Source of the DNA: Piedraia hortae CBS 480.64
Lineage: Eukaryota
Assembly: GCA_010093745.1 (NCBI GenBank)
Contig: MU006024.1
Span: forward strand, 1 to 64,000
Direction of reading: 5' to 3'
DNA: 64,000 nt
The translations under genes were made by a program, and so were the position numbers. Positions 1 to 64,000 of the stretch are shown here, piece after piece (the stretch's first letter is position 1; each line of letters begins with the position of its first letter). Below the pieces are notes generated by a model. That model searched no databases. It saw only the letters and a list, made by a program, of their open reading frames with translations, and was not told the origin of the DNA.

Positions 1-135
1 TCATTCACACTACCATGCTGCAACTGGTATTTTTGACTCATATACATCTATATCTTTCCTGTCCCTGATTCCGTCTATCGCTCTGTCCTCTTCGGGTCGC
101 TGTGCACTCTCACCCACGAGATCCAAATCTCTACA
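1..135 (+). mobile_element. 3' part of an LTR (family LTR-A), cut by the window edge
   Basis: 1-135 (tcattcacactaccatgctg...ctaca) is nearly identical to 45151-45284, and both copies end in CA. Confidence 0.75.
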
Positions 136-1400
136 TGGGTAAGGGCTTATGGATAGGGATTCACGTACTTTCTCGTTGAGGCCCCTGAAGGTAGGGGCAT
201 ATATTCATGGTTTTGTCTTAGTGCGAATCCTCACTGAGCTGGGTGCAAGCGCCTCTACCTGTATCTCTTGGTCGGATGGAGGATGGGAAGCTGATCTTCC
301 CTTAAATAAGTCCAATGTCTTTTCCGAAGATTTAGATCGATTCAAAAAGCTACACAAACGACTGCCAAAAGCGTGAGGATAAATTGCGTGTCCCTGTTCT
401 TGTAGTTTGAATGTCTCGTGGCGATATTATTCACTTGTGAAGCTGTAATTCAAAGTGGATGCCCATCTTTTGGGAATCCTCAGTTTCTTCTTACTCTGGT
501 TTATATCCGAAGCGGTTTGATTGATGTTCATAGGGTCATCTTATGTCCGTAGCAAGTTCCCGCGAACATTGACCGGACCGCGAATACAGAGACTGTATAG
601 GGCGAGGTACATTATATCTCGGTGTTACAACGCAGAGTTTGCGTCTGAGACATTACTGGACGTCTACTTTCCGGAAGGTCCACAGTCTGCCCATTGAAAT
701 CGAGGTGACGGTCTCTACCCATTTCCTCTCTTCCGTATGTCCATGTTACCCTCCCCTTCCATAACGATCACTTTAAATGGCTCGGCATCTATCTAAACCC
801 AACTCTTATTCGGCTTCAATAACCCAGAGCAACTCCTCTCGATCCACATTTCGCCTCAGCTATCGGGCACATGGCCCAGCGATGCAGTTATAATGAGATA
901 AATGTCTCAAAGACATAATTCTTGGAGAGACTGTTGGAGATTCGTCTCTTGCCTTGTAAGAGCGAGAAATAGCAAGTCTCGATGACATACGTTATTTTCT
1001 TCCAATTTCAGTCCTCAAACTTCCTGCCCACTCTCATCTTCATTTAGCCCAAGGCCGGAGATATTAGATATTTTTATCTCCGAAACTACAAGAACCCTTA
1101 AAATAATGTGCCCTACGAAGGTAGTCATGCGTATTACCCAAAAACCTCAACGCATCATTCTTCACAGTAGAGTCCCTCCCCAAAAGATATCGCTCTCCAA
1201 CCCAAAAATGCCGGCAGGGGAGATATATCTCTTCAGATACCTGCCCATGGATATACCCCATCGACCTATAAAGTCTCCTCCAGCAGGGAAAACACTAATC
1301 TTCCTGGATTTCTACGGCAAAGAATCCTTCAGCAAAACCACAGTAATTTGACTATATCGAAAAATAAGTTTGCAATCTAAACGCTTCAAATCGAAAAATT
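136..1400 (-). pseudogene. Degraded ORF of unknown family
   Basis: One minus-strand frame reads as protein for hundreds of codons (CHRDLLFLAL...HRDIMYLALYSLCIRG...YPHAFGSRLCSFLNRS). It is broken by isolated TAA/TAG/TGA codons compatible with C->T changes. Confidence 0.35.
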
Positions 1401-1739
1401 TCCAGTTTGAGAAGTCGAAACTTATTCCTGGAGTTAGTTCCAGATCTTTGGATATTAGGTTAAATTGTGAGTGTACACATATGCACGCAATCTAACCTGA
1501 TTTCAAGTGGGAAAACTAGGTAGTTTTCCCACTCACTGGAACGGAGTGTCTATCACTAATATAGAGGCTTTTCTCTACCAGTATAGATACCATGTGGTCG
1601 AGGAAGCAGATAATGATTTAGTCTGAATGGGTTGAAGAATCCCAGCTGGACTATGACCAGACATCAATACCAGTAATGAGATAACAAACAAAAACTACAC
1701 CTTGACGCATCAACCCTCCTACGCATAAAAATCCGAGAA

Positions 1740-2516
1740 TCAGCTCGCCTCTCCAACAACCGACAAACACTGTGAAGGGGATCCGGCGCCGCAAAGACCA
1801 AATCTGGTCGTTTGGCCAACTTTATGCATATCAACAGTCATCCCGTCGAGTACAAGCCGGGGTACGTAGTCGTATAGAGTGCCTAGACGAATGTGATGCA
1901 CATATAGCGACTGTGCCACTTCTCTGATTGTACCAGTGCTACAATTCTCTACAAATGTCATTACATGGCTCTGACCTGCATGCGATATCATAAAGCTTTC
2001 TGGATCGTCTTGCTCGAAGTATGTGAAGTGTATGTAATTTTCACCTGTTGCAGCTGGCGAGTCCGCCATATCTAAAGTCGCCAGTGACAACTCCGGTCCT
2101 ATGCATACCCTCTTATGCTCATGTGCACACATATTGCGGAATGGACCCCTTGTATAACTTCGGAAGAGACAGCCATAGTGATCCACTACATTAGTGCGCA
2201 GGGCCTTGTCGGGGAGGACTGCATCATAATGCTTAGCCCTAGCATATACCACGTATTTCTTCATAACTGACTTCATTTCGTACGGTACTTTACGTGGTAC
2301 TTTGTGCTCGAACCTCTCCATGTATATATGTGGCACACTGGAGTCTGAGACGTACCCTCTAGAATCACGCTTATTCTCGCTTTGCCTATTGGCGCAAACC
2401 TGGCAGGTACACAGCCTGTCAGAACGAGCGTCTTTTGCGAACAGCATACCTCTTTTCCTGCCTTGTCTTGTGGACGAGGGTTGCGTGGTGGAAGGAGTCG
2501 ACATGGTGGTGTCCAT
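1740..2516 (-). CDS. Intact 258-aa orphan protein with an N-terminal CxCxxC motif
   Basis: Uninterrupted intronless ORF surrounded by degraded sequence; no family recognised. Confidence 0.5.
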   Translation of the reverse strand: MDTTMSTPSTTQPSSTRQGRKRGMLFAKDARSDRLCTCQVCANRQSENKRDSRGYVSDSSVPHIYMERFEHKVPRKVPYEMKSVMKKYVVYARAKHYDAVLPDKALRTNVVDHYGCLFRSYTRGPFRNMCAHEHKRVCIGPELSLATLDMADSPAATGENYIHFTYFEQDDPESFMISHAGQSHVMTFVENCSTGTIREVAQSLYVHHIRLGTLYDYVPRLVLDGMTVDMHKVGQTTRFGLCGAGSPSQCLSVVGEAS

Positions 2517-2519
2517 CTG

Positions 2520-4986
2520 AATTAGTTAAAGACCGCCATCAGGACCTGGCAGGCGATGACGGGGATGCCCTGAAACAATTCCCGCCCTCCACCGAATCCT
2601 CTACAAACTGCGTCAACCGAAAAACATGAGATTGAACTGGCGGTGTCCTTGTGGAAAGTTTTCATGGCGATTGGAGTTCGAGCGTCTAAATTCGTGGCTG
2701 CTTGAGCTGGTCCATCTGGAAAGGACGATCATAGCAGGATGAAGACATCTCGATGGAGTCTGCCTGCGAAGGCAAGAACGCCACAAGGGTCAACAGCATG
2801 CTTTCGGTTCGGCACCCACACCACATCTGCTGGTAGCCATTCAAGCTCGTGGAGGTTGAAGGGCTTCGCATCTTTTTCTTGCAAAAGGGCATGTTCAGCG
2901 GTGTAGTTGGATGTTGGTGACTTGTTCCAATTCTTAAGCTGCCGTGGGGAGAGGTAGCTGGTGAACCCATCCCGTTGTCGTCCAGTGGAAAGCCTCCTTG
3001 CCTGTAAGTTCGTAGAATGGGGCCGCCTTGGTGGCGAGTTGGAGGGTAAAGTTGCGAAACTGATTCGCTGTTCCGAGGAACTGTTGGTGTTCTTTTATGT
3101 TGGTCAGGACAGGCCATGAGTGGAAGGCGTACGATGATGTATCCGGCGAGATCCTCTTATGGGAGACGTCATGGCCGATGGGCCTGATGGTTTTCTTGCT
3201 GTAGACTGATTTGGCCTCAGTGATAGTGAGTTGACGCTTGCGTAGGATGTCAAGGACTTATTGCACGTGGACGTCATGGTCTGAGGCGTCAGCTGAATGG
3301 ATCAGGATATCATTAAGGTAGGCAAATGCGAAAGACGAAACAGGTTTGAGAGTAGCGTCGACGTACCGTTGGAAATCGCTGGGCCGTTCTTGATATCGAA
3401 AGGCATGAGGTTGTATTCGAACATGTCTATATTGCATTTTAACGCAGTCTTGGCCCGGGAGGTGGGGGAGACAGGGATGCGGTGGAAAGCATATTTCAAG
3501 TCAATGAGTGAGAAGATTTTTGAGCTGGCAGCTTGCTCCAACAGGTGGGCCAAGTTGGGAATTTGGTAATCGTCGGTTTACATAACGTCGTCAAGGTGTC
3601 GGTTATCGACGCACATGTGCAAAGTGCCGTCCTTCTTTGGGACAAACAAGATGATCGCGGCGCGATCGGCAGTGAAAGGTTTGATCCACCCGTTCTCCTG
3701 GCCTTCTTGCAGAGTTTTGTCGAGGGCGGGCCTCCTCTGTGGTCAATAGGGCTCTTGGGTTCTTGCCGTTCTTGGTCGGGGCGTTGGTTTTGATATGGCA
3801 TACGCCCGTGAGGCCCTCCTCCTTAATGTAAGGAAGCCCCAGGAGCAATTTTTTCCGTCAGATTGCCGACCACGTAACAGAGGTTAAATTTGCCTTTGAC
3901 TTCGATAAAAACTTGATCGGCGTGATCGGCGATGGGTATCCCAGTTGGTCCCTTGAGGGTGACTCAAAATGGTAGGCGCTCCATCGGGGCAATGGCTTTC
4001 TGGATGCAGTTTACGGCCGCCCAGGTGTCGACGGGGGCCTCGACCGTCACTTCCCCAACCGTGACTGGTATGCGTTCAGCATGGTCCAAATCATGTTCAG
4101 TGACCGAGATTCGGTTGATCATTTTCCCATCCTGGGTTGTTTTAACGTAGCAGTCCTTGGTGAAGTGGCCTGGTCGGTGGCAACGCCCGCATTCCTGCGT
4201 AGTCCCCTTGCGTTTCCGGCCACGCCTTCTGCCGTGGGAGGCAGGCCGAGTTTCGGCACCTCCCCTTGCGATCTCTTGAAGCGCCTCGATGCGCTTGGCA
4301 TTCGCCTTCAATGCCTCGTAGTTGGAGATGTCCGAGTGGATCAGGCCGAAGCGGATTGCTAGCTTAAGGGCTTGGTAAAAGAACGTCTTGCAGGTCTGTG
4401 ACGGCCAGTTCACCTGGTCGGCGAAGGAATCCAGCTCAGCAATAAGTTCAGGCACGGTAGTGCGATGACGGAGGCGAGTAATGCGGAGTTGGGCCTGCAC
4501 GTTGCGGACCTCGTCCGATTCGTCGAAGGCCTCGTTCAACGCGTTCTCGAATGCGCTCCACTTCTGCAACAATACAGGCCTATTGGGCGCAGTGCGAAAG
4601 AACCAGTTCTGGGCTTTGCCGCGCAGTTGGTTGGCGGCGTAGGTGCACTTGATAGCTGGGTCTCGCAGGTAACTGTCGAGCATTTCCTTCAACCGGATAT
4701 GCATGAAGAATGCCGACAGGTCTTGGGGGCGGCCCGCGAAGGTGCGCAACCCCCCCCCCCCCCCCCAATCCGTCGACACTTCGAAGCTGTGCGATTTCTT
4801 ATCCTCTGAGTACTCCTCGTCGCTAGGTTGGGTGTGAGGGAAGAACCCTGCTGCGAGATGAACGACCGAAGGCGTATACGGTGAGCGATGACCGAGCCAG
4901 AGGGGTAGACCCGACGGGGAAATCGCGCGCTGCTGTCTGGGAGGAGTGCTAGGAGGAGTGCGAGCAGGGAGTTCCCTTTCGCTCAT
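2520..4986 (-). mobile_element. Degenerate Ty3/gypsy retrotransposon: gag, protease, RT, RNase H, truncated integrase
   Basis: Gag ORF 3964-4986 has a zinc knuckle (CGRCHRPGHFTKDC) and an altered protease motif (VDTWA). RT motifs IFSLIDLKYAFHRIPV, KTA and MFEYNLMPF are at 3302-3553. Pol is frameshifted. Confidence 0.9.
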
Positions 4987-5199
4987 GAACGATCACAAAT
5001 GAAAGACAAAGCGTGAGCGTCAGCAACGAGAGTTATCTGAATTGCAACAACTTTTCACTTGTGATGGAAGAAGGAGAGGAGAGAAAGTCCAGCGGGCCGA
5101 CTTTGCCTGCGTTGAGGCATAGTGCAAGTTTCCACAGGTGATCACCAACCATGGCAACATTCAGCGTGTCCTGCCAGAGATATCTCACTTCGGAATGCG

Positions 5200-6100
5200 C
5201 AACTGAGGCTGGCGTTCATCGCGGTGACGCCCGGCAAAAAGCCTGCGATGCTGTGCAACGTCGTTCCACCTGATTAAGTGGACGGTTCCTTGAGAAAGAG
5301 CGAATGCAAAATCTCGTACGAGGAATCCTGTTGTGAAGCCCTCAAGGTTTTACAGCTACGCTAGAGGATGCTTGCTGCTGACAAGACTGGCTTTTTGCGT
5401 GGTCAGTCCCTTTATGTGGCGCAACACTCGGGGCCGCAAAACGTCGGCCATACCTTTCCATCCTGTGGCTGTCAGGGAACACCAAAAACAGTCCATGAAC
5501 TCTTGGGCGCCACGGACTTAAAATAGCCGATGCGAGAGAGGTTTATGAACGCCTTGTGCCGGTCAGCGAGTTTGTCGTCGACTTCATCGCTCATTTGCAT
5601 CTGCTCGGGCATGCGACCAGGCATTTTACGAGCCATCATTGCCAAGGAAGCCCTGCCCTGCCTCAAAATATGTGCGGATTGGATGGGGCCTTGCATGATG
5701 ATGTCGCATCTGGCCCTAATTGCCCCCAATTCTGCTCAATGTTTTTCTATCTCTTCCATCTTCTCCTTGAAGTCCTTCTTGAACGTTTTCGCCAGCTGGA
5801 TCGGGCATCCTGCGGGTTGTCTTAGAATATATCGTGCACACGATCCAGCGCGTTAGGGATGACGTGATCCAAAAGGATGTATGGGACCAGGTCCATCCTT
5901 GGTTTGATGAAGCGATGCAGATAATCACGGTCGTCTTGGGGACCGAAATTGCCAACTCGTTGGACGATTGTGCCCGCAACCCCCACTTGCCTGGCTGGTA
6001 CCATTGGGCCCACATATATGCCCAAAGGTACATATAAACGCGGGCTCGGCACCAAGAATACATCTCTCTGGTGCTTTCTTGACGAGCACAAGGTCCGCAA
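5200..6100 (-). mobile_element. Degenerate DNA-transposase-like fragment (fungal MULE/SWIM type)
   Basis: EMYSWC..YLWAYMWAQWYQPGKWGL..S..KTT, followed in another frame by PRMDLVPYILLDHVIP; a pattern I recognise from fungal Mutator-like ORFs. Confidence 0.55.
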
Positions 6101-6104
6101 AGCA

Positions 6105-6323
6105 TTACACTGAAGTCCGCCATAGCCTTGGTCGACTTGGTAACTGGATCCGACACTTTGCCAGCACGACAGTTTTCCGGTCCTTCCAATACCTTTCCAA
6201 AGCCACCTCAGTGCTGCACTGTACCGCGTCAAGAAATTGTAGCATGCGGTGAGGCTGCTCCACCTTCGACATGAAGCGTTCAAGGCTTTCATGGTCCGTG
6301 ATGACCATGATCAAGTCGAACAC
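6105..6323 (-). mobile_element. Gypsy RNase H fragment
   Basis: VITDHESLERFM...RMLQFL...KTVVLA resembles the Ty3 RNase H pattern TDH.SL...R..RW...GK.NV.AD. Confidence 0.6.
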
Positions 6324-6547
6324 TCGAACTTCACAACATTGGCTCCCTTAGGCTTCGAGTTTGGTTCGTCTCTATACCGGCACCACTCTTGTCCTGCGTG
6401 TTGTCTGAGTGCGGAGATGCGGAGGCGCAGGGCCTTTTAACGCGTTAGTGGATTGCGTCCCTCGGCTAGGTTTTTTCTGGGCCCCTTACGCTATCGGCAG
6501 CGCTCGTCTAACGGATACGGCACTTCCGGATGAGTCACACAATCCAG

Positions 6548-7050
6548 CTATTCCATAAACTTTTGATCCTGCCATGGGGGAAGCAGTTTCGTCAAGCCAT
6601 CTGCTTCCATTGTCAAAGGTGTAGTCCACTGGACCTCCATGGTCCCTTGGCGATGCTCTTGTCTATGCCAGTGCTTGTGGACATCAATGTGCTTGAGCTT
6701 TGCATCCACATTGAATATATTCGCAATGTCTGTGTATTGTTGCAGAGGAGCTAAGGCATGTCGAGCTTCAGCCGTATTGCAACAAATAATTAAGACCACC
6801 AAAGGAATGTGCTCGCAGTAGGTGAGAGAACCAGTAGCTCACCCTCAGTTGACGACTTGGTGATTTTTAGTAAACTTCGACTCAACAGGTCCATCCTCAG
6901 GCATAGAGATATGGCCTTTCGTGCCTTTGTGGTGCGTCCGCCAAGGCTAAAATCTTTCCTGTGCCGCACAACGCCGCTGCGTGAGGTCCGAGACATTGCT
7001 CACGAGAGCAGCTGAATATGATGATCGCATTGGTAGAAAGTGATGAGTTT
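6548..7050 (-). mobile_element. Ty1/copia RNase H fragment
   Basis: SSTEGELL, KHIDVHKHWHRQE and MEADGLTKLLP match the copia pol C-terminus. Confidence 0.8.
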
Positions 7051-7256
7051 GAAAGAGGTGCTGCTGTAGAAGTCTTGCACTGAAGGCATTTTTGCATTCG
7101 GTAAAATATGAGTGCGGGCCCGAAAAATCCCCGATTTCGGTGGCCCCACATGCGCTTCGGGTCTAACGCCGCTTAGCCTTAGCGCATAAGAAGGTTCGGC
7201 CCGCCCGCTGTCAACCAGAACGTCGCAGGGCGAAGAGATCCCCAGAATTATCTCCG

Positions 7257-8642
7257 ATGCCGGAACGCAGACCGGCCCGACGCATTCGCCAACTTCCTCT
7301 TCTTACGGAATCACAATCCACTCTCACTCAGCACTTTCTCTTTGGCAAGACAGCGGACGAAAGCGGCGACGGATCGCGAGTGAAGAAGCAAACGAAGAGG
7401 GCCTCACGGCTACGGAACAGAGGCATGACGGTCGATGAGGTCAGACAGAAGAGGGAGAAGCGGATGGTTCATGAGATGAGGTGCACGGATTGGACGAAGA
7501 AGGAGGAGGCAGTCGTGAGGGATAGTCAGGCTGATACAGATGAGGCGTTGGTTGAGGTCAAGGGGGAGGAATTGGCCGCCGTAACTCCGAAGAAGACGCG
7601 GTTTGAGGAGGTTCCTTCCTCACAGAGGACGGAAGAGACGTCTCTGGATGCAGAGCGAATGTCCTTTCAAACGCCAAAGAGGACTCGCTTTGTGGAGATA
7701 CCTTCGTCATTGAGTTCGGAAAGTGTCATTCAGCTTTCGACTCAAAAGTCGAAGCGGTTCAAGAGCATCGAGACTCCACCGCAGAAGATTGCATTGTCGC
7801 AGGGTGATTTGGATGCTACGCCGAGCAAAATGCAGTCGTCGCCACTAAAGTATTGTCATGTTCTGGGCGAGTTGGAGGGAACTCCGACTAAGAGGCAGAA
7901 GCTGGGATATGCATCACCGATGCAGCGCTACTCACCTGGGCAGAGTCTTGCTGAGACCCCGATCCAAAGGCGGAGTTTGGTGGTGGAGGGCTTTGACGTC
8001 CCGGCTACTCCTCCTAAGAGCTGCAGAAGTGATCTGAATCCTCCCAGGAGGCCATTACCCAAAGGAAGCCCAACGCCGCGGGAATTTAGGGTTGTGCAGG
8101 ACTCGCAGGGAACCGACGACGTTTTCTTGGACGATGAAGTGCAATGTACAAACGAGCAACATGACGATCAGCAGGATGATCAAGAAGATGAACAGTACTA
8201 CGAAGACGAAGAAGCATATGAAGAAGAAGAACTCCAATTCACATACGACCCCATCCACTCCGCCCTCGCCCGCGATGCAGCGCGTTTCATGGGGGTATCA
8301 CAACGAAGGGACAGCACAGAAGGCGAAGCCTCCGAAGACCCCACTGGTCTTAAACCCCGGCTCCGTCCCTCTCAGCAAAGCACAGTCATTCCTACGCAAT
8401 CCTCACCTCCAGTCCCAAAACCATCCCAAAAGAACGCCGCCTCCTCATCACCCTACCACACCCCCCGAAAGCCCCACCTTCAGGATTCAGTCTTCAAAAG
8501 CTCCTCCCCCCTCCCCGCACCACCGTGGAGTTCTCCCCCTACTGCGATAAGCGACAAATCCGGCAAAATCCGCGAGACGTTAGAAGACTTTAGCCTCCCG
8601 CCCCCACCACCCCTAAGCTCAAGTTCATATCTAAGTAGATGA
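7257..8642 (+). CDS. Hypothetical Ser/Pro-rich protein (461 aa)
   Basis: Long ORF, QSTLTQ motif, many S/T-P sites, acidic tract. Confidence 0.75.
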   Translation: MPERRPARRIRQLPLLTESQSTLTQHFLFGKTADESGDGSRVKKQTKRASRLRNRGMTVDEVRQKREKRMVHEMRCTDWTKKEEAVVRDSQADTDEALVEVKGEELAAVTPKKTRFEEVPSSQRTEETSLDAERMSFQTPKRTRFVEIPSSLSSESVIQLSTQKSKRFKSIETPPQKIALSQGDLDATPSKMQSSPLKYCHVLGELEGTPTKRQKLGYASPMQRYSPGQSLAETPIQRRSLVVEGFDVPATPPKSCRSDLNPPRRPLPKGSPTPREFRVVQDSQGTDDVFLDDEVQCTNEQHDDQQDDQEDEQYYEDEEAYEEEELQFTYDPIHSALARDAARFMGVSQRRDSTEGEASEDPTGLKPRLRPSQQSTVIPTQSSPPVPKPSQKNAASSSPYHTPRKPHLQDSVFKSSSPLPAPPWSSPPTAISDKSGKIRETLEDFSLPPPPPLSSSSYLSR

Positions 8643-8769
8643 CACACAAGCCAACAATATTAACAAAATTCATACTCATACTCATATCTACCCGTCATTA
8701 CAACCCCCCAAAAGAGAACATACACCCCCCTTCCCCCATTAAAACCCCCCATCAACCCTTCAAAGTAAT

Positions 8770-9087
8770 CTATGCCCCACCCTCCCGTTTGGCATACTCC
8801 TCCTCCATCCTCTCAAGGTACTCCTCGTCCCTCTTCTTCTGCGCTTCATCCGAGACATCCTCAATCCGCCCCCCACCACTAACATTACCCCGATCAATCA
8901 ACTTCCCCTGCGCATCATACGTCTGACTCGTGACAGTAACGGGTTCGTTGAGTCCCTGATGAGCGGAGGTGACGGTTGTGTTGTTTCCGTCAGAATGTGT
9001 CTGTTGTGCGGAGCGGTAGCCGCTCACTTCGCCGTTTACGGAGCTGGTATAGGACATTGAAGAGGAGGAGAAGGTTTGGGTTGGCAT
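8770..9087 (-). CDS. Small conserved fungal hypothetical protein (105 aa)
   Basis: Starts MPTQTFSSSS; the C-terminus YLERMEEEYAKREGGA is typical of a small fungal family. Confidence 0.75.
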   Translation of the reverse strand: MPTQTFSSSSMSYTSSVNGEVSGYRSAQQTHSDGNNTTVTSAHQGLNEPVTVTSQTYDAQGKLIDRGNVSGGGRIEDVSDEAQKKRDEEYLERMEEEYAKREGGA

Positions 9088-9110
9088 TGTTGTTTGATGG
9101 AGGAGGGAGG

Positions 9111-9113
<3 letters not shown>

Positions 9114-9151
<38 letters not shown>
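9114..9151 (+). repeat. G38 homopolymer
   Basis: Direct reading. Confidence 0.95.
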
Positions 9152-9152
<1 letters not shown>

Positions 9153-9556
9153 GGTCAATCAACCTGATGCGATGACGTCAGGGTGATATCAGAGGTGATG
9201 TCATGGGAAGGTGGTGCATGGGGTGATGTCATCGGATTCGAGGCAGGCCGCCCAGGGCAGGTTCTGGATAAGTGACGCGGAGGGCGAATGCCGGATGCTT
9301 TTGTTGGCTTTGGACGGGATGTGCTTTGCTAGGCGTTCGGTTGGCGACTCCCTCTTGAACTACGGCTCCTCGCCGGATTGTGGTGGAAAGGTTTAGTGAG
9401 TGGCAGAGATGGTCAGACTGAGGGGCGACAGGGCCGGTACCAACTGGACCGACTCTGCTCAGTTTCAGAGTGAAGGATAAGCCCCGCCGGCGGATCGTAT
9501 AAGCACACTGCAGTCTTAAATTGCAGACCTCCACGCACACCCAGCTTCCTTCGACC

Positions 9557-10430
9557 ATGTATTCCTCCTCCGACGACGACCGAACCCCAAGCGAAAAAGC
9601 GCAAGAGCAAGTACGCCTACCGCCACCGCACGCTCCCAACCAACGGGCATTGGCCTAATCAACGACATCATCCCCGAAGACTCCGCTCAAAAAGTGCGCA
9701 AACTCCTCCACTTACGCGATGGAACCTACTCCTCCCTCCCATCCAAATACCCTCTCTCCATCAACTACCCCGGCTACGAACCAAACCTATCAGCCTACAC
9801 CACAACCCGCCTCGCCCAGGGCCTGCGATGCATCACCAACCGCACCAAAGAATCCAAGCTCCTCCGCCTTCATGTTCTTCATGGAAATGTACCAAGACGC
9901 CTACTCCAAAGCCCTCGGACTCTCCGGAGAGGAGGGCAATACCACAGTCCAACGAACCGCACTGGCAGTCGTTTAAACCCTGGACGAAGCGCGCAACGAC
10001 CTCCTATCCAGTTCCATCTACTCCGAACCCAGAGACTTGGACGCGTGCATGCAGTATGCCAAACTCCGTCAACTCGCCCTTTTGACGAATTACGGGGCGC
10101 TATGTCGGGAGGCCCCAAACGCCATATCCGCGCGCAATGCTTAGGGAGCTTGAGAGAGCCAAGAACGACGCTTTCGATTTCGGGTTGGAGGGGGATGCGA
10201 AGATGGAATATGACATGCTGAACGAGGAACTGCAAACTTTCGACTGGGCGAATAATCCCATGCGTGGCTTCTGCGGGGGTTTTGCGCTCGGAATGGACTG
10301 GTCTCGGCTCGAGAAGTTGACGAAGGAGTGGATGGACAAGCCAGGTGAGACGGAAGACAAGATTACGTTGTATATCCGGCAGGGAAGGGCGAGGAGGGCG
10401 AGGAGGGCGAGGAAGCGGATCGAGAGGTAG
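9557..10430 (+). pseudogene. Probable disrupted gene of unknown family
   Basis: Protein-like ORF pieces in shifting frames (9694-, 9719-, 10137-10430) with no convincing introns. Confidence 0.35.
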
Positions 10431-10647
10431 ATTAGAAGTCATTCTTCAGATACCGAGATGCCTTTCCGTGAGAGAGTCTTCGATATCATTACTCTGACCA
10501 ACCATCCTCCCCTTCTGTGCAGGTGGCTTGAATGCTGTATCTTTGGAAGGGAATGAGTTCTCAGCCCGTAGGCTTGCAGTGCTGCAATCGTCCAAGTCTG
10601 TCGTTCCTGTTGCCATCATCTTCTGGAAGATCAACCTGTCATAATGC

Positions 10648-12272
10648 TTATTCCAACCCACTTTCCCCTTCCCTCCCCCTCCCCTTCCCCTTCCCCTTCC
10701 CCTTCGGCCACGCCTTGCAAACATCAATCTTCTCCCTCGGATACACCACCTCCAAGCAACAATAAATCAGATAATCAATCACCACCACAATCACAAACAA
10801 CTTCCCCGCCCACGTCCCACAGCCATAATACCTCTTCAGTCTATCGATCAGCGCCGACTTCTGCGTCAGCGCCGTATGCGCACCATAATCCTCCCACTCC
10901 TCACCATACAAACCCCTATTATCCTCCGCGGGCGCTGACCCCGTAACAAGATCGTACACCCTCTCCGTCCGACGAGCAATATCCGCCCAACTGTACATGT
11001 TCTTGACAAGATCGTGGAATTTATCTCTTCTCACATGGCGGGTTTTGTCGGTTAGTAGACCTACAGCTTCCATTACGCCGCGCACGACGTCTTCGACTTC
11101 TGGCAGGATGAAGACGGTCATGTTACTTGGTAGGACTTCGGGTACGCCGCCCACGCGGGTCGCGACGACCATCAGTCCGCATGAGGCGGCTTCGACGAGA
11201 ACGGTGCCAAAGGCCTCGGTTAGGGAGGTGGAGAGGAGCAAGTGTCCCCGTACCATGACGTCGCGGACTTCGTCGTGGCGGATGCTGCCTAGTAGGACGA
11301 CGCGGCTTTGGCCCGAGGCCGTGTAGACTAGTTGCTGCGGGAGAGAGTCGAGGGTTTGTTCGAGGTCGATGGCTTTGGGGCCCGATCCGGCGATTATGAA
11401 GCGGAGGTTGGAGTTGCTTTTGAGGAGGAGGGGGAGGGCGGAGATCAAGAGATCGGTGCCTTTGTTGTAGAAGAGGCGGGAGATGACGATGACGTTGATT
11501 GGATCTCCCGGGCCCGGGGGGTGGCTTGGGTCGGGAGGGGCGGGGAGGAGATTGGAGCTGTACGAGGGTCGGAAGGCGTGTGATTTGGCTTCGTTGGGTT
11601 GAAGCGGTCGGAAGTTGGATGCCACCACGGCGTTGGGGATTACAGATACGGCGAGAGGGTTCAGTGATGCTCGCAGGGTGGTGTTCTCTTTGCAGGTATG
11701 AGATACACAGATGACGTGGCCGACATCGCTGAGGCTCCACTTCAGCAGCTTGTTTGCCAGGATGCTGGCTGCGTCGCTGAAGCCAAAGAGGCTGTGGTCA
11801 GTAAAGACCGTCACCAGCCCCATGGTGCGTGCGTGCAAGATCCCTTCGTGGCAGAGGTTGGATAAGCTGGCATGGCCGTGCACTATCTGAATTTGCTCGC
11901 GGATGAAGATTTGGCGGAGGATTGGAAAAGACGAGAACACTGTCGGAAAGGTCGTCGACCGGTAGACCACCCAATGAGGCAAATGGTAGACTTTGAGTCG
12001 GTTGGTCAGATAGCGCACCCCACTCCTGCTTGGATATGAATCCTGCGGTGGGCCGTAGGCATGGGTGATGATGATGACTTTGTGGCCTCGATCGATCAAT
12101 TTCTGATCGAGTTAGACTTTGGATATATAGTTCAATGTGGCCATACAGAAGAAAGCTGGTAGATGTGCGATTCCACTCCACCTGGCTGAGGAAAGAAGAA
12201 ATCAGAGATCATTCTGTCCTAGTTAGAGGTAATCGCGGTTGATCAAAGTACGCACGCGATGTGGTAAGGCAT
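10648..12272 (-). CDS. GPI3: Phosphatidylinositol N-acetylglucosaminyltransferase catalytic subunit (PIG-A/GPI3/SPT14); 2 introns near the 5' end
   Basis: Spliced N-terminus [66 protein letters not shown]. Confidence 0.95.
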
Positions 12273-12515
12273 TATGAATGTCAGCGAGCCCGAGGGCTCT
12301 TACGGTGTATCTACGACATGTGCCTGTTCAATTACCACCTCAAATGTTTGGGCTGCTGCGATCGCATCCGTCCATCGTCGACGTTGCGACGTGTCACATG
12401 TGACAAGCGGCAACTCCCGCTGCGTCGTGCGGCGACTTTTTTTTTTTTTTTTGAGCAGCGTCGGTTCAAGCAGAGTTACAAAATCTGCCGAATACAAAGC
12501 GTTGTATGATTGGCT

Positions 12516-15050
12516 ATGAATCAGCTGTACAAGCGTTACATCCCCCCCAAGCCCGCGAGCACCTCCACAGCTCCCAATGTGCCCAAAACTAGTCGGCAGA
12601 ATGGCGGCATCTTGAAGACGAAGCGGAAGTTGGAGAAGGAGGCGAATGAAGCTGAACCGAGAAAAGCGAAAAAGCCAAAGACGAAGCAGCCGGGTGGTGA
12701 CGTAGCAAATGGCACTTCTTATAGCGAAGAGCCAGCTCAGGTTGACGATGAAGAGATTCAAAACGATCGTGCTCCCAAAGGCCAATTTGCGCATGTTAAG
12801 AATACCAAAAAGCGGCATAAGTTGGAGAAAGAAGCGAGGAAAGCTGCAAAGTTGGCTGCGAGGGCAAATGGTACTGAGACGACTGCGGATTCGAAACAAA
12901 ATGGCGACGATGTAGCGGCTGAAGAACTACAAGAATCCAGAAACAGCTCTCCGAAGCCTTCCAAAACTGACAAATCCGTCAAGAAGAAAATAGAGGCTGC
13001 ACCGTCTGAGGAAGCGCAAGTAGAAGCAGAGCATGTTCCCAAGCCATCAAAGCGACGGCACAAACTAGAAGGAATCCTGCAACAGCCCGCTGAAGATGGA
13101 GAGGATCATCTGCAACCACACGAGAAGGTGATTGGCAAGTTTCGCAAAGCAATCAAAGAGAAGCCGGATTCGGCACGAGAAAGAGAAGAAGCCGAAGCGG
13201 AGCCTCCAGTTCTGCGCGATATCGCACCAATACCTATGCCCAAGGAAGAGCCAGCACCAGCCTTTGTATCCGATGCATCTGCGCTTCCCAAATGGCTAGC
13301 CGAGCCGCAGATCATCGACGGTGAGAGCAAGGCTACGTTCAAAGACCTCAAACTGCCTGAATCCACTGTATCGAACCTCGGACTTCTCGGTCTGTCGGAC
13401 GCTCTACCCGTGCAACAAGCTGTGATCCCACTGCTCATCTCACCAGGCTTACCCGGTGCTGCGTATCGAGTGGGAACTGAGATCATGCTCCCCGATCTCG
13501 TCGTAAATTCCACCACAGGCAGTGGGAAAACGCTGGCATACCTTTTGCCCATGGTAGAAGCTCTGAAGAACATTGGGTTTAGAGATGGCAAACTTCGAGG
13601 GCTTATCGTAGTACCAACCAGCGAGTTGGTCAAGCAAGTAGCCTCTGTAGCCTCGCTTTTGACAAAAGACAGCCGTGTCTTAGCAGGCACGGCGACGGGT
13701 ACTCGGAGACTAAGAGATGAGCAGCAGAAACTAGTACGCATGGAGCAAATATACTCCCCTGATGCCTACAACGCTCTGCAGAAGAGGATGCATTGGCGCA
13801 ACTACCCGCCTGCAGAGGATGACGACGACTATGATGCCTACATTGCTGATCTTCTGCATGCCGACGAGCGAGATGAGGAGCTGCTTCGGGACGCCTTGGA
13901 CTGCATCCCGTTTCACGTCCCGAAATACTCGTTCAATGTTGACATTCTCATCTGCACCCCAGGCCGTCTTCTCGAGCATATAACTAGTACTCTTGGCTTC
14001 ACGTTGGCGCATCTGCGATGGCTTGTCCTCGATGAAGCGGATAAGCTGCTGAACCAGCAATACGACGGCTTCCTCGAAGTTGTGAATCACGAGATCTCGC
14101 GTGAGCGCAGACCGGACGAGCAAGACGATCGGGAAAAGTACTTGCGGTCAAAGGGTATTTGGGAAGAGCACCGACAGCGACGTGTGAGGAAAGTCGTCTT
14201 AAGCGCAACAATGGTCTCGGACGTGGGCAAATTTTCCGCTCTGAATCTGTATCGACCAAGGATGATCATCGCTCGAACGCACAGAGAGAGTCAGCAGGAT
14301 GCGGGTGCCACGTGCCCAGAGTACGAGCTGCCTCCACGACTTCTGGAGCTGTACGTACCCGTGGGAGATGGGAGCGAGAAGCCATTATATCTCATTGAAA
14401 TCGTGGCAAGGAAGATCCTCGCTTCTTTCAACCCAGATGCAGACCCTGAAAGCCCAGATGAGTCCATCTCCGGGCGCAACACTTCTCCCTCTTCCGAGTC
14501 AAGCTCTGCAAAAATCCACCCTTCGCGTGCTGCCCTCCTCAAAACGAAATCAACCAAGCCAGCCCCGACAATCTTGATCTTCACCGCCAGCAAAGAGTCC
14601 ACCGCGCGTCTAGCCCATCTCCTCAAAAACCTCAAACCAGAATGGACGCCATTCATCTCGACAATCGCCAAAGCCAAACCCAAAGGGACAACCGCACAGC
14701 CCCCCTCTAAACCTTCGATCACAATCTCCACCGACCGGTCATCAAGGGGAATAGACTCTTTAGCCTCGCAGCGTTTTTTCACGCATGTAATCCAATACGA
14801 CGTGCCGCGGTCTGTTGAGGAGTATGTCCACCGCGTAGGCCGCACCGCGAGAGCAGGGCGCGAAGGACAAGCGTGGACGCTAGTCGCGCATTCTGAAGCG
14901 CGGTGGTTCGTCAATGAAATCGTGCGCGCGGGGAATGTGCGCAGGGAACACGGCGCGGAGCGGATCCGGATTGCTCTGCGTGAGAAGAGATTGATAGCGA
15001 AATTTGCCGTCGTCGTTGACGAGATGCGGGAGATGGTCTTTGGGAAGTAG
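12516..15050 (+). CDS. DBP6: DEAD-box RNA helicase, Dbp6/DDX51 type
   Basis: TTGSGKTLAYLLP, DILICTPGRL, VLDEADKLL, LSAT and YVHRVGRTARAG; N-terminal YKRYIPPK. Confidence 0.88.
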   Translation: MNQLYKRYIPPKPASTSTAPNVPKTSRQNGGILKTKRKLEKEANEAEPRKAKKPKTKQPGGDVANGTSYSEEPAQVDDEEIQNDRAPKGQFAHVKNTKKRHKLEKEARKAAKLAARANGTETTADSKQNGDDVAAEELQESRNSSPKPSKTDKSVKKKIEAAPSEEAQVEAEHVPKPSKRRHKLEGILQQPAEDGEDHLQPHEKVIGKFRKAIKEKPDSAREREEAEAEPPVLRDIAPIPMPKEEPAPAFVSDASALPKWLAEPQIIDGESKATFKDLKLPESTVSNLGLLGLSDALPVQQAVIPLLISPGLPGAAYRVGTEIMLPDLVVNSTTGSGKTLAYLLPMVEALKNIGFRDGKLRGLIVVPTSELVKQVASVASLLTKDSRVLAGTATGTRRLRDEQQKLVRMEQIYSPDAYNALQKRMHWRNYPPAEDDDDYDAYIADLLHADERDEELLRDALDCIPFHVPKYSFNVDILICTPGRLLEHITSTLGFTLAHLRWLVLDEADKLLNQQYDGFLEVVNHEISRERRPDEQDDREKYLRSKGIWEEHRQRRVRKVVLSATMVSDVGKFSALNLYRPRMIIARTHRESQQDAGATCPEYELPPRLLELYVPVGDGSEKPLYLIEIVARKILASFNPDADPESPDESISGRNTSPSSESSSAKIHPSRAALLKTKSTKPAPTILIFTASKESTARLAHLLKNLKPEWTPFISTIAKAKPKGTTAQPPSKPSITISTDRSSRGIDSLASQRFFTHVIQYDVPRSVEEYVHRVGRTARAGREGQAWTLVAHSEARWFVNEIVRAGNVRREHGAERIRIALREKRLIAKFAVVVDEMREMVFGK

Positions 15051-15240
15051 CAGCCATACATTCCTTCAGCCCTACTGCAGTGAAGCCAGAGTCACGCATG
15101 GATCACGAACTCCGTGAGTGAACCCATCACCAAGCACCCGGAGCATGCCTATACAAAGCTCCTTGCCGATCCACGGCGAATCCCCAATCCTGTCCATACT
15201 CACAATCCTTCCCCATCCCAATCACCCCAAATCCTAACCA

Positions 15241-16044
15241 ATGGACCCCACAACCCTCAAAAACAAAGGCAACACCGCCTTTCGCACGGGCGACTTTCTC
15301 TCCGCGGAGCGATCCTACACAAGTGCAATAACCACCACCCCCTCCAACCCAATATTATACACCAACCGCGCGAACGCACGCCTCAAACTCCACCGCTACC
15401 TCGACGCCGCATCCGACTGCCACATCGCGCTCGCCCTTTCCTCCTCCAACGCCAAAGCGCACTACTTCCTAAGCCAAGCGCAGCTTGGTTTATCCCAACC
15501 CGACGAGGCGCTAGCCTCGTCAATGAAAGCCTACAACTTATCTCGCCGCGCGGGCGACCTCGCCCGAGTAAAGGACTTCCAATCCTACTCTTCCTTAGTC
15601 CTCAAATGTCGCAAAGCAAGGCTCCTTGCCCGCCAAACAAAAAAGAGGAAGGGCCGCTCCGCTCTTCTCGCCGAACTCGAAGAACTACTAACCCAGCACC
15701 ACCAAACCCAGATCAATAGCATAACCGATCCCGCGGAGAAGAAGAAGGTTGAGGGGGAGTTCAAGGAGAAAGTGAGATCGCTCCGCGATGTGTTTGAAAG
15801 CAAACGGAAAAATGTGCCAAACTGGATGACCGATCCAATCACATTTGAAATCATGCATGACCCCGTGACGACGAAACACGGACATAGTTATGAGCGGGGA
15901 ACGATAATTGAGCATTTGAAGAGGAATGCGGTTGATCCGCTTACGAGGGAGACGTTGTTTGTGAGGGATTTGAGGGATAATCTTGCGCTGAGAGAGGCGT
16001 GTGAGGAGTTTTGGAACCGAGGGGAGGGGGGGGTTGATTGGTAA
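15241..16044 (+). CDS. TPR plus U-box E3 ubiquitin ligase (CHIP/STUB1-like)
   Basis: TPR motifs LKNKGNTAF and YTNRANARLKL; U-box VPNWMTDPITFEIMHDPVTTKHGHSYER...DPLTRE. Confidence 0.92.
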   Translation: MDPTTLKNKGNTAFRTGDFLSAERSYTSAITTTPSNPILYTNRANARLKLHRYLDAASDCHIALALSSSNAKAHYFLSQAQLGLSQPDEALASSMKAYNLSRRAGDLARVKDFQSYSSLVLKCRKARLLARQTKKRKGRSALLAELEELLTQHHQTQINSITDPAEKKKVEGEFKEKVRSLRDVFESKRKNVPNWMTDPITFEIMHDPVTTKHGHSYERGTIIEHLKRNAVDPLTRETLFVRDLRDNLALREACEEFWNRGEGGVDW

Positions 16045-16052
16045 GACATGGT

Positions 16053-17000
16053 TTAGGGGTGGGAGGATTTGGATTTAATTGCGGTAGTGGGTATGGAGGG
16101 TTTATAGACTCTAGAATCCTCCAGAATTCTTTCCATCATATGCAGTAGACCAAGAGGCTCGCTAGAAGCGAGATGAATCCTCCTGGAATCGTGTTTCGGA
16201 AAATGCAGATCGATTTCCACTGTGCTGGCGTCCGGTGGGAGGATGAACTTAGCTATGGTCATGCCAAAAGCCAGAGAAGAGGAATGCCACAGCTTGCTCT
16301 GACAGGCATCGCGTCTGCACAGTGGCAGTGCTGGGCCAAGGACGGGAAGTTCGACTCGTAATAGCGAAGGTGACTGAAATAGCGGAGCCGTTGTTGATAG
16401 CTGTGATTGGATTGGCGAAGTGCGCTCGGTAAGTTGTTTGTGTTGCCATTTGTGACAAAAAAAAAAAAGTTGGGTCCGTTGAAGGCGCTTTGCAGGGCCG
16501 CGATAACGATGTCGTCACTCGCGTTGATCAGGCTTGGACGGACAATGTTACCCAGCGTCTTGCTCTTGTGCGAGCGCGAGTTCTCCAAAAATTTCAGGTG
16601 CAGATTATCGAAGTCGCTGCTCTTGACCTCCATTCGGTCACCAGAACTTTACGACTCTGATGCAGTGTGTCAGTACCTGGTTCCACCTGGCGAAGTTGCT
16701 CGAGCATGGCCTCCAGCTGCATTTTTTTGGCAATACCAGTAAAGAGGTGGTATCTCACGGTATTTATCCGCAGATTGATTGTGTCGATTGTCAACGATTC
16801 GACCAGCTCGTAGTTTTGCCCCACGCCTTTCTCGAGCGTTTTCTTGAGAGATGCGAGTTTTGCCTGCCCGGCATCGATACGTTGCACGACATCCATATTG
16901 GCAACCCAGCTATTGGGTAGGGCAAGCCGCGCTCGAGCGACTGCTAGCAGAACTTTGGGCTATGTATGGCGAATCCTTCTTAGAGATTCAGATTCTGCTG
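16053..17000 (-). pseudogene. Possible frameshifted gene remnant
   Basis: Chain of overlapping minus-strand ORF pieces (16594-16896, 16259-16633, 16249-16518, 16053-16262). Confidence 0.3.
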
Positions 17001-17332
17001 TGGTACCCCTGTCACGTTGCACTGCGCCGATATCCTTATCAAACGCAGAGGGCTGTCTCGCCTGCACCCTGCTAGCGATCTATTCACCAATTTTGTTGCT
17101 TTATGCGATGGTCTACGGCTTCGCGTTGCTCAGGTTTACCGCTTCGCACGGTCTTAGTAAATGGTGTATAGACATGCTGTTGTTTGCATGGCTGGCTTTG
17201 CGCATGAACCTACCTCTTCACACATTTCGCCTTTAGCTGCCATGGAGTGCACCTCCGCGGTTGTATTGTAGCCGCAAAGACTTTGCAGCCACCCCCACAC
17301 CTCGGCATTGGCACCCTCGAGCAGACACCAAA

Positions 17333-19039
17333 ATGCCCGAGATGTGGAAAGAGATCGCTGCACAAAAGCAGAAACAGCGTGACGAGCGAATCCCAAAGGA
17401 ATGGAAGCTATCTTCCCTCCCACCACAAGAAAAAACTAATGTCCTCGACATCCCGCATCGAAGCGGCATACTCACATCCGAGGAGCTCCGAATCACTGAA
17501 TCCTACGATGCCAGCGACCTAGTAACACAGCTAGCCAGTGGACGACTCAAAAGCGTTGAGGTAACAACTGCATTTTGCAAGCGCGCTGCCATCGCACAGC
17601 AAGTGTCAAACTGCTTAACTGAGATCTTCTTTGACGATGCACTTGCTCGTGCACGCGAGCTTGACGAACACTGGCAGCGATACAAAACCCCCAAAGGGCC
17701 GCTACATGGCTTGCCGATTTCGTTAAAAGACTCGTTCAAGGTAAAGGGGTACGATGCTTCGACTGGGATTGCATCGCTTTGCTTCAAGCCGGCGAGCTCG
17801 AATTCGGCACTGGTGGATCTCTTGCTAGATGCTGGTGCGGTTTTGTATTGCAAGACGAATGTACCTCAGACTCTGGGCGCTTTGGATTCGCACAACCATG
17901 TCTTTGGTCGCACGCTCAATCCTATAAACAGGCGTTTGACGGCCGGTGGAAGCAGCGGTGGTGAGGGTGCGTTGATTGCGATGCGTGGAAGTCCGCTCGG
18001 TGTAGGGACTGATGTCGGTGGCAGCATTCGTATCCCGTCCATGAATAACGGACTTGTGGGTGTGAAACCTAGCCACGGCAGAGTACCGTATGCAGGACAG
18101 GAGAATGTTGTGCTTCCGGGGATCAATAAAGTCGGAATGGATCCAACTGCGGGTCCAATCGCCCACTCGGTCAGGGACTGTGAAATGTTCTTCCGCATAG
18201 TATCGGAAGCTTCTCCGAATGTCTACGATCCAGAGGTGATTCCCCAAACATGGAATCAGATGGCTCCTCTACAGACCCAGCGGCCTCTTCTGATCGGCAT
18301 TGTCAAGAGTGATGGCCTAGTGGAGCCACTTCCACCAATACGGCGGCTGATCGATGAAGTAGCACAGAGCCTACGCAATTCAGGTCAACCGCTACAGGTG
18401 ATCGAAGTCGACATGTCTTTCATCGGCCCACGGCTTTTGAAAGGCTTCAACGATCTCATGTCTCCTTCTGGTACACAAAACACACATGCCCTCCTCGAAA
18501 AGACCGGAGAGCCACTTTCACCTTGGCTAAAGACCCGCCTCCCGAAAGTCCCGGCGAAAACGGTGGAGAAAGTCCGTCAAGCTCAGGCCCAGCGAGCTGA
18601 TTTCCAGGCCGAATTTAACAAAATCTGGCATGAAGCTGGAGGGCATTGGAAGACATTCGATAGCAAAGCGGGCAAGGGTAACAGAATGCTGGATGTCATC
18701 ATCTGTCCTGTGGCACCTCATCCCGTGCCGCCGATTGATCGCTGGGGCACGATGAATTACACGGGAGCTTTTAACGTCCTTGATTGTCCCGCCGGGGCAT
18801 TGCCCGTCCGCAGCATGCGTCGAGAAGACTTGGAAGGCGAAGTTGCTTCATCGCCGGCTGCAAATCCTCTGGAGAAGGCCAATCGGTCACTGTGGACGGA
18901 GCGAGAACTGTACCTCGGAACCCCGTTGAGTATTCAGATCGTGTGTCCTAAGCTCATGGATAGGAAGCTGTTCGAGGCCATGGGTGCCCTGGAAAAGACT
19001 CTCAAGCCTCTGGCTTCTGAGCCTGTAAGTAAGCTGTGA
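17333..19039 (+). CDS. Amidase-signature family protein
   Basis: GPLHGLPISLKD, GGSSGGEGALI, GTDVGGSIRIP. Confidence 0.95.
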   Translation: MPEMWKEIAAQKQKQRDERIPKEWKLSSLPPQEKTNVLDIPHRSGILTSEELRITESYDASDLVTQLASGRLKSVEVTTAFCKRAAIAQQVSNCLTEIFFDDALARARELDEHWQRYKTPKGPLHGLPISLKDSFKVKGYDASTGIASLCFKPASSNSALVDLLLDAGAVLYCKTNVPQTLGALDSHNHVFGRTLNPINRRLTAGGSSGGEGALIAMRGSPLGVGTDVGGSIRIPSMNNGLVGVKPSHGRVPYAGQENVVLPGINKVGMDPTAGPIAHSVRDCEMFFRIVSEASPNVYDPEVIPQTWNQMAPLQTQRPLLIGIVKSDGLVEPLPPIRRLIDEVAQSLRNSGQPLQVIEVDMSFIGPRLLKGFNDLMSPSGTQNTHALLEKTGEPLSPWLKTRLPKVPAKTVEKVRQAQAQRADFQAEFNKIWHEAGGHWKTFDSKAGKGNRMLDVIICPVAPHPVPPIDRWGTMNYTGAFNVLDCPAGALPVRSMRREDLEGEVASSPAANPLEKANRSLWTERELYLGTPLSIQIVCPKLMDRKLFEAMGALEKTLKPLASEPVSKL

Positions 19040-19155
19040 TTAGGAATGTCTGACGGTGATATTCAAGTGCGCGCCGTCTGATTGGTCTTTTCCACGGACC
19101 GGCCCGTTGCACCAATCACAACCTCAGCTGAACGACCACCTGCGATTTTGCGTCC

Positions 19156-20730
19156 ATGTCCAGCGCTTCGCGACGAAGCTTGAGCGCATTCAAATCCACC
19201 ATGACGAAACAAAAGCTTCATGGTCGCGCCTTTTACGAATCCATCGGCAGTCCGAAGCACATCCTGGCGCCCATGGTCGACCAATCCGAGTTCGTCTGGC
19301 GCATGCTCACCCGCTCCTTTCTGCCGCCGGAATTGCGCTCCTCAATACTAGCCTACACTCCCATGTTCCACGCAAAGCTCTTTGCCGAAAAACCAAAGTA
19401 CAGGGCGCAGCACTTTGAGCCGATGACACAAGAACAGAAGAGCCATCTGGACGGGAACCCGAAATTTGACCGCCCGCTCTTCGTACAGTTTTGCGCAAAT
19501 GATGCCGATGTTCTACTGGAAGCGGCCAAGTATGTGGTGCCGTACTGTGATGCTGTGGACCTGAATCTGGGATGTCCTCAGGGTATCGCAAAAAGAGGTC
19601 GCTATGGCGCTTTCTTGCAAGAGAATTGGGATACGATCCGAAAGCTCATCAATACGCTGCATTTGAATCTCGATGTGCCCGTCACGGCCAAGTTTAGGAT
19701 ACTGGAATCAAAGGAGAAGACGCTAAGTTATGCGAAAATGATGCTGGACGCTGGCGCGAGTATCCTCACGGTGCATGGGAGGCAGAGGGAGCAGAAGGGG
19801 CATCAGACGGGCTTGGCGGATTACCAGGTTATCCGGTACCTGAGGGAGATGTTGCCAAAAGAGACAGTTATCTTTGCGAATGGCAATATTTTGCAGCATG
19901 ATGATATCCAAAAGTGTCTTGATGAGACGGGTGTAGACGGCGTGATGAGTGCCGAGGGCAATTTGTATGATCCCTCCATATTTTGCGATCCACCACCAGT
20001 AGGCCAAGAGGGCAGAGAATATTGGCGGGGAAGGGATGGAAAGGGCGGTTACAGGGCGGATGCCGTGCTTCGTCGCTACCTAGATCTTGTGCATAAATAT
20101 GTTCTGGGCAAGGAACCGCCTCGAAGAGAACCCTTGTTCATAACTTCAGATGTCGTGGAAAGCCCTGCAGAGCAAAAAGTAGCGCCAAGCCTCAAGCGAA
20201 AAGCAGATGAAGACACAGAGTGTCAAGTCTCGAAGAAGCAAAGAAGATCTGAAGCGAAACAGGGAAAACAAGAGAAGTGCACGGATCCTAACCTGGTGGC
20301 CATGCAAGCGCATTGCTTCCATATCCTCCGGCCGTTGGTTGCAAAGCACCACGGTGTACGGGATGCGCTCGCAAAATGCCGAGCAGGCGACATTGATGCA
20401 TTCGAAGACGTTCTCACTCTTACCGAGGAAGCAGTTAAGGAAGGATTGTGTGATTACGCAACCGACCCCTTTCAGTTTGAACCCAAGGGTGAGAGCACGG
20501 TAAAAAGAGATGAAAAAGAATGCTCTGATGAAGCAGTAAAGAGATGTAGACGACCTTACTGGGTCTGTCAGCCGTACGTACGGCCTTTGCCCAAGGAGGC
20601 GCTGGAAAAGGGAAGTCTACAGCTGAGTAAAAAGGAGATAAGGAAGTTGAAAGAATTAGAGGCTCATGCCCAAGCCATTAATGAAAACCCGGCGATTGTT
20701 GAAGGTGAGCATCCGATGGCACAAGGGTAG
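19156..20730 (+). CDS. DUS1: tRNA-dihydrouridine synthase 1
   Basis: LAPMVDQSE, DRPLFVQFCAND, DLNLGCPQGIAKRGRYGAFL, LTVHGR, ANGNI. The start could be the ATG at 19201. Confidence 0.93.
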   Translation: MSSASRRSLSAFKSTMTKQKLHGRAFYESIGSPKHILAPMVDQSEFVWRMLTRSFLPPELRSSILAYTPMFHAKLFAEKPKYRAQHFEPMTQEQKSHLDGNPKFDRPLFVQFCANDADVLLEAAKYVVPYCDAVDLNLGCPQGIAKRGRYGAFLQENWDTIRKLINTLHLNLDVPVTAKFRILESKEKTLSYAKMMLDAGASILTVHGRQREQKGHQTGLADYQVIRYLREMLPKETVIFANGNILQHDDIQKCLDETGVDGVMSAEGNLYDPSIFCDPPPVGQEGREYWRGRDGKGGYRADAVLRRYLDLVHKYVLGKEPPRREPLFITSDVVESPAEQKVAPSLKRKADEDTECQVSKKQRRSEAKQGKQEKCTDPNLVAMQAHCFHILRPLVAKHHGVRDALAKCRAGDIDAFEDVLTLTEEAVKEGLCDYATDPFQFEPKGESTVKRDEKECSDEAVKRCRRPYWVCQPYVRPLPKEALEKGSLQLSKKEIRKLKELEAHAQAINENPAIVEGEHPMAQG

Positions 20731-20914
20731 GGTAGGCAGATAGATGTTGAAGTTGATGTTCGTCTGTCTGACGTTCGAGTTTCGTGGTTGGCGGGGTAAG
20801 TGCCTGAGGCTGACACAATTCATGCCTGAGGCTTACACGCCAAGAAAGCACGAATCTCCGCCATTTCGACAAGCGCACAGTGACATCGACGTTCGACCAC
20901 TAACACCCGCCATC

Positions 20915-21521
20915 ATGTCGCTTGTCTCCGGCGAAAAATCGAACTTCCAGTTCATTTTGCGTCTGCTCAATACCAACGTATGTCCGATACACCGAGGAAG
21001 AGAAGTCGCGCCGCGGAAGGGATTGGGGGTATTGGACAGGCAGTGCTAACAAAACCGCGTTAAACAGGTCGATGGCAAGCAGAAGGTCATGTATGCCTTG
21101 ACCAAGATCAAGGGTGTCGGACGCCGTTACAGCAACTTGGTCTGCAAGAAGGCCGATGTCGACCTCAACAAGCGGTGCGTCCCGGCCTACAGTTTACGAG
21201 AAGCGTCTGTACTGACCGCACTGCAGCGCTGGAGAGCTGACCTCCGAAGAACTTGAGCGTATCGTGACTATCCTCCAAAATCCTACGCAATACAAGATCC
21301 CTACCTGGTTCCTCAATCGTCAACGCGATATCGTGGATGGAAAGAATTCGCAGATCCTCGCCAACGGCGTCGACAGCAAGCTTCGCGAGGACTTGGAGCG
21401 TCTCAAGAAGATTCGTGCGCATCGTGGTCTGAGGCACTACTGGGGCCTGCGCGTTCGCGGTCAACACAGCAAGACCACCGGTCGTCGGGGTCGCACGGTC
21501 GGTGTGTCGAAGAAGAAGTAA
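20915..21521 (+). CDS. RPS18: 40S ribosomal protein S18 (uS13); introns 20978-21067 and 21175-21226
   Basis: [33 protein letters not shown]...[33 protein letters not shown]. Confidence 0.97.
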
Positions 21522-21803
21522 GCCAGTGCGGCTGGAGGCTAGTGTATGCCATGGAACATGTTCTGCATTCCCTGTACTACAGTTCGAGGTAGTCACTTCA
21601 TGTCTCACTGGTAGAAATGGTTTTCAAGCGTCAGAGTCAAGTGTCATTTTGGCATGTAGACTGGAAATGATGCTGGTTAAATCACTCATGGTGCGAAGAC
21701 GACGCTCTTTGTTTGAATGCTACATTGGAGAACACTGTTCTCTGTAGTGCTCGACTGTAAAGGCAAAGAAACGCTGAGACATCACTCCATTGTCATTATC
21801 GCT

Positions 21804-22199
21804 TTAGTCACCGCCACCGACCGCCCGGGCTGTATGTTGTTAGTATTGAATCGTGGACTTTTAAGATGGTAGACTCACTATAGATGTTGCCCGAGCTGTG
21901 CGAGACCACCTTCTTGATCTGACCCTTGTTTTCAAGGTCGGCGAGCGCTTTCCGGGCCAGTGAGCCGTTGATTTTGAGGCGATCGACAAGCACAGCGACT
22001 GTAATGAGACGATAGGACTGCACGTCCTTTTGCAGCTTCTCAGACGTGTTCTTGTCAAGCACGACGGCGTGTTGAGCCTTGTCCTTGACTGTTGCGCGCA
22101 TACATTAGCGCATGCCAACGACTCCGCAAAAAACACTATACCCTTTCCCTTTGACCACTTCTTCTTTTGCTTCTTGCCGCCGGTAGCTGCGGGTGCCAT
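21804..22199 (-). CDS. RPS25: 40S ribosomal protein S25 (eS25); 2 introns
   Basis: MAPAATGGKKQKKKWSKGK|VKDKAQHAVVLD...LVDRLKINGSLARKAL. Confidence 0.96.
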
Positions 22200-22361
22200 G
22201 TTGAACAATGGTTTGGTTGGAGGTGTGTCGTGGTGAGATTTCGCTCCAACTTCGGTGCGAGGCTTGGCACTCGCGCGGACAGTTCCGAGTCACGTGCAGC
22301 TCTGCAACCGCAGTTTGCTGTAAGGAACGGAGCGAGATGTTCGTTGCGCCATCGTCCAGAA

Positions 22362-23015
22362 ATGTACCATTTGTTCAAGTCAATCTATCTACGCGCTACT
22401 AGCAAAGAGGAATACTCAATTCTCCTCCTCGGTCTTGACAACGCCGGCAAAACTACCTTGCTCGAACAAATCAAGGCCATCTATGGTGCTGAAGGCCAGC
22501 AACCTCAATTGAAGACCGTACCAACAGTGGGACAGAATGTTGCTATAGTGAATTTACCAGACTGCTATCTCCGCATCTGGGACTTGGGTGGGCAACACAG
22601 CCTCCGCGGCCTTTGGCAAAGCTACTACCAAAGCGCTCATGCAATTGTCTTTGTCATAGACAGCACGGACATTGGTGACGCTAACATTGGAAACCTTGAC
22701 AAAGGGGTAGAAGAGGAAGGCCGGCTGGGCGAGTGTCAACTTGTGCTGGAGGATGTGTTGAAAGACCACGATACAGAAGGTGTACCCTTGCTCGTGCTTG
22801 CCAATAAGCAGGATAGGGAAGACTGCGTTGAAGTGGTCAGGATTAAGGAGGGGCTGGTGAGGAAGGTGTTTGAAGGTGACAAGGGACAGAGCGTCAGGGA
22901 CAGCCGGGTCCTGCCGCTGAGCGCTCTCACGGGAACGGGGGTCAGAGAGGCGGTGGAGTGGCTTTGCAGCCGTGTGAAGTGGAGTAAAGAAGCAAGACCG
23001 CCGGCCATGCGCTGA
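22362..23015 (+). CDS. ARL3: Arf-like GTPase Arl3/ARFRP1
   Basis: MYHLFKSIY...EEYSILLLGLDNAGKTTLLE, PTVGQN, WDLGGQ, ANKQD. Confidence 0.93.
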   Translation: MYHLFKSIYLRATSKEEYSILLLGLDNAGKTTLLEQIKAIYGAEGQQPQLKTVPTVGQNVAIVNLPDCYLRIWDLGGQHSLRGLWQSYYQSAHAIVFVIDSTDIGDANIGNLDKGVEEEGRLGECQLVLEDVLKDHDTEGVPLLVLANKQDREDCVEVVRIKEGLVRKVFEGDKGQSVRDSRVLPLSALTGTGVREAVEWLCSRVKWSKEARPPAMR

Positions 23016-23437
23016 GCGGCTATGCCAAGCGGCCTTTTTTTTTGCCTTGGCGCCGCCACAGCCATTGGGGCCGTTCGTTAGCGAATACGGCAGATAACAG
23101 CCCCGCAGTGGAGTAATTGCGCCAAAAGGGGCTAAGAAGCGGTGACTCAGCACCCCTCAAGCTGAACGTCACCTAATGGGGAAATGTGGTTGCAGCAGCA
23201 GCAAAGCCCCAGGCCTCGCTTGTTCCCGCCGCCCACCATATCCCTCTGCGCTGCTAAAGTCTGTCCATCCTACAAACACCAGCGTTACTCAACATACGCC
23301 TTGAACTTCCGCCAGCCAAGCCACAACTCTACATATACCAGACCCCATTCGCGCGACTCGATAGCCTGGCCGACCTTTCCGTGCCTGCAAGCCGCCGGCT
23401 TACCTTTCTGATTCGCGGGCGACTTTGCAGCCGGATT

Positions 23438-25808
23438 ATGGTACTATAGATGTCACCTATGCACTTATCTACCATCTTTACTAAAAGACCGAGAATCCAG
23501 CAGCGCAGGCCCAGCTCACCTTCCAGTCTATCAAGGGGTGGTAGCGCAGCCAATCCCTCCCCCCCTACAACGTCGGGCGCTGACGGCGCTGGCTTTCCCT
23601 CGCCGGATCCCGCACAATCGACCACTTCGGTGAACATGGTTCTCACCCCGCAGCAGCAAGTCGGCCGTCCGCCTTCGTATTATCCGCCCAAAGATCTGGG
23701 CGCTGGTCGCCATGGCCCCGTTGCAGGTGTAACGAATCCGACCGGTGTGCTCCCGCCCATAAGCACAAGCGGAGGCCAGGCTTTCATGCCATATCAGCAT
23801 CCAGGTCTGCCTGGCTATCCGATGCATCCGCCAGGCTATGCCTACCACGGTCCACTTGCCGGCGCTCACCCTGCTCGAGGGGATGTAGCAGAGGTTCCGG
23901 ATAATCCCCGCACCAAAACGCAGCTGATTGTTGGTATCGATTTTGTATGTGGCAGTTTGTCCAAGGTTTTGTCCGTCGCTAATAACTTGTAGGGCACGAC
24001 GTGGTCTGGCGTCGCGTATGCGTTCATCACGAACAATGAGGTCAAGGAAGGTATCATTGCAGAGTGGCCAGGCTCCGGTACAGCTACCAAGCAAAAGGTG
24101 AGCCTGAAACCATAACGTGAAACTAGCTGACGGCCCAGATCCCGACTGTCCTTTATTACGACCAGAATCAGGAGATTGTCGGCTGGGGGCTTGATACAGC
24201 AAACGTGCTCGCGCCCACTGGTATGCTCAAGAAAGGGATCCTGAAGGTTGAGTGGTTCAAACTGCAACTCATGAGAAGCGGCAACACATACATCGACCCC
24301 ATCAGCTTGCCTCCTCTGCCCCAGGGCAAGACGGAGATTGACGTTGCAGCAGACTATCTAACCAAGCTTCGGGAAGCCATTCGCGTTCAACTTCAGAAGA
24401 CTTTTGGCGACATCTTCGTTCGCGAAGAGCACAACATCAAATACTTTCTTACCGTGCCCGCCATCTGGAACGATGCTGGTAAAGCCGCCACGAGGGCTGC
24501 TGCCATTCAAGCAGGCTTTTTGCGCGACGAGAATGACAATCGTCTGACTTTGGTATCCGAGCCCGAAGCTGCGGCAATGTTCTGCTCTCATACCGGTTTG
24601 TTAAATCTCAAGGTGCATGATGCCGTTTTGATTGTGGACTGCGGCGGTGGCACCGTTGACCTAATTGCGTACGAGGTGGAAGAGGAAAGACCTTTCATGG
24701 TGGCCGAGTGCACAGAAGGCACGGGCGATTCTTGTGGGTCCACCGCGCTCAACCGCAATTTTTCGAACATTTTGCGAGCCAAGATCCGAAAAATGGGCCT
24801 TGCCCCAGCCTCGCAAACAGCCTCCAAAGTGTTCAAAAAGTGTGTCCAAGATTTTGAAGCCCGGATCAAAGCAGACTTCAGAAACAATGGCCAAGTATGG
24901 GCTGTCGATGTCGGCATCGAGGCTGAGTACCCCGAGGCTGGCATCGAAGAAGGATACATGTCGTTTACAAACGAGGAAATTCTACAGTGCTTTGAGCCTG
25001 TGGTCAACAGAGTATTAGAGCTGGTGCGTCACCAAATCGTGGCGATACAGCAACGTGGCCGGGCACTGCAGGCAAGTTTTGCACGGAATCGAAAATTGTG
25101 TATGCTTGCTAATGGATGCAGAGTATTCTGGTTGTTGGTGGTTTCGGGGCCTCTGAGTACTTGTTCCAGCAAATCAAAGAAAACGTGCCACCGCAGTTTA
25201 AAGATAAGGTGGTCAGGCCCATGGACGCGGTGGCTGCCATTGTCCGGGGAGCCGTTACCGCCGGCGTTAGCGAGAGAGTCATCACATCCCGAGTTGCGCG
25301 GAGACACTATCTCATGGCAACGCTGCAGCCTTTTCAGGAAGGTCATCATCCCGATGCATATCGTGTACCTTCTCTCGATGGCCGGGACAGATGCAAATAC
25401 ACTCGACAAATCTTTGTGCACAAAGGGCAAAGAGTCAAGATTGGAGAACCTGTCAAGGTCTCCTTCTTTCGACAAGTTGCCCAGGGAGCTACGCTCATGT
25501 ACGAAGACGTGCTCTATGCGTGCGACGATGATGTCTGTCCTGAATACACCAAGGATCCACGTAAGTAATTTTCTTGCAAACAGTCATGTCGAGGCTAACA
25601 CCAAACAGGTATCAAAGAAGTCGTCACCCTTACGTCTGATCTCAGTCGCAAGAACCTTGAAAAGGATTTTGAGCGAATGGAGACGCCACAGGGCACGTTT
25701 TACCGCGTCTACTTTGACATTCACTTGACACTGGATGGTTCCGAGTTCAGCGCTGAACTCGTGTGTCAAGGGGAAATCATGGGACGGTGTTCAGCCAAGT
25801 TTAAATGA
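23438..25808 (+). CDS. Hsp70-like protein of the fungal HSPA12 type, multi-exon; start uncertain
   Basis: IVGIDF|GTTWSGVAY, LTVPAIW, VSEPEAAA, IVDCGGGTVDL, VVGGFGASEYL. Putative first exon is a lone ATG (23438) followed by intron 23441-23500. Confidence 0.88.
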
Positions 25809-26599
25809 TTAATGGTTTTATTTGATGGGATATATGAAAGACGAGGCCGGCCCAGGCGGCCATGACACTTGTCTTTTCCCAGAACTGGCAAAATCGGATG
25901 GAAGTAGTTGTCAAATATTCCGTGTAAATACGCGTGTGGTCGCATTGTTTCAGCCTTTTGTCACCATGGTGTCAACCACGATGGTATGCGTATGGTGCGG
26001 GCCGCGCCGTTGTACAAGGAGCCAATGCAACAGATGCAGGACTAAGGATGCAGCGTTGATATCTCACATCGTCGCAACTTCAGCCAAGTCATTAACAGAA
26101 TGCAAGTAAGTCCCAATCACCTCTTTGTCTCTTTACTTGCACATGCCGACGACCCTGGTCGCGGGAGCGGCTTTCGCCTCGTGATGCCGCTGGGCGGCGC
26201 TTCTGCGGCGTGCGTCCCGTGGCCTTGCTTTTCCAGCTTCATGGGCGGCGCGTGGGGTGACACATTAACAACCCATGAATCATATAAGCTTCGAGATGCA
26301 TCGAGCAGGTGACAAGGCAGACAAGGGTATAATTGGTCTATAACCTAACCGTCACTTTTCGTCTCCCTATCCACGCCAAGCATCTCAACGTGCGCACTCT
26401 TTTTTCCCAGAGCATTACTTCTCCGTCTTCTTCGCCTTCGGGCCCTCTAGCACCAGTTGCAACGGGATCGTTGGATCTTTCTCTCTACCGCACTCATTCT
26501 AATTGCAGTCCCCCCAAGACTCCGTATCTAAAGGTGCGAGAAGACGAGTGGTTAACCATTGACCAGACCCATGCCTCGACTACCACAAACCCCGTATCG

Positions 26600-27681
26600 A
26601 TGCAGTCGCGCCGCAGGGGTCATTCGCCCAAAGTTCTCATCATGGGGACGAAAAAGTATGTGTTTGTGAAACACACAAGAAAGAAGTAAGAACTCTAATC
26701 TCCGCGTACAGCAGCGGCAAATCGTCTATCCGCAAGATAGTCTTGGAAAAACTCCTACCAGCAGACACACTTTTTCTGGAACCGACACTGGAGATGGAGA
26801 GTTCAACTCTCCACTCCTTCATCACAACCGAAGCAATCGAAATCCCCTCCATAACCGCAAGCAACACACCACCTCCTTCCCACACTCTCCCTCCTGTCCT
26901 GTGTACTGCCCCCATAAATCTCAGCACAATCGGCAGCATAATCTGGCTCATCGACGTGCAAGACGAGTTACTACCCAGCATAACCAGCATGGTCCAAATC
27001 GCGGTCTACCTAGCCGAGTACCACCCGCGTGTAAACCTCGAAGTCTTCATCCACAAAGTCGACGGTCTGACCGATGAATACGGCTGGGATTTGTATCGAG
27101 AGGTTCGTCAGCGGGCGCAGGATGAATTAGGAGACAGTGGCTTCGACCCAGCGAATCGCCTCTCAATCGCTTTCCATCAAACCAGTATCTACGACCGAAC
27201 CGTCTTCGAGGCCATGTCACGCGTCGTGCAGAAAATCATACCCCAACTGCCTGGGATGGAGGCCCTCCTAAACAAACTCTGCTCGACTTGTCGGATTCAG
27301 AAAGCGTATCTCCTCGATACGGGGAGTAAGCTTTTTGTGGCTACGGATGCGAGTCCGACTTTTACACGCGATTATGAGCTTTGTGCGCATTTTGTGGATG
27401 TTGTGGCTGATATCAAGCAGTTGTATGATTGGCGGGAGGGAGTGGATGGTGGTGATGGAGATGGGGACGCTCACAAGGAAGAGGATTCTACTGCTATAGG
27501 GGAGAGTACATTGACGTACGATCCGGCCGGGGAAACTTTCATGTACGCACGTGAAATGGCGCCGGCACTGTCGCTCGTTTGCATCATGGGAAAGGGATGT
27601 GGACCACAACAAAGGGTTAGAGTGGATTATAATGTCGAGCTCATACATGAGGCTTTGCTGGCAATTTTTTACACGCGGTAA
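26600..27681 (+). CDS. GTR2: Rag-family GTPase Gtr2/RagC-D (divergent); at least 1 intron, 5' end uncertain
   Basis: LIMGTK|NSGKSSI, DTLFLEPT, EVFIHKVDGL, QTSIYD, SRVVQKIIPQLP, KAYL.D..SKLFVATD, DYNV. Confidence 0.85.
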
Positions 27682-27775
27682 TGTCATGATGAGGTGAGAA
27701 TTAGCTAGCTGCGGTGGTTGGCACTGAGAGGACAGAAAGCTTTTTATCTTGTGAGTAACATCATGCTGACGTTAT

Positions 27776-29378
27776 CTAAACGGTAATTTGACTGTGTCGG
27801 CCCGATTCGATTTTGTACTTTTTCAGTGCGGGACGGACTTGTGTGTCGATGACTTCATCAACGATTTCGGGACACCGTCCGATGAACGTATCTGGATTGG
27901 TAAGTTCGTCCAGTTCGTCAAGAATAGGTTGGAAGAACTCGGTTGCCCTGATCCTGTCGAGAAGATCGTTTGGCTTTCCCTCTTGCTTCACAACCTTTCC
28001 TGCTTCTTGCGAAAGGACGCTGTCGAGATATCAGTAACGACTTACCGCGTCATGTTAGTAGATACCTACCGGATAACTTCGTGCACTTTCTGTCGGGAGT
28101 AACCCTTTTCAACCATGGCCATGATGACGTTCTCCGTCGCCATGAACGGAAGTTCGGCGTTTATCCTCTGGCTGATTACCGCCTTGTTCACTACCAGACC
28201 GGAGGTGATATTGTTCAGCTATGCATGTTAGCACCGTCAGTACAAGGCAGCGTCAACTTACAAGGATGCAACAAGCGTCAGCGGCGAGACACGCGCACGG
28301 GAGGACGAGTCTCCTGATAGCCGAGTCATCCAGACTTCTCTCCAGCCATTGAGCCTGATGAGTCTGCTCTGCGGAACTGGAATATGAGCTCAATGCCCTC
28401 CCAAGCGAACAAAGTCTCTCCGACCTCATCGGGTTCGTCTTGTACGCCATTGCAGATGAGCCAATCTGGTCAGCTTCGAACGGCTCCTCCATCTCTTTGA
28501 ACATGGCCAGATGTCTCATATCCCCACCAATCTTGTACGCCGTACAGCCAAACGAAGAGAGAGCGTGGATGAAATCCACATCAATCTTCCTCGAATAAGT
28601 CTGCGAAGTGGACAGGGTTGAGGCTTTGAAGCCCGCCTTCTCCGTAACCATCCGATCAAGGCTCTTGACCTTTTCATGATCACCCTTAAAGATCTTCAAG
28701 AAAGAAGCCTCGGTGCCGGTCGTACCTTTGGAACCTCTAAACTTGACCAGCAACTTCTCTCTCATCGTCTCCCAATTCTCGAGATCATCCAGCAAATCCT
28801 GTATCCACAGCGTCGCCCTCTTGCCCACGGTAACAAGCTGCGCAGCCTGGCCATGGGTATACCCCAGCGTAGGCAGAGCCTTATACTGCTCCGCGAAGCG
28901 AGCCAGCTGATCAATCGCCAGCGCCAGTTTTGGAAGAAGCATATCAATCGCGTCTCTCAGGAAAATCAGATCGGCGTTGTCGGTAACGAAACACGAGGTC
29001 GCGCCCCAGTGAATGATCCCCGCCGCAGCGGGGCATCGCAGGCCGAAGACGTGCACATGGGCCATGACATCGTGTCTTCGCTTCGCCTCCTCTTGGGCCG
29101 CGAGAGGAAAATCCGAGTCTGCGATCACAACGTTCGCCTCCATCTGCCGCAGTGCTTCGTCCTCGATTGGCAGGCCCAGGCTTCGTTGCGACTGCGCCAG
29201 CCAGAACCATAGCCTGCGCCAGGTGCTAAAGCGATTGCGCGGGGAGAAGATGAATTGCATCTCCCGTGAAGAGTAGCGAGAGTTGAGGGGGCTGAGGTTC
29301 GAGTGTTAATTTTCCTGCGTATTCACTGAGAAGAAGGGAGTCGTACTTTTGGTAGGTGTCATAGTCGGCCGTCGACAT
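27776..29378 (-). CDS. ADE13: Adenylosuccinate lyase; 3 introns
   Basis: [57 protein letters not shown]. Confidence 0.96.
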
Positions 29379-30029
29379 TTTTGTATATTTTCGAATTTGG
29401 TGTTCGGTGGTGTGGAGGTGGGGGTGGGGGATTTTCCAAACTGACGTTGCAGTTGCCTCGGCCCGCTCCGCAAATTTTGTGGAGACGATATAGCAGTGAC
29501 GTCACATCATCTCCGTTCATCCTCGGCTAACTGAAAGTTTTCACCATGTAATTACTCAATCCTCCGTGAAGCTGAACCCGTGCTTTCGTGATCGCCTTAT
29601 CCCCAGGTGCCCGCTCTTCTATGGTGAAAATATGTTCCTTCTTAATTTGTCCAACCCCTGACTTACTGAATTCGAAACACTACAAATCCTTGTATACAAG
29701 ATAAACCTAAAGTTCAGCTTTCACATACACATATTCAAGAAGGGGAAAACAACACTTGCAGCAATATATCCACTCACTGTAGTACTCACTCGCAGGCTTG
29801 CGACTCAAACCCCTCTGTTCCCCACAACATATATGACCTGACACCAATGTATCGCAGAATCAACAAACAAGATCCTCAACCCACCACAAAGCATCTCAGA
29901 CAGAAGTCACCCTTCACCAAGCGCCTGAGATATCCTCTCCTTCTACGAATATCTAGAATAACCAACCGTCCACATATCCAAACCCGCAAAAATTCAACAA
30001 CCTCCCAACCCCTCACTCCCTCCTTCCCA

Positions 30030-32570
30030 ACCTAGTCCCACCAGGCAAAGTCCACTCCCTAACTCCTTTCTGAACCCAAAAATGGCCCCGTGAAGAGCTC
30101 CTCATTGCTCGTATGTCTCAACCAAGATTCTATATCCTCAATCTTCTGACCCCTCCCATCTAGAACCCCAGTCTCCGAAAGCCTATATTCCGGATGGTTC
30201 GAGGGTTGAGCACCCTACACGCGAGCGCCAAGGTTATTTCCAGGTCTGGCGGATATCGCATCGCATGGTAGTTCAAATTGGATGGGGAAGAGATTAGAGG
30301 AGCTGCTTCTTCGATCGAGATGTCTATCTTCTGGGGCTGGGGTATCTCTTCGAGCTGAGGGCCGGTTACGTAGCCCTGAACTTCCCTTGTCCGGAGCTGG
30401 TGGGTTTCTTGGGGTTGAGGTTACTCCGTTTGAAGGGGCTCTGGGGGAGTTGTTGGCGCGACCGTTCTGATCCGTCGAATTGGTCTGGGTGACTTGTTCC
30501 TTCTTGAATTGCTTGATGAGACGTCTTGGGAGGTCCGTCCTACCCGCAGGTTCCACATCAATAGGTTTTCGTTTTGGGGGTATGATTCTAACCCTCCCCT
30601 GCCGCTTGATCACATGTCCTTGGATGGCTTGGGGTAGATGTTACTCTTCGAGTTCAGTAAGGCTGCTATCAGAGGCGGTAATGGCCTTGAGGGCCTTGAG
30701 GCTGTTCCCTCGATCGTGTATCTTGGGAGCATTCTCACTTTGCTGAGAAGGGGCTATATGCATGCCGGGAGGACCACCAGACGTTATATCGCTCTGTACA
30801 GCTTCTCCATTTTTCTCGTCAGAGTTGTCAGTTGTCCTTTGGACGTCTCTGACGGCCCCTCCTTCCCGCTCGGTTTCTGCTGCGTTTCTGCACGGGCTTC
30901 TCAACAGACGTGGATACCGTTGTATCAGCTGGTGTATCATTGTTCCCTTGATCAGCTGGTCTTGGAACCCTCTCACCCTGCGGAGGAGGAGCTATAAGAG
31001 AAGCGGTAGGGTCAGCAGACTGAGTTATCAAATCGCTCTGTGCGGCTTGTTTGTCCTCTTCCTCGGAACGCCTCACTTGACTCTTTCTTTCTGCAGAGCT
31101 CTCGTCATTTTTCCGCACGAGTTCATGCAGGCTGCGTACGCGCATGTCGTATGTGGTATCGTCTGCTACATGACTTTCCTGTCGATCAGCTGTCGCTGAG
31201 ACCTTCTCCCTCTGTTAGAGAGGAGTTATAGAGGAACCGATAGGGCCACCAGACAGTACATCATCCTGTTCAGCTGGTCTTTCCCCTTCACTGAAATTAC
31301 TCTTGGTTTGTCTGACGGCCCCTCTTGCCCACAGGTTTTCTGCCAGGTCTCTTCACGGCCTTCTCAGGGCTGTTATCAGATGCAGAGATTGATCTATCGC
31401 CAGATACATAGTCTGGGGGGTTCCTGGATCTTTTGGAGCTGAGCCATCGATCGGATTTCTCCGAAATGCTCTCACCATGCCAAGGAGAAGTTATGGAAGA
31501 ACCGAAAGAGCCACCAGACGTTACGTAATCTTGAGCAGCGTCTTTATTTCCCTCCTTGGGATCCCCCCTTAGATCGTTTCAGGCGGCTACGTCTTCCCAC
31601 AGGTTTCCTTCCAGGTCTCCACACGAGCTCATCAAGGCTATTACCAGACACGGAAAATGTTTTATCACCTGTTACATAGTTTCTGGAACGCTTGGATTTG
31701 CGGAGCTGATCCCTCGATCAAGTTTCTTCGAAACGCTCTCACCTTGTCGAGGAGTTGTATACAAACCCTTGGGGCCACCAGACTTTACATCACCTTGAGC
31801 GGCTTTTTCCTTCCCCTCATGAGAATCATCTTCTGGTCGTTCCGGGAAGCTCCCTACACTCATAGGGGGCGAATTGACATTCCCGCTAAGACTACCAGGC
31901 CAGGTTATCATATCGTTCTTGACGTGTGATGGTGGACTATTCGCGGACTCCTCATCAAATTTAGTAGCAGATGCGGAAACCGTCGTATCATGTGGCACAT
32001 GTCGATAAGGTATCTTTAAACTGCTCTCACCGTCCCTCCTGCCTGCAGGTTTTTCCCCTGAAGGCTTCCCGCCCGGAGGTTCCTCGCCTAAAGGTTTTCC
32101 ATCCGCAGGCTTCGTTGTACCTGGTCTCGGAGGCTATGTACGAAGCCTCCTCACCGGGTTATTCGTATTGCCGTGGAGAGTCGTCATATTGTCCTGTACA
32201 GACTGTTTCTCCGCACCATGAATTGAACGTCTCGGACGGCCCTTGGGTTTCCCAGAAGATCCCCCGCCTGAAGGCCTTTTCATGCTCGCAGGTCCCTTGG
32301 CACCGCGTCTCGGGGACAGGGTACGAGACCCCCTTCCCTGTTTACTCGTATCACTATAACTTCGAAGTCCCCCCCCTCCATTTACTTTATTACTTTATTT
32401 AAATTGTTGTGATTCTCAATGCCCGAGTTTGATATTCCAGTCTCTCCTTTGTGGCTTTTAAAAAAGCGGCTCAGTCGCCGCGTGCGAGGAGAGAAAGTAT
32501 TCCCTGCAAAGGAAGAAGTGGTGGATGATGATGTTTTCTGATTATTGGATCTTGCTCTTGACATTGTGGT
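30030..32570 (-). pseudogene. Disrupted large low-complexity gene with five internal 235-265 bp repeats
   Basis: Consecutive ORF pieces on the minus strand. A recurring anchor, ccaccagac or tcagcagac, lies at 30774, 31012, 31246, 31511 and 31775. Confidence 0.5.
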
Positions 32571-33747
32571 TGTTTTTCGGCGGGGGTTGATGCTGTGTTC
32601 TTTAGTATTATGGTGTAGAACAATTGGTGGAAGTGTTGGTGTAATGTGTGGGCGTGTGAGGATTGGAGGAAGAGGCTCGAAAGGAGCAGGCGCGGTTTTC
32701 CAGCCAGTCATTGGGAGATCTCGTGATGCGTTGCTATATCGCGTTATGCATAATTGTAGTGTTCGTGTGGATTGCCCTGTCAGGACTCGCTACTTATTCC
32801 ACGGTCTCGAAGCCCTTCTGCATTAAACAAGTCAGAAGACAACTGGTCGCAGGAGCCACGATAGGACGAAGTAAGATAACTGACAGTATGTATACTCCCA
32901 GCAACCCATCCTAGACAATCCCATCTGCTTTTCCACAGACTCTGGCTTCGGAACAGAGGTCCGAATTCAATATCCTCTTACTACCGTTTGAAACTCAAAG
33001 CCGTCTCCCACCCCCTCGTATTGCTAGATCGTCCATACAACACTTAAGCACAATATTTGGATACATTCCGCCTGCAGAGCAAAACCACATGTAATGTGAT
33101 GGAGGTGGGGCCACTAGATGCACCTTCCTTTCCCGTCTAACATTCAAGTGCGTCAGCCCTCCCCTCACTAAAGAATCGCGATAACTGCATAAGTGATGTG
33201 ACAAACGTGTGCATACGACAACCACCCGCAATAATGATAATCAACAGCCATACAGCTGCCCCCAAGCTATGCGATGCCTTGTTTTTCCAGCAAATGGCAG
33301 CTCAAGGTCACTAAAATGAAATTGCGAGATGCTTCGTGTTTGGCTACCTAAGGTATACATGCCCAGCAAAGTGAACCCTCACACCTTTGTAACATGACCT
33401 CCTATTATGCAGATTTGATAGTGGATGGAAAAGGTGTTCTAACACATGTATGCCAACCTATCTACCTGATTCCTTGCACTGTCTCGGCTTTGTCGTCTAA
33501 GAGTCGGGCGTATGCGATCGTTCATCCGAGAATTTCTTTACAAGGAATTCGCTTTCATCATTGCTTTCGGTTCTCTGCGGTGTCTGCGGATGTTAACCTT
33601 CTGAACCATTCTGGACGTATGTATCGGTGTTAGTGTTGTGCGGCTTGGAATTCAGGGAATCGGGAGCCTGCCGCTGATCACCTTCCACGGAACTCAGAAT
33701 GCTTTTGGAAACTTCTCCGGGTTGATATTTCATGGGTGACCGAGGGG

Positions 33748-34428
33748 CTAAGTCCGATCAGGAGAATGACTAGGAACCTGCTGTTGATGGTTTTCCACGA
33801 AATTCATAGTCCTGTCGGAACCTTCTCCGTGTTGAGCCTGGCTGGGAGGTGAGACAGACGTGAACCAAACGAAAGCTTCCCTTCGAGACAAATCTCCAGG
33901 ATCAATGCTCCTCACACACGTGGTTAACTGATCGTAAGCATTAAACCCTTTCTCCAGATAAACCTTCAAATCCCTCCACGGAATAAAATCATAACCCATA
34001 GGCACATGATTGTCCGGCAAACACCTATACGTTTGTAGATCCAAAGCAAAACCCGATAAGTCCCAATTATGGAACCTTGAGTCATGGCCTGGCATGGGCT
34101 CCGCAGCCTTGAGAAGCGGCCAAATTTTGCTTATGGAGAAGACGTCGGAGCTCCGACGCTGTAAAAAGCCTAACAGGCATGTGATGTCGTAAAGAGACAC
34201 GAAAAGTTGGTCGGTGCACAGACAGAGACAGCTGATCGCGTACATATTGCCGCTACGCCAGCACGTAGTAGACGATTCGCTGCAGGGTGTGACTTCCACG
34301 TAAATTGAGTCGCGGCGTTCATCCCGGGTGACTAACACCAATTTCCTGTGCGTCTTGAGTTCGTATAGGGGCCAGGAATCTGAAACATGATCGAGGGTGT
34401 TGCTGTTGATTTCGAGCTTGGGGGCCAT
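33748..34428 (-). CDS. Divergent MedA/Medusa-like domain protein, copy A1 (226 aa)
   Basis: Paralogue of 35248-36213 and 40467-41408: W..E..HRKLV, YAISCL, VSLYDITCLLGFL, PMGYDFIPW.DL.VYLEK. Confidence 0.75.
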   Translation of the reverse strand: MAPKLEINSNTLDHVSDSWPLYELKTHRKLVLVTRDERRDSIYVEVTPCSESSTTCWRSGNMYAISCLCLCTDQLFVSLYDITCLLGFLQRRSSDVFSISKIWPLLKAAEPMPGHDSRFHNWDLSGFALDLQTYRCLPDNHVPMGYDFIPWRDLKVYLEKGFNAYDQLTTCVRSIDPGDLSRREAFVWFTSVSPPSQAQHGEGSDRTMNFVENHQQQVPSHSPDRT

Positions 34429-35247
34429 TGTGTGTGGACTGGTTTTTGAGGTGTGATTGGAATTTGGGTCCGCGGATACAATGATTTGAGGTCGATGAAG
34501 TTATGGCAGTTGAAAGGTGAGGAAGGAAGTGCTTGAAGGCAAAGATCGATTATAACTGGTTCTGATTATGACTAGCATCACTAATCAGTTTGTGAACTGA
34601 GCTTCAGTTGAAGGGAACGAACTGATAGTGTGAGTACACTGAGACGTGAATAATTGTATAGTTACATTTACTACATACATGAGAGGACGTTGTTCATGGT
34701 CATCACGTGAAACCCTTCAACTCCTTTGAACCGTTATGCTATTCAACGAGTGCTCCAGAACTTGCCCTGTCTATATTGCCAAGTGAGCGGCATATTGCAT
34801 GGAAAGATTATCAAGTAGTGAAGCTGCTCGAAAAGCAAAGATACCATTAATGTTTAACATCGTTGAGTGATGTCCCAAGTTGATCGCGCCGGTGCAGGTC
34901 GGGAGGCGCAAATGTCTCTGTAACCTCATAGCAAACTATCTAGTAGTGGTCGACAATACAATCAACAAGACATAGTCTTTAAACTGTTAATGAGCACTGT
35001 AATTCGTTAAATGCACCATTAACGTACCAACATTCGATCCAATTATAAAGACCGGATCAAATTTGCGAGATGCTACGTGGTTGGATGTCTGAATGGGACA
35101 CATGCCATCGGACTGGGATGACAAATTTCAGTAGTATGAAACCGCGACGCTAAATGGGGAATTGTTCACACAGATGTGCTTTCCTGTCTACTAGAGCTTC
35201 ACCAGCCCCATCCTAGCTTATGTAATCTACAAGTCGGACACGCGCAG

Positions 35248-36213
35248 CTAACCATTCATTGAACCATTTACATCGTCATTGCCGGTGTTAGTGTTCTTGG
35301 TCGCTTGCGGTTCTTGTTCCTTCGCAGCCTTCGGTCCATGACCATCAGCAGTCGTGTGGTTGTCGAAATCGCATGACACAAAGCTGAGCGGGTCGCGAAT
35401 CTTCTGTTGATCTGTACTTGCAGTGTTCACTCTGCTATAACTATCCTCTTCATGCCTGTGAGATGGGCCGGACCACGGTGGAATCGAAATTCCGCCAAGC
35501 GAGGGGCAGGGAAGCTGCTGCTGATTATTGCCTGCGGGATCGTTCGTGCCGCCGGCCCCTTCTCCATGTTGAGCTTGTATATGTGGCAATGAAGTCAAAC
35601 CTCCACTAGAGTGGTCCTGCTGATTGTCCGCCGAATGCTCCATGGATGGAACCCAAGCCCCCCTAAATGATTGATCCCCCGGGTCAACCCTCCTCACACA
35701 CTTCTCCAACTTCCCGAATGCATTAAACCCCTTCTCTAAATAAACTTGCAGATCACCCCACGGGATAAAATCATACCCCATTGGCACATGACTGTTCGGT
35801 AAGCACCTATTCTTTTGTAGCCTCAAAGCCAGATCTGACAAGAACCAATTATTAAACCTTGAATCACGGCCCGGCATAGGCTCAGCAGCCTTGAGAAACT
35901 GCCAGATGCCGCTCATTGAGAAGACGTGGGGATTTCCGTGCTGTAGAAAGCCCAGCAGGCAGGTGACATTGTAGAGTGAGATGAAGAAGTAGTTTTCACC
36001 AAGCCAGAGACAGCTAATCGCGTACATGTTGTCGCTGAGCCAGCTGGAGGAAGTGGAAGTTTCGCTGCAGGGTAAGGTGCGTGTGTAAATTGTGTCGAGG
36101 TGACGTCTACGCTCGAAGACTACTAGGCGCCTTTGTGTCTCTATTTCGTTAGGGAGCCAGGAGGCGGGGACTTGGTCGAGGGTGTTGTTCGTTATTTCGA
36201 ATCTGGGGAGCAT
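35248..36213 (-). CDS. Divergent MedA/Medusa-like domain protein, copy B1 (321 aa)
   Basis: Same motifs as A1, followed by a disordered Q/P/G-rich tail. Confidence 0.8.
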   Translation of the reverse strand: MLPRFEITNNTLDQVPASWLPNEIETQRRLVVFERRRHLDTIYTRTLPCSETSTSSSWLSDNMYAISCLWLGENYFFISLYNVTCLLGFLQHGNPHVFSMSGIWQFLKAAEPMPGRDSRFNNWFLSDLALRLQKNRCLPNSHVPMGYDFIPWGDLQVYLEKGFNAFGKLEKCVRRVDPGDQSFRGAWVPSMEHSADNQQDHSSGGLTSLPHIQAQHGEGAGGTNDPAGNNQQQLPCPSLGGISIPPWSGPSHRHEEDSYSRVNTASTDQQKIRDPLSFVSCDFDNHTTADGHGPKAAKEQEPQATKNTNTGNDDVNGSMNG

Positions 36214-36645
36214 TGTGTGTGGATTAGTTTGGGGTCTAGGTGGAATTGGATGTGGATGTGGTGGTACGATGAAAATGTGGGGGTGTGGGTGTGTGGGTGA
36301 CGTGCCTCGAAGTTGGTGGGGTTATGGCACTTGACAGGTGGGGAAAACAGCAGCAAAAAAGGTGGAGAATTTTTAACGTCCAGTCATGACGAACACCGCA
36401 AACCAATGTGTGAGCTGAGGGTTTGGCCGCCATGCCCAACGAGCGCTCCATAATACGATCACGGTCGAGCGCACCCTGTCTTTCTTACGAAGAGGCGGCG
36501 TAATGCCTAAGCATATAAGGTAGTCAAGCTACCTGAAAAACACAGACATTAAAAGTCTAATCAGTATGCCATGAAACGGGCTGGATAGGCATATTTTGCT
36601 TTCTATCTAGCTGATTGGCCAAGTTCAGGTAGTCAAAACCTTTTG

Positions 36646-37762
36646 TTTGTTTTGTTTTGTTTTGTTTTATGTTTTAACGCCAGGGCGGAAGCATCCACGA
36701 ACGGCGGCCCACAGCCTCCCGAAGGGCATTAGGCGTGCTAGTCCAGGATATTTACAGGGCCACCAAACCCAGCCAGCAAATCTATCCCTGTGGGGTTGTA
36801 TTTTACATGTCTCTCGCAGAGCTCCCCCGCCAGCTGGGGTTACTTACGATATCAAGCCCGAGGGCAGATCTCCTGGTTGAATCGGGTGTTCCGCATAAAG
36901 GCGGCAAAGTCCTTGGGCTGCTGAATCAGCTGCACCAGGTACCTCTCCCTTGAAACAGATGGTATATGCGAGTGCGAACGATGGATGGAGAGAAGAGGTG
37001 TGTGTACAAGTGAATACAAGTGTGTCTACAAGGGTACATCATAAAATATATACTGGGCCGGTAGGCCAGTGCGTAGCCTCGTAGGAAGAGTCATCAGTCG
37101 TATGACCGTAAGCAAGTGGTCATACATGCAGTAAAACCGTCAGCATGCAGTCTTACTCCATGACTTACCTCAAACAGTAGCAGAGCGCATTCACCATGTC
37201 GCATACGACATGACCCTGAGGGGAACCTCTGTGAGGACAAAACCTAGGGTGCAGCTGCTGGTGTAAGAGGTGTAGCGTAGTGGCATCGTGCACTCATAGC
37301 AACGAGATTCCGTGCCAACATCCCTTTCTCTCTCATTTGGCGGCCTTCTGGGGCCTTCCCAAAACCACGGCCATACTCTCCATCGATTGATGACTTGCCA
37401 GCAGTGAACCAGATGGTCGGGTGTCTTCGGCCGCCCGCAACTACAGTTGAGGACAGCGTCGTCATGGCTAAAGCGGCGGTGGTGTGCCGCGAAGTCGCCA
37501 TGCCCCGTGCGAATGGCCAGCAAGCGATGCAGAACTGGCCGCTCCAGGTGCAGCGACTCGCGCTCCTGGATCGCAAAGGGTGTGGGCCACTTCTTGTAGT
37601 CCCTTGCAAGCTTGGATATAATGCCTCTCCAGTACTGTACGATTTGGTCGCGAAGAAGTCTTTTCGCCTCGGGTTTGATTCCAGCTGCTGTAGGGCAGGC
37701 CTCCGGGTCTCGAGTGCCCTTGCAGCCTTCCTTGGCAAGGCGGTCCGCGAGCTCTAGCCACG
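36646..37762 (-). mobile_element. 5'-truncated non-LTR retrotransposon (Tad1-like LINE 3' end), interrupted by a solo LTR
   Basis: LAIRTGHGDFAAHHRRF..CSCG..KTPDHLVHC; (AAAAC)n-like tail at about 36646-36675; TSD accttttg at 36638-36645 and 37763-37770. Confidence 0.9.
36951..37320 (-). mobile_element. Solo LTR (family LTR-B), 370 bp
   Basis: TG...CA ends; TSD tccct at 36946-36950 and 37321-37325; close to identical with 43311-43682. Orientation is inferred from the TGTTGG start on the minus strand. Confidence 0.95.
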
Positions 37763-38040
37763 ACCTTTTGCGGGTATCCTGGAAGAACCATCCTGGTTAC
37801 CATTTCCACCTTCACCCCTGTTTCTAAATTTAGCGGGAAAGGTGCTTGTCACCTTTCGAGGGTGTCTTTGGCGCTTGATCGTTCGAAGCATTTAGTCCAT
37901 ATCTATCAGCAGTTGTTATTGTCCCGATTGCACGACTTGAAGGCCAGCAGACCGGAAATATTCAGTTGAAATTGGCCCGAAGAGTCTTTTCTGAATGGAT
38001 ATTGCTAGAATATTGGGCCGAACAAAGGTGGGGTTGAAGC

Positions 38041-38854
38041 TTGCCCCAAGGGCGATCGGGAAATCTGCTACTGATGGCAGTTCGCGGAACCATTTGTGTC
38101 ATTAATACTTTCTCTGTGTTGAGCTTACCAATGAGATGGACTGGCTCAATGTGGAATCAAAACTCCGTCAAGCGAGGGGCGGGGAAACAGCTGCTGCTCA
38201 TAGCCCTCGGGATCGTTATTATCGTCGGTACCTTGTCCATGTTGAGGCATAGAGGGGCCCGGCCTCTGCTGCTGCTGATTATCTGACATCGGCGGAACAT
38301 GTTTCCCCATCAGGAAATAATCCCCAGGATCAACCCTCCTCACACACGTCTCCAACTGCCCATAGGCGTTGAACCTCTTCGCCAAGTACATTTTCAAATT
38401 CACCCACGTAGTGAAATCAAACCCCATAGGCACATGATCGTACGGCAAATACCTGTGTCTGTAGGCCCAAAGCTAACCCCGATAAGTCCCATTTACTGAC
38501 CCTTGAATCAAGGCCCGGAAAGGGCTTCGCAGCCCTAAGAAATGGCTAAATGCCGCTTATGAAAAAGACGTGAGGATTGTCGTGCTGCAAAAAGCCTAAC
38601 AGGCGTGTGATATCGTAAAGAGATATAGAAACGTGGTCTTCGTCGTGCAGCCTAAGGCAACTAGTCGTTTACATATTGCCACTACGCCAGGATGGTGTAG
38701 ATGATGCGCTGCAGGGTACGATATGCGCGCAGATTCTGTCCTGAACTTTGGTCCGATTGACTGCCAGCAATCTTCTGTGTGTCTCGAGTTCTCTTTGGTG
38801 CCAGCAGCATTGAATATTCAAGATGTCGCTGGTTATTGAGAACTTGGGGGCCAT
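38041..38854 (-). pseudogene. MedA-like paralogue A2, pseudogenised
   Basis: MAPKFSI...HRRLL...WRSGNM* (TAA where the paralogues have TAC); a second stop (GI*PFL); a 2-nt deletion before LPYDHVPMGFDF. Confidence 0.85.
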
Positions 38855-39299
38855 TTTGTGTGGATTGGTTCTTGAGGTGCGAAATTATGGGAGGCGAAGA
38901 TTGGTTACGTATAGATATCTCTGGTCAGGAGTAACATCACTAATCAATTTGTGAGCTGAGCTTTGAGCCGTTATGTTCTTCAACAGGTGCCCCAGAAGAT
39001 GCCATGTCTCTATTGCCAGATGAACGACGTATTCTTAAGGGATTGCGACGTTAATGGAACTGTCTTGGAAATATAAATAAATAATGACATTAATGTTTAA
39101 CTTTGTCGAGTGACGTCCCAGGTGGATCGTGCCGTTACAGGACGGGAGGTGCAAACATTCCCCCAAGCTCACAGCATACCATCCCGTAGTAGTATACAAA
39201 CCATCAACAACACCTTGATGTGAATCTATCAGGTTATGAGCGCGCCAATGTCCACCGAAGATCTCAGCATCGAGTCCATCGACAAGTCGATTCCACACA

Positions 39300-39950
39300 C
39301 AGAAGACTTGCATGAATGAAGGAAACATGTGAAGAACTCTCTTTAATTGCTAGCTTCAACGTCCTTCTCCACAATCAGGCCAGTGCACCCGCAGATCTAG
39401 CCGGCGAGACAGACTGTGGCTATGCCGCATGTCTGGAAGTGTGCGAAGGCAAGAAAGCGCGTGTCCTAGCGGCCATCCGCGAGCGCTGTGGGCATAATGC
39501 GGAACCAATTTTAAGTGAGCGTACCACTGTGGCGGAAGAATTCGAGAAGTTACACACAAGATTCATATCCACGGGCTCTGGAACGCTCTTCAAACTTGTT
39601 GCACGCTTCCATGATTTAACTCTCAGCTCTTCCACCGGGTAGAAAATTTAAACCGGAGATCAAAAAGACCTGCAATCAGTTGTGTGATATTCATGACGCA
39701 GTCAAAGTGTTACATTGTGTCCAAATCCCTTCATGGCTTGGGGGAAGAATATCAGCAATTTCGGACGTCATGCAACCTGCAGCTTGCGGTCATAACCGCC
39801 AGAATCGGAGCTGACGGACGAGCGCAGCTACTGAAGAGTTTGAAGCACCGATGGTCAAGGCGGATGGTCCCAAAGCTATTCGCTTGAAGAAACCAAATGG
39901 TCACAGCATACCACCACTTTGGAATACTCGCCAGCATTGTTGACCAAACC
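39300..39950 (+). mobile_element. Degenerate copia-type gag remnant
   Basis: AIRERC...AEEFEKLHTRF..GSGTLFKLVARFHDLTL, then LHGLGEEYQQFRTS. Not seen in the paralogous A1-B1 spacer. Confidence 0.55.
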
Positions 39951-40466
39951 ATCGCGGAGCCTGTAGGACGCGAAGACTACCGCTACGCCGATGGATAAGG
40001 CTAATCTTGCTAAGACGCATGAGCACCGCCCAAGTTGAAAGGAAAGGGCTAACATGTGATGGGCTTCCTGAGATTCGACAGCACTGTCCCTGTGAGGCAG
40101 CAATGCTTCTCTGGGACAGTAGATTTGTCAGAGTTGGCGCCCTTGTGAGAGTCTATGGTTTATAGGCCTGAGGTACCCCCAGATAGAGGTGATCACTTAG
40201 TGCTTTTCGGTCCCTGGATCATCTCTGTTTGCCATTTTTCCTTCAGATGCACTGTTGTGTTCACGGTCTAAAATTTGCCCTTCTTCCCAGTGCCATAGAG
40301 ATTGTGCTAGCTATAACGCCACCAGAAGAACGACCTCCGGTGATGCTTTGAATATGGGCAGGAAGTGAGATTTAAATTCGTAACATGAAACCGCGATTTT
40401 GAATGGGGAAGTGTTCACGCATCTGTGCTTTCCTATCTACCCGTATTTCACCCTTCCGTCTAATCG

Positions 40467-41408
40467 TCACGAGTTGGGCGTGCGCAGCTGTTCACTCCTT
40501 GAATCCGTTATATCGTCATCGCCATTTTTAGGTTTCGTAGGTGTCTGCAGCCGTTGACCCCCCACATTCTCTGCTCCATGTCCACCAGCCGTCATATCGT
40601 CGTCAAAATTGCACGAAAATAAACTCCTTACGCCAGGAATCCTCTGCTGACCATTTACCCCATACCCATCTTCATCGTGCCCGTAAGATGGGCCAGGCCA
40701 AGGCGGAATCAAAACCCCACCCAGCGAGGGGCGGGGAAGCTGTCGCTGCTGATTGCCCACAGAATCATTCGCACCACCATCACCTTGCTGGCCCTGCGGC
40801 ACCAACCCCCCGTTAAACTGACCCTGCAGAGTCGCCCCAGTCGGCACCCAACTCCCCCTAAACGACAAATCCTGCGGATCAACTCTCCTCACACACCCCC
40901 TCAACAGCTCAAACACATTGAACCCCTTCTCCAGAAAAACCTGCAAATCCCCCCACGACATAAAATCATACCCCATCGGCACATAATCATTCGGCAAACA
41001 CTTATTCATCTGCATCATCAAAGCCATTTCCGATAAGTACCAGTTACTGAATCTCGGATCATAGCCCGGCATAGGCTCCGCAGATTTGAGATACGACCAA
41101 ATACCGCTTATGGAGAAGACGTGGGGGTTCCCATGCTGGAGGAAACCTAGGAGACAAGTGAGGTCGTAGAGGGAGATGAAGAAGTGGTTTTCACCAAGCC
41201 CGATGCAGCTGATGGTGTACATGTTGCCGCTGCGAAAGGTGGTGGTATTGGAAGATTCGCTACAGGGAACAATGCGTGCATATATGGTGTCGTGGAGGCG
41301 GCCGCGCGCGAAGGCGACGAGTCGTCTGTGAGTTTCGATTTCGCTGGGGAGCCAGGAGGTGGGGATGTTGTGGAGGATGTTGTTTGTTATCTCGAGGTGG
41401 AGGGACAT
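40467..41408 (-). CDS. Divergent MedA/Medusa-like domain protein, copy B2 (313 aa)
   Basis: LEITNNILHNIPTSWLPSEIETHRRLVAFAR..TIYARIVP..ISCI..FFISLYDLTCLLGFL..W.DLQVFLEK. Confidence 0.8.
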   Translation of the reverse strand: MSLHLEITNNILHNIPTSWLPSEIETHRRLVAFARGRLHDTIYARIVPCSESSNTTTFRSGNMYTISCIGLGENHFFISLYDLTCLLGFLQHGNPHVFSISGIWSYLKSAEPMPGYDPRFSNWYLSEMALMMQMNKCLPNDYVPMGYDFMSWGDLQVFLEKGFNVFELLRGCVRRVDPQDLSFRGSWVPTGATLQGQFNGGLVPQGQQGDGGANDSVGNQQRQLPRPSLGGVLIPPWPGPSYGHDEDGYGVNGQQRIPGVRSLFSCNFDDDMTAGGHGAENVGGQRLQTPTKPKNGDDDITDSRSEQLRTPNS

Positions 41409-42677
41409 TTTGTGGATTCGGTTTGGGATTTTTTGGGGTATGTGGGTTGCTTAATTTGACGTCGGTGGGAGGAATGTCAGTTGACAGGTGGGGAAGACAG
41501 CAGCAGAATTTCAGACTTTTAGCATGACGAACATTGCAGATCGATGGGTGGGCTGAGCGTGTGTCGTCGTGTTCAGCGAGCGCTTCTGAAAATGATTACG
41601 ATTGAGTACGTTCTGTCTCTTGCGAAGAAAATGCATCGTGATTGGAGAGATTACGAGCTGGTGGAGCTGCCCGGAAAGGAGATCTTGAAAGCCTAGCATG
41701 CCTTGAAACGCACTGGATAGGCTTATCATGCTGTCTATCCAGCTGGTTGGCAAAGTTCGGGGTAGGTAAAAGCTTATGCGGGTATTCTGCAACCCTTACG
41801 CCTTTAAATCTCCTACCCAACTAAGCGGGGAAAGCATTTCATTATGATGAGTTTCCCGCATGAGCATATTTGCAGGCTAGCAGCCGGGACAAACTTTGCC
41901 TAACATCAGTCAGGCTTCCTTTTCTGCGTCCCCTCCGGATGGGCGTTGCGCCAGCTCGATTGCTTCTTCCGCAATGTAGATCTACGGCCTCTTTTCCTGC
42001 CGGTGTCAGTCAGACTGGGTCCGGTGCAGCTGTGAAGGGCGATTCCCTGTCTCGGGAGCACGTTCGACTTGATTATGCGTAGTGAATGCCAGTCACACTG
42101 CTCCACGTTGAACTTGCCTTGCATCTGAGTGTAGAGGTTGGCGAGAATAAGTAATGGCGACGCAGCTTTAGCCTTGCATATGCGCGCTTGATCACTGTGC
42201 ACGCCCTGGCTGAATAAACATCCTCGCCCCATGACTGAACAGGAATGATTCCAGGTCAAGACTGATGCGACCTCTCTAGGTCTTTGCGACCGCACGACAG
42301 GTATACAGCTACTATCGGCGAGCCTGCGAGGTATGGGTGGCTGTGCATGCATGCATACATGCGCCAAGCCTCGCTTTGACACTTTGAAGAGATCAACACG
42401 GGCCGATCATCGCCCCGCAAATACATGATTTGCTTCAACAACGAGCATCCAAACTCACGTACATTTTACTATCTTTCAAATATATGCCTAGGAAAAGATC
42501 TAGGGTTTCGAGTGATAGCTTCAGGTGATAGAGGCATTCATACCGGTATATCGACTTCTTCAGTGACGGGACAGCATCATTCAGATCTCAACGCTCAGCA
42601 AAATGTATCGGGTGAGAGTTTGATGGTGTTCTCGGTGTGGACATCACTGGACGATGCAAACAGTTATGGTCGTTACC

Positions 42678-44560
42678 TTAGCGGGAAAGCGTCTTCATCA
42701 CTATCTCCATCCAGATACGACTTGAACTGTCGTACTCAGGGTCTCTCGGAAACCTGTTTCGCTCGAAATCTTCGCCGATTAACATCGACATTGGATCGTC
42801 ACCGAGCAAAAAAAGTGAAGCTTCTGACTTATGAGCGTCCAAGATCCGTTTGACATCCTCCACGACCTGGCGTAAGCCTTGTATGTTAAGGTGTAGGTCG
42901 AAACGTGTGCAGTCAGCTTTATGCATCCCCACAGCGCATCCCTACAAGGGATGTAGAAATATATAACCTCTTGGGCAAGATCTTCTGCACATCCAGTCTA
43001 TTTAGATGCGGAAAGAGCGACGCCGACGTTTGCGGCAGGGCCAAAAAATCGAAAGACGCATTGAAATCAAATTCTGTCACGTCCGGACATGAGCTGCTCA
43101 ACGCCATGGGCGTGGCTATGCCGACAGTGGGGACATGATCGCACAGTATGACGAAGCTCTGCAACTTGGGCAGGCAGGGAAAGAGAACGATAAAGCATTC
43201 GTCGCTCAAGTCACTGGCATCAATTTTCGCACGCACCTCATGGAAACACCAAGCTTTAGGTATTCCAAGGATCTCAACTGTTGGAGACTAACAAAGTCCC
43301 GTGAGCTGATTGAAACAGATGGTACGTGCGAGTGAGAACGATGGATGGAGAGTAGAAGTGTGTATACAAGTGAATACAAGTGTATCTACAAGGGTACATC
43401 ATAAAATATATACTGGGCCGGTAGGCCAGTGCGTAGCCTCGTAGGAAGAGTCATCAGTCGTATGACCGTAAGCAAGTGGTCATACATGCAGTAAAACCGT
43501 CAGCATGCAGTCTTACTCCATGACTCATCTCAAACAGTAGCAGGGCGGGCATTCACCATGTCGCATACGACATGACCCTGAGGGAAACCTCTGTGAGGAC
43601 AAAACCTAGGGTGCAGCCGCTGGTGTAAGAGGTGTTGCGTAGTGGCATCGTACACTCATAGCAACGAGACTTCATGCCAATACTGATTTTGTGGCTGTCT
43701 TCACAGTCAAAGTTGATGACCAAGTTGAAAAATAATGAAATCTCGCTAGTGACACTCAGGATATTCATGTGGCCTGGATCAAAAGCAGTGAGCTCAAGCG
43801 ACTGCAGATCACCGAGAATGCCGGGTAAGAATGGAATCGAAGCCGCGTCAATCCCTATCCTAAGCCTCTGAAGGTGGGGAAAGGCAGGCTCCTTGTTTGA
43901 CGCTAGCTTCTAAACATTTTTGTGGTCAAGTTAGAAGGCACTGATGTCCCGTAGGCGATCATGTTTAAGCGTAAGGCCCTCTCCACGGCTGTGTTTGGGT
44001 TCCGCAAATTTCAAAGTCTCGAGGCTATGATTCTGACCAAGCATGTTCAGTAGCCCACCAACTGTCAAGGACTTTGGCAAGAACCTGAGGGAAAGTCGTT
44101 TCAGTCGAGGGCACCGGGTTGGGATGAGGGTGGCCAGCTCATTATTACCTTGCGCATTGTCGTTGTGCATTTTAAGTACTATCAGTTTTGGCTGGAGGTA
44201 TTGGGCAAAGGAGAAACTTTCTCGGCAGGGTAGATAAACCTCGCTGGAGTCCAATTCGACTTCAGACCGCATCGGAAAGAACAGATCATTGATCCCTCGC
44301 TGGCATGTGTCTTCGTAAAGGTCATTATAAGCAAAAAGGTAACAAATCTTGTTGGCGTAATACTGCCTCCGGTCAAAAGACGCAATCTTGCTGAGATGTT
44401 TTGTCGTACTGACAGACTCCTAGAGAAAATCGGTGCTAGGGTCTGCCAGCTCGTGGCAGAGCAGACCAAGATTGAGCAGAGATTTTCGATCGCATGCTGC
44501 TTCACGTGCGATTGCCAGTACAATCTCCGGTAGAACATGGATCTTGTTGATGATGAGCAT
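42678..44560 (-). pseudogene. F-box/LRR (RNI-like) protein pseudogene interrupted by a solo LTR
   Basis: VLPEIVLAI...LLC...FL*...RRQYYANKI, TRCPRLKRLSL, AFPHLQRL, LFPHLNRLDV; several stops and frameshifts. Confidence 0.75.
43311..43682 (-). mobile_element. Solo LTR (family LTR-B), 372 bp
   Basis: TG...TA (CA mutated); TSD ctgat at 43306-43310 and 43683-43687. Confidence 0.93.
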
Positions 44561-44980
44561 AATGCTGAAGGGAAGTTCTGTGAACAGCGAAGTCACGCAG
44601 AATCTTCCGGCGTACATCAGCATGGCACTCTACGATGTATGCAATCTTCCCGGTGCATACCTATCAAACTATGCTCCAAGATCACCTTGCGCGATGAAGT
44701 CAGTTCAGTAAGGCTGGAGATCGTTCTCCACGCCTCCCACGATGTTTTGCTGGCACGGTGTTTTAGTCTTGTTGGCGGTGCCTCGTCGACCTGCACGATC
44801 TGAGCGCCGCTGACATGGGTAGCGTGTCTTGTGTGATTGCACGCTATCTCCAACCATGAACTCTCTCATAGGTAAAATAGGGGTCTTTATTTGTCACAAT
44901 CGCGGTAGGAACGTGAGGTACCTTGTTGGATTCAAGCATCGCCGCTAGCGCGTATGCAGGGCACTTGCATAGCAAGTCAG

Positions 44981-45080
44981 CGATACCTCCTACACTACCA
45001 GCTGCACCCTAGGTTTTTGCCTCACAGAGGTTTTCCCTCAGGGTCATGTCATATGTGACATGGTGAATACGCCCCGCTAG
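44981..45080 (+). mobile_element. Partial, more diverged LTR-B copy in opposite orientation
   Basis: The reverse complement matches ttcaccatgtcgcatacgacatgaccctgaggg...aacctagggtgcagc of LTR-B. Confidence 0.8.
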
Positions 45081-45284
45081 TGTACGACGTGACGTCACCG
45101 GCCCACCGGAACAGAATTTTCATTCTGAACGTCCCCTTATTGAAAAATAGTCATTCACACTACCATGCTGCAACTGGTATTTTGACTTACATACATCTAC
45201 ATCTTTCCTGTCCCTGATTCCGTCTATCGCTCCGCCCTCTTCGGGTCGCTGTGCACTCTCACCCACGAGAGCTAAATACCTACA
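45081..45284 (+). mobile_element. LTR-A copy (about 204 bp)
   Basis: tgtacg...ctaca termini; the 3' 134 bp match window positions 1-135; no TSD seen. Confidence 0.7.
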
Positions 45285-45687
45285 TACCTTACCCCAAGGG
45301 AAGGTGATAATAATAAGTTTTTCTGCCCAATACTAGCTCCTATATGAGTCCATGCGGAAAGCTCTGATAGTTGGTGAGGGTAGAGCAAAATCTCTCCGGA
45401 CAAAACACCCTCATGCCGTTGTGTGATAGGGAAGGTACACCGTAGCTTGGGAAAACCCCTAATGTTTCCCGAAAAGCAGGACCTGGCCTACATATTTTAC
45501 ATAGACATCCTCGCGCCAATGATTCCTCACACGTGAAGTACCTGTTAAAATTTTACTCAAATCCACCACCCCCGTTCAACTCTTAAATATTCTCACCAGC
45601 ACAGAATAAAATCAAATATATCAAACTCCATAATGCATAGCATTACCCACACTAAAACTCCCTAAGAATACATCGTTCAACTGGTAT

Positions 45688-48591
45688 CTACTCATTCACA
45701 ACCACACACCGCGCCTTGGAGGCAGCATCCGCGCAATCCGCAACAGCTCCCAGCAACGTAACCTTCATCAACGCTTTAACAACCAACGATTCCCTCTTCG
45801 ACGAGACTAGGTCCCTTAGCGTCCGTTCCCAGAACCGCGTCAGCGACTCTAGCGGACAGTCCTCTGGCATGATCTCCAGGATATAATCCACCTCATCGGG
45901 GCCGAAAAAAGTATTGATAACATGGCATGAGATATTATGCCGGAGAGAGCGATCGGGAAGGGCAAGCAGGAGGGATAGCAGATTTCGGAAGAGTTTTTTA
46001 CTCTCTTCGGCTGAGGATTTGGCCTCTTGCAGTGGACGGGAAGATACCCGAGGAGGAAAAGGGGCACGTAGAGCGGAATGGGTTGAGGAAGGGGAAAAAA
46101 TGTCGGGTTTTCCGCTTGAGAGACAGAATCGGATGGCGGTGTCGTAGTCGCCTAGATGTGTGACCAGCAGACGGAGAGCTTCTGTGGCTTTGCCCTGAAT
46201 GGCCAGGATGATGATCCATTCCGGGACGAGAACGGACGAGTATTCTGCTATAGACTCGAATGCGTCCATGGAAGAGGATCTGCTAAGTAGCATGAGGAGG
46301 TTTGTGCGCATCGTCCACCATTCGTTATCGTCGGTTTGCTGTGATGAGATATATTGTAGATATGTTCCCCGTGGTAGGGGCAGGGAGTTGTATACCTCGT
46401 ATGACTCTTCCACAGCCGTCCTGATGTTGTCGTCGTCATGTAACGTTGCAAGAAGCTCTTTGAGGTACAGCGCGACGAGGTCATCAATGTACTTGCTTTC
46501 GTTCCGCTCCAAGACAAGCAGCTCTAGGAACATCTTCTTTGCAATGGGCGTTTCGTCGCCGAGCAATGTCAAGGCATCATCGTGCGAGAACTGCACGCGA
46601 GCCGTCTCGTCTGCGAAAAAGTTCACACTCAATGCAGGATTTCGTTTGGCAAGCCAGACTCCATACTCTTTGACAAGAGCTGCATCACGAATCTTGGCAA
46701 GGTAGCGACGAAGGAAAACTTCGCCAGTATTATCCAGCTCTCCGCCAGAATCGGGGGTACCTTCAATGATGCGCTTCCAGGTTGAAAGAACACGTGCCGG
46801 CATTTTGCAGCTTTGGTACAGCCTGCTGAGGAGGTAAAGCCTTGAGTAGGCTTCAAAAAGCTCTTTTGCACGATCAAAGGCGTCAATGCCTTTATCTATA
46901 AGCTCGTTGAGCTCGGAACGGATGGATCCTGGTTTTGCTGGGCCACGAGGGCTGTCTTGATCCAAGATTAGGAGTACGTGTACCAGCGCTGCATCTACAG
47001 ATTGAGAGACCGAGGCTTCATCCGCAACACTTCCAAAACCCTTCTTGCCACGCCATGCTTGGAGGTAGCGCTTGCAAGGTAGCAGAATGTTTGCGTTGTA
47101 TGTCTCTTTGGGGTATTCAACGATGCTGCGTAGCGAGAAAATTGTTTTGCACAACCCTTCTGGGATCCATATACCCTGTGGACCTTGCACAACCTCCTCC
47201 TCAAGCGGCGTGACGAGAGACAGAACGGTGCGAGGGTCAATAGCACCCGCCATGAGAAGTTCCTCTGCTGCCTTCTTCTGGGCTTCCTGCGCAACTACAT
47301 CTTTACTTGTCTCCAGGAGCAAAACGCCAAACAACAGTAATGAAGCCTTTTGCCGAACATAGGTTAAAGTCAGGAAATCAAGCTCGTTTTGAGCATCCAT
47401 TCGCTGGATGCTGTCGATTGTTTTTTGGATACGCTTGGTGTCTATCTCCAATCCCTTGTCTCGTTGCACAGCGGCATCCAGTTCAGGCTCAAGACTTGAT
47501 ATCGTGGCATAGCGTACTACCCAGGATATTTTGTCTCCATGGTATAGCAGAATTGATGCCTGTGTTCGAGAGAAGCGGGAGACAAACTCGTCTTCCTCCT
47601 TGTTCCGTGCATCTTCAGCGTTGTTGGGCTCATTGGTCAGGTTTAGTCTTCTCCGGCGTAAGCTGCTTGTTACGCCAGGAACAGCGAGACTAGTTGGACT
47701 CGATGCCACGCACAGGCCGACGCCAGTTTCTGCTCCTGCAGCCAGCCACTCCTTTTTGGGTGCTGAAAGGTCCAGATCCCATCGCTGGACTTCAATCTCC
47801 TTGCCTGAGCCGCGATCAACTAGGGCAAGCACAAACCCTCCCTCATCCAGAACCAGTGCCTCTGGGTAGGAGCTGAATTCTATGGATCCTCTGACAACAT
47901 CTCCATCTGTATTTACAAACATGCCCACACCGGGCTCGTTTAATTGCGTGCCAGTGGTCAGTAGGAACTCGGTTGGTGTCGGGCTGACTATGTTTGGAGG
48001 AAGAGAAGAAGAATCGAGAGAAGAAATGGGAAAGAGCTCGCTTTTCCTCTGGTTTGCCAAGTCAATGAGAGAGTAGAGACGGCCATCGGCCAGACAAGCT
48101 AGGTCGCCGCGTCTTTGGATGATTGAGATGCCTCCAAGGTCAATATCGCGGATCTTGCGAGCTTCATAACCAATACGTATTAAGCGCAACCTCTGCCTTA
48201 GACAGATTACTATAGCCGTTCCGGCAGGATCAGAGTCGTCGGTGCTGCACACAAAGAGACAGCTGTTTTGCTGGATCTTGCTGCCAAAGGCGGGACTTAG
48301 TTCTGGGAGGGTGTAGAAGCAGAGGGTGTCATTGCAGAGGATACAGGCCTTGGCCACACGCGGTAGCAGGACTATCTGCCTCACACCGGCCTCTTTGCCT
48401 TCTTGTTTGGTAGCATAAGGCGGTTTGAGCCGAGAGGCGAACATGTAGCCGCCATCGACGGCAACGTAGTGTAGCACTGCCCCGGCTACCGTGCCGACGT
48501 AGACGTTCCCGTTCCAGGCATCTACGCAGGTGATCTCGTCGCCGTCCAGCGGAACGTCGCCAAGTAGCGGTTGGAGGTCAAACGCGGCCAT
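45688..48591 (-). CDS. CNH-domain Vps3/Vam6/TGFBRAP1-like tethering subunit
   Basis: ITCVDAWNGNVYVGT, LCFYTLPELSP, SPTPTEFLLTTG..EPGVGMFVNTDGDVVRG, ALRLLVTHLGDYDTAIRFC. Confidence 0.85.
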   Translation of the reverse strand: MAAFDLQPLLGDVPLDGDEITCVDAWNGNVYVGTVAGAVLHYVAVDGGYMFASRLKPPYATKQEGKEAGVRQIVLLPRVAKACILCNDTLCFYTLPELSPAFGSKIQQNSCLFVCSTDDSDPAGTAIVICLRQRLRLIRIGYEARKIRDIDLGGISIIQRRGDLACLADGRLYSLIDLANQRKSELFPISSLDSSSLPPNIVSPTPTEFLLTTGTQLNEPGVGMFVNTDGDVVRGSIEFSSYPEALVLDEGGFVLALVDRGSGKEIEVQRWDLDLSAPKKEWLAAGAETGVGLCVASSPTSLAVPGVTSSLRRRRLNLTNEPNNAEDARNKEEDEFVSRFSRTQASILLYHGDKISWVVRYATISSLEPELDAAVQRDKGLEIDTKRIQKTIDSIQRMDAQNELDFLTLTYVRQKASLLLFGVLLLETSKDVVAQEAQKKAAEELLMAGAIDPRTVLSLVTPLEEEVVQGPQGIWIPEGLCKTIFSLRSIVEYPKETYNANILLPCKRYLQAWRGKKGFGSVADEASVSQSVDAALVHVLLILDQDSPRGPAKPGSIRSELNELIDKGIDAFDRAKELFEAYSRLYLLSRLYQSCKMPARVLSTWKRIIEGTPDSGGELDNTGEVFLRRYLAKIRDAALVKEYGVWLAKRNPALSVNFFADETARVQFSHDDALTLLGDETPIAKKMFLELLVLERNESKYIDDLVALYLKELLATLHDDDNIRTAVEESYEVYNSLPLPRGTYLQYISSQQTDDNEWWTMRTNLLMLLSRSSSMDAFESIAEYSSVLVPEWIIILAIQGKATEALRLLVTHLGDYDTAIRFCLSSGKPDIFSPSSTHSALRAPFPPRVSSRPLQEAKSSAEESKKLFRNLLSLLLALPDRSLRHNISCHVINTFFGPDEVDYILEIMPEDCPLESLTRFWERTLRDLVSSKRESLVVKALMKVTLLGAVADCADAASKARCVVVNE

Positions 48592-48619
48592 TGCGGCAGC
48601 GGATCTCCGCACTTTGACA

Positions 48620-50539
48620 ATGCAGGCCACGCCCGGCGCCGAGAGCAACTTTCACGCCGCCGTCGCCGCCTGGCGCTCGCTGCAGTTGGGCAAGTTGGTG
48701 CCGTCGCTTGATGCCGTTGCGGCCGATTTAGTGAACCGCTCCAAGGATGCGCTCCTCCAGCGCAAGGAACTCGCGCAAAAGACCAAAGATTTCCGACGAC
48801 TAGATGACGAAGCCAAGCTGGCGGGAGTCAAGGAGCTGCTCAAGGCGTACCAGACGTACATTGACGGCCTCACGGGCCAAAACAAGACCGTTCAGGCCGC
48901 TTTTATGCAGGTCTACGAGCCGCTCTCCGACGCCCCAGACCCCTACCCGCTACTGGACGCATCAGCCGACGCAATAGAAAGGGCAGACCGCGCAGAGGCA
49001 GACAGAGAGCGGCTGCAGCAACGTGTTGCCAAGCTGGATGCACACCTCGAGCAGCGCGAGACGGAACTGGAGAGCGAGCGCAGCAACCGACAGGCGTTGG
49101 AGGCGTCGCAGACAGCCAAAGCAAAGGAGATTGAAGACTCATGGTCGGCAGTGCTCAAGGAAAAGGAAGACAACTGGGCGGCCAAGGAGAAGAGCTTCAC
49201 GGAAAGGGCAGAGAACCAGGAGCGGCTGCTGAAGGAGATCAAGGCCAACTACGAAGTCAGCCAGCGACTGGAGAGAGATGCAAACGATGAAGGCCGCGAC
49301 CGTCACGCCGACCGCGCCGTCCAGGCCGAGCTGGATATCCTCGCCTCGGACCTGGAAAAGGCAAACGTGCGGCTGGTCGAACTGGAGACGCGCAACGAAC
49401 AGCTCCGTTTGGAACTGGCCCAGTCTGCCGGCCACGCTGCCCCGGCCGTGGAAGACGATCCTGCCTTCCTCCGGCTGCGGTCCGAGAACCAGTCACTACG
49501 GCGGAAGCTGGAGTCTGCCGCGGAGAAGAAGAAGGCGGAGAGCAGTAGCATGGAGAACCGGATTCGCACTCTAGAGCGCGAGATCCGCACGTTGGAGGCA
49601 GATCGCACAGCGCTGGAGAACAAGTTAAGCAAATGGAGCAACTACGACGAGATCCGACGCGAGCTGGAGATGTTACGCGACATAGAGAACATAGACGAGG
49701 CAGAAGACACCGACAACCTTGAGCGCTTGCTACTTACGCGCAACAAAAAGCTCAACAACGACTATACGGAATTAAGAGTGTCACACAACGAGCTGCAGCA
49801 GCGGCTGGGCAGTCTGCAGGAGGAGCTCTCGGGCCGCAACATGGAGCTAGAGCAGGCCAGGGAAACCATGGCCAAGCTGGAGTTGGAGGTGGAAAGGTCG
49901 CAGCAGGCGGCCACCGACGCTTTTGAGACCATGTCTGTAGCCCAGTCGAAGTTCCCAAAGTCAGTCTACGGCAGCAGACGGGCGCCGTCGCCAACGTCGT
50001 CCATCATAGGCATCCCGCCGGCCGAGCCTGCACAGAACCCGTCTAGCATCCTGCCCATGGTGACCGCCCAGCGCGACCGCTTCAAGAAGAGGACAGGCGA
50101 GCTGGAACTGGAACTGCAGCGGCAGTATCAGACTGTGTCATCGCTGCGGTCCGAAGTTGCGTCATTGCAGCGAGACAACCTTGACCTGTACGAAAAGACA
50201 CGCTACATGTCCTCCTACCGTGGAGCTACTGCACAAAGCACAGGCTCAGCGGTGAATATGGACAGATACAAGTCAGCCTACGAGCAAAACATCTCCCCCT
50301 TCGCTGCCTTCCGCGGCCGGGAGAGCGCGCGAGCGTTGAAAAGACTCAGTTTCGCCGAAAGAGCCATCTATCAGGCGACGAAAATGGTCCTGGCCACTCG
50401 TACCAGCCGCAACCTTTTTGCTGCATACTGCATAGGCCTGCATTTGATGGTGCTCGCCCTGCTGTATCGCATCGGCTCCGTTGACGTTGAGCGGCACTCA
50501 CCCGATTGGCGGCCCGAGGTGTTACCGAAGCGCCCGTAG
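48620..50539 (+). CDS. COY1: Golgi coiled-coil membrane protein CASP/Coy1
   Basis: RKELAQKTKDFR, LLKAYQTYID, LSDAPDPYPLL, SILPMVTAQRDRFK, DNLDLYEKTRY, ISPFAAFR, and a TM segment with YCIGLH. Confidence 0.93.
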   Translation: MQATPGAESNFHAAVAAWRSLQLGKLVPSLDAVAADLVNRSKDALLQRKELAQKTKDFRRLDDEAKLAGVKELLKAYQTYIDGLTGQNKTVQAAFMQVYEPLSDAPDPYPLLDASADAIERADRAEADRERLQQRVAKLDAHLEQRETELESERSNRQALEASQTAKAKEIEDSWSAVLKEKEDNWAAKEKSFTERAENQERLLKEIKANYEVSQRLERDANDEGRDRHADRAVQAELDILASDLEKANVRLVELETRNEQLRLELAQSAGHAAPAVEDDPAFLRLRSENQSLRRKLESAAEKKKAESSSMENRIRTLEREIRTLEADRTALENKLSKWSNYDEIRRELEMLRDIENIDEAEDTDNLERLLLTRNKKLNNDYTELRVSHNELQQRLGSLQEELSGRNMELEQARETMAKLELEVERSQQAATDAFETMSVAQSKFPKSVYGSRRAPSPTSSIIGIPPAEPAQNPSSILPMVTAQRDRFKKRTGELELELQRQYQTVSSLRSEVASLQRDNLDLYEKTRYMSSYRGATAQSTGSAVNMDRYKSAYEQNISPFAAFRGRESARALKRLSFAERAIYQATKMVLATRTSRNLFAAYCIGLHLMVLALLYRIGSVDVERHSPDWRPEVLPKRP

Positions 50540-50686
50540 ACCCTTGGAATCTATCTTTAGCTCCTAACCGCCCACGTCCAACTTCCACGTCCACGACCAG
50601 GTCTGATGGGTATCCAAAACTCGGTAAGCTCGTTCTAGGCGCTGTTATAAGTATGTTGTATTATCCCAACTTTTCTTTCCAACAAT

Positions 50687-51357
50687 ATGCATTCCCTCCA
50701 AACTCTTTTCCTCCTCGCGACTGCCGCATCCGCTGTTCCCCTCTGGTTCTCAGAGCAATCATCATGTGACATCTCTTCGGCATCTATGCCTTCAGGTACA
50801 TATTGCGCCCTTCCTGAAAACCCACACCTCCTAACGCCCACCCAGGCGCCATCCTTCCCCCTCCAAGCGGGACACTCTACCACGTTGCCCTCGGCGTAGG
50901 CAGCCAAAACTACACCTGTTCCAGCATCGGCTCTGAGCCCACATCCGTCGGGGCCGTAGCAACACTCTACAACGTATCCTGCATGGCGGGTAACGAGCCG
51001 AGTATACTATCATCTTTACCTTCTCTAGCCGTCAGCTTAAGTGGCTCTTCCCTCTCCACCCTAGCCCTCATGGGCGCAGAACAAAAGTCTGGGAGTCATT
51101 ACTTCCTTGACAAAACCACTCCGTATTTTAATCTTGATAGTGCGGGACACCAGTACGGCGAAGCGGCAATGCACAAGGCCGCGAGCGCAGATGCGCCGGA
51201 TAATACCTACTCCGTGCCGTGGTTGCAGTTGCAGGGCTCGGAGCAGTTTAAGGAGGTGTATAGGGTTAATACCAAGGGGGGTATGCCGGAGCAGTATTGC
51301 GCGGAGGTGGGGAATGTGGAGGTGCCGTATAGTGCGGAGTATTGGATATATGTTTGA
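50687..51357 (+). CDS. Secreted DUF3455-type protein; intron 50796-50845
   Basis: Signal peptide; after splicing LYHVALGVGSQNYTC, GAVATLYNVSC, GSHYF, SVPWLQL, EVYRVNTKGGMP, VPYSAEYW. Confidence 0.88.
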
Positions 51358-52487
51358 TAAGTGGGAGGGTTGATGAGTAGATGATGAGTTAATGAAGGGC
51401 GTATACTGGGTGCGTGGATGGCAGAGGGGGAAAGGAATGCCAAGCATGCTTCCCCACACTGTCAGGTCAAATCTTGACATCTTTCAAACTGTCACATCTT
51501 TTTTTTTTGACACGCCTCAGCTGTCGCAGACAGTAATTCCTATCTCTTATGCCTTGGAAACATCTCAGTTTGCTACGGAGCCACATACATTCCACAAACT
51601 AGCAATAGTGAAAACGCCAATTCTATCAAAGGACCATCCTGAGCGCAAGCTAAAAGTATTGATGATCGTCTACCGAGTTTTCTATGAGATCAGAAAAGTA
51701 CTGCCCCTCCGATCCACCCTTTCAACCCGACAGTCCAAACACCTCAAAATCTACATGACAGACGACAGTATACCCAAACCCTTCTCAGCGAACTCTCGTA
51801 GTATCAACCCGAAGTGATAAAACCAAGTAACCCTTGTCATAACCCACCCACCACCCTCCGAATCAACACCCTCCCCACTTTCTTCCATAGAGCACCCATC
51901 CCTCCTCCCCAGTACGAAAACATTTGTAACCCAAATGACAATGCATCAGGATCCCTGTTCTCGTCGGCAGACCATGGCCTCGTAGCTATGAATCGAGTGA
52001 CGATGCATCATGATCATAGTCCTCATTAACAGGCCATGGGGCAGTCCGTCATCCGTTGCAAGAGCGCTGCCCTGGCTCAGCGTTTACTGGACGTGCCACA
52101 GCATGTTGGACAGGCAAAGGTCCGCTCAGCGCTTCCCTCTTCTTCCCAAGCTGCACAAAGCATGTTCGACAGGCGAAGATCCACTCATCCTTTCCCCCTT
52201 TTCCTGAGCCGCCCGAAATATGTTGGACAGGTGAAGGTAGACATACAGGAAGGCTCTGGCGTACTGCAGCAGAAACCCCACTCCCTTGCGGTAATGATGT
52301 TGAGGTGGCGAAGGATAGACTAGGAAATTTCGAGTACCGCTCTGCAGCCATAACTCAGCGGAAAGGGGCAGGGTTGCCAGCTTTCAGAGTATCGATGCAA
52401 ATTTTTCGGTGGTGAATCCTGTGTAGCATCGTTCGATGGCTTGGGCGAAGTAGTCGTGGGACGCCATTCACCTGCTTCGCAAGACAG

Positions 52488-53652
52488 TCATTGGATGGTC
52501 TCCGTGATGCAAGCTACTTGACTGGTCTTCAAAGTTGCATCCTCTGAAAGACTTTGCGTCCCGGGCACCTGCTTTCCTCGCATATTTGGTATTTCCATAT
52601 TGATTCGATGACGACGTATGGCTATCGGATTCAACTTGGGTGAGAAACTCCGTAGACCATGACTGGGATGGGGATGGGCAGTTAAACGTCCGTGTCCAGA
52701 AAGAGGCTTGACCTTGTTGTTGTTGTTGTTGTTGTTGATAAGGGTCAGAGTAGGCTTAAACGTCCGGTGCTGAGATTCTACGAACACGTCCATTGACTTA
52801 TCTAAGGCTTTCCTCCGCCATCCTGGATAGTTCTTCCCGCAGTCCCGGATCGAGTTTTCTGTCACAAGTCTGAATGCGACAGGCGACTATTTGGGCGTCC
52901 CAGAAGTCAAACATGTTCCTTTTTGATAGACACTTTCAGAGCCACTGTGAAGTTGTCAATGGGGCTTGAGTCGTCAATTGGAACAGTAAATCTTGGGAAT
53001 TGAGAGTTGAACCCACACCCACCATGAGGGTCATCGCTGGGCGTTGGTTCGTCGATTAGGACAGTAAATCCGGAAAATGGATTGATACATATCAAGCGAC
53101 GATTCTGTAATTTCCCGCCGCTCATCTTCAGAACCAGATGTATGGTTTCGCGCATAGACTTCTTCAACTTATCGCTCCACTTTGGGATGTGAATCCATTC
53201 CTCTGCATCCTTATTGAAGTGTTGGACAAGCAGTTGTGGTTCTTGGATCTCCTCGGTTTGCCATGATAGAGGGCCAACTGTCAAATGGCTTTCCAAGTGG
53301 ATCGAGCGGGAGCAGGCTGGTTGGGATTTCTCGTTCGAGATGTGGAATCCAATTCTCCTCGTCCTTGTCCAGTGGTTGGTTGACTCTCTACCCCGATCTG
53401 GTTCTTGGATGTCCTCAGTTTGTCGCGATTGGAAGGGACATGTCGAGTGAGGTTCCAAGTGGATCAGGCGAGTGCATGCTGGTCAACCCTGTAGCAAACA
53501 CTCTCGTAAAAGACGCCAAGTCGATGATTGAGGCGAATTCGACGAGGACAAATCTGATCTGCCACATTGTGAAGAAACCCGAAGACAAAAGCACCTTCGA
53601 CTGCTGAGGCAGGATCTAATGAAACCCACTTGGAAACAACCCGAGTTTTCAT
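52488..53652 (-). pseudogene. Degraded gene with a 162-bp internal duplication and a ubiquitin-like C-terminal motif
   Basis: TIHLVLKMSGG; 53239-53330 resembles 53401-53490; stops and frameshifts. Confidence 0.35.
52714..52737 (+). repeat. (TTG)8 microsatellite
   Basis: Direct reading. Confidence 0.85.
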
Positions 53653-55234
53653 GGTTGCGAAGGTGGATTTTGAAGGTTCATTTTGGCAGTTTGAGCTTCA
53701 GGAACCCCTGTTGTTGAGAAGTATCATCGCCATACCTCGACCTTATAACAAAGATCATAGAAAGAAAAATCCTGTATAGCAAAATACTCAAAGAGCATAA
53801 TAAAGAGGACAGTGGGGTGCGGCAATGGAGTGGTATTTGAAACTGTTTGAACAAAGATGCTACGTGTATAAAAGCTCGCTGCTGAACATCAGAAAAGGTA
53901 ATTTTGTAAAAACTCGATCTTCAGAACGATTACGCTACGCAACAGCAATCTTCCAACTCCTTGATTAGGCCAAATTTTGTTTTTTTCAACGGCCAAAAGA
54001 GAATGAATGGCATGTGTGGTGGTCCAGAGGCTGCATTGGATTGGCATTGCAGACCTTCAAGTTTGTTGTCGACATGCTTTGTCAAAAGTTTGAGGATACA
54101 ATCTTTTTCTGTTGCTTTGAAGCGATAAGATTTGTATTTTGTATGAAGCGGCTAAGATGTACAGCGTCTTTCAAGGTAGAAGGCATTCTGTCCACGGTTA
54201 ACTGAAGGTTCGTAGGCAGCAGTGAAGTCGTCATCCACCACTCAGGTCCCCTTGTTTGTAAAATAGCCTTTGACCCAAATCAAGTGTCCATCCCGTGGGA
54301 TCAAAAGGCATCCGCAACTGGCCGAAGAAAGCAACGGCAGGTGCACGAGAACTGCGGGAGGGCAATGTCGTTCTGGAGGCGTTTTCTATTCTTGCTAGAG
54401 GCTTTCGACCCATCGAATCTCTGATGAGGTCCGTTGACTCCAAGTCTACAAGTCTTGAAGTGTAGTGCAAGTAGATGTAGATGGACATGGAATGTGAAAG
54501 TAAAGACGGTGCACACAAAGATAAATGTTGTGCACTGCAGAGTGTGAAATTGGCGACTACAGTATTAATCCAAAAGCCGACGACCCACCAAGGAGGCTTG
54601 GTGCTCCACTCAGTAGAGTCATCTTTGCTGGTAGTGTTACCCAATGTACCAGATAATATGTGGGTCCTCTTTCCCGTTATGGGTTGACATCTCCAACGAT
54701 TGGACAGTCAGTGGTACATAACCCCACTCATCGACGAATACAGTTTTTGTTATTCCGCTCGTCAAAGATTCCAGTGCACCTCACGAAAATATCACGACGG
54801 AATTGACCCCCGCTCAACCAATGTTCTCCCCATTTAGTGTTGACAGCTGAAAGATGATTGGACGGTCCACTTCTCAAAGATGAATCGGTCAGTTGGCGCT
54901 GCGCATCGCTGAACCCCCCAAATCTTCCACACACACACAGCGGAACTCCCCCGCCACTCAACCCATATTATCTCCACCTTGTGCTGCCAACTAAAAGACG
55001 GTTGAACACTCACCCCCTCAAACATGAACCCACTGGTGGAACGCAACCCCTCAACATCACTGAACCCCAATTATCTAACTGCGGAATTTCCCGCGCCACA
55101 CCCCAAACCCCAGAAATTCACACCCAACCCACAGTCATATATAACTTCTACCATATACTTTTGACATTCATAGCCTCTCGTTACAACCCAATCCCATCAA
55201 ACCAATCATAAACTCATCCGTCCCCATCCACCTC

Positions 55235-58200
55235 CTACCTCCCCTCCTGCTCTTCATCATCACTTTCCACTCCCGGATTCGCAACCCTCAACCCACCCAA
55301 AGGCCTCGTATCCCCCAGCGACGCGAAGCCTGTATTTCCATGCAGCAGACCCATTCCATAGTCCTTATCATCTACCGGCGAGCTGGCGCCGGGGTACTCC
55401 CTGCTGAATTCTCGATTGTAGGGGCCGTAGGGCGTGTAGGGAACATACTCCTTTGATGTTTCGAGGGCGGGGGGGACAGAGGGGGGTGGAGGTGGAGGGT
55501 GGATTGGTTGGGAGGGGAGTTCAGCTGGTAGGGGAGGAGCTGTGGGAATATGTGAGGAGGGATCAGGGGGTGCCATGCCTGGTGGTAAAGGCCCAGCTAC
55601 GCCTGGTAGAGGTCCGCCTTCCCCTGGTAAAGACCCTCCCATACCAGGTAGATAGCCTCCCGCACGCGGAAGAGCTACACCAGATGGCAACGTCCCCGCA
55701 TCAGCAGGCAACGGACCCGCACCCTCCGGGGCATACCCATCTTCATGCCCATACGTCCCGGAGGGAACATACGTCGCAGAAATCTCATACGCGTCTGCAT
55801 GCTCCGGAACCATCCCGGGGAGGGTCTCATAACTCTGCTCGACCCTTGGTGGGGTATCCAGCGAATTATAATGATGATGCTCTTCAATCGTAGTCTCCTG
55901 AACATCACCCAACCCGCGAAGCGAAGGCGCACCTCTCCGACTTATGCGTGTATTAGATGATTGCGTACTCGCCCTCCTCTCGATCCCTTCGATGGCCGGA
56001 AGACCAGAAAGCACAGCCTCGCTATCCGGATCCCTGATTGAGAATTGCGCTAGAGTGCGCATCTTACGACTAACCCAACTCGCGAGGATTTTGCCTCGTT
56101 GTTTCTCACCGAGACGGGAACGGGGAAAGTCTCCTAGCGCTACAAAGGCGACGATGTCAAGGACGAGTTGGTGGGCGTCTAAAACGGCGTTGACGAGGAC
56201 AGGGACGAGGGAGGCGAGGTACGCTTTTGTGCGTACTTCTGCGATGAGGACGAGAAGGCTACCCGCTTGAAGAACCGCGCAGCCACCTCGGGCGACGCGT
56301 GAGTGGGCCGCTTCGACGGTTGTTTCGACATCGATGGCAAAGTGTTGGAGGCCGTTGATTTCAAAGGTTTCGCCAATGGCGCCAAGGACGAAGAGGACTT
56401 GCATGTCGACCATAGCGCCGCCGGGGCCAATGGGGCGGGAGACGGAGTGGAGGAACCCTAGGTCGCCGGTGCGGACGTAGCGGACCCCAGGATCGCCGTC
56501 GACGGTGCGGCCGTTGAAGCGCTCAGAGTCGAAGGCGTCTTGGCTGCCGTAGAAGGCTACTGCGTTCGCGGCACTTTGGACCCAGATTTCCCCGTATTCG
56601 CCGACGAGGCAGAGGCGGTTTGTTTCGGGGTTGACAATGGATATTTGGGTGGATACGGGTACCATGCCTGAGTCTTGGACCATGAGGCTGAACGGTTCTT
56701 GGTCGGGGTCGACGGGGAGGATTAAGCCTCGTCGTAGGGCAATAGGATCTAGGTAGAGCTCAATGGGTTCGATGCACATGTAGCTCCGGCTGGCGATCAT
56801 TGGATTGAGAACATGAGAATAAATGGTGTTGATGGCGGTTTTTTCCAGCCCAATGGGGCCAAAGGCGTTGCGTACGCGTACAAAGAGATCGCTTCGAGGT
56901 CGTGCTTCGGTGGAGAGCATGAGGTTTTTGACTTCGTGAAGGATAACAGGAGGTCTACAAGCCCCGTTGGCTATGGCGTGTTCGAGCATTTGGGGAGTTG
57001 CATAGGTATCTTTGATCTTGTACCGATTCAGCGTCTGGAAGAGGATAGAAGGGTTCTGGGCAAAGTCGACGGGGCTGACAAGGTATGTAGGGCAGGCCAA
57101 GAAGATGCCCATGAGGCAGGTATGGAGGAAGCCAAGGCCCATGGTGCTGCGCACACAGCCGAGCACTGGCCGAGTGCTGGTCATCTGGCAAGTTTCTTTC
57201 TGAACCTTGCAGAGTGCCATGAGGGTGTTATGGCCCAGCTGAATGGCTATTCGCCGTTGATCGGGTGTCCAATAAGTCCAAATAACAACCGGATAGCCAG
57301 GTTGAATCCAAGCAGGTCGTATGGTAAGGCCCAGGTCTCGACAGCCATGACTCTGCTTTGGCGGCTTTGCAGTGTTGTAGACTGGGGGGATGGTCAACTT
57401 CAAAATCAGGGCAGACTGCTTCAGATGCTGCGAAACAGACTTCCCCTTGAGCAACTGCTCCACGTCCGAGTTGACAATGATTGCTTTTATCTTAAAATCA
57501 GAAATCATGTGCAACAAGGCCGGGGCGTCCTCGCTAAGACGGTTACTGTCGATGGGGCCCATGGGTATGGCAATGGCCCCTAGACACATGCAAGCGTGCA
57601 CGGCGAAGACGAAGTCTTCCGAGTGCGTGTACATGAGCAGAACATGATCGCCTTGGCCTATACGCACTTTGTTGCGCAGGTACAAGGCCACACCGGCGAC
57701 TTTGAGATCAAATTTCTTCCAATTCACCCCCTTTCCCTCTCTGCCTCGCCCATCAATAGTGCAGTAACTGAGCTCTTCAGGCTGGCGGCTAACCCTCCAC
57801 TGCATCAGGTCATGAATGTTGCTAAACTGGTTCAACGGGGTCGACGTGCGATCGTCAATGACAACCTCACGATGATCAACACCCGAATATTGCTTGTCAG
57901 CGTGCAATGCAAGCATATCCTGTCTTGCCTGACTGGCCATTTGACTCCATACTCCGCCCGCAGGATCATCTCCAAGCGGCAGATTCTGCACCGCCCTCTC
58001 CACCCCAAACTTGACATGCACACACGGTAAGTTTCCATTATCAAAGTCTTTTCGACACAACATGTTTCCGATCTCCCTCCGTCCATTTTTCACAACGCGA
58101 GGCAATGTATTCGGGGCCGTCATCATGACGCAGTAGACTCGCAGATGATGCTCCTGATATAGTATCTCCATGACCCTTTCACTGAGTGAGTCTAAGAATG

Positions 58201-60907
58201 GAATGTCTACCTGTCTGGGCGGGCCCCCAGTGGTCGTAGGTGCCGTACTCGCCGCCTGCGTTTCAACAACAACGATTGGCAAGTACTCCCCATTGACGTG
58301 GGCATCAAAAGCAGAGCAGTCGTACGCCCTGTTGACCCTTTTCAGCACCGTTGCAACGAGATGTTGCACAAAGAAATGCCAGTATTCAATCTCATTTGTG
58401 CCGTGCTCAACCCACTCAACCCTCTGTCTGATGCGGTCCTCATACAGCCCGAGGACGTAGACCTTGCCTTCAATTATACACCCCAAGAGGCCTGTCCTGA
58501 GGAATTCCAGATCCATTATCTGGGGTGTCGGGGAACCTTCAACAAACTGATACGGCCGTGCGTGGAAAATTGACTCTGTGTGCTTTGGCAGCGCCCAGAA
58601 CCCACCGGAAAGAGAAGGAGAGTCTACCCAGATCTCGCCCACAGTATACGGAGCGCAGAGAACTGTAGTTTCTGGATCGACGAGGGCCAAGGTGGCATCG
58701 GGAATGGGATATCCAAAAGCGCCTGCGCGAACCGTGCCTGGCTCATTGGCTCTCTTCTTCGCCTCCTCGCCTGTGGCAAGAACGATAATTTCATTCGTCT
58801 TCAGACTCTCCTTATCCAGCAAAACCTCGCTGAGCTCGTTCCGTCCCCGTTTTCGACCCGCCATTTTCCTCTCGCTGCTCCCTCCATTTAACAGACTCGA
58901 GTACCCATTTGTCCCCGGCGGCGGGGTGGCCTCTTCCTCCGAGTCTGGATCCTGATCAGCACTGAGCGGACACCCCATTCTCTCTTCCCCGCCAAGCCAA
59001 TCACGGACGGAGATCACCATGCCACCGTGCTCGGGAAGACAGAGCATGGGAGCAACGAGCTCTCTCGCACGCGGATTTCGCATGGGCTTGAACCAGCGAT
59101 CTGCAAGGATTTCATGAAACTCGCAGTCGACAACCAAAGCGTCGATGAGGCAAATCTTTACAGAGGAAAAATTGGGCTCCATGTTCTTCTTAAAGTGCCG
59201 TGTGGCCATGGGATCCTGCTGATAGTTGTATGTGGCGCGTTTGAGGCCAGAGTAGTCTGCTGCCATAACGGTGGCGCGGTATTTGGTTATGAGATGGGCG
59301 TAGAGTCCAGGCTGTTCGACTGCCTTGTTCTCGAGCCATACTGTCGTGTGGCCACCATACACGCCCAGTAAAACGCCGAGAATGAGGCCGCAGCCTTCTC
59401 TGGGGTCAAGATATGACAGAATCGTCTCGCCCTTGTCCTGTCTCGGAGCAATATACGACCCGTCATTGGCTCGTAGATGCGAGGAAAATGTATCTGTGCT
59501 GTCGCCTTTGGGGATGGTGGAGAGAATGGCAGCGAGACAGGCCATTTGATGCATGATTGTTCGGTGAGACAGGACTACGCCTCTCAGATCACCGGTAGGG
59601 GCACGGGAAAACTCGATATAAGCCAAATCAGGAACTTGCAAAGGCGTTTGCTCATCCTTCTTCTTAGGATGGTAAGAGCCAAACTCGTTGGTCTTCCACC
59701 ATTCGACGCCTGGCGGCCATTTGAGCTTGTGGGCGACAATGTCCCGTTGGAAGACTTTGAGGTTCGCATCTGTAGTCAAAGCTAAATGGCTCTGGGTCGT
59801 GGAGAGAAGCAGATTTAGCTTGTGGTAGTCATCAACGTTGTTGATAGGCACCGCCACAACGCCCGCAATAAAGCAGCCCAGTAAGGCAATGGCAAAGTCA
59901 ATCACCTCAGAGTCGCGGTAGACGAGAGCAACTCGATCGCCACGGTAAAGGTTGGATTTATCTCGAATTACCTGTGCCACTTTCTCCGCCCGACTGGTCA
60001 ACTTCTCCCACACAATCGACATGACTTCCTTTCCCTTTGCGTCCAGGATGAGATAGGCAGGCTGTCGCGCCTGGAGTTTACCCCGATAGCGCAGAACCGA
60101 GGCAATATTGTCGAATTTTGACATTGGAACATTTCCATTGTGCGCATCATATACCGCAAAGGGCACATCTCGCGGCTCCAACGGCATCTGATGCATAGGT
60201 GCCATGGGCAAATTAGGAGGTGGCGGAGCAAAGGCGGCAGAGGGCGAAAATGGCTCGTTTTGGTAGTATTTCTGTGGCCCGCCACCATAAGACTCTCGGG
60301 ATTGGGCAATCGAGTCCAGCCGTTGTTGGCCGGTGAAATCTGAAAAGTACGCCTGCAGTGAATCACCCAACATGCTCATTCGACCATCCCCGGACCAATC
60401 CTGCTGATCTGGGTGAAAGGCGTAATCTGCATAGGCCATTCCATTGCTCCGTTGGCTATGTACGCTGGATGGCCGCGATTCAAGTGGCGATACTGGGCGT
60501 GAATACGGGCCTGTAGCACCCCAGGACGAAAGCCGGTTGCCCGACGGCGGCCTGGACGGAAGACCCTGCGCCTGCTGCAATGGTGCGTTTGACTCATGTT
60601 CAATAGGACTCGGCACGAAGCCTGGAGTGGGCGGCTGGACGTAAAAGTTGGCAGGTCCTTGATCTTGTTGGAGGTCAAAGTAGCCTCGCTGTGCAATGGG
60701 AACGGCCAATTCCAGACCTGGCTGTTTCAACGGCGACTCTCCAATGCTCTGGGTCTTTAACTGGCGCTGCACCTGCTCCAAATCTTCTGCATTGAAGTAC
60801 TGTGATAGCAGCGCCGTCCGTCTCTTATCGTAGCCCTTTTGCGTGATATCTCCATCTTCCAGCTCCTGATCCAGCTCACTCAAGCGTTTCTGCAGCCCCG
60901 CGTCCAT
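55235..60907 (-). CDS. CPS1: CPS1/DIP2-like protein: DMAP1-binding-like N-terminus plus two acyl-AMP-ligase-like didomains
   Basis: LSELDQELEDGDITQKGYDKRR, LAYIEFSRAPTGDLRGV, FLRTGLLG, YVRTGDLGFL, FPRSRLGEKQRGKIL; intronless. Confidence 0.92.
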   Translation of the reverse strand: MDAGLQKRLSELDQELEDGDITQKGYDKRRTALLSQYFNAEDLEQVQRQLKTQSIGESPLKQPGLELAVPIAQRGYFDLQQDQGPANFYVQPPTPGFVPSPIEHESNAPLQQAQGLPSRPPSGNRLSSWGATGPYSRPVSPLESRPSSVHSQRSNGMAYADYAFHPDQQDWSGDGRMSMLGDSLQAYFSDFTGQQRLDSIAQSRESYGGGPQKYYQNEPFSPSAAFAPPPPNLPMAPMHQMPLEPRDVPFAVYDAHNGNVPMSKFDNIASVLRYRGKLQARQPAYLILDAKGKEVMSIVWEKLTSRAEKVAQVIRDKSNLYRGDRVALVYRDSEVIDFAIALLGCFIAGVVAVPINNVDDYHKLNLLLSTTQSHLALTTDANLKVFQRDIVAHKLKWPPGVEWWKTNEFGSYHPKKKDEQTPLQVPDLAYIEFSRAPTGDLRGVVLSHRTIMHQMACLAAILSTIPKGDSTDTFSSHLRANDGSYIAPRQDKGETILSYLDPREGCGLILGVLLGVYGGHTTVWLENKAVEQPGLYAHLITKYRATVMAADYSGLKRATYNYQQDPMATRHFKKNMEPNFSSVKICLIDALVVDCEFHEILADRWFKPMRNPRARELVAPMLCLPEHGGMVISVRDWLGGEERMGCPLSADQDPDSEEEATPPPGTNGYSSLLNGGSSERKMAGRKRGRNELSEVLLDKESLKTNEIIVLATGEEAKKRANEPGTVRAGAFGYPIPDATLALVDPETTVLCAPYTVGEIWVDSPSLSGGFWALPKHTESIFHARPYQFVEGSPTPQIMDLEFLRTGLLGCIIEGKVYVLGLYEDRIRQRVEWVEHGTNEIEYWHFFVQHLVATVLKRVNRAYDCSAFDAHVNGEYLPIVVVETQAASTAPTTTGGPPRQVDIPFLDSLSERVMEILYQEHHLRVYCVMMTAPNTLPRVVKNGRREIGNMLCRKDFDNGNLPCVHVKFGVERAVQNLPLGDDPAGGVWSQMASQARQDMLALHADKQYSGVDHREVVIDDRTSTPLNQFSNIHDLMQWRVSRQPEELSYCTIDGRGREGKGVNWKKFDLKVAGVALYLRNKVRIGQGDHVLLMYTHSEDFVFAVHACMCLGAIAIPMGPIDSNRLSEDAPALLHMISDFKIKAIIVNSDVEQLLKGKSVSQHLKQSALILKLTIPPVYNTAKPPKQSHGCRDLGLTIRPAWIQPGYPVVIWTYWTPDQRRIAIQLGHNTLMALCKVQKETCQMTSTRPVLGCVRSTMGLGFLHTCLMGIFLACPTYLVSPVDFAQNPSILFQTLNRYKIKDTYATPQMLEHAIANGACRPPVILHEVKNLMLSTEARPRSDLFVRVRNAFGPIGLEKTAINTIYSHVLNPMIASRSYMCIEPIELYLDPIALRRGLILPVDPDQEPFSLMVQDSGMVPVSTQISIVNPETNRLCLVGEYGEIWVQSAANAVAFYGSQDAFDSERFNGRTVDGDPGVRYVRTGDLGFLHSVSRPIGPGGAMVDMQVLFVLGAIGETFEINGLQHFAIDVETTVEAAHSRVARGGCAVLQAGSLLVLIAEVRTKAYLASLVPVLVNAVLDAHQLVLDIVAFVALGDFPRSRLGEKQRGKILASWVSRKMRTLAQFSIRDPDSEAVLSGLPAIEGIERRASTQSSNTRISRRGAPSLRGLGDVQETTIEEHHHYNSLDTPPRVEQSYETLPGMVPEHADAYEISATYVPSGTYGHEDGYAPEGAGPLPADAGTLPSGVALPRAGGYLPGMGGSLPGEGGPLPGVAGPLPPGMAPPDPSSHIPTAPPLPAELPSQPIHPPPPPPSVPPALETSKEYVPYTPYGPYNREFSREYPGASSPVDDKDYGMGLLHGNTGFASLGDTRPLGGLRVANPGVESDDEEQEGR

Positions 60908-61433
60908 TTTAGTTCCATGCGCGCCTAGGGCGGATTCGCATTCATTCGGGTCTTTTGACGAGATCCTTAATGCCTGAGGCATCAACCAAATTTAGCCGTG
61001 GGGCAATCTGGGGTGCGTCAGTAGCGTCAAGAGAGCAGATGTCACTGACGGACCAACATCTCAACGAACATTGTTATCAGACTATTGAAGCCGCTACGAG
61101 GTTGTTCACAGCCAGCACATCAATCGTGGCAATTTCGTTCGAAACTACGTCAAAAGTCTTTCATCTGGCAGTCTTGCAACCAAACATGTCATCTTCATCA
61201 ATTTCATTTCCCTCTACGCAGCTTAAACGCTGACCATCCACCACGATGATCGCCAACCATTGACTGGTCGTACCTATAACCACTTCGAGGAACCATATAT
61301 CATGCCTATCGTACTTCCAGACCTGATCCGCGAAGCGCACGCAGTCACAGAGTCCCGCAGATCACGGAAGCTTCTGATTGGCCAGCAGTAAAATCGCGCG
61401 CGATTTCGGAGAACCCGATGAAGGGGGAATGTT

Positions 61434-62117
61434 AAACAATCCAGGCTCCCAGGATAAACAACACCGGGCGGAACTAACCGCACCCAACTGTCCTGATTGG
61501 GTAGATCCATAATCGCCCTGCAACAATCATTTGCACAATCAATCTTGGCAAGCGTGGACAATGCGCATTGCTACGGCGCAAGTGCTGTCGCGGCTTTTAC
61601 ACCAATTCCTACTTCTCGAGAAGCAATTCACCCTCCCTGCGGATTTTTCGATCGCGATTTACCGACACCTCTCGCACTCTTCAGTTGAGCAAGATACTTA
61701 CCATCCAGGTCAGTAATCTATTGGATAACTGAGGCATTGGCTGTGTGAGTCGGGGAAGTAAATTCCATAAGGAATAAAGATGCCACTGAATTTTGAACAC
61801 AGCATGTCGGGTAGCTCGTCATGTCCATCAAGTTTTCGAAGAGCTTACCATGTTCCTTTGTTGGTAACAGCTGGATCCTTCTGGGCAGTGGACTCTGATG
61901 AATATGACAGCATGGTCAACTTGCGAAGCAATCTTAGACTGAAGAGTCAATGGAACTGCGCTTTGTACAACCACCCATACAATACTATAGATCTCTTCCA
62001 TCATACAGTGGACGTAACCAAAGCATCTCATCACTCTTGGATGCGTCACCCAATTAGGAAAGGTGGTTGCGGGTAGTTCCGCCCTGTGTTGTTTATCCTG
62101 GGAGCCTGGGGATGTTT
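61434..62117. repeat. Imperfect 70-bp inverted repeat (61434-61501 and 62049-62117)
   Basis: 24-bp exact core: ccaggctcccaggataaacaacac (61441-61464) versus its reverse complement at 62086-62109. Confidence 0.85.
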
Positions 62118-62122
62118 ACGAA

Positions 62123-62506
62123 GAAGGCGCAGATTTGCACGTCAACTAGCGTCCGTAGGTAGCGGACCAATCAGCTAGCGCAGTGCTCTTCTCTGATTGA
62201 TCAGAAAAATCCACTGTGCAATCCTAAACAGATGCGACAGGAGCAGATTCACACATCCACTGGCGTTCGTGGCTGGCCGGTTTGATCAAGTGAGGCTTGT
62301 TTCGAAAGAGGACAGAGGCTTGCTTGGTTGGTTGGTCGGAAAATCTTACAGCGCATTGGAACAGATGTGGAAGGAGCGAATTTACACGTCCACTGGCGTC
62401 CGTCAGAATTCGGCCAACTGTGAGGTATTCAGAGCGGGGGGGGGGAGGGTGTAAACGAAAACCCTCAATCAGGAAGGAGCGAATTTGCACATCCAGTAGC
62501 GTCCGT
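62123..62506 (+). repeat. Four spaced 34-bp direct repeats
   Basis: Consensus near gaaggagcgaatttRcacRtccactRgcgtccgt, at 62123, 62237, 62370 and 62473. Confidence 0.8.
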
Positions 62507-64000
62507 CAGTGGCCGGTCAAGCAGCTCGGGTGAGACTCCTTTCCGGCTGGTTGAAAGGGATCGGACGCTAGGGGATGTGCTTTTGTAGGTGGAGTTCTCA
62601 TTGCCACGTCATGCGCGCGCGTGGATTTTTTTAAGGGTGCATACAGGCGCTGACCTGCTGGTGTGAATTCATGCGAATCGAAAGATTTTGTTAACTAATT
62701 GATGCATCAGTACATGCTTCTTTGTCTACTGAGTATCAGGCGAGTGAGGCAGGGAACTAATGCATGCTTCTATCGCTTTCGCTTTGGCTTCATTCAGCTA
62801 CGTTGATTGGGTTGCAGGGGTTCATAGTTCTATGTGGGAGCTTTGGATATGCGGTTCACTCTAGTGAGAGTATTTAGCTGATTCAAATGATCGTATGATA
62901 CCCTGGAGAAGGCCAGTGATTACCTGCGCGATCGGAATGTGCCTAGTCTTTGTCCCAGAGTATTGTATACATCGCAAAAGTGCAAGGCTTAGGAGCCTTG
63001 TAGTCACTGACTTTCAATAGCTCTCCAAAGCTGAAAAGTGACTCTTGACCCCTGGGGCCAAAACCTGTCTCACCATCATGACGACGTCGCTGTTGGTTTA
63101 CCAAGACAATGACCAAGACAGCGACTGCCAATGACAGCCTCGATCAAGGGCAAAAGTTTGATGTTCCCTTCCCCGCGCGTTCTGGATAGGTTGGTGGATA
63201 GGGCAGACATGATCTTCATGTGCGATATACCTCTGACTGACAACGTCTCAGGCATCAACTTCACCTCTAAAGACCTCAAGGAGCACCTCTTGAAGACTCA
63301 CGAGTTCACCTGTCCGAACACGTCACGGTTGCATTGTCATCACAGCCATGCAGCTGCACGTGAAGCGATGGTGTGTCATCCACCCCTTGAAGGGCAGTGG
63401 GTGGCCACAGCGGTTCGGAAAAGGATACACAGAAATACCGCAGTAGGAGCCAATTGTCGTGCGGTCAACGTCTACGGGCTCCCCGCAGCGCGTGGGCGTC
63501 TGCGGCTAAATTTGCAAGCGCCGACCAATCAGCTTGGCGACTGCCAAGTTATTGAGAGCGCTTCACATGAGCGCTTATTCCCTCTACGATAAAGGGTAAG
63601 GTACACGTCCAACGTGTCAAGGGACGTTACGAGCGTCCACGGTGACGCAGATTTTCTTTGTGTTCCCCCTGTCTTTGTGTCACAAAGGACTGTTCTCTCC
63701 TTTTTTTTTTTCATTCTCTTTTGTTAAAGACAGCCAAGGGCCTCACTTTCATTTACTGGATTTTCTTGCTGGCAAGATCTTGACAACTCATCTCAGGTTG
63801 GACTACTTGGACTTTAATTTATTCCGGAAAAACCAACCGCAAGAGCCGCAGGTACGGGAAGCCAAGGGACGCCAACCAACGCTCGGACGAATCTCCCTTA
63901 TGCACGGGCCCGCAATGCCGCCGTATTCCATCTACAACAACCACGACAAAAGCCGGACGGCAACGACATTCGTTAATGGCAGTTTAGGGCGCGTAGCCGC

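Follow-up and report, generated by a model that had tools for sequence, protein, structure and literature searches.

A tandem array of short, acidic MedA-domain genes in Piedraia hortae, probably a lineage-restricted subfamily

What kind of genes are the four related, co-oriented reading frames that lie close together on a contig of Piedraia hortae CBS 480.64, and what could they do? The window analysed here comprises 64,000 nucleotides (positions 1 to 64,000 of contig MU006024.1, assembly GCA_010093745.1), and a sequence-only reading of it had described, at 33748–41408, stand-alone and highly diverged relatives of MedA, which in filamentous fungi is a conserved regulator acting in sporulation, adhesion and virulence. 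Our analysis favours, with a probability of about 0.8, the interpretation that these are real, selected protein-coding genes and constitute a subfamily of the MedA domain (Pfam PF23305, DUF7082) that is confined to one lineage.

Four co-oriented paralogues lie in this interval, as the earlier reading had it, all on the minus strand and comprising three intact ORFs from ATG to stop and one pseudogene. In the intact copies A1 (33748–34428, 226 aa), B1 (35248–36213, 321 aa) and B2 (40467–41408, 313 aa) the domain occupies residues 1 to ~175 (window positions ~33904–34428, ~35689–36213 and ~40884–41408, respectively) and is followed by a tail of 41 aa in A1, a low-complexity tail of 136 aa in B1 and a G/Q/P-rich tail of 128 aa in B2. 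The paralogues are 60–68% identical over the first ~185 residues, in an alignment that needs no gaps. The tails are variable in length (41–136 aa) and, as had been described, rich in Q, P and G (Q+P+G 27–38%; Q, P, G, S, N, D and T together 59–65%); that of A1 is shortened. The fourth copy, A2 (38035–38854, minus strand), is a pseudogene, pieces of which match the family HMM at 31–110 bits. Read from the ATG at 38854, the frame of A2 is interrupted by two stop codons, TAA at 38671–38669 and TAG at 38548–38546, where A1 has codons for Tyr and Trp, respectively, and beyond a 2-nt deletion near 38457 another frame is read. The tail of A2 matches the B1 tail as far as 38035, and a 93-aa ORF at 38146–38427 (minus strand) represents the C-terminal part of the pseudogene. 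No fifth copy was found in the window, either by tblastn with the three proteins or by the family HMM against 1935 six-frame ORFs.

The ATG is located at the same aligned position in all four copies, with CCACA(C/A)A directly before it, and the stop-to-stop frames reach only 14–36 codons further upstream; therefore the domain begins at residue 1, in agreement with the earlier description. The genes had also been called intronless, and for the domain part this is confirmed by one open frame that is collinear with MedA. In the public collection B1 corresponds to P0002, which carries a precomputed PF23305 match, and the gene model for B2 (P0001, 251 aa) begins at Met63, so that the front of the domain is cut off.

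The flanking sequences provide information about how the array could have arisen. The upstream flank of A1 (34561–34971, minus strand) is alignable with that of A2 (38920–39213; blastn, 84% over 44 bp and 71% over 256 bp), and the upstream flank of B1 (36214–36645, minus strand) with that of B2 (41409–41778); moreover, B1 and B2 fall into one blastn alignment of 1517 bp (35136–36645 against 40385–41778, 67% identity) which includes both flanks. These alignments support the proposed labelling into A and B types and point to a duplicated two-gene A/B unit. A possible history can be outlined. First, a copy of the ~170-aa domain would have become an independent gene, which begins with the domain at residue 1 and ends in a low-complexity tail; second, this stand-alone gene would have diverged to ~20% identity with canonical MedA; and later it may have been duplicated into an A/B pair that was doubled again, A2 having since died.

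The relationship to MedA was assessed by profile comparisons. Against DUF7082, a model of 155 positions with a curated gathering cut-off of 27 bits, all three intact proteins pass (whole-protein scores of 33.9 bits for B1, 31.7 for A1 and 30.9 for B2), and the 93-aa C-terminal fragment of A2 gives no match in the Pfam search. Reference MedA-type domains were taken from metagenomes through the motif VEEKNRIRR, of which the KNRIRR portion is quoted in PMC3503810; the domain was present in 99 of 114 loci, and the seven domains tested are all full-length DUF7082 (208–255 bits). With an HMM built from 59 MedA domains, the four copies are at the top of 922 window ORFs at E values of 2e-7 to 2e-5 (B1, 26.4 bits, E 2.2e-7; B2, 25.1 bits; A1, 22.5 bits, E 3.6e-6; the N-terminal piece of A2 at 38672–38884, E 2e-5), and in the reverse search the HMM of the window family picks up MedA ORFs at E 1e-8 to 1e-5. 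Comparison of the three window domains with the 59 MedA domains by hhalign gave a probability of 95.1% (E 3.4e-8, 104 columns, 29% identity). This match spans window residues 4–113, and the HMMER match covers profile positions 6–107 of 155, which is the first two thirds of the model. In the MAFFT alignment the entire domain is collinear with MedA with small indels only, and the order and spacing of L..W...E....RRLV.F.R, ISC, LL..L, P and F..W..L...L.K are preserved over ~170 residues. The last third alone yields a 15-column local match on the F.W..L...L.K helix (P 0.034), which is not significant by itself. The window proteins are 15–23% identical to the 59 MedA-type domains, whereas within the alignment of the MedA-type domains the identity to its first row is 44–83%.

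At such a distance it must be asked whether the DUF7082 match could be a false positive on an orphan family of odd composition. The scores exceed the cut-off by just 4–7 bits, the matched part amounts to two thirds of the model, and single-sequence searches found no match; however, the Pfam cut-off, hhalign, the ranking by the MedA HMM and the reverse search all agree, and the signature positions of MedA keep their order and spacing, which makes chance resemblance barely credible. The proposed membership in the MedA/DUF7082 family is thus borne out, the profile searches against Pfam and MedA giving a significant match over the first ~110 residues. Judged from the alignments, this part is homologous to MedA and the domain as a whole is collinear with it.

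Are these genes maintained? Among the paralogues, dN/dS (NG86) is 0.20–0.25 in the domain (0.23–0.25 for A1 against B1 and B2) and 0.24–0.30 in the tail, values that are rough because dS, at ~1, is near saturation; pS is 0.53–0.60 and pN 0.17–0.25. A ratio near 1, which the sequence-only reading had taken, together with a lack of expression, as the mark of decay, is far from these values: the copies are old and constrained, and therefore they are not decaying. On the one hand, the substitution pattern indicates purifying selection on the three intact copies. On the other hand, the description of the family as fast-evolving found no support, as the omega of the paralogues (0.20–0.25) is close to that of canonical MedA domains, for which the same crude method gives a median of 0.22 when synonymous divergence is similar; in the tree, the great divergence sits on the stem branch (~7–10 changes per column). 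GC3 of the copies (0.56–0.62) lies within the range of neighbouring housekeeping ORFs (0.54–0.74), and no RIP signature was found.

The view that the copies are functionless relics of a segmental duplication could draw on the pseudogene with its three lesions (one of four copies), on the shortened tail of A1 and on the absence of the stretch from all runs on record as RNA. Nevertheless, three frames of 226–321 codons have stayed open despite DNA identities of just 67–73%, and pN amounts to a third to two-fifths of pS. Between B1 and B2, the domain is 74–78% identical at the DNA level without gaps, whereas the flank from -480 to -83 relative to the ATG is 58–64% identical with gaps, so that in this comparison the flanks have indels and the domain has none. 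The omega values and this contrast between domain and flank already largely refute the decay of the duplicates, which we regard as most unlikely. As for expression, exact contigs from run X2, the kind of which is only guessed to be RNA, are located on B1 (35817–36182) and on B2 (40652–40891 and 41024–41423), with none on A1 or A2; this is a weak hint that B1 and B2 are expressed.

The genomic surroundings raise the question of whether the copy number could result from transposition rather than from host selection, the genes being cargo captured by a mobile element. A high-copy repeat lies between B1 and A2 (36950–37318), with a second copy at 43310–43680 (95% identical, self-blastn) and related pieces at 34605–34710 and 44985–45083; its word depth in the contigs of DNA run X1 is 400–2800, against ~13 over the rest of the stretch. 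Repeats of this kind between and beside the gene copies, in an interval of ~16 kb that is flanked by housekeeping genes and holds no other recognisable gene, fit this explanation. It is opposed by four observations: no transposase, reverse transcriptase or other element ORF is present within 29.4–48.6 kb; the boundaries of the A/B duplication unit do not match the repeats; the depth of the gene copies in the DNA run (~13) is the normal one for single-copy sequence; and the gene duplicates are old (dS ~1), but the repeat copies are 95% identical. An origin as mobile-element cargo is therefore very unlikely. The former characterisation of the region as a TE-rich island is likewise not supported, as none of the 69 other ORFs of at least 70 aa within 29.4–48.6 kb has a Pfam domain and the repeats are short high-copy ones only.

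The family appears to be restricted to this lineage, as had been suggested. An exhaustive phmmer search of 1.84 billion representative proteins returned the window's own three proteins only, word-indexed searches returned 2 of 394 and 0 of 176 candidates with no relative outside the window, and a metagenome scan confirmed none of 347 pattern matches. The stand-alone form, in contrast, is no novelty, considering that 668 short canonical DUF7082 proteins of 97–312 aa (E <= 0.001, among 3072 candidates) are already public; some of these sit on megabase contigs, and many on ~1-kb contigs, where they may be fragments, the gene models being taken as annotated. The statement that MedA normally has 600–700 aa consequently stands for those orthologues that have been studied (A. 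fumigatus, 683 aa) and not for these short proteins. What is new here is the charge-stripped variant, the DUF7082 family and its short members being already known.

Most of the conserved basic residues have been lost from the window proteins. Of 69 MedA columns conserved to at least 90%, 22 are kept and 47 changed, and only 5 of the 15 conserved basic columns are still basic; the content of Lys and Arg is 6–10% as against 16.5% in MedA, and the net charge is -1 to -4 as against a mean of +6. In the first basic cluster only the RR before LVxF is kept, and the KNRIRR-type and PKPRN...KVF-type clusters are gone, the KNRIRR columns reading M/I-S-G/K-I-W-Q/S/P. In the MAFFT alignment, segments of the EEKNRIRRNLEG and PKPRNIEKDVKVFPW types again lie opposite non-basic ones, which upholds the replacement that the earlier reading had named. 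The claim made there that the fold is kept has weaker support. AF2 with a joint alignment that includes MedA sequences gives a confident model (pLDDT 76, pTM 0.75), but the three paralogues alone reach a pLDDT of 40 and the Atlas model 0.31; support for the same fold is thus not independent, because the confident model depends on the MedA sequences, and the final third of the domain gives no significant match when taken alone.

In A. fumigatus, MedA has 683 aa with the conserved domain at 346–557 in the C-terminal half, and this domain carries nuclear import by itself; the basic clusters NLS2, NLS3 (KNRIRR) and NLS4 are each required for nuclear localisation, and no DNA-binding or other conserved motif was identified (PMC3503810). 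The same study describes the domain (~210 aa) alone as sufficient for function. The window proteins would therefore combine a retained hydrophobic core and first basic cluster with the loss of the other two clusters and a net acidic charge, so that they probably retain the fold, yet do not, as MedA does, reach the nucleus or use a basic face to contact nucleic acid or a partner.

What role such proteins perform can be proposed only with graded confidence. A lineage-specific new role as a protein-binding module unrelated to MedA targets has roughly even odds, and modulation of the MedA pathway by competition for a MedA partner is possible at a low probability. A stricter version holds that the proteins are microProtein-like antagonists which would adjust conidiation or development by titrating away MedA or its partner. 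A domain that suffices for MedA function (PMC3503810), a kept core, the loss of 10 of 15 conserved basic columns and selection on the genes are in line with such a decoy. However, NLS-deleted cytoplasmic MedA had no dominant-negative effect beside wild-type MedA in A. fumigatus (data not shown; PMC3503810), and a partner surface common to MedA is doubtful because identity is ~20% and 47 of 69 conserved columns are changed; the decoy is thus improbable. The most elaborate proposal would see the array as a new class of fungal "micro-regulators", acidic MedA domains free of nuclear-import signals and born by domain-only duplication, which bind MedA or its partner, with the retained A/B pair as a heteromer, and in this lineage modulate whether hyphae grow or spores are formed; this we consider a long shot.

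The array, read as a lineage-restricted subfamily of the MedA domain, represents a natural variant that has been kept by selection while most conserved positive charges were removed, and therefore it offers a ready-made separation-of-function allele. Comparing localisation, partners and DNA binding with those of MedA could reveal which properties of the domain need the basic clusters. Beyond this case the lesson is modest: fungal genomes commonly contain strongly diverged paralogues of regulators that are confined to one lineage, and short DUF7082 proteins have already been annotated publicly.

Profile tests assign the window proteins to the same domain family as the regulators MedA of A. nidulans and A. 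fumigatus, Acr1 of M. grisea, Ren1 of F. oxysporum and ACON-3 of N. crassa, with which they have in common the core hydrophobic and signature order and spacing and the RR before LVxF. They differ from them in architecture, the domain standing at residue 1 of proteins of 226–321 aa instead of internally, in the clusters needed for nuclear import, in being net acidic where the MedA domain is net basic, and in forming a tandem array of four, whereas a second copy within 2.5 kb is present in none of 99 MedA loci. The short DUF7082 proteins (Basidiobolus, 202 aa; Mortierellaceae, 231–291 aa; Fusarium oxysporum f. sp. vasinfectum, 263 aa) resemble the window proteins in having little beyond the domain, which starts within the first five residues in two of five inspected. 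Unlike the window proteins, the 120 listed of the 668 are canonical (61–77% identical to a MedA-type domain, 289–324 bits), the full basic motif set is present in all five inspected, and none is closely related to the window proteins by phmmer. In structural comparison, the AF2 model is most similar to winged-helix-like alpha/beta domains of the Dachshund/Ski-SnoN DHD and the APSES type (Mbp1, PCG2, Bqt4). Id-type and microProtein regulators consist of the interaction domain of a transcription factor lacking the basic DNA-binding region and act as dominant negatives; the window proteins may be likened to them, purely as an analogy of mechanism, in that the domain of a regulator is kept, basic residues are lost and the protein is small and stands alone.

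The window contains exactly four copies, as counted by tblastn and by a profile HMM built from the window's own copies (the family HMM), and all four lie on the minus strand. A1 (33748-34428, 226 aa), B1 (35248-36213, 321 aa) and B2 (40467-41408, 313 aa) are intact, and A2, with its ATG at 38854, is a pseudogene with three lesions, namely the stop codons TAA (38671-38669) and TAG (38548-38546), which replace a Tyr and a Trp codon, respectively, and a 2-nt deletion near 38457. The arrangement described in the sequence-only reading is thereby confirmed. A candidate fifth, reversed relic at 39615-39884 (plus strand) reached E 0.016 with the MedA HMM, was invisible to the family HMM and to tblastn, and was rejected as a chance match. 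Over their first ~185 residues the intact copies are 60-68% identical with zero indels; their tails are of low complexity (59-65% Q/P/G/S/N/D/T), yet can be aligned and have in common a block of the type LP.PSLGG..IPPW.GPS. The ATG has the same position in all four copies, behind CCACA(C/A)A, and upstream of it the reading frames close within 14-36 codons; therefore, the domain starts at residue 1. The public protein model of B2 (P0001, 251 aa) starts at Met63. It lacks residues 1-62, a stretch of the domain that all four copies conserve and that can be aligned with MedA. Because the upstream flanks of A1 and A2 can be aligned with each other and the alignment of B1 with B2 spans 1517 bp with both flanks included, a single gene would have been duplicated into A and B, and the A-B unit would then have been duplicated in turn.

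All three intact proteins score above the 27-bit cut-off of DUF7082 (PF23305), the Pfam family that the sequence-only reading had named correctly (B2 30.9, B1 33.9 and A1 31.7 bits), with matches that cover only profile positions 6-107 of 155. In MedA (Medusa) of A. fumigatus, a regulator of spore development, the conserved domain comprises residues 346-557 of 683 and contains a KNRIRR cluster, according to PMC3503810. To obtain reference domains, metagenome contigs were searched with a back-translated VEEKNRIRR pattern, which gave at least 114 stretches; among the matches listed, an HMM recognises a MedA-type domain in 99 of 114 loci, and the remainder are unrelated proteins with the same motif. 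Of 61 distinct 178-aa domain windows, L117 and L161 were left out, their N-terminal part being unreadable in frame, and 59 were aligned. Each of the seven reference domains tested is a full-length DUF7082 (208-255 bits), which identifies DUF7082 as the conserved domain of MedA; the consensus of the 59-domain alignment matches the one given in the sequence-only reading. The metagenome loci L104, L135, L149 and L153 (and also L157, L159, L164 and L179) form a canonical DUF7082 subgroup of the type GRRLVRF...RRLIVSCEP...EFPVEEKNRIRRNLEGL, which the tree separates, at full support, from the main cluster of MedA-type domains; either a second paralogue that is conserved or a different fungal phylum may account for it.

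Comparison of the window family with the 59 MedA domains by hhalign gave a probability of 95.1% (E 3.4e-8, 104 columns, 29% identity) and paired residues 4-113 of the window proteins with positions 14-118 of the MedA windows. When the HMM of the 59 domains was run on 922 ORFs of the window, B1, B2, A1 and the N-terminal piece of A2 ranked first (E 2e-7 to 2e-5), followed by an ORF at E 0.016; in the reverse search the family HMM picked up MedA ORFs with E-values of 1e-8 to 1e-5. These profile comparisons show that the first two thirds of the domain are homologous to MedA. In the MAFFT alignment the whole domain is collinear with MedA, with three small indels, and on the basis of this collinearity the last third is probably homologous too; taken alone, it gives a 15-column local match at the F.W..L...L.K helix (P 0.034). 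The DUF7082 search of prokaryotic control genomes gave nothing over the cut-off, a sequence search of the PDB gave no match at E <= 10, and the ESM Atlas gave no usable feature match (pLDDT of the Atlas model 0.31). Among the papers searched none names DUF7082 or PF23305, and the search results listed include none on a diverged mini-MedA family or on a DHD/APSES-like fold for MedA.

In an exhaustive phmmer search with B1 against 1.84 billion representative proteins, nothing but the three proteins of the window itself passed E <= 0.001. Word-indexed searches confirmed two of 394 candidates, which are again proteins of the window, and none of 176 longer ones; of 347 pattern matches in a metagenome scan with motifs of the family, none was confirmed. 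As far as ordinary sequence searches reach, the family thus appears confined to Piedraia hortae, in agreement with its earlier description as lineage-specific. The stand-alone form had also been pointed out. The placement of the domain at residue 1 of short proteins stands, and its novelty does not: of 3072 candidates compared with the MedA-domain profile, 668 with a length of 97-312 aa match at E <= 0.001, and a stand-alone architecture is in itself nothing new. Several of these short DUF7082 proteins lie on contigs of 0.25-3.9 Mb (gene models as annotated), and two of the five that were read begin their domain no later than residue 5. The best 120 of the 668 are canonical, with 61-77% identity, and all five that were read carry all the basic motifs, which sets them apart from the window proteins. 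According to PMC6231087, Pezizomycotina have conserved MedA homologues, and monomorphic yeasts lack them.

The window is fungal in source, and the Pfam domains of the ORFs around the array are PIGA/GT4, DEAD helicase, amidase, Dus, Arf, Gtr1/RagA, Lyase_1, CASP/CUX1 and DIP2/Mug62. The array itself lies in a ~16-kb interval bounded by a lyase-like ORF (28253-29305) and a 987-aa open frame (45688-48651, minus strand; no Pfam domain at E <= 0.01), in which the four copies are the only recognisable genes; none of the 69 other ORFs of at least 70 aa between 29.4 and 48.6 kb has a Pfam domain at E <= 0.01. The island holds a high-copy repeat at 36950-37318, with a second, 95% identical copy at 43310-43680, a further one at 34605-34710 and a related piece at 44985-45083. 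This family, up to ~370 bp in size, has a contig word depth of 400-2800 versus ~13 for single-copy DNA in the rest of the stretch, and self-comparison together with the Pfam search of ORFs revealed no recognisable coding capacity in it. The description of the island as TE-rich is overstated, because the Pfam search of the 69 ORFs found no element-encoded protein. Overlapping direct repeats of ~70-79% identity (31220-31554 with 31485-31818; 30848-30903 with 31311-31366) occupy the gene-less part of the island. Distant from the array, an ORF at 3964-4992 (minus strand) that matches Retrotrans_gag at 34.5 bits, and weakly also a Ty3 capsid, is probably what remains of a retrotransposon. RIP was rejected as a source of the divergence, since island and flanks have equal dinucleotide indices.

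Purifying selection acts on the three intact copies. Their NG86 dN/dS is 0.20-0.25 in the domain and 0.24-0.30 in the tails, and not near 1 as for the decaying duplicates that the sequence-only reading had considered; pS is 0.53-0.60, which corresponds to a dS of about 0.9-1.2, near saturation. The domain retains 74-78% DNA identity without gaps, the flanks are 58-64% identical and gapped, and GC3 of the copies (0.56-0.62) is inside the range of neighbouring housekeeping ORFs. By the same method canonical MedA domains have a median omega of 0.22 at dS 0.6-1.5, a crude benchmark of 46 of 1653 pairs from 58 of the 59 rows (one row with a differently read first codon was omitted). Measured against it, the paralogues show no sign of evolving faster than MedA today, and calling them fast-evolving went too far. 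In a quick ML tree the stem that leads to the three copies is ~7-10 changes per column long and, because of this long branch, the tree gives no placement of the family's origin; judged from these sequence comparisons, the great divergence belongs to the stem branch. A weak hint of expression comes from X2, a sequencing run whose kind (RNA) is only guessed, none of the listed runs that contain the stretch being on record as RNA: its exact contigs cover parts of B1 (35817-36182) and B2 (40652-40891 and 41024-41423), as well as 41890-42064. A1 and A2 have no X2 cover, which is no evidence of silence.

AF2 gave an unusable model from the three paralogues alone (pLDDT 40); with a joint 62-row alignment the B1 domain reached pLDDT 76 and pTM 0.75, a result that leans on the MedA sequences. 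The predicted front half is a beta-sheet, followed by helices, a short hairpin and a long C-terminal helix. Foldseek of this model against the PDB gave nothing at E <= 0.001. Its structural matches were the SnoN DHD (5.6; 96/98), Dachshund (5.4; 92/99), Bqt4 (4.5-4.6), the Mbp1 DNA-binding domain (4.4), the BAF47 winged helix (4.0-4.1) and PCG2 (3.9). The modelling suggests that the MedA fold is kept in the window proteins.

The surface is another matter in its basic residues: the RR before LVxF is kept, the KNRIRR-type cluster is lost, as is most of the PKPRN..KVF..KK cluster, and the window proteins are basic in only 5 of 15 conserved basic columns. MAFFT pairs both basic MedA segments with the same kind of non-basic segments as had been proposed by eye. 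According to PMC3503810, MedA must be nuclear to function, and it no longer localises to the nucleus once any one of the three basic clusters is deleted. The window proteins would thus be unable to use these clusters for nuclear import, or to contact nucleic acid or a partner through them. If the fold is kept and the clusters are unusable, either a new binding-module role or modulation of the MedA pathway would follow. Our best guess, at about 50%, is that they serve as a binding module in a new role specific to the lineage; an action as modulators of the MedA pathway is a rather unlikely alternative. The reading of the window proteins as MedA decoys, competing within that pathway, is weakened on two counts: cytoplasmic, NLS-deleted MedA had no dominant-negative effect according to the same paper (data not shown there), and 47 of the 69 columns that are at least 90% conserved in MedA are changed, 22 being kept. 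An equation of yeast Mfg1 with MedA was wrong; PMC4631450 gives PtaB as the Mfg1 homologue, and the idea of a link to the Flo8/SomA complex was dropped for this reason.

At its core the sequence-only reading was right: these are stand-alone, diverged, lineage-restricted MedA/DUF7082 proteins with a replaced basic surface, and they are not decaying. The distance from canonical MedA is large, the window domains being 15-23% identical to the 59 MedA-type domains, whereas within their own alignment the latter show 44-83% identity to its first row. Tandem arrays are not typical of MedA-domain loci, a second domain within 2.5 kb occurring in 0 of the 99 listed. The array is a diverged, charge-stripped MedA domain under selection, held in a duplicated two-gene unit: K+R make up 6-10% of the window proteins versus 16.5% of MedA (range 13.6-19.1%), and a net charge of -1 to -4 stands against a MedA mean of +6.
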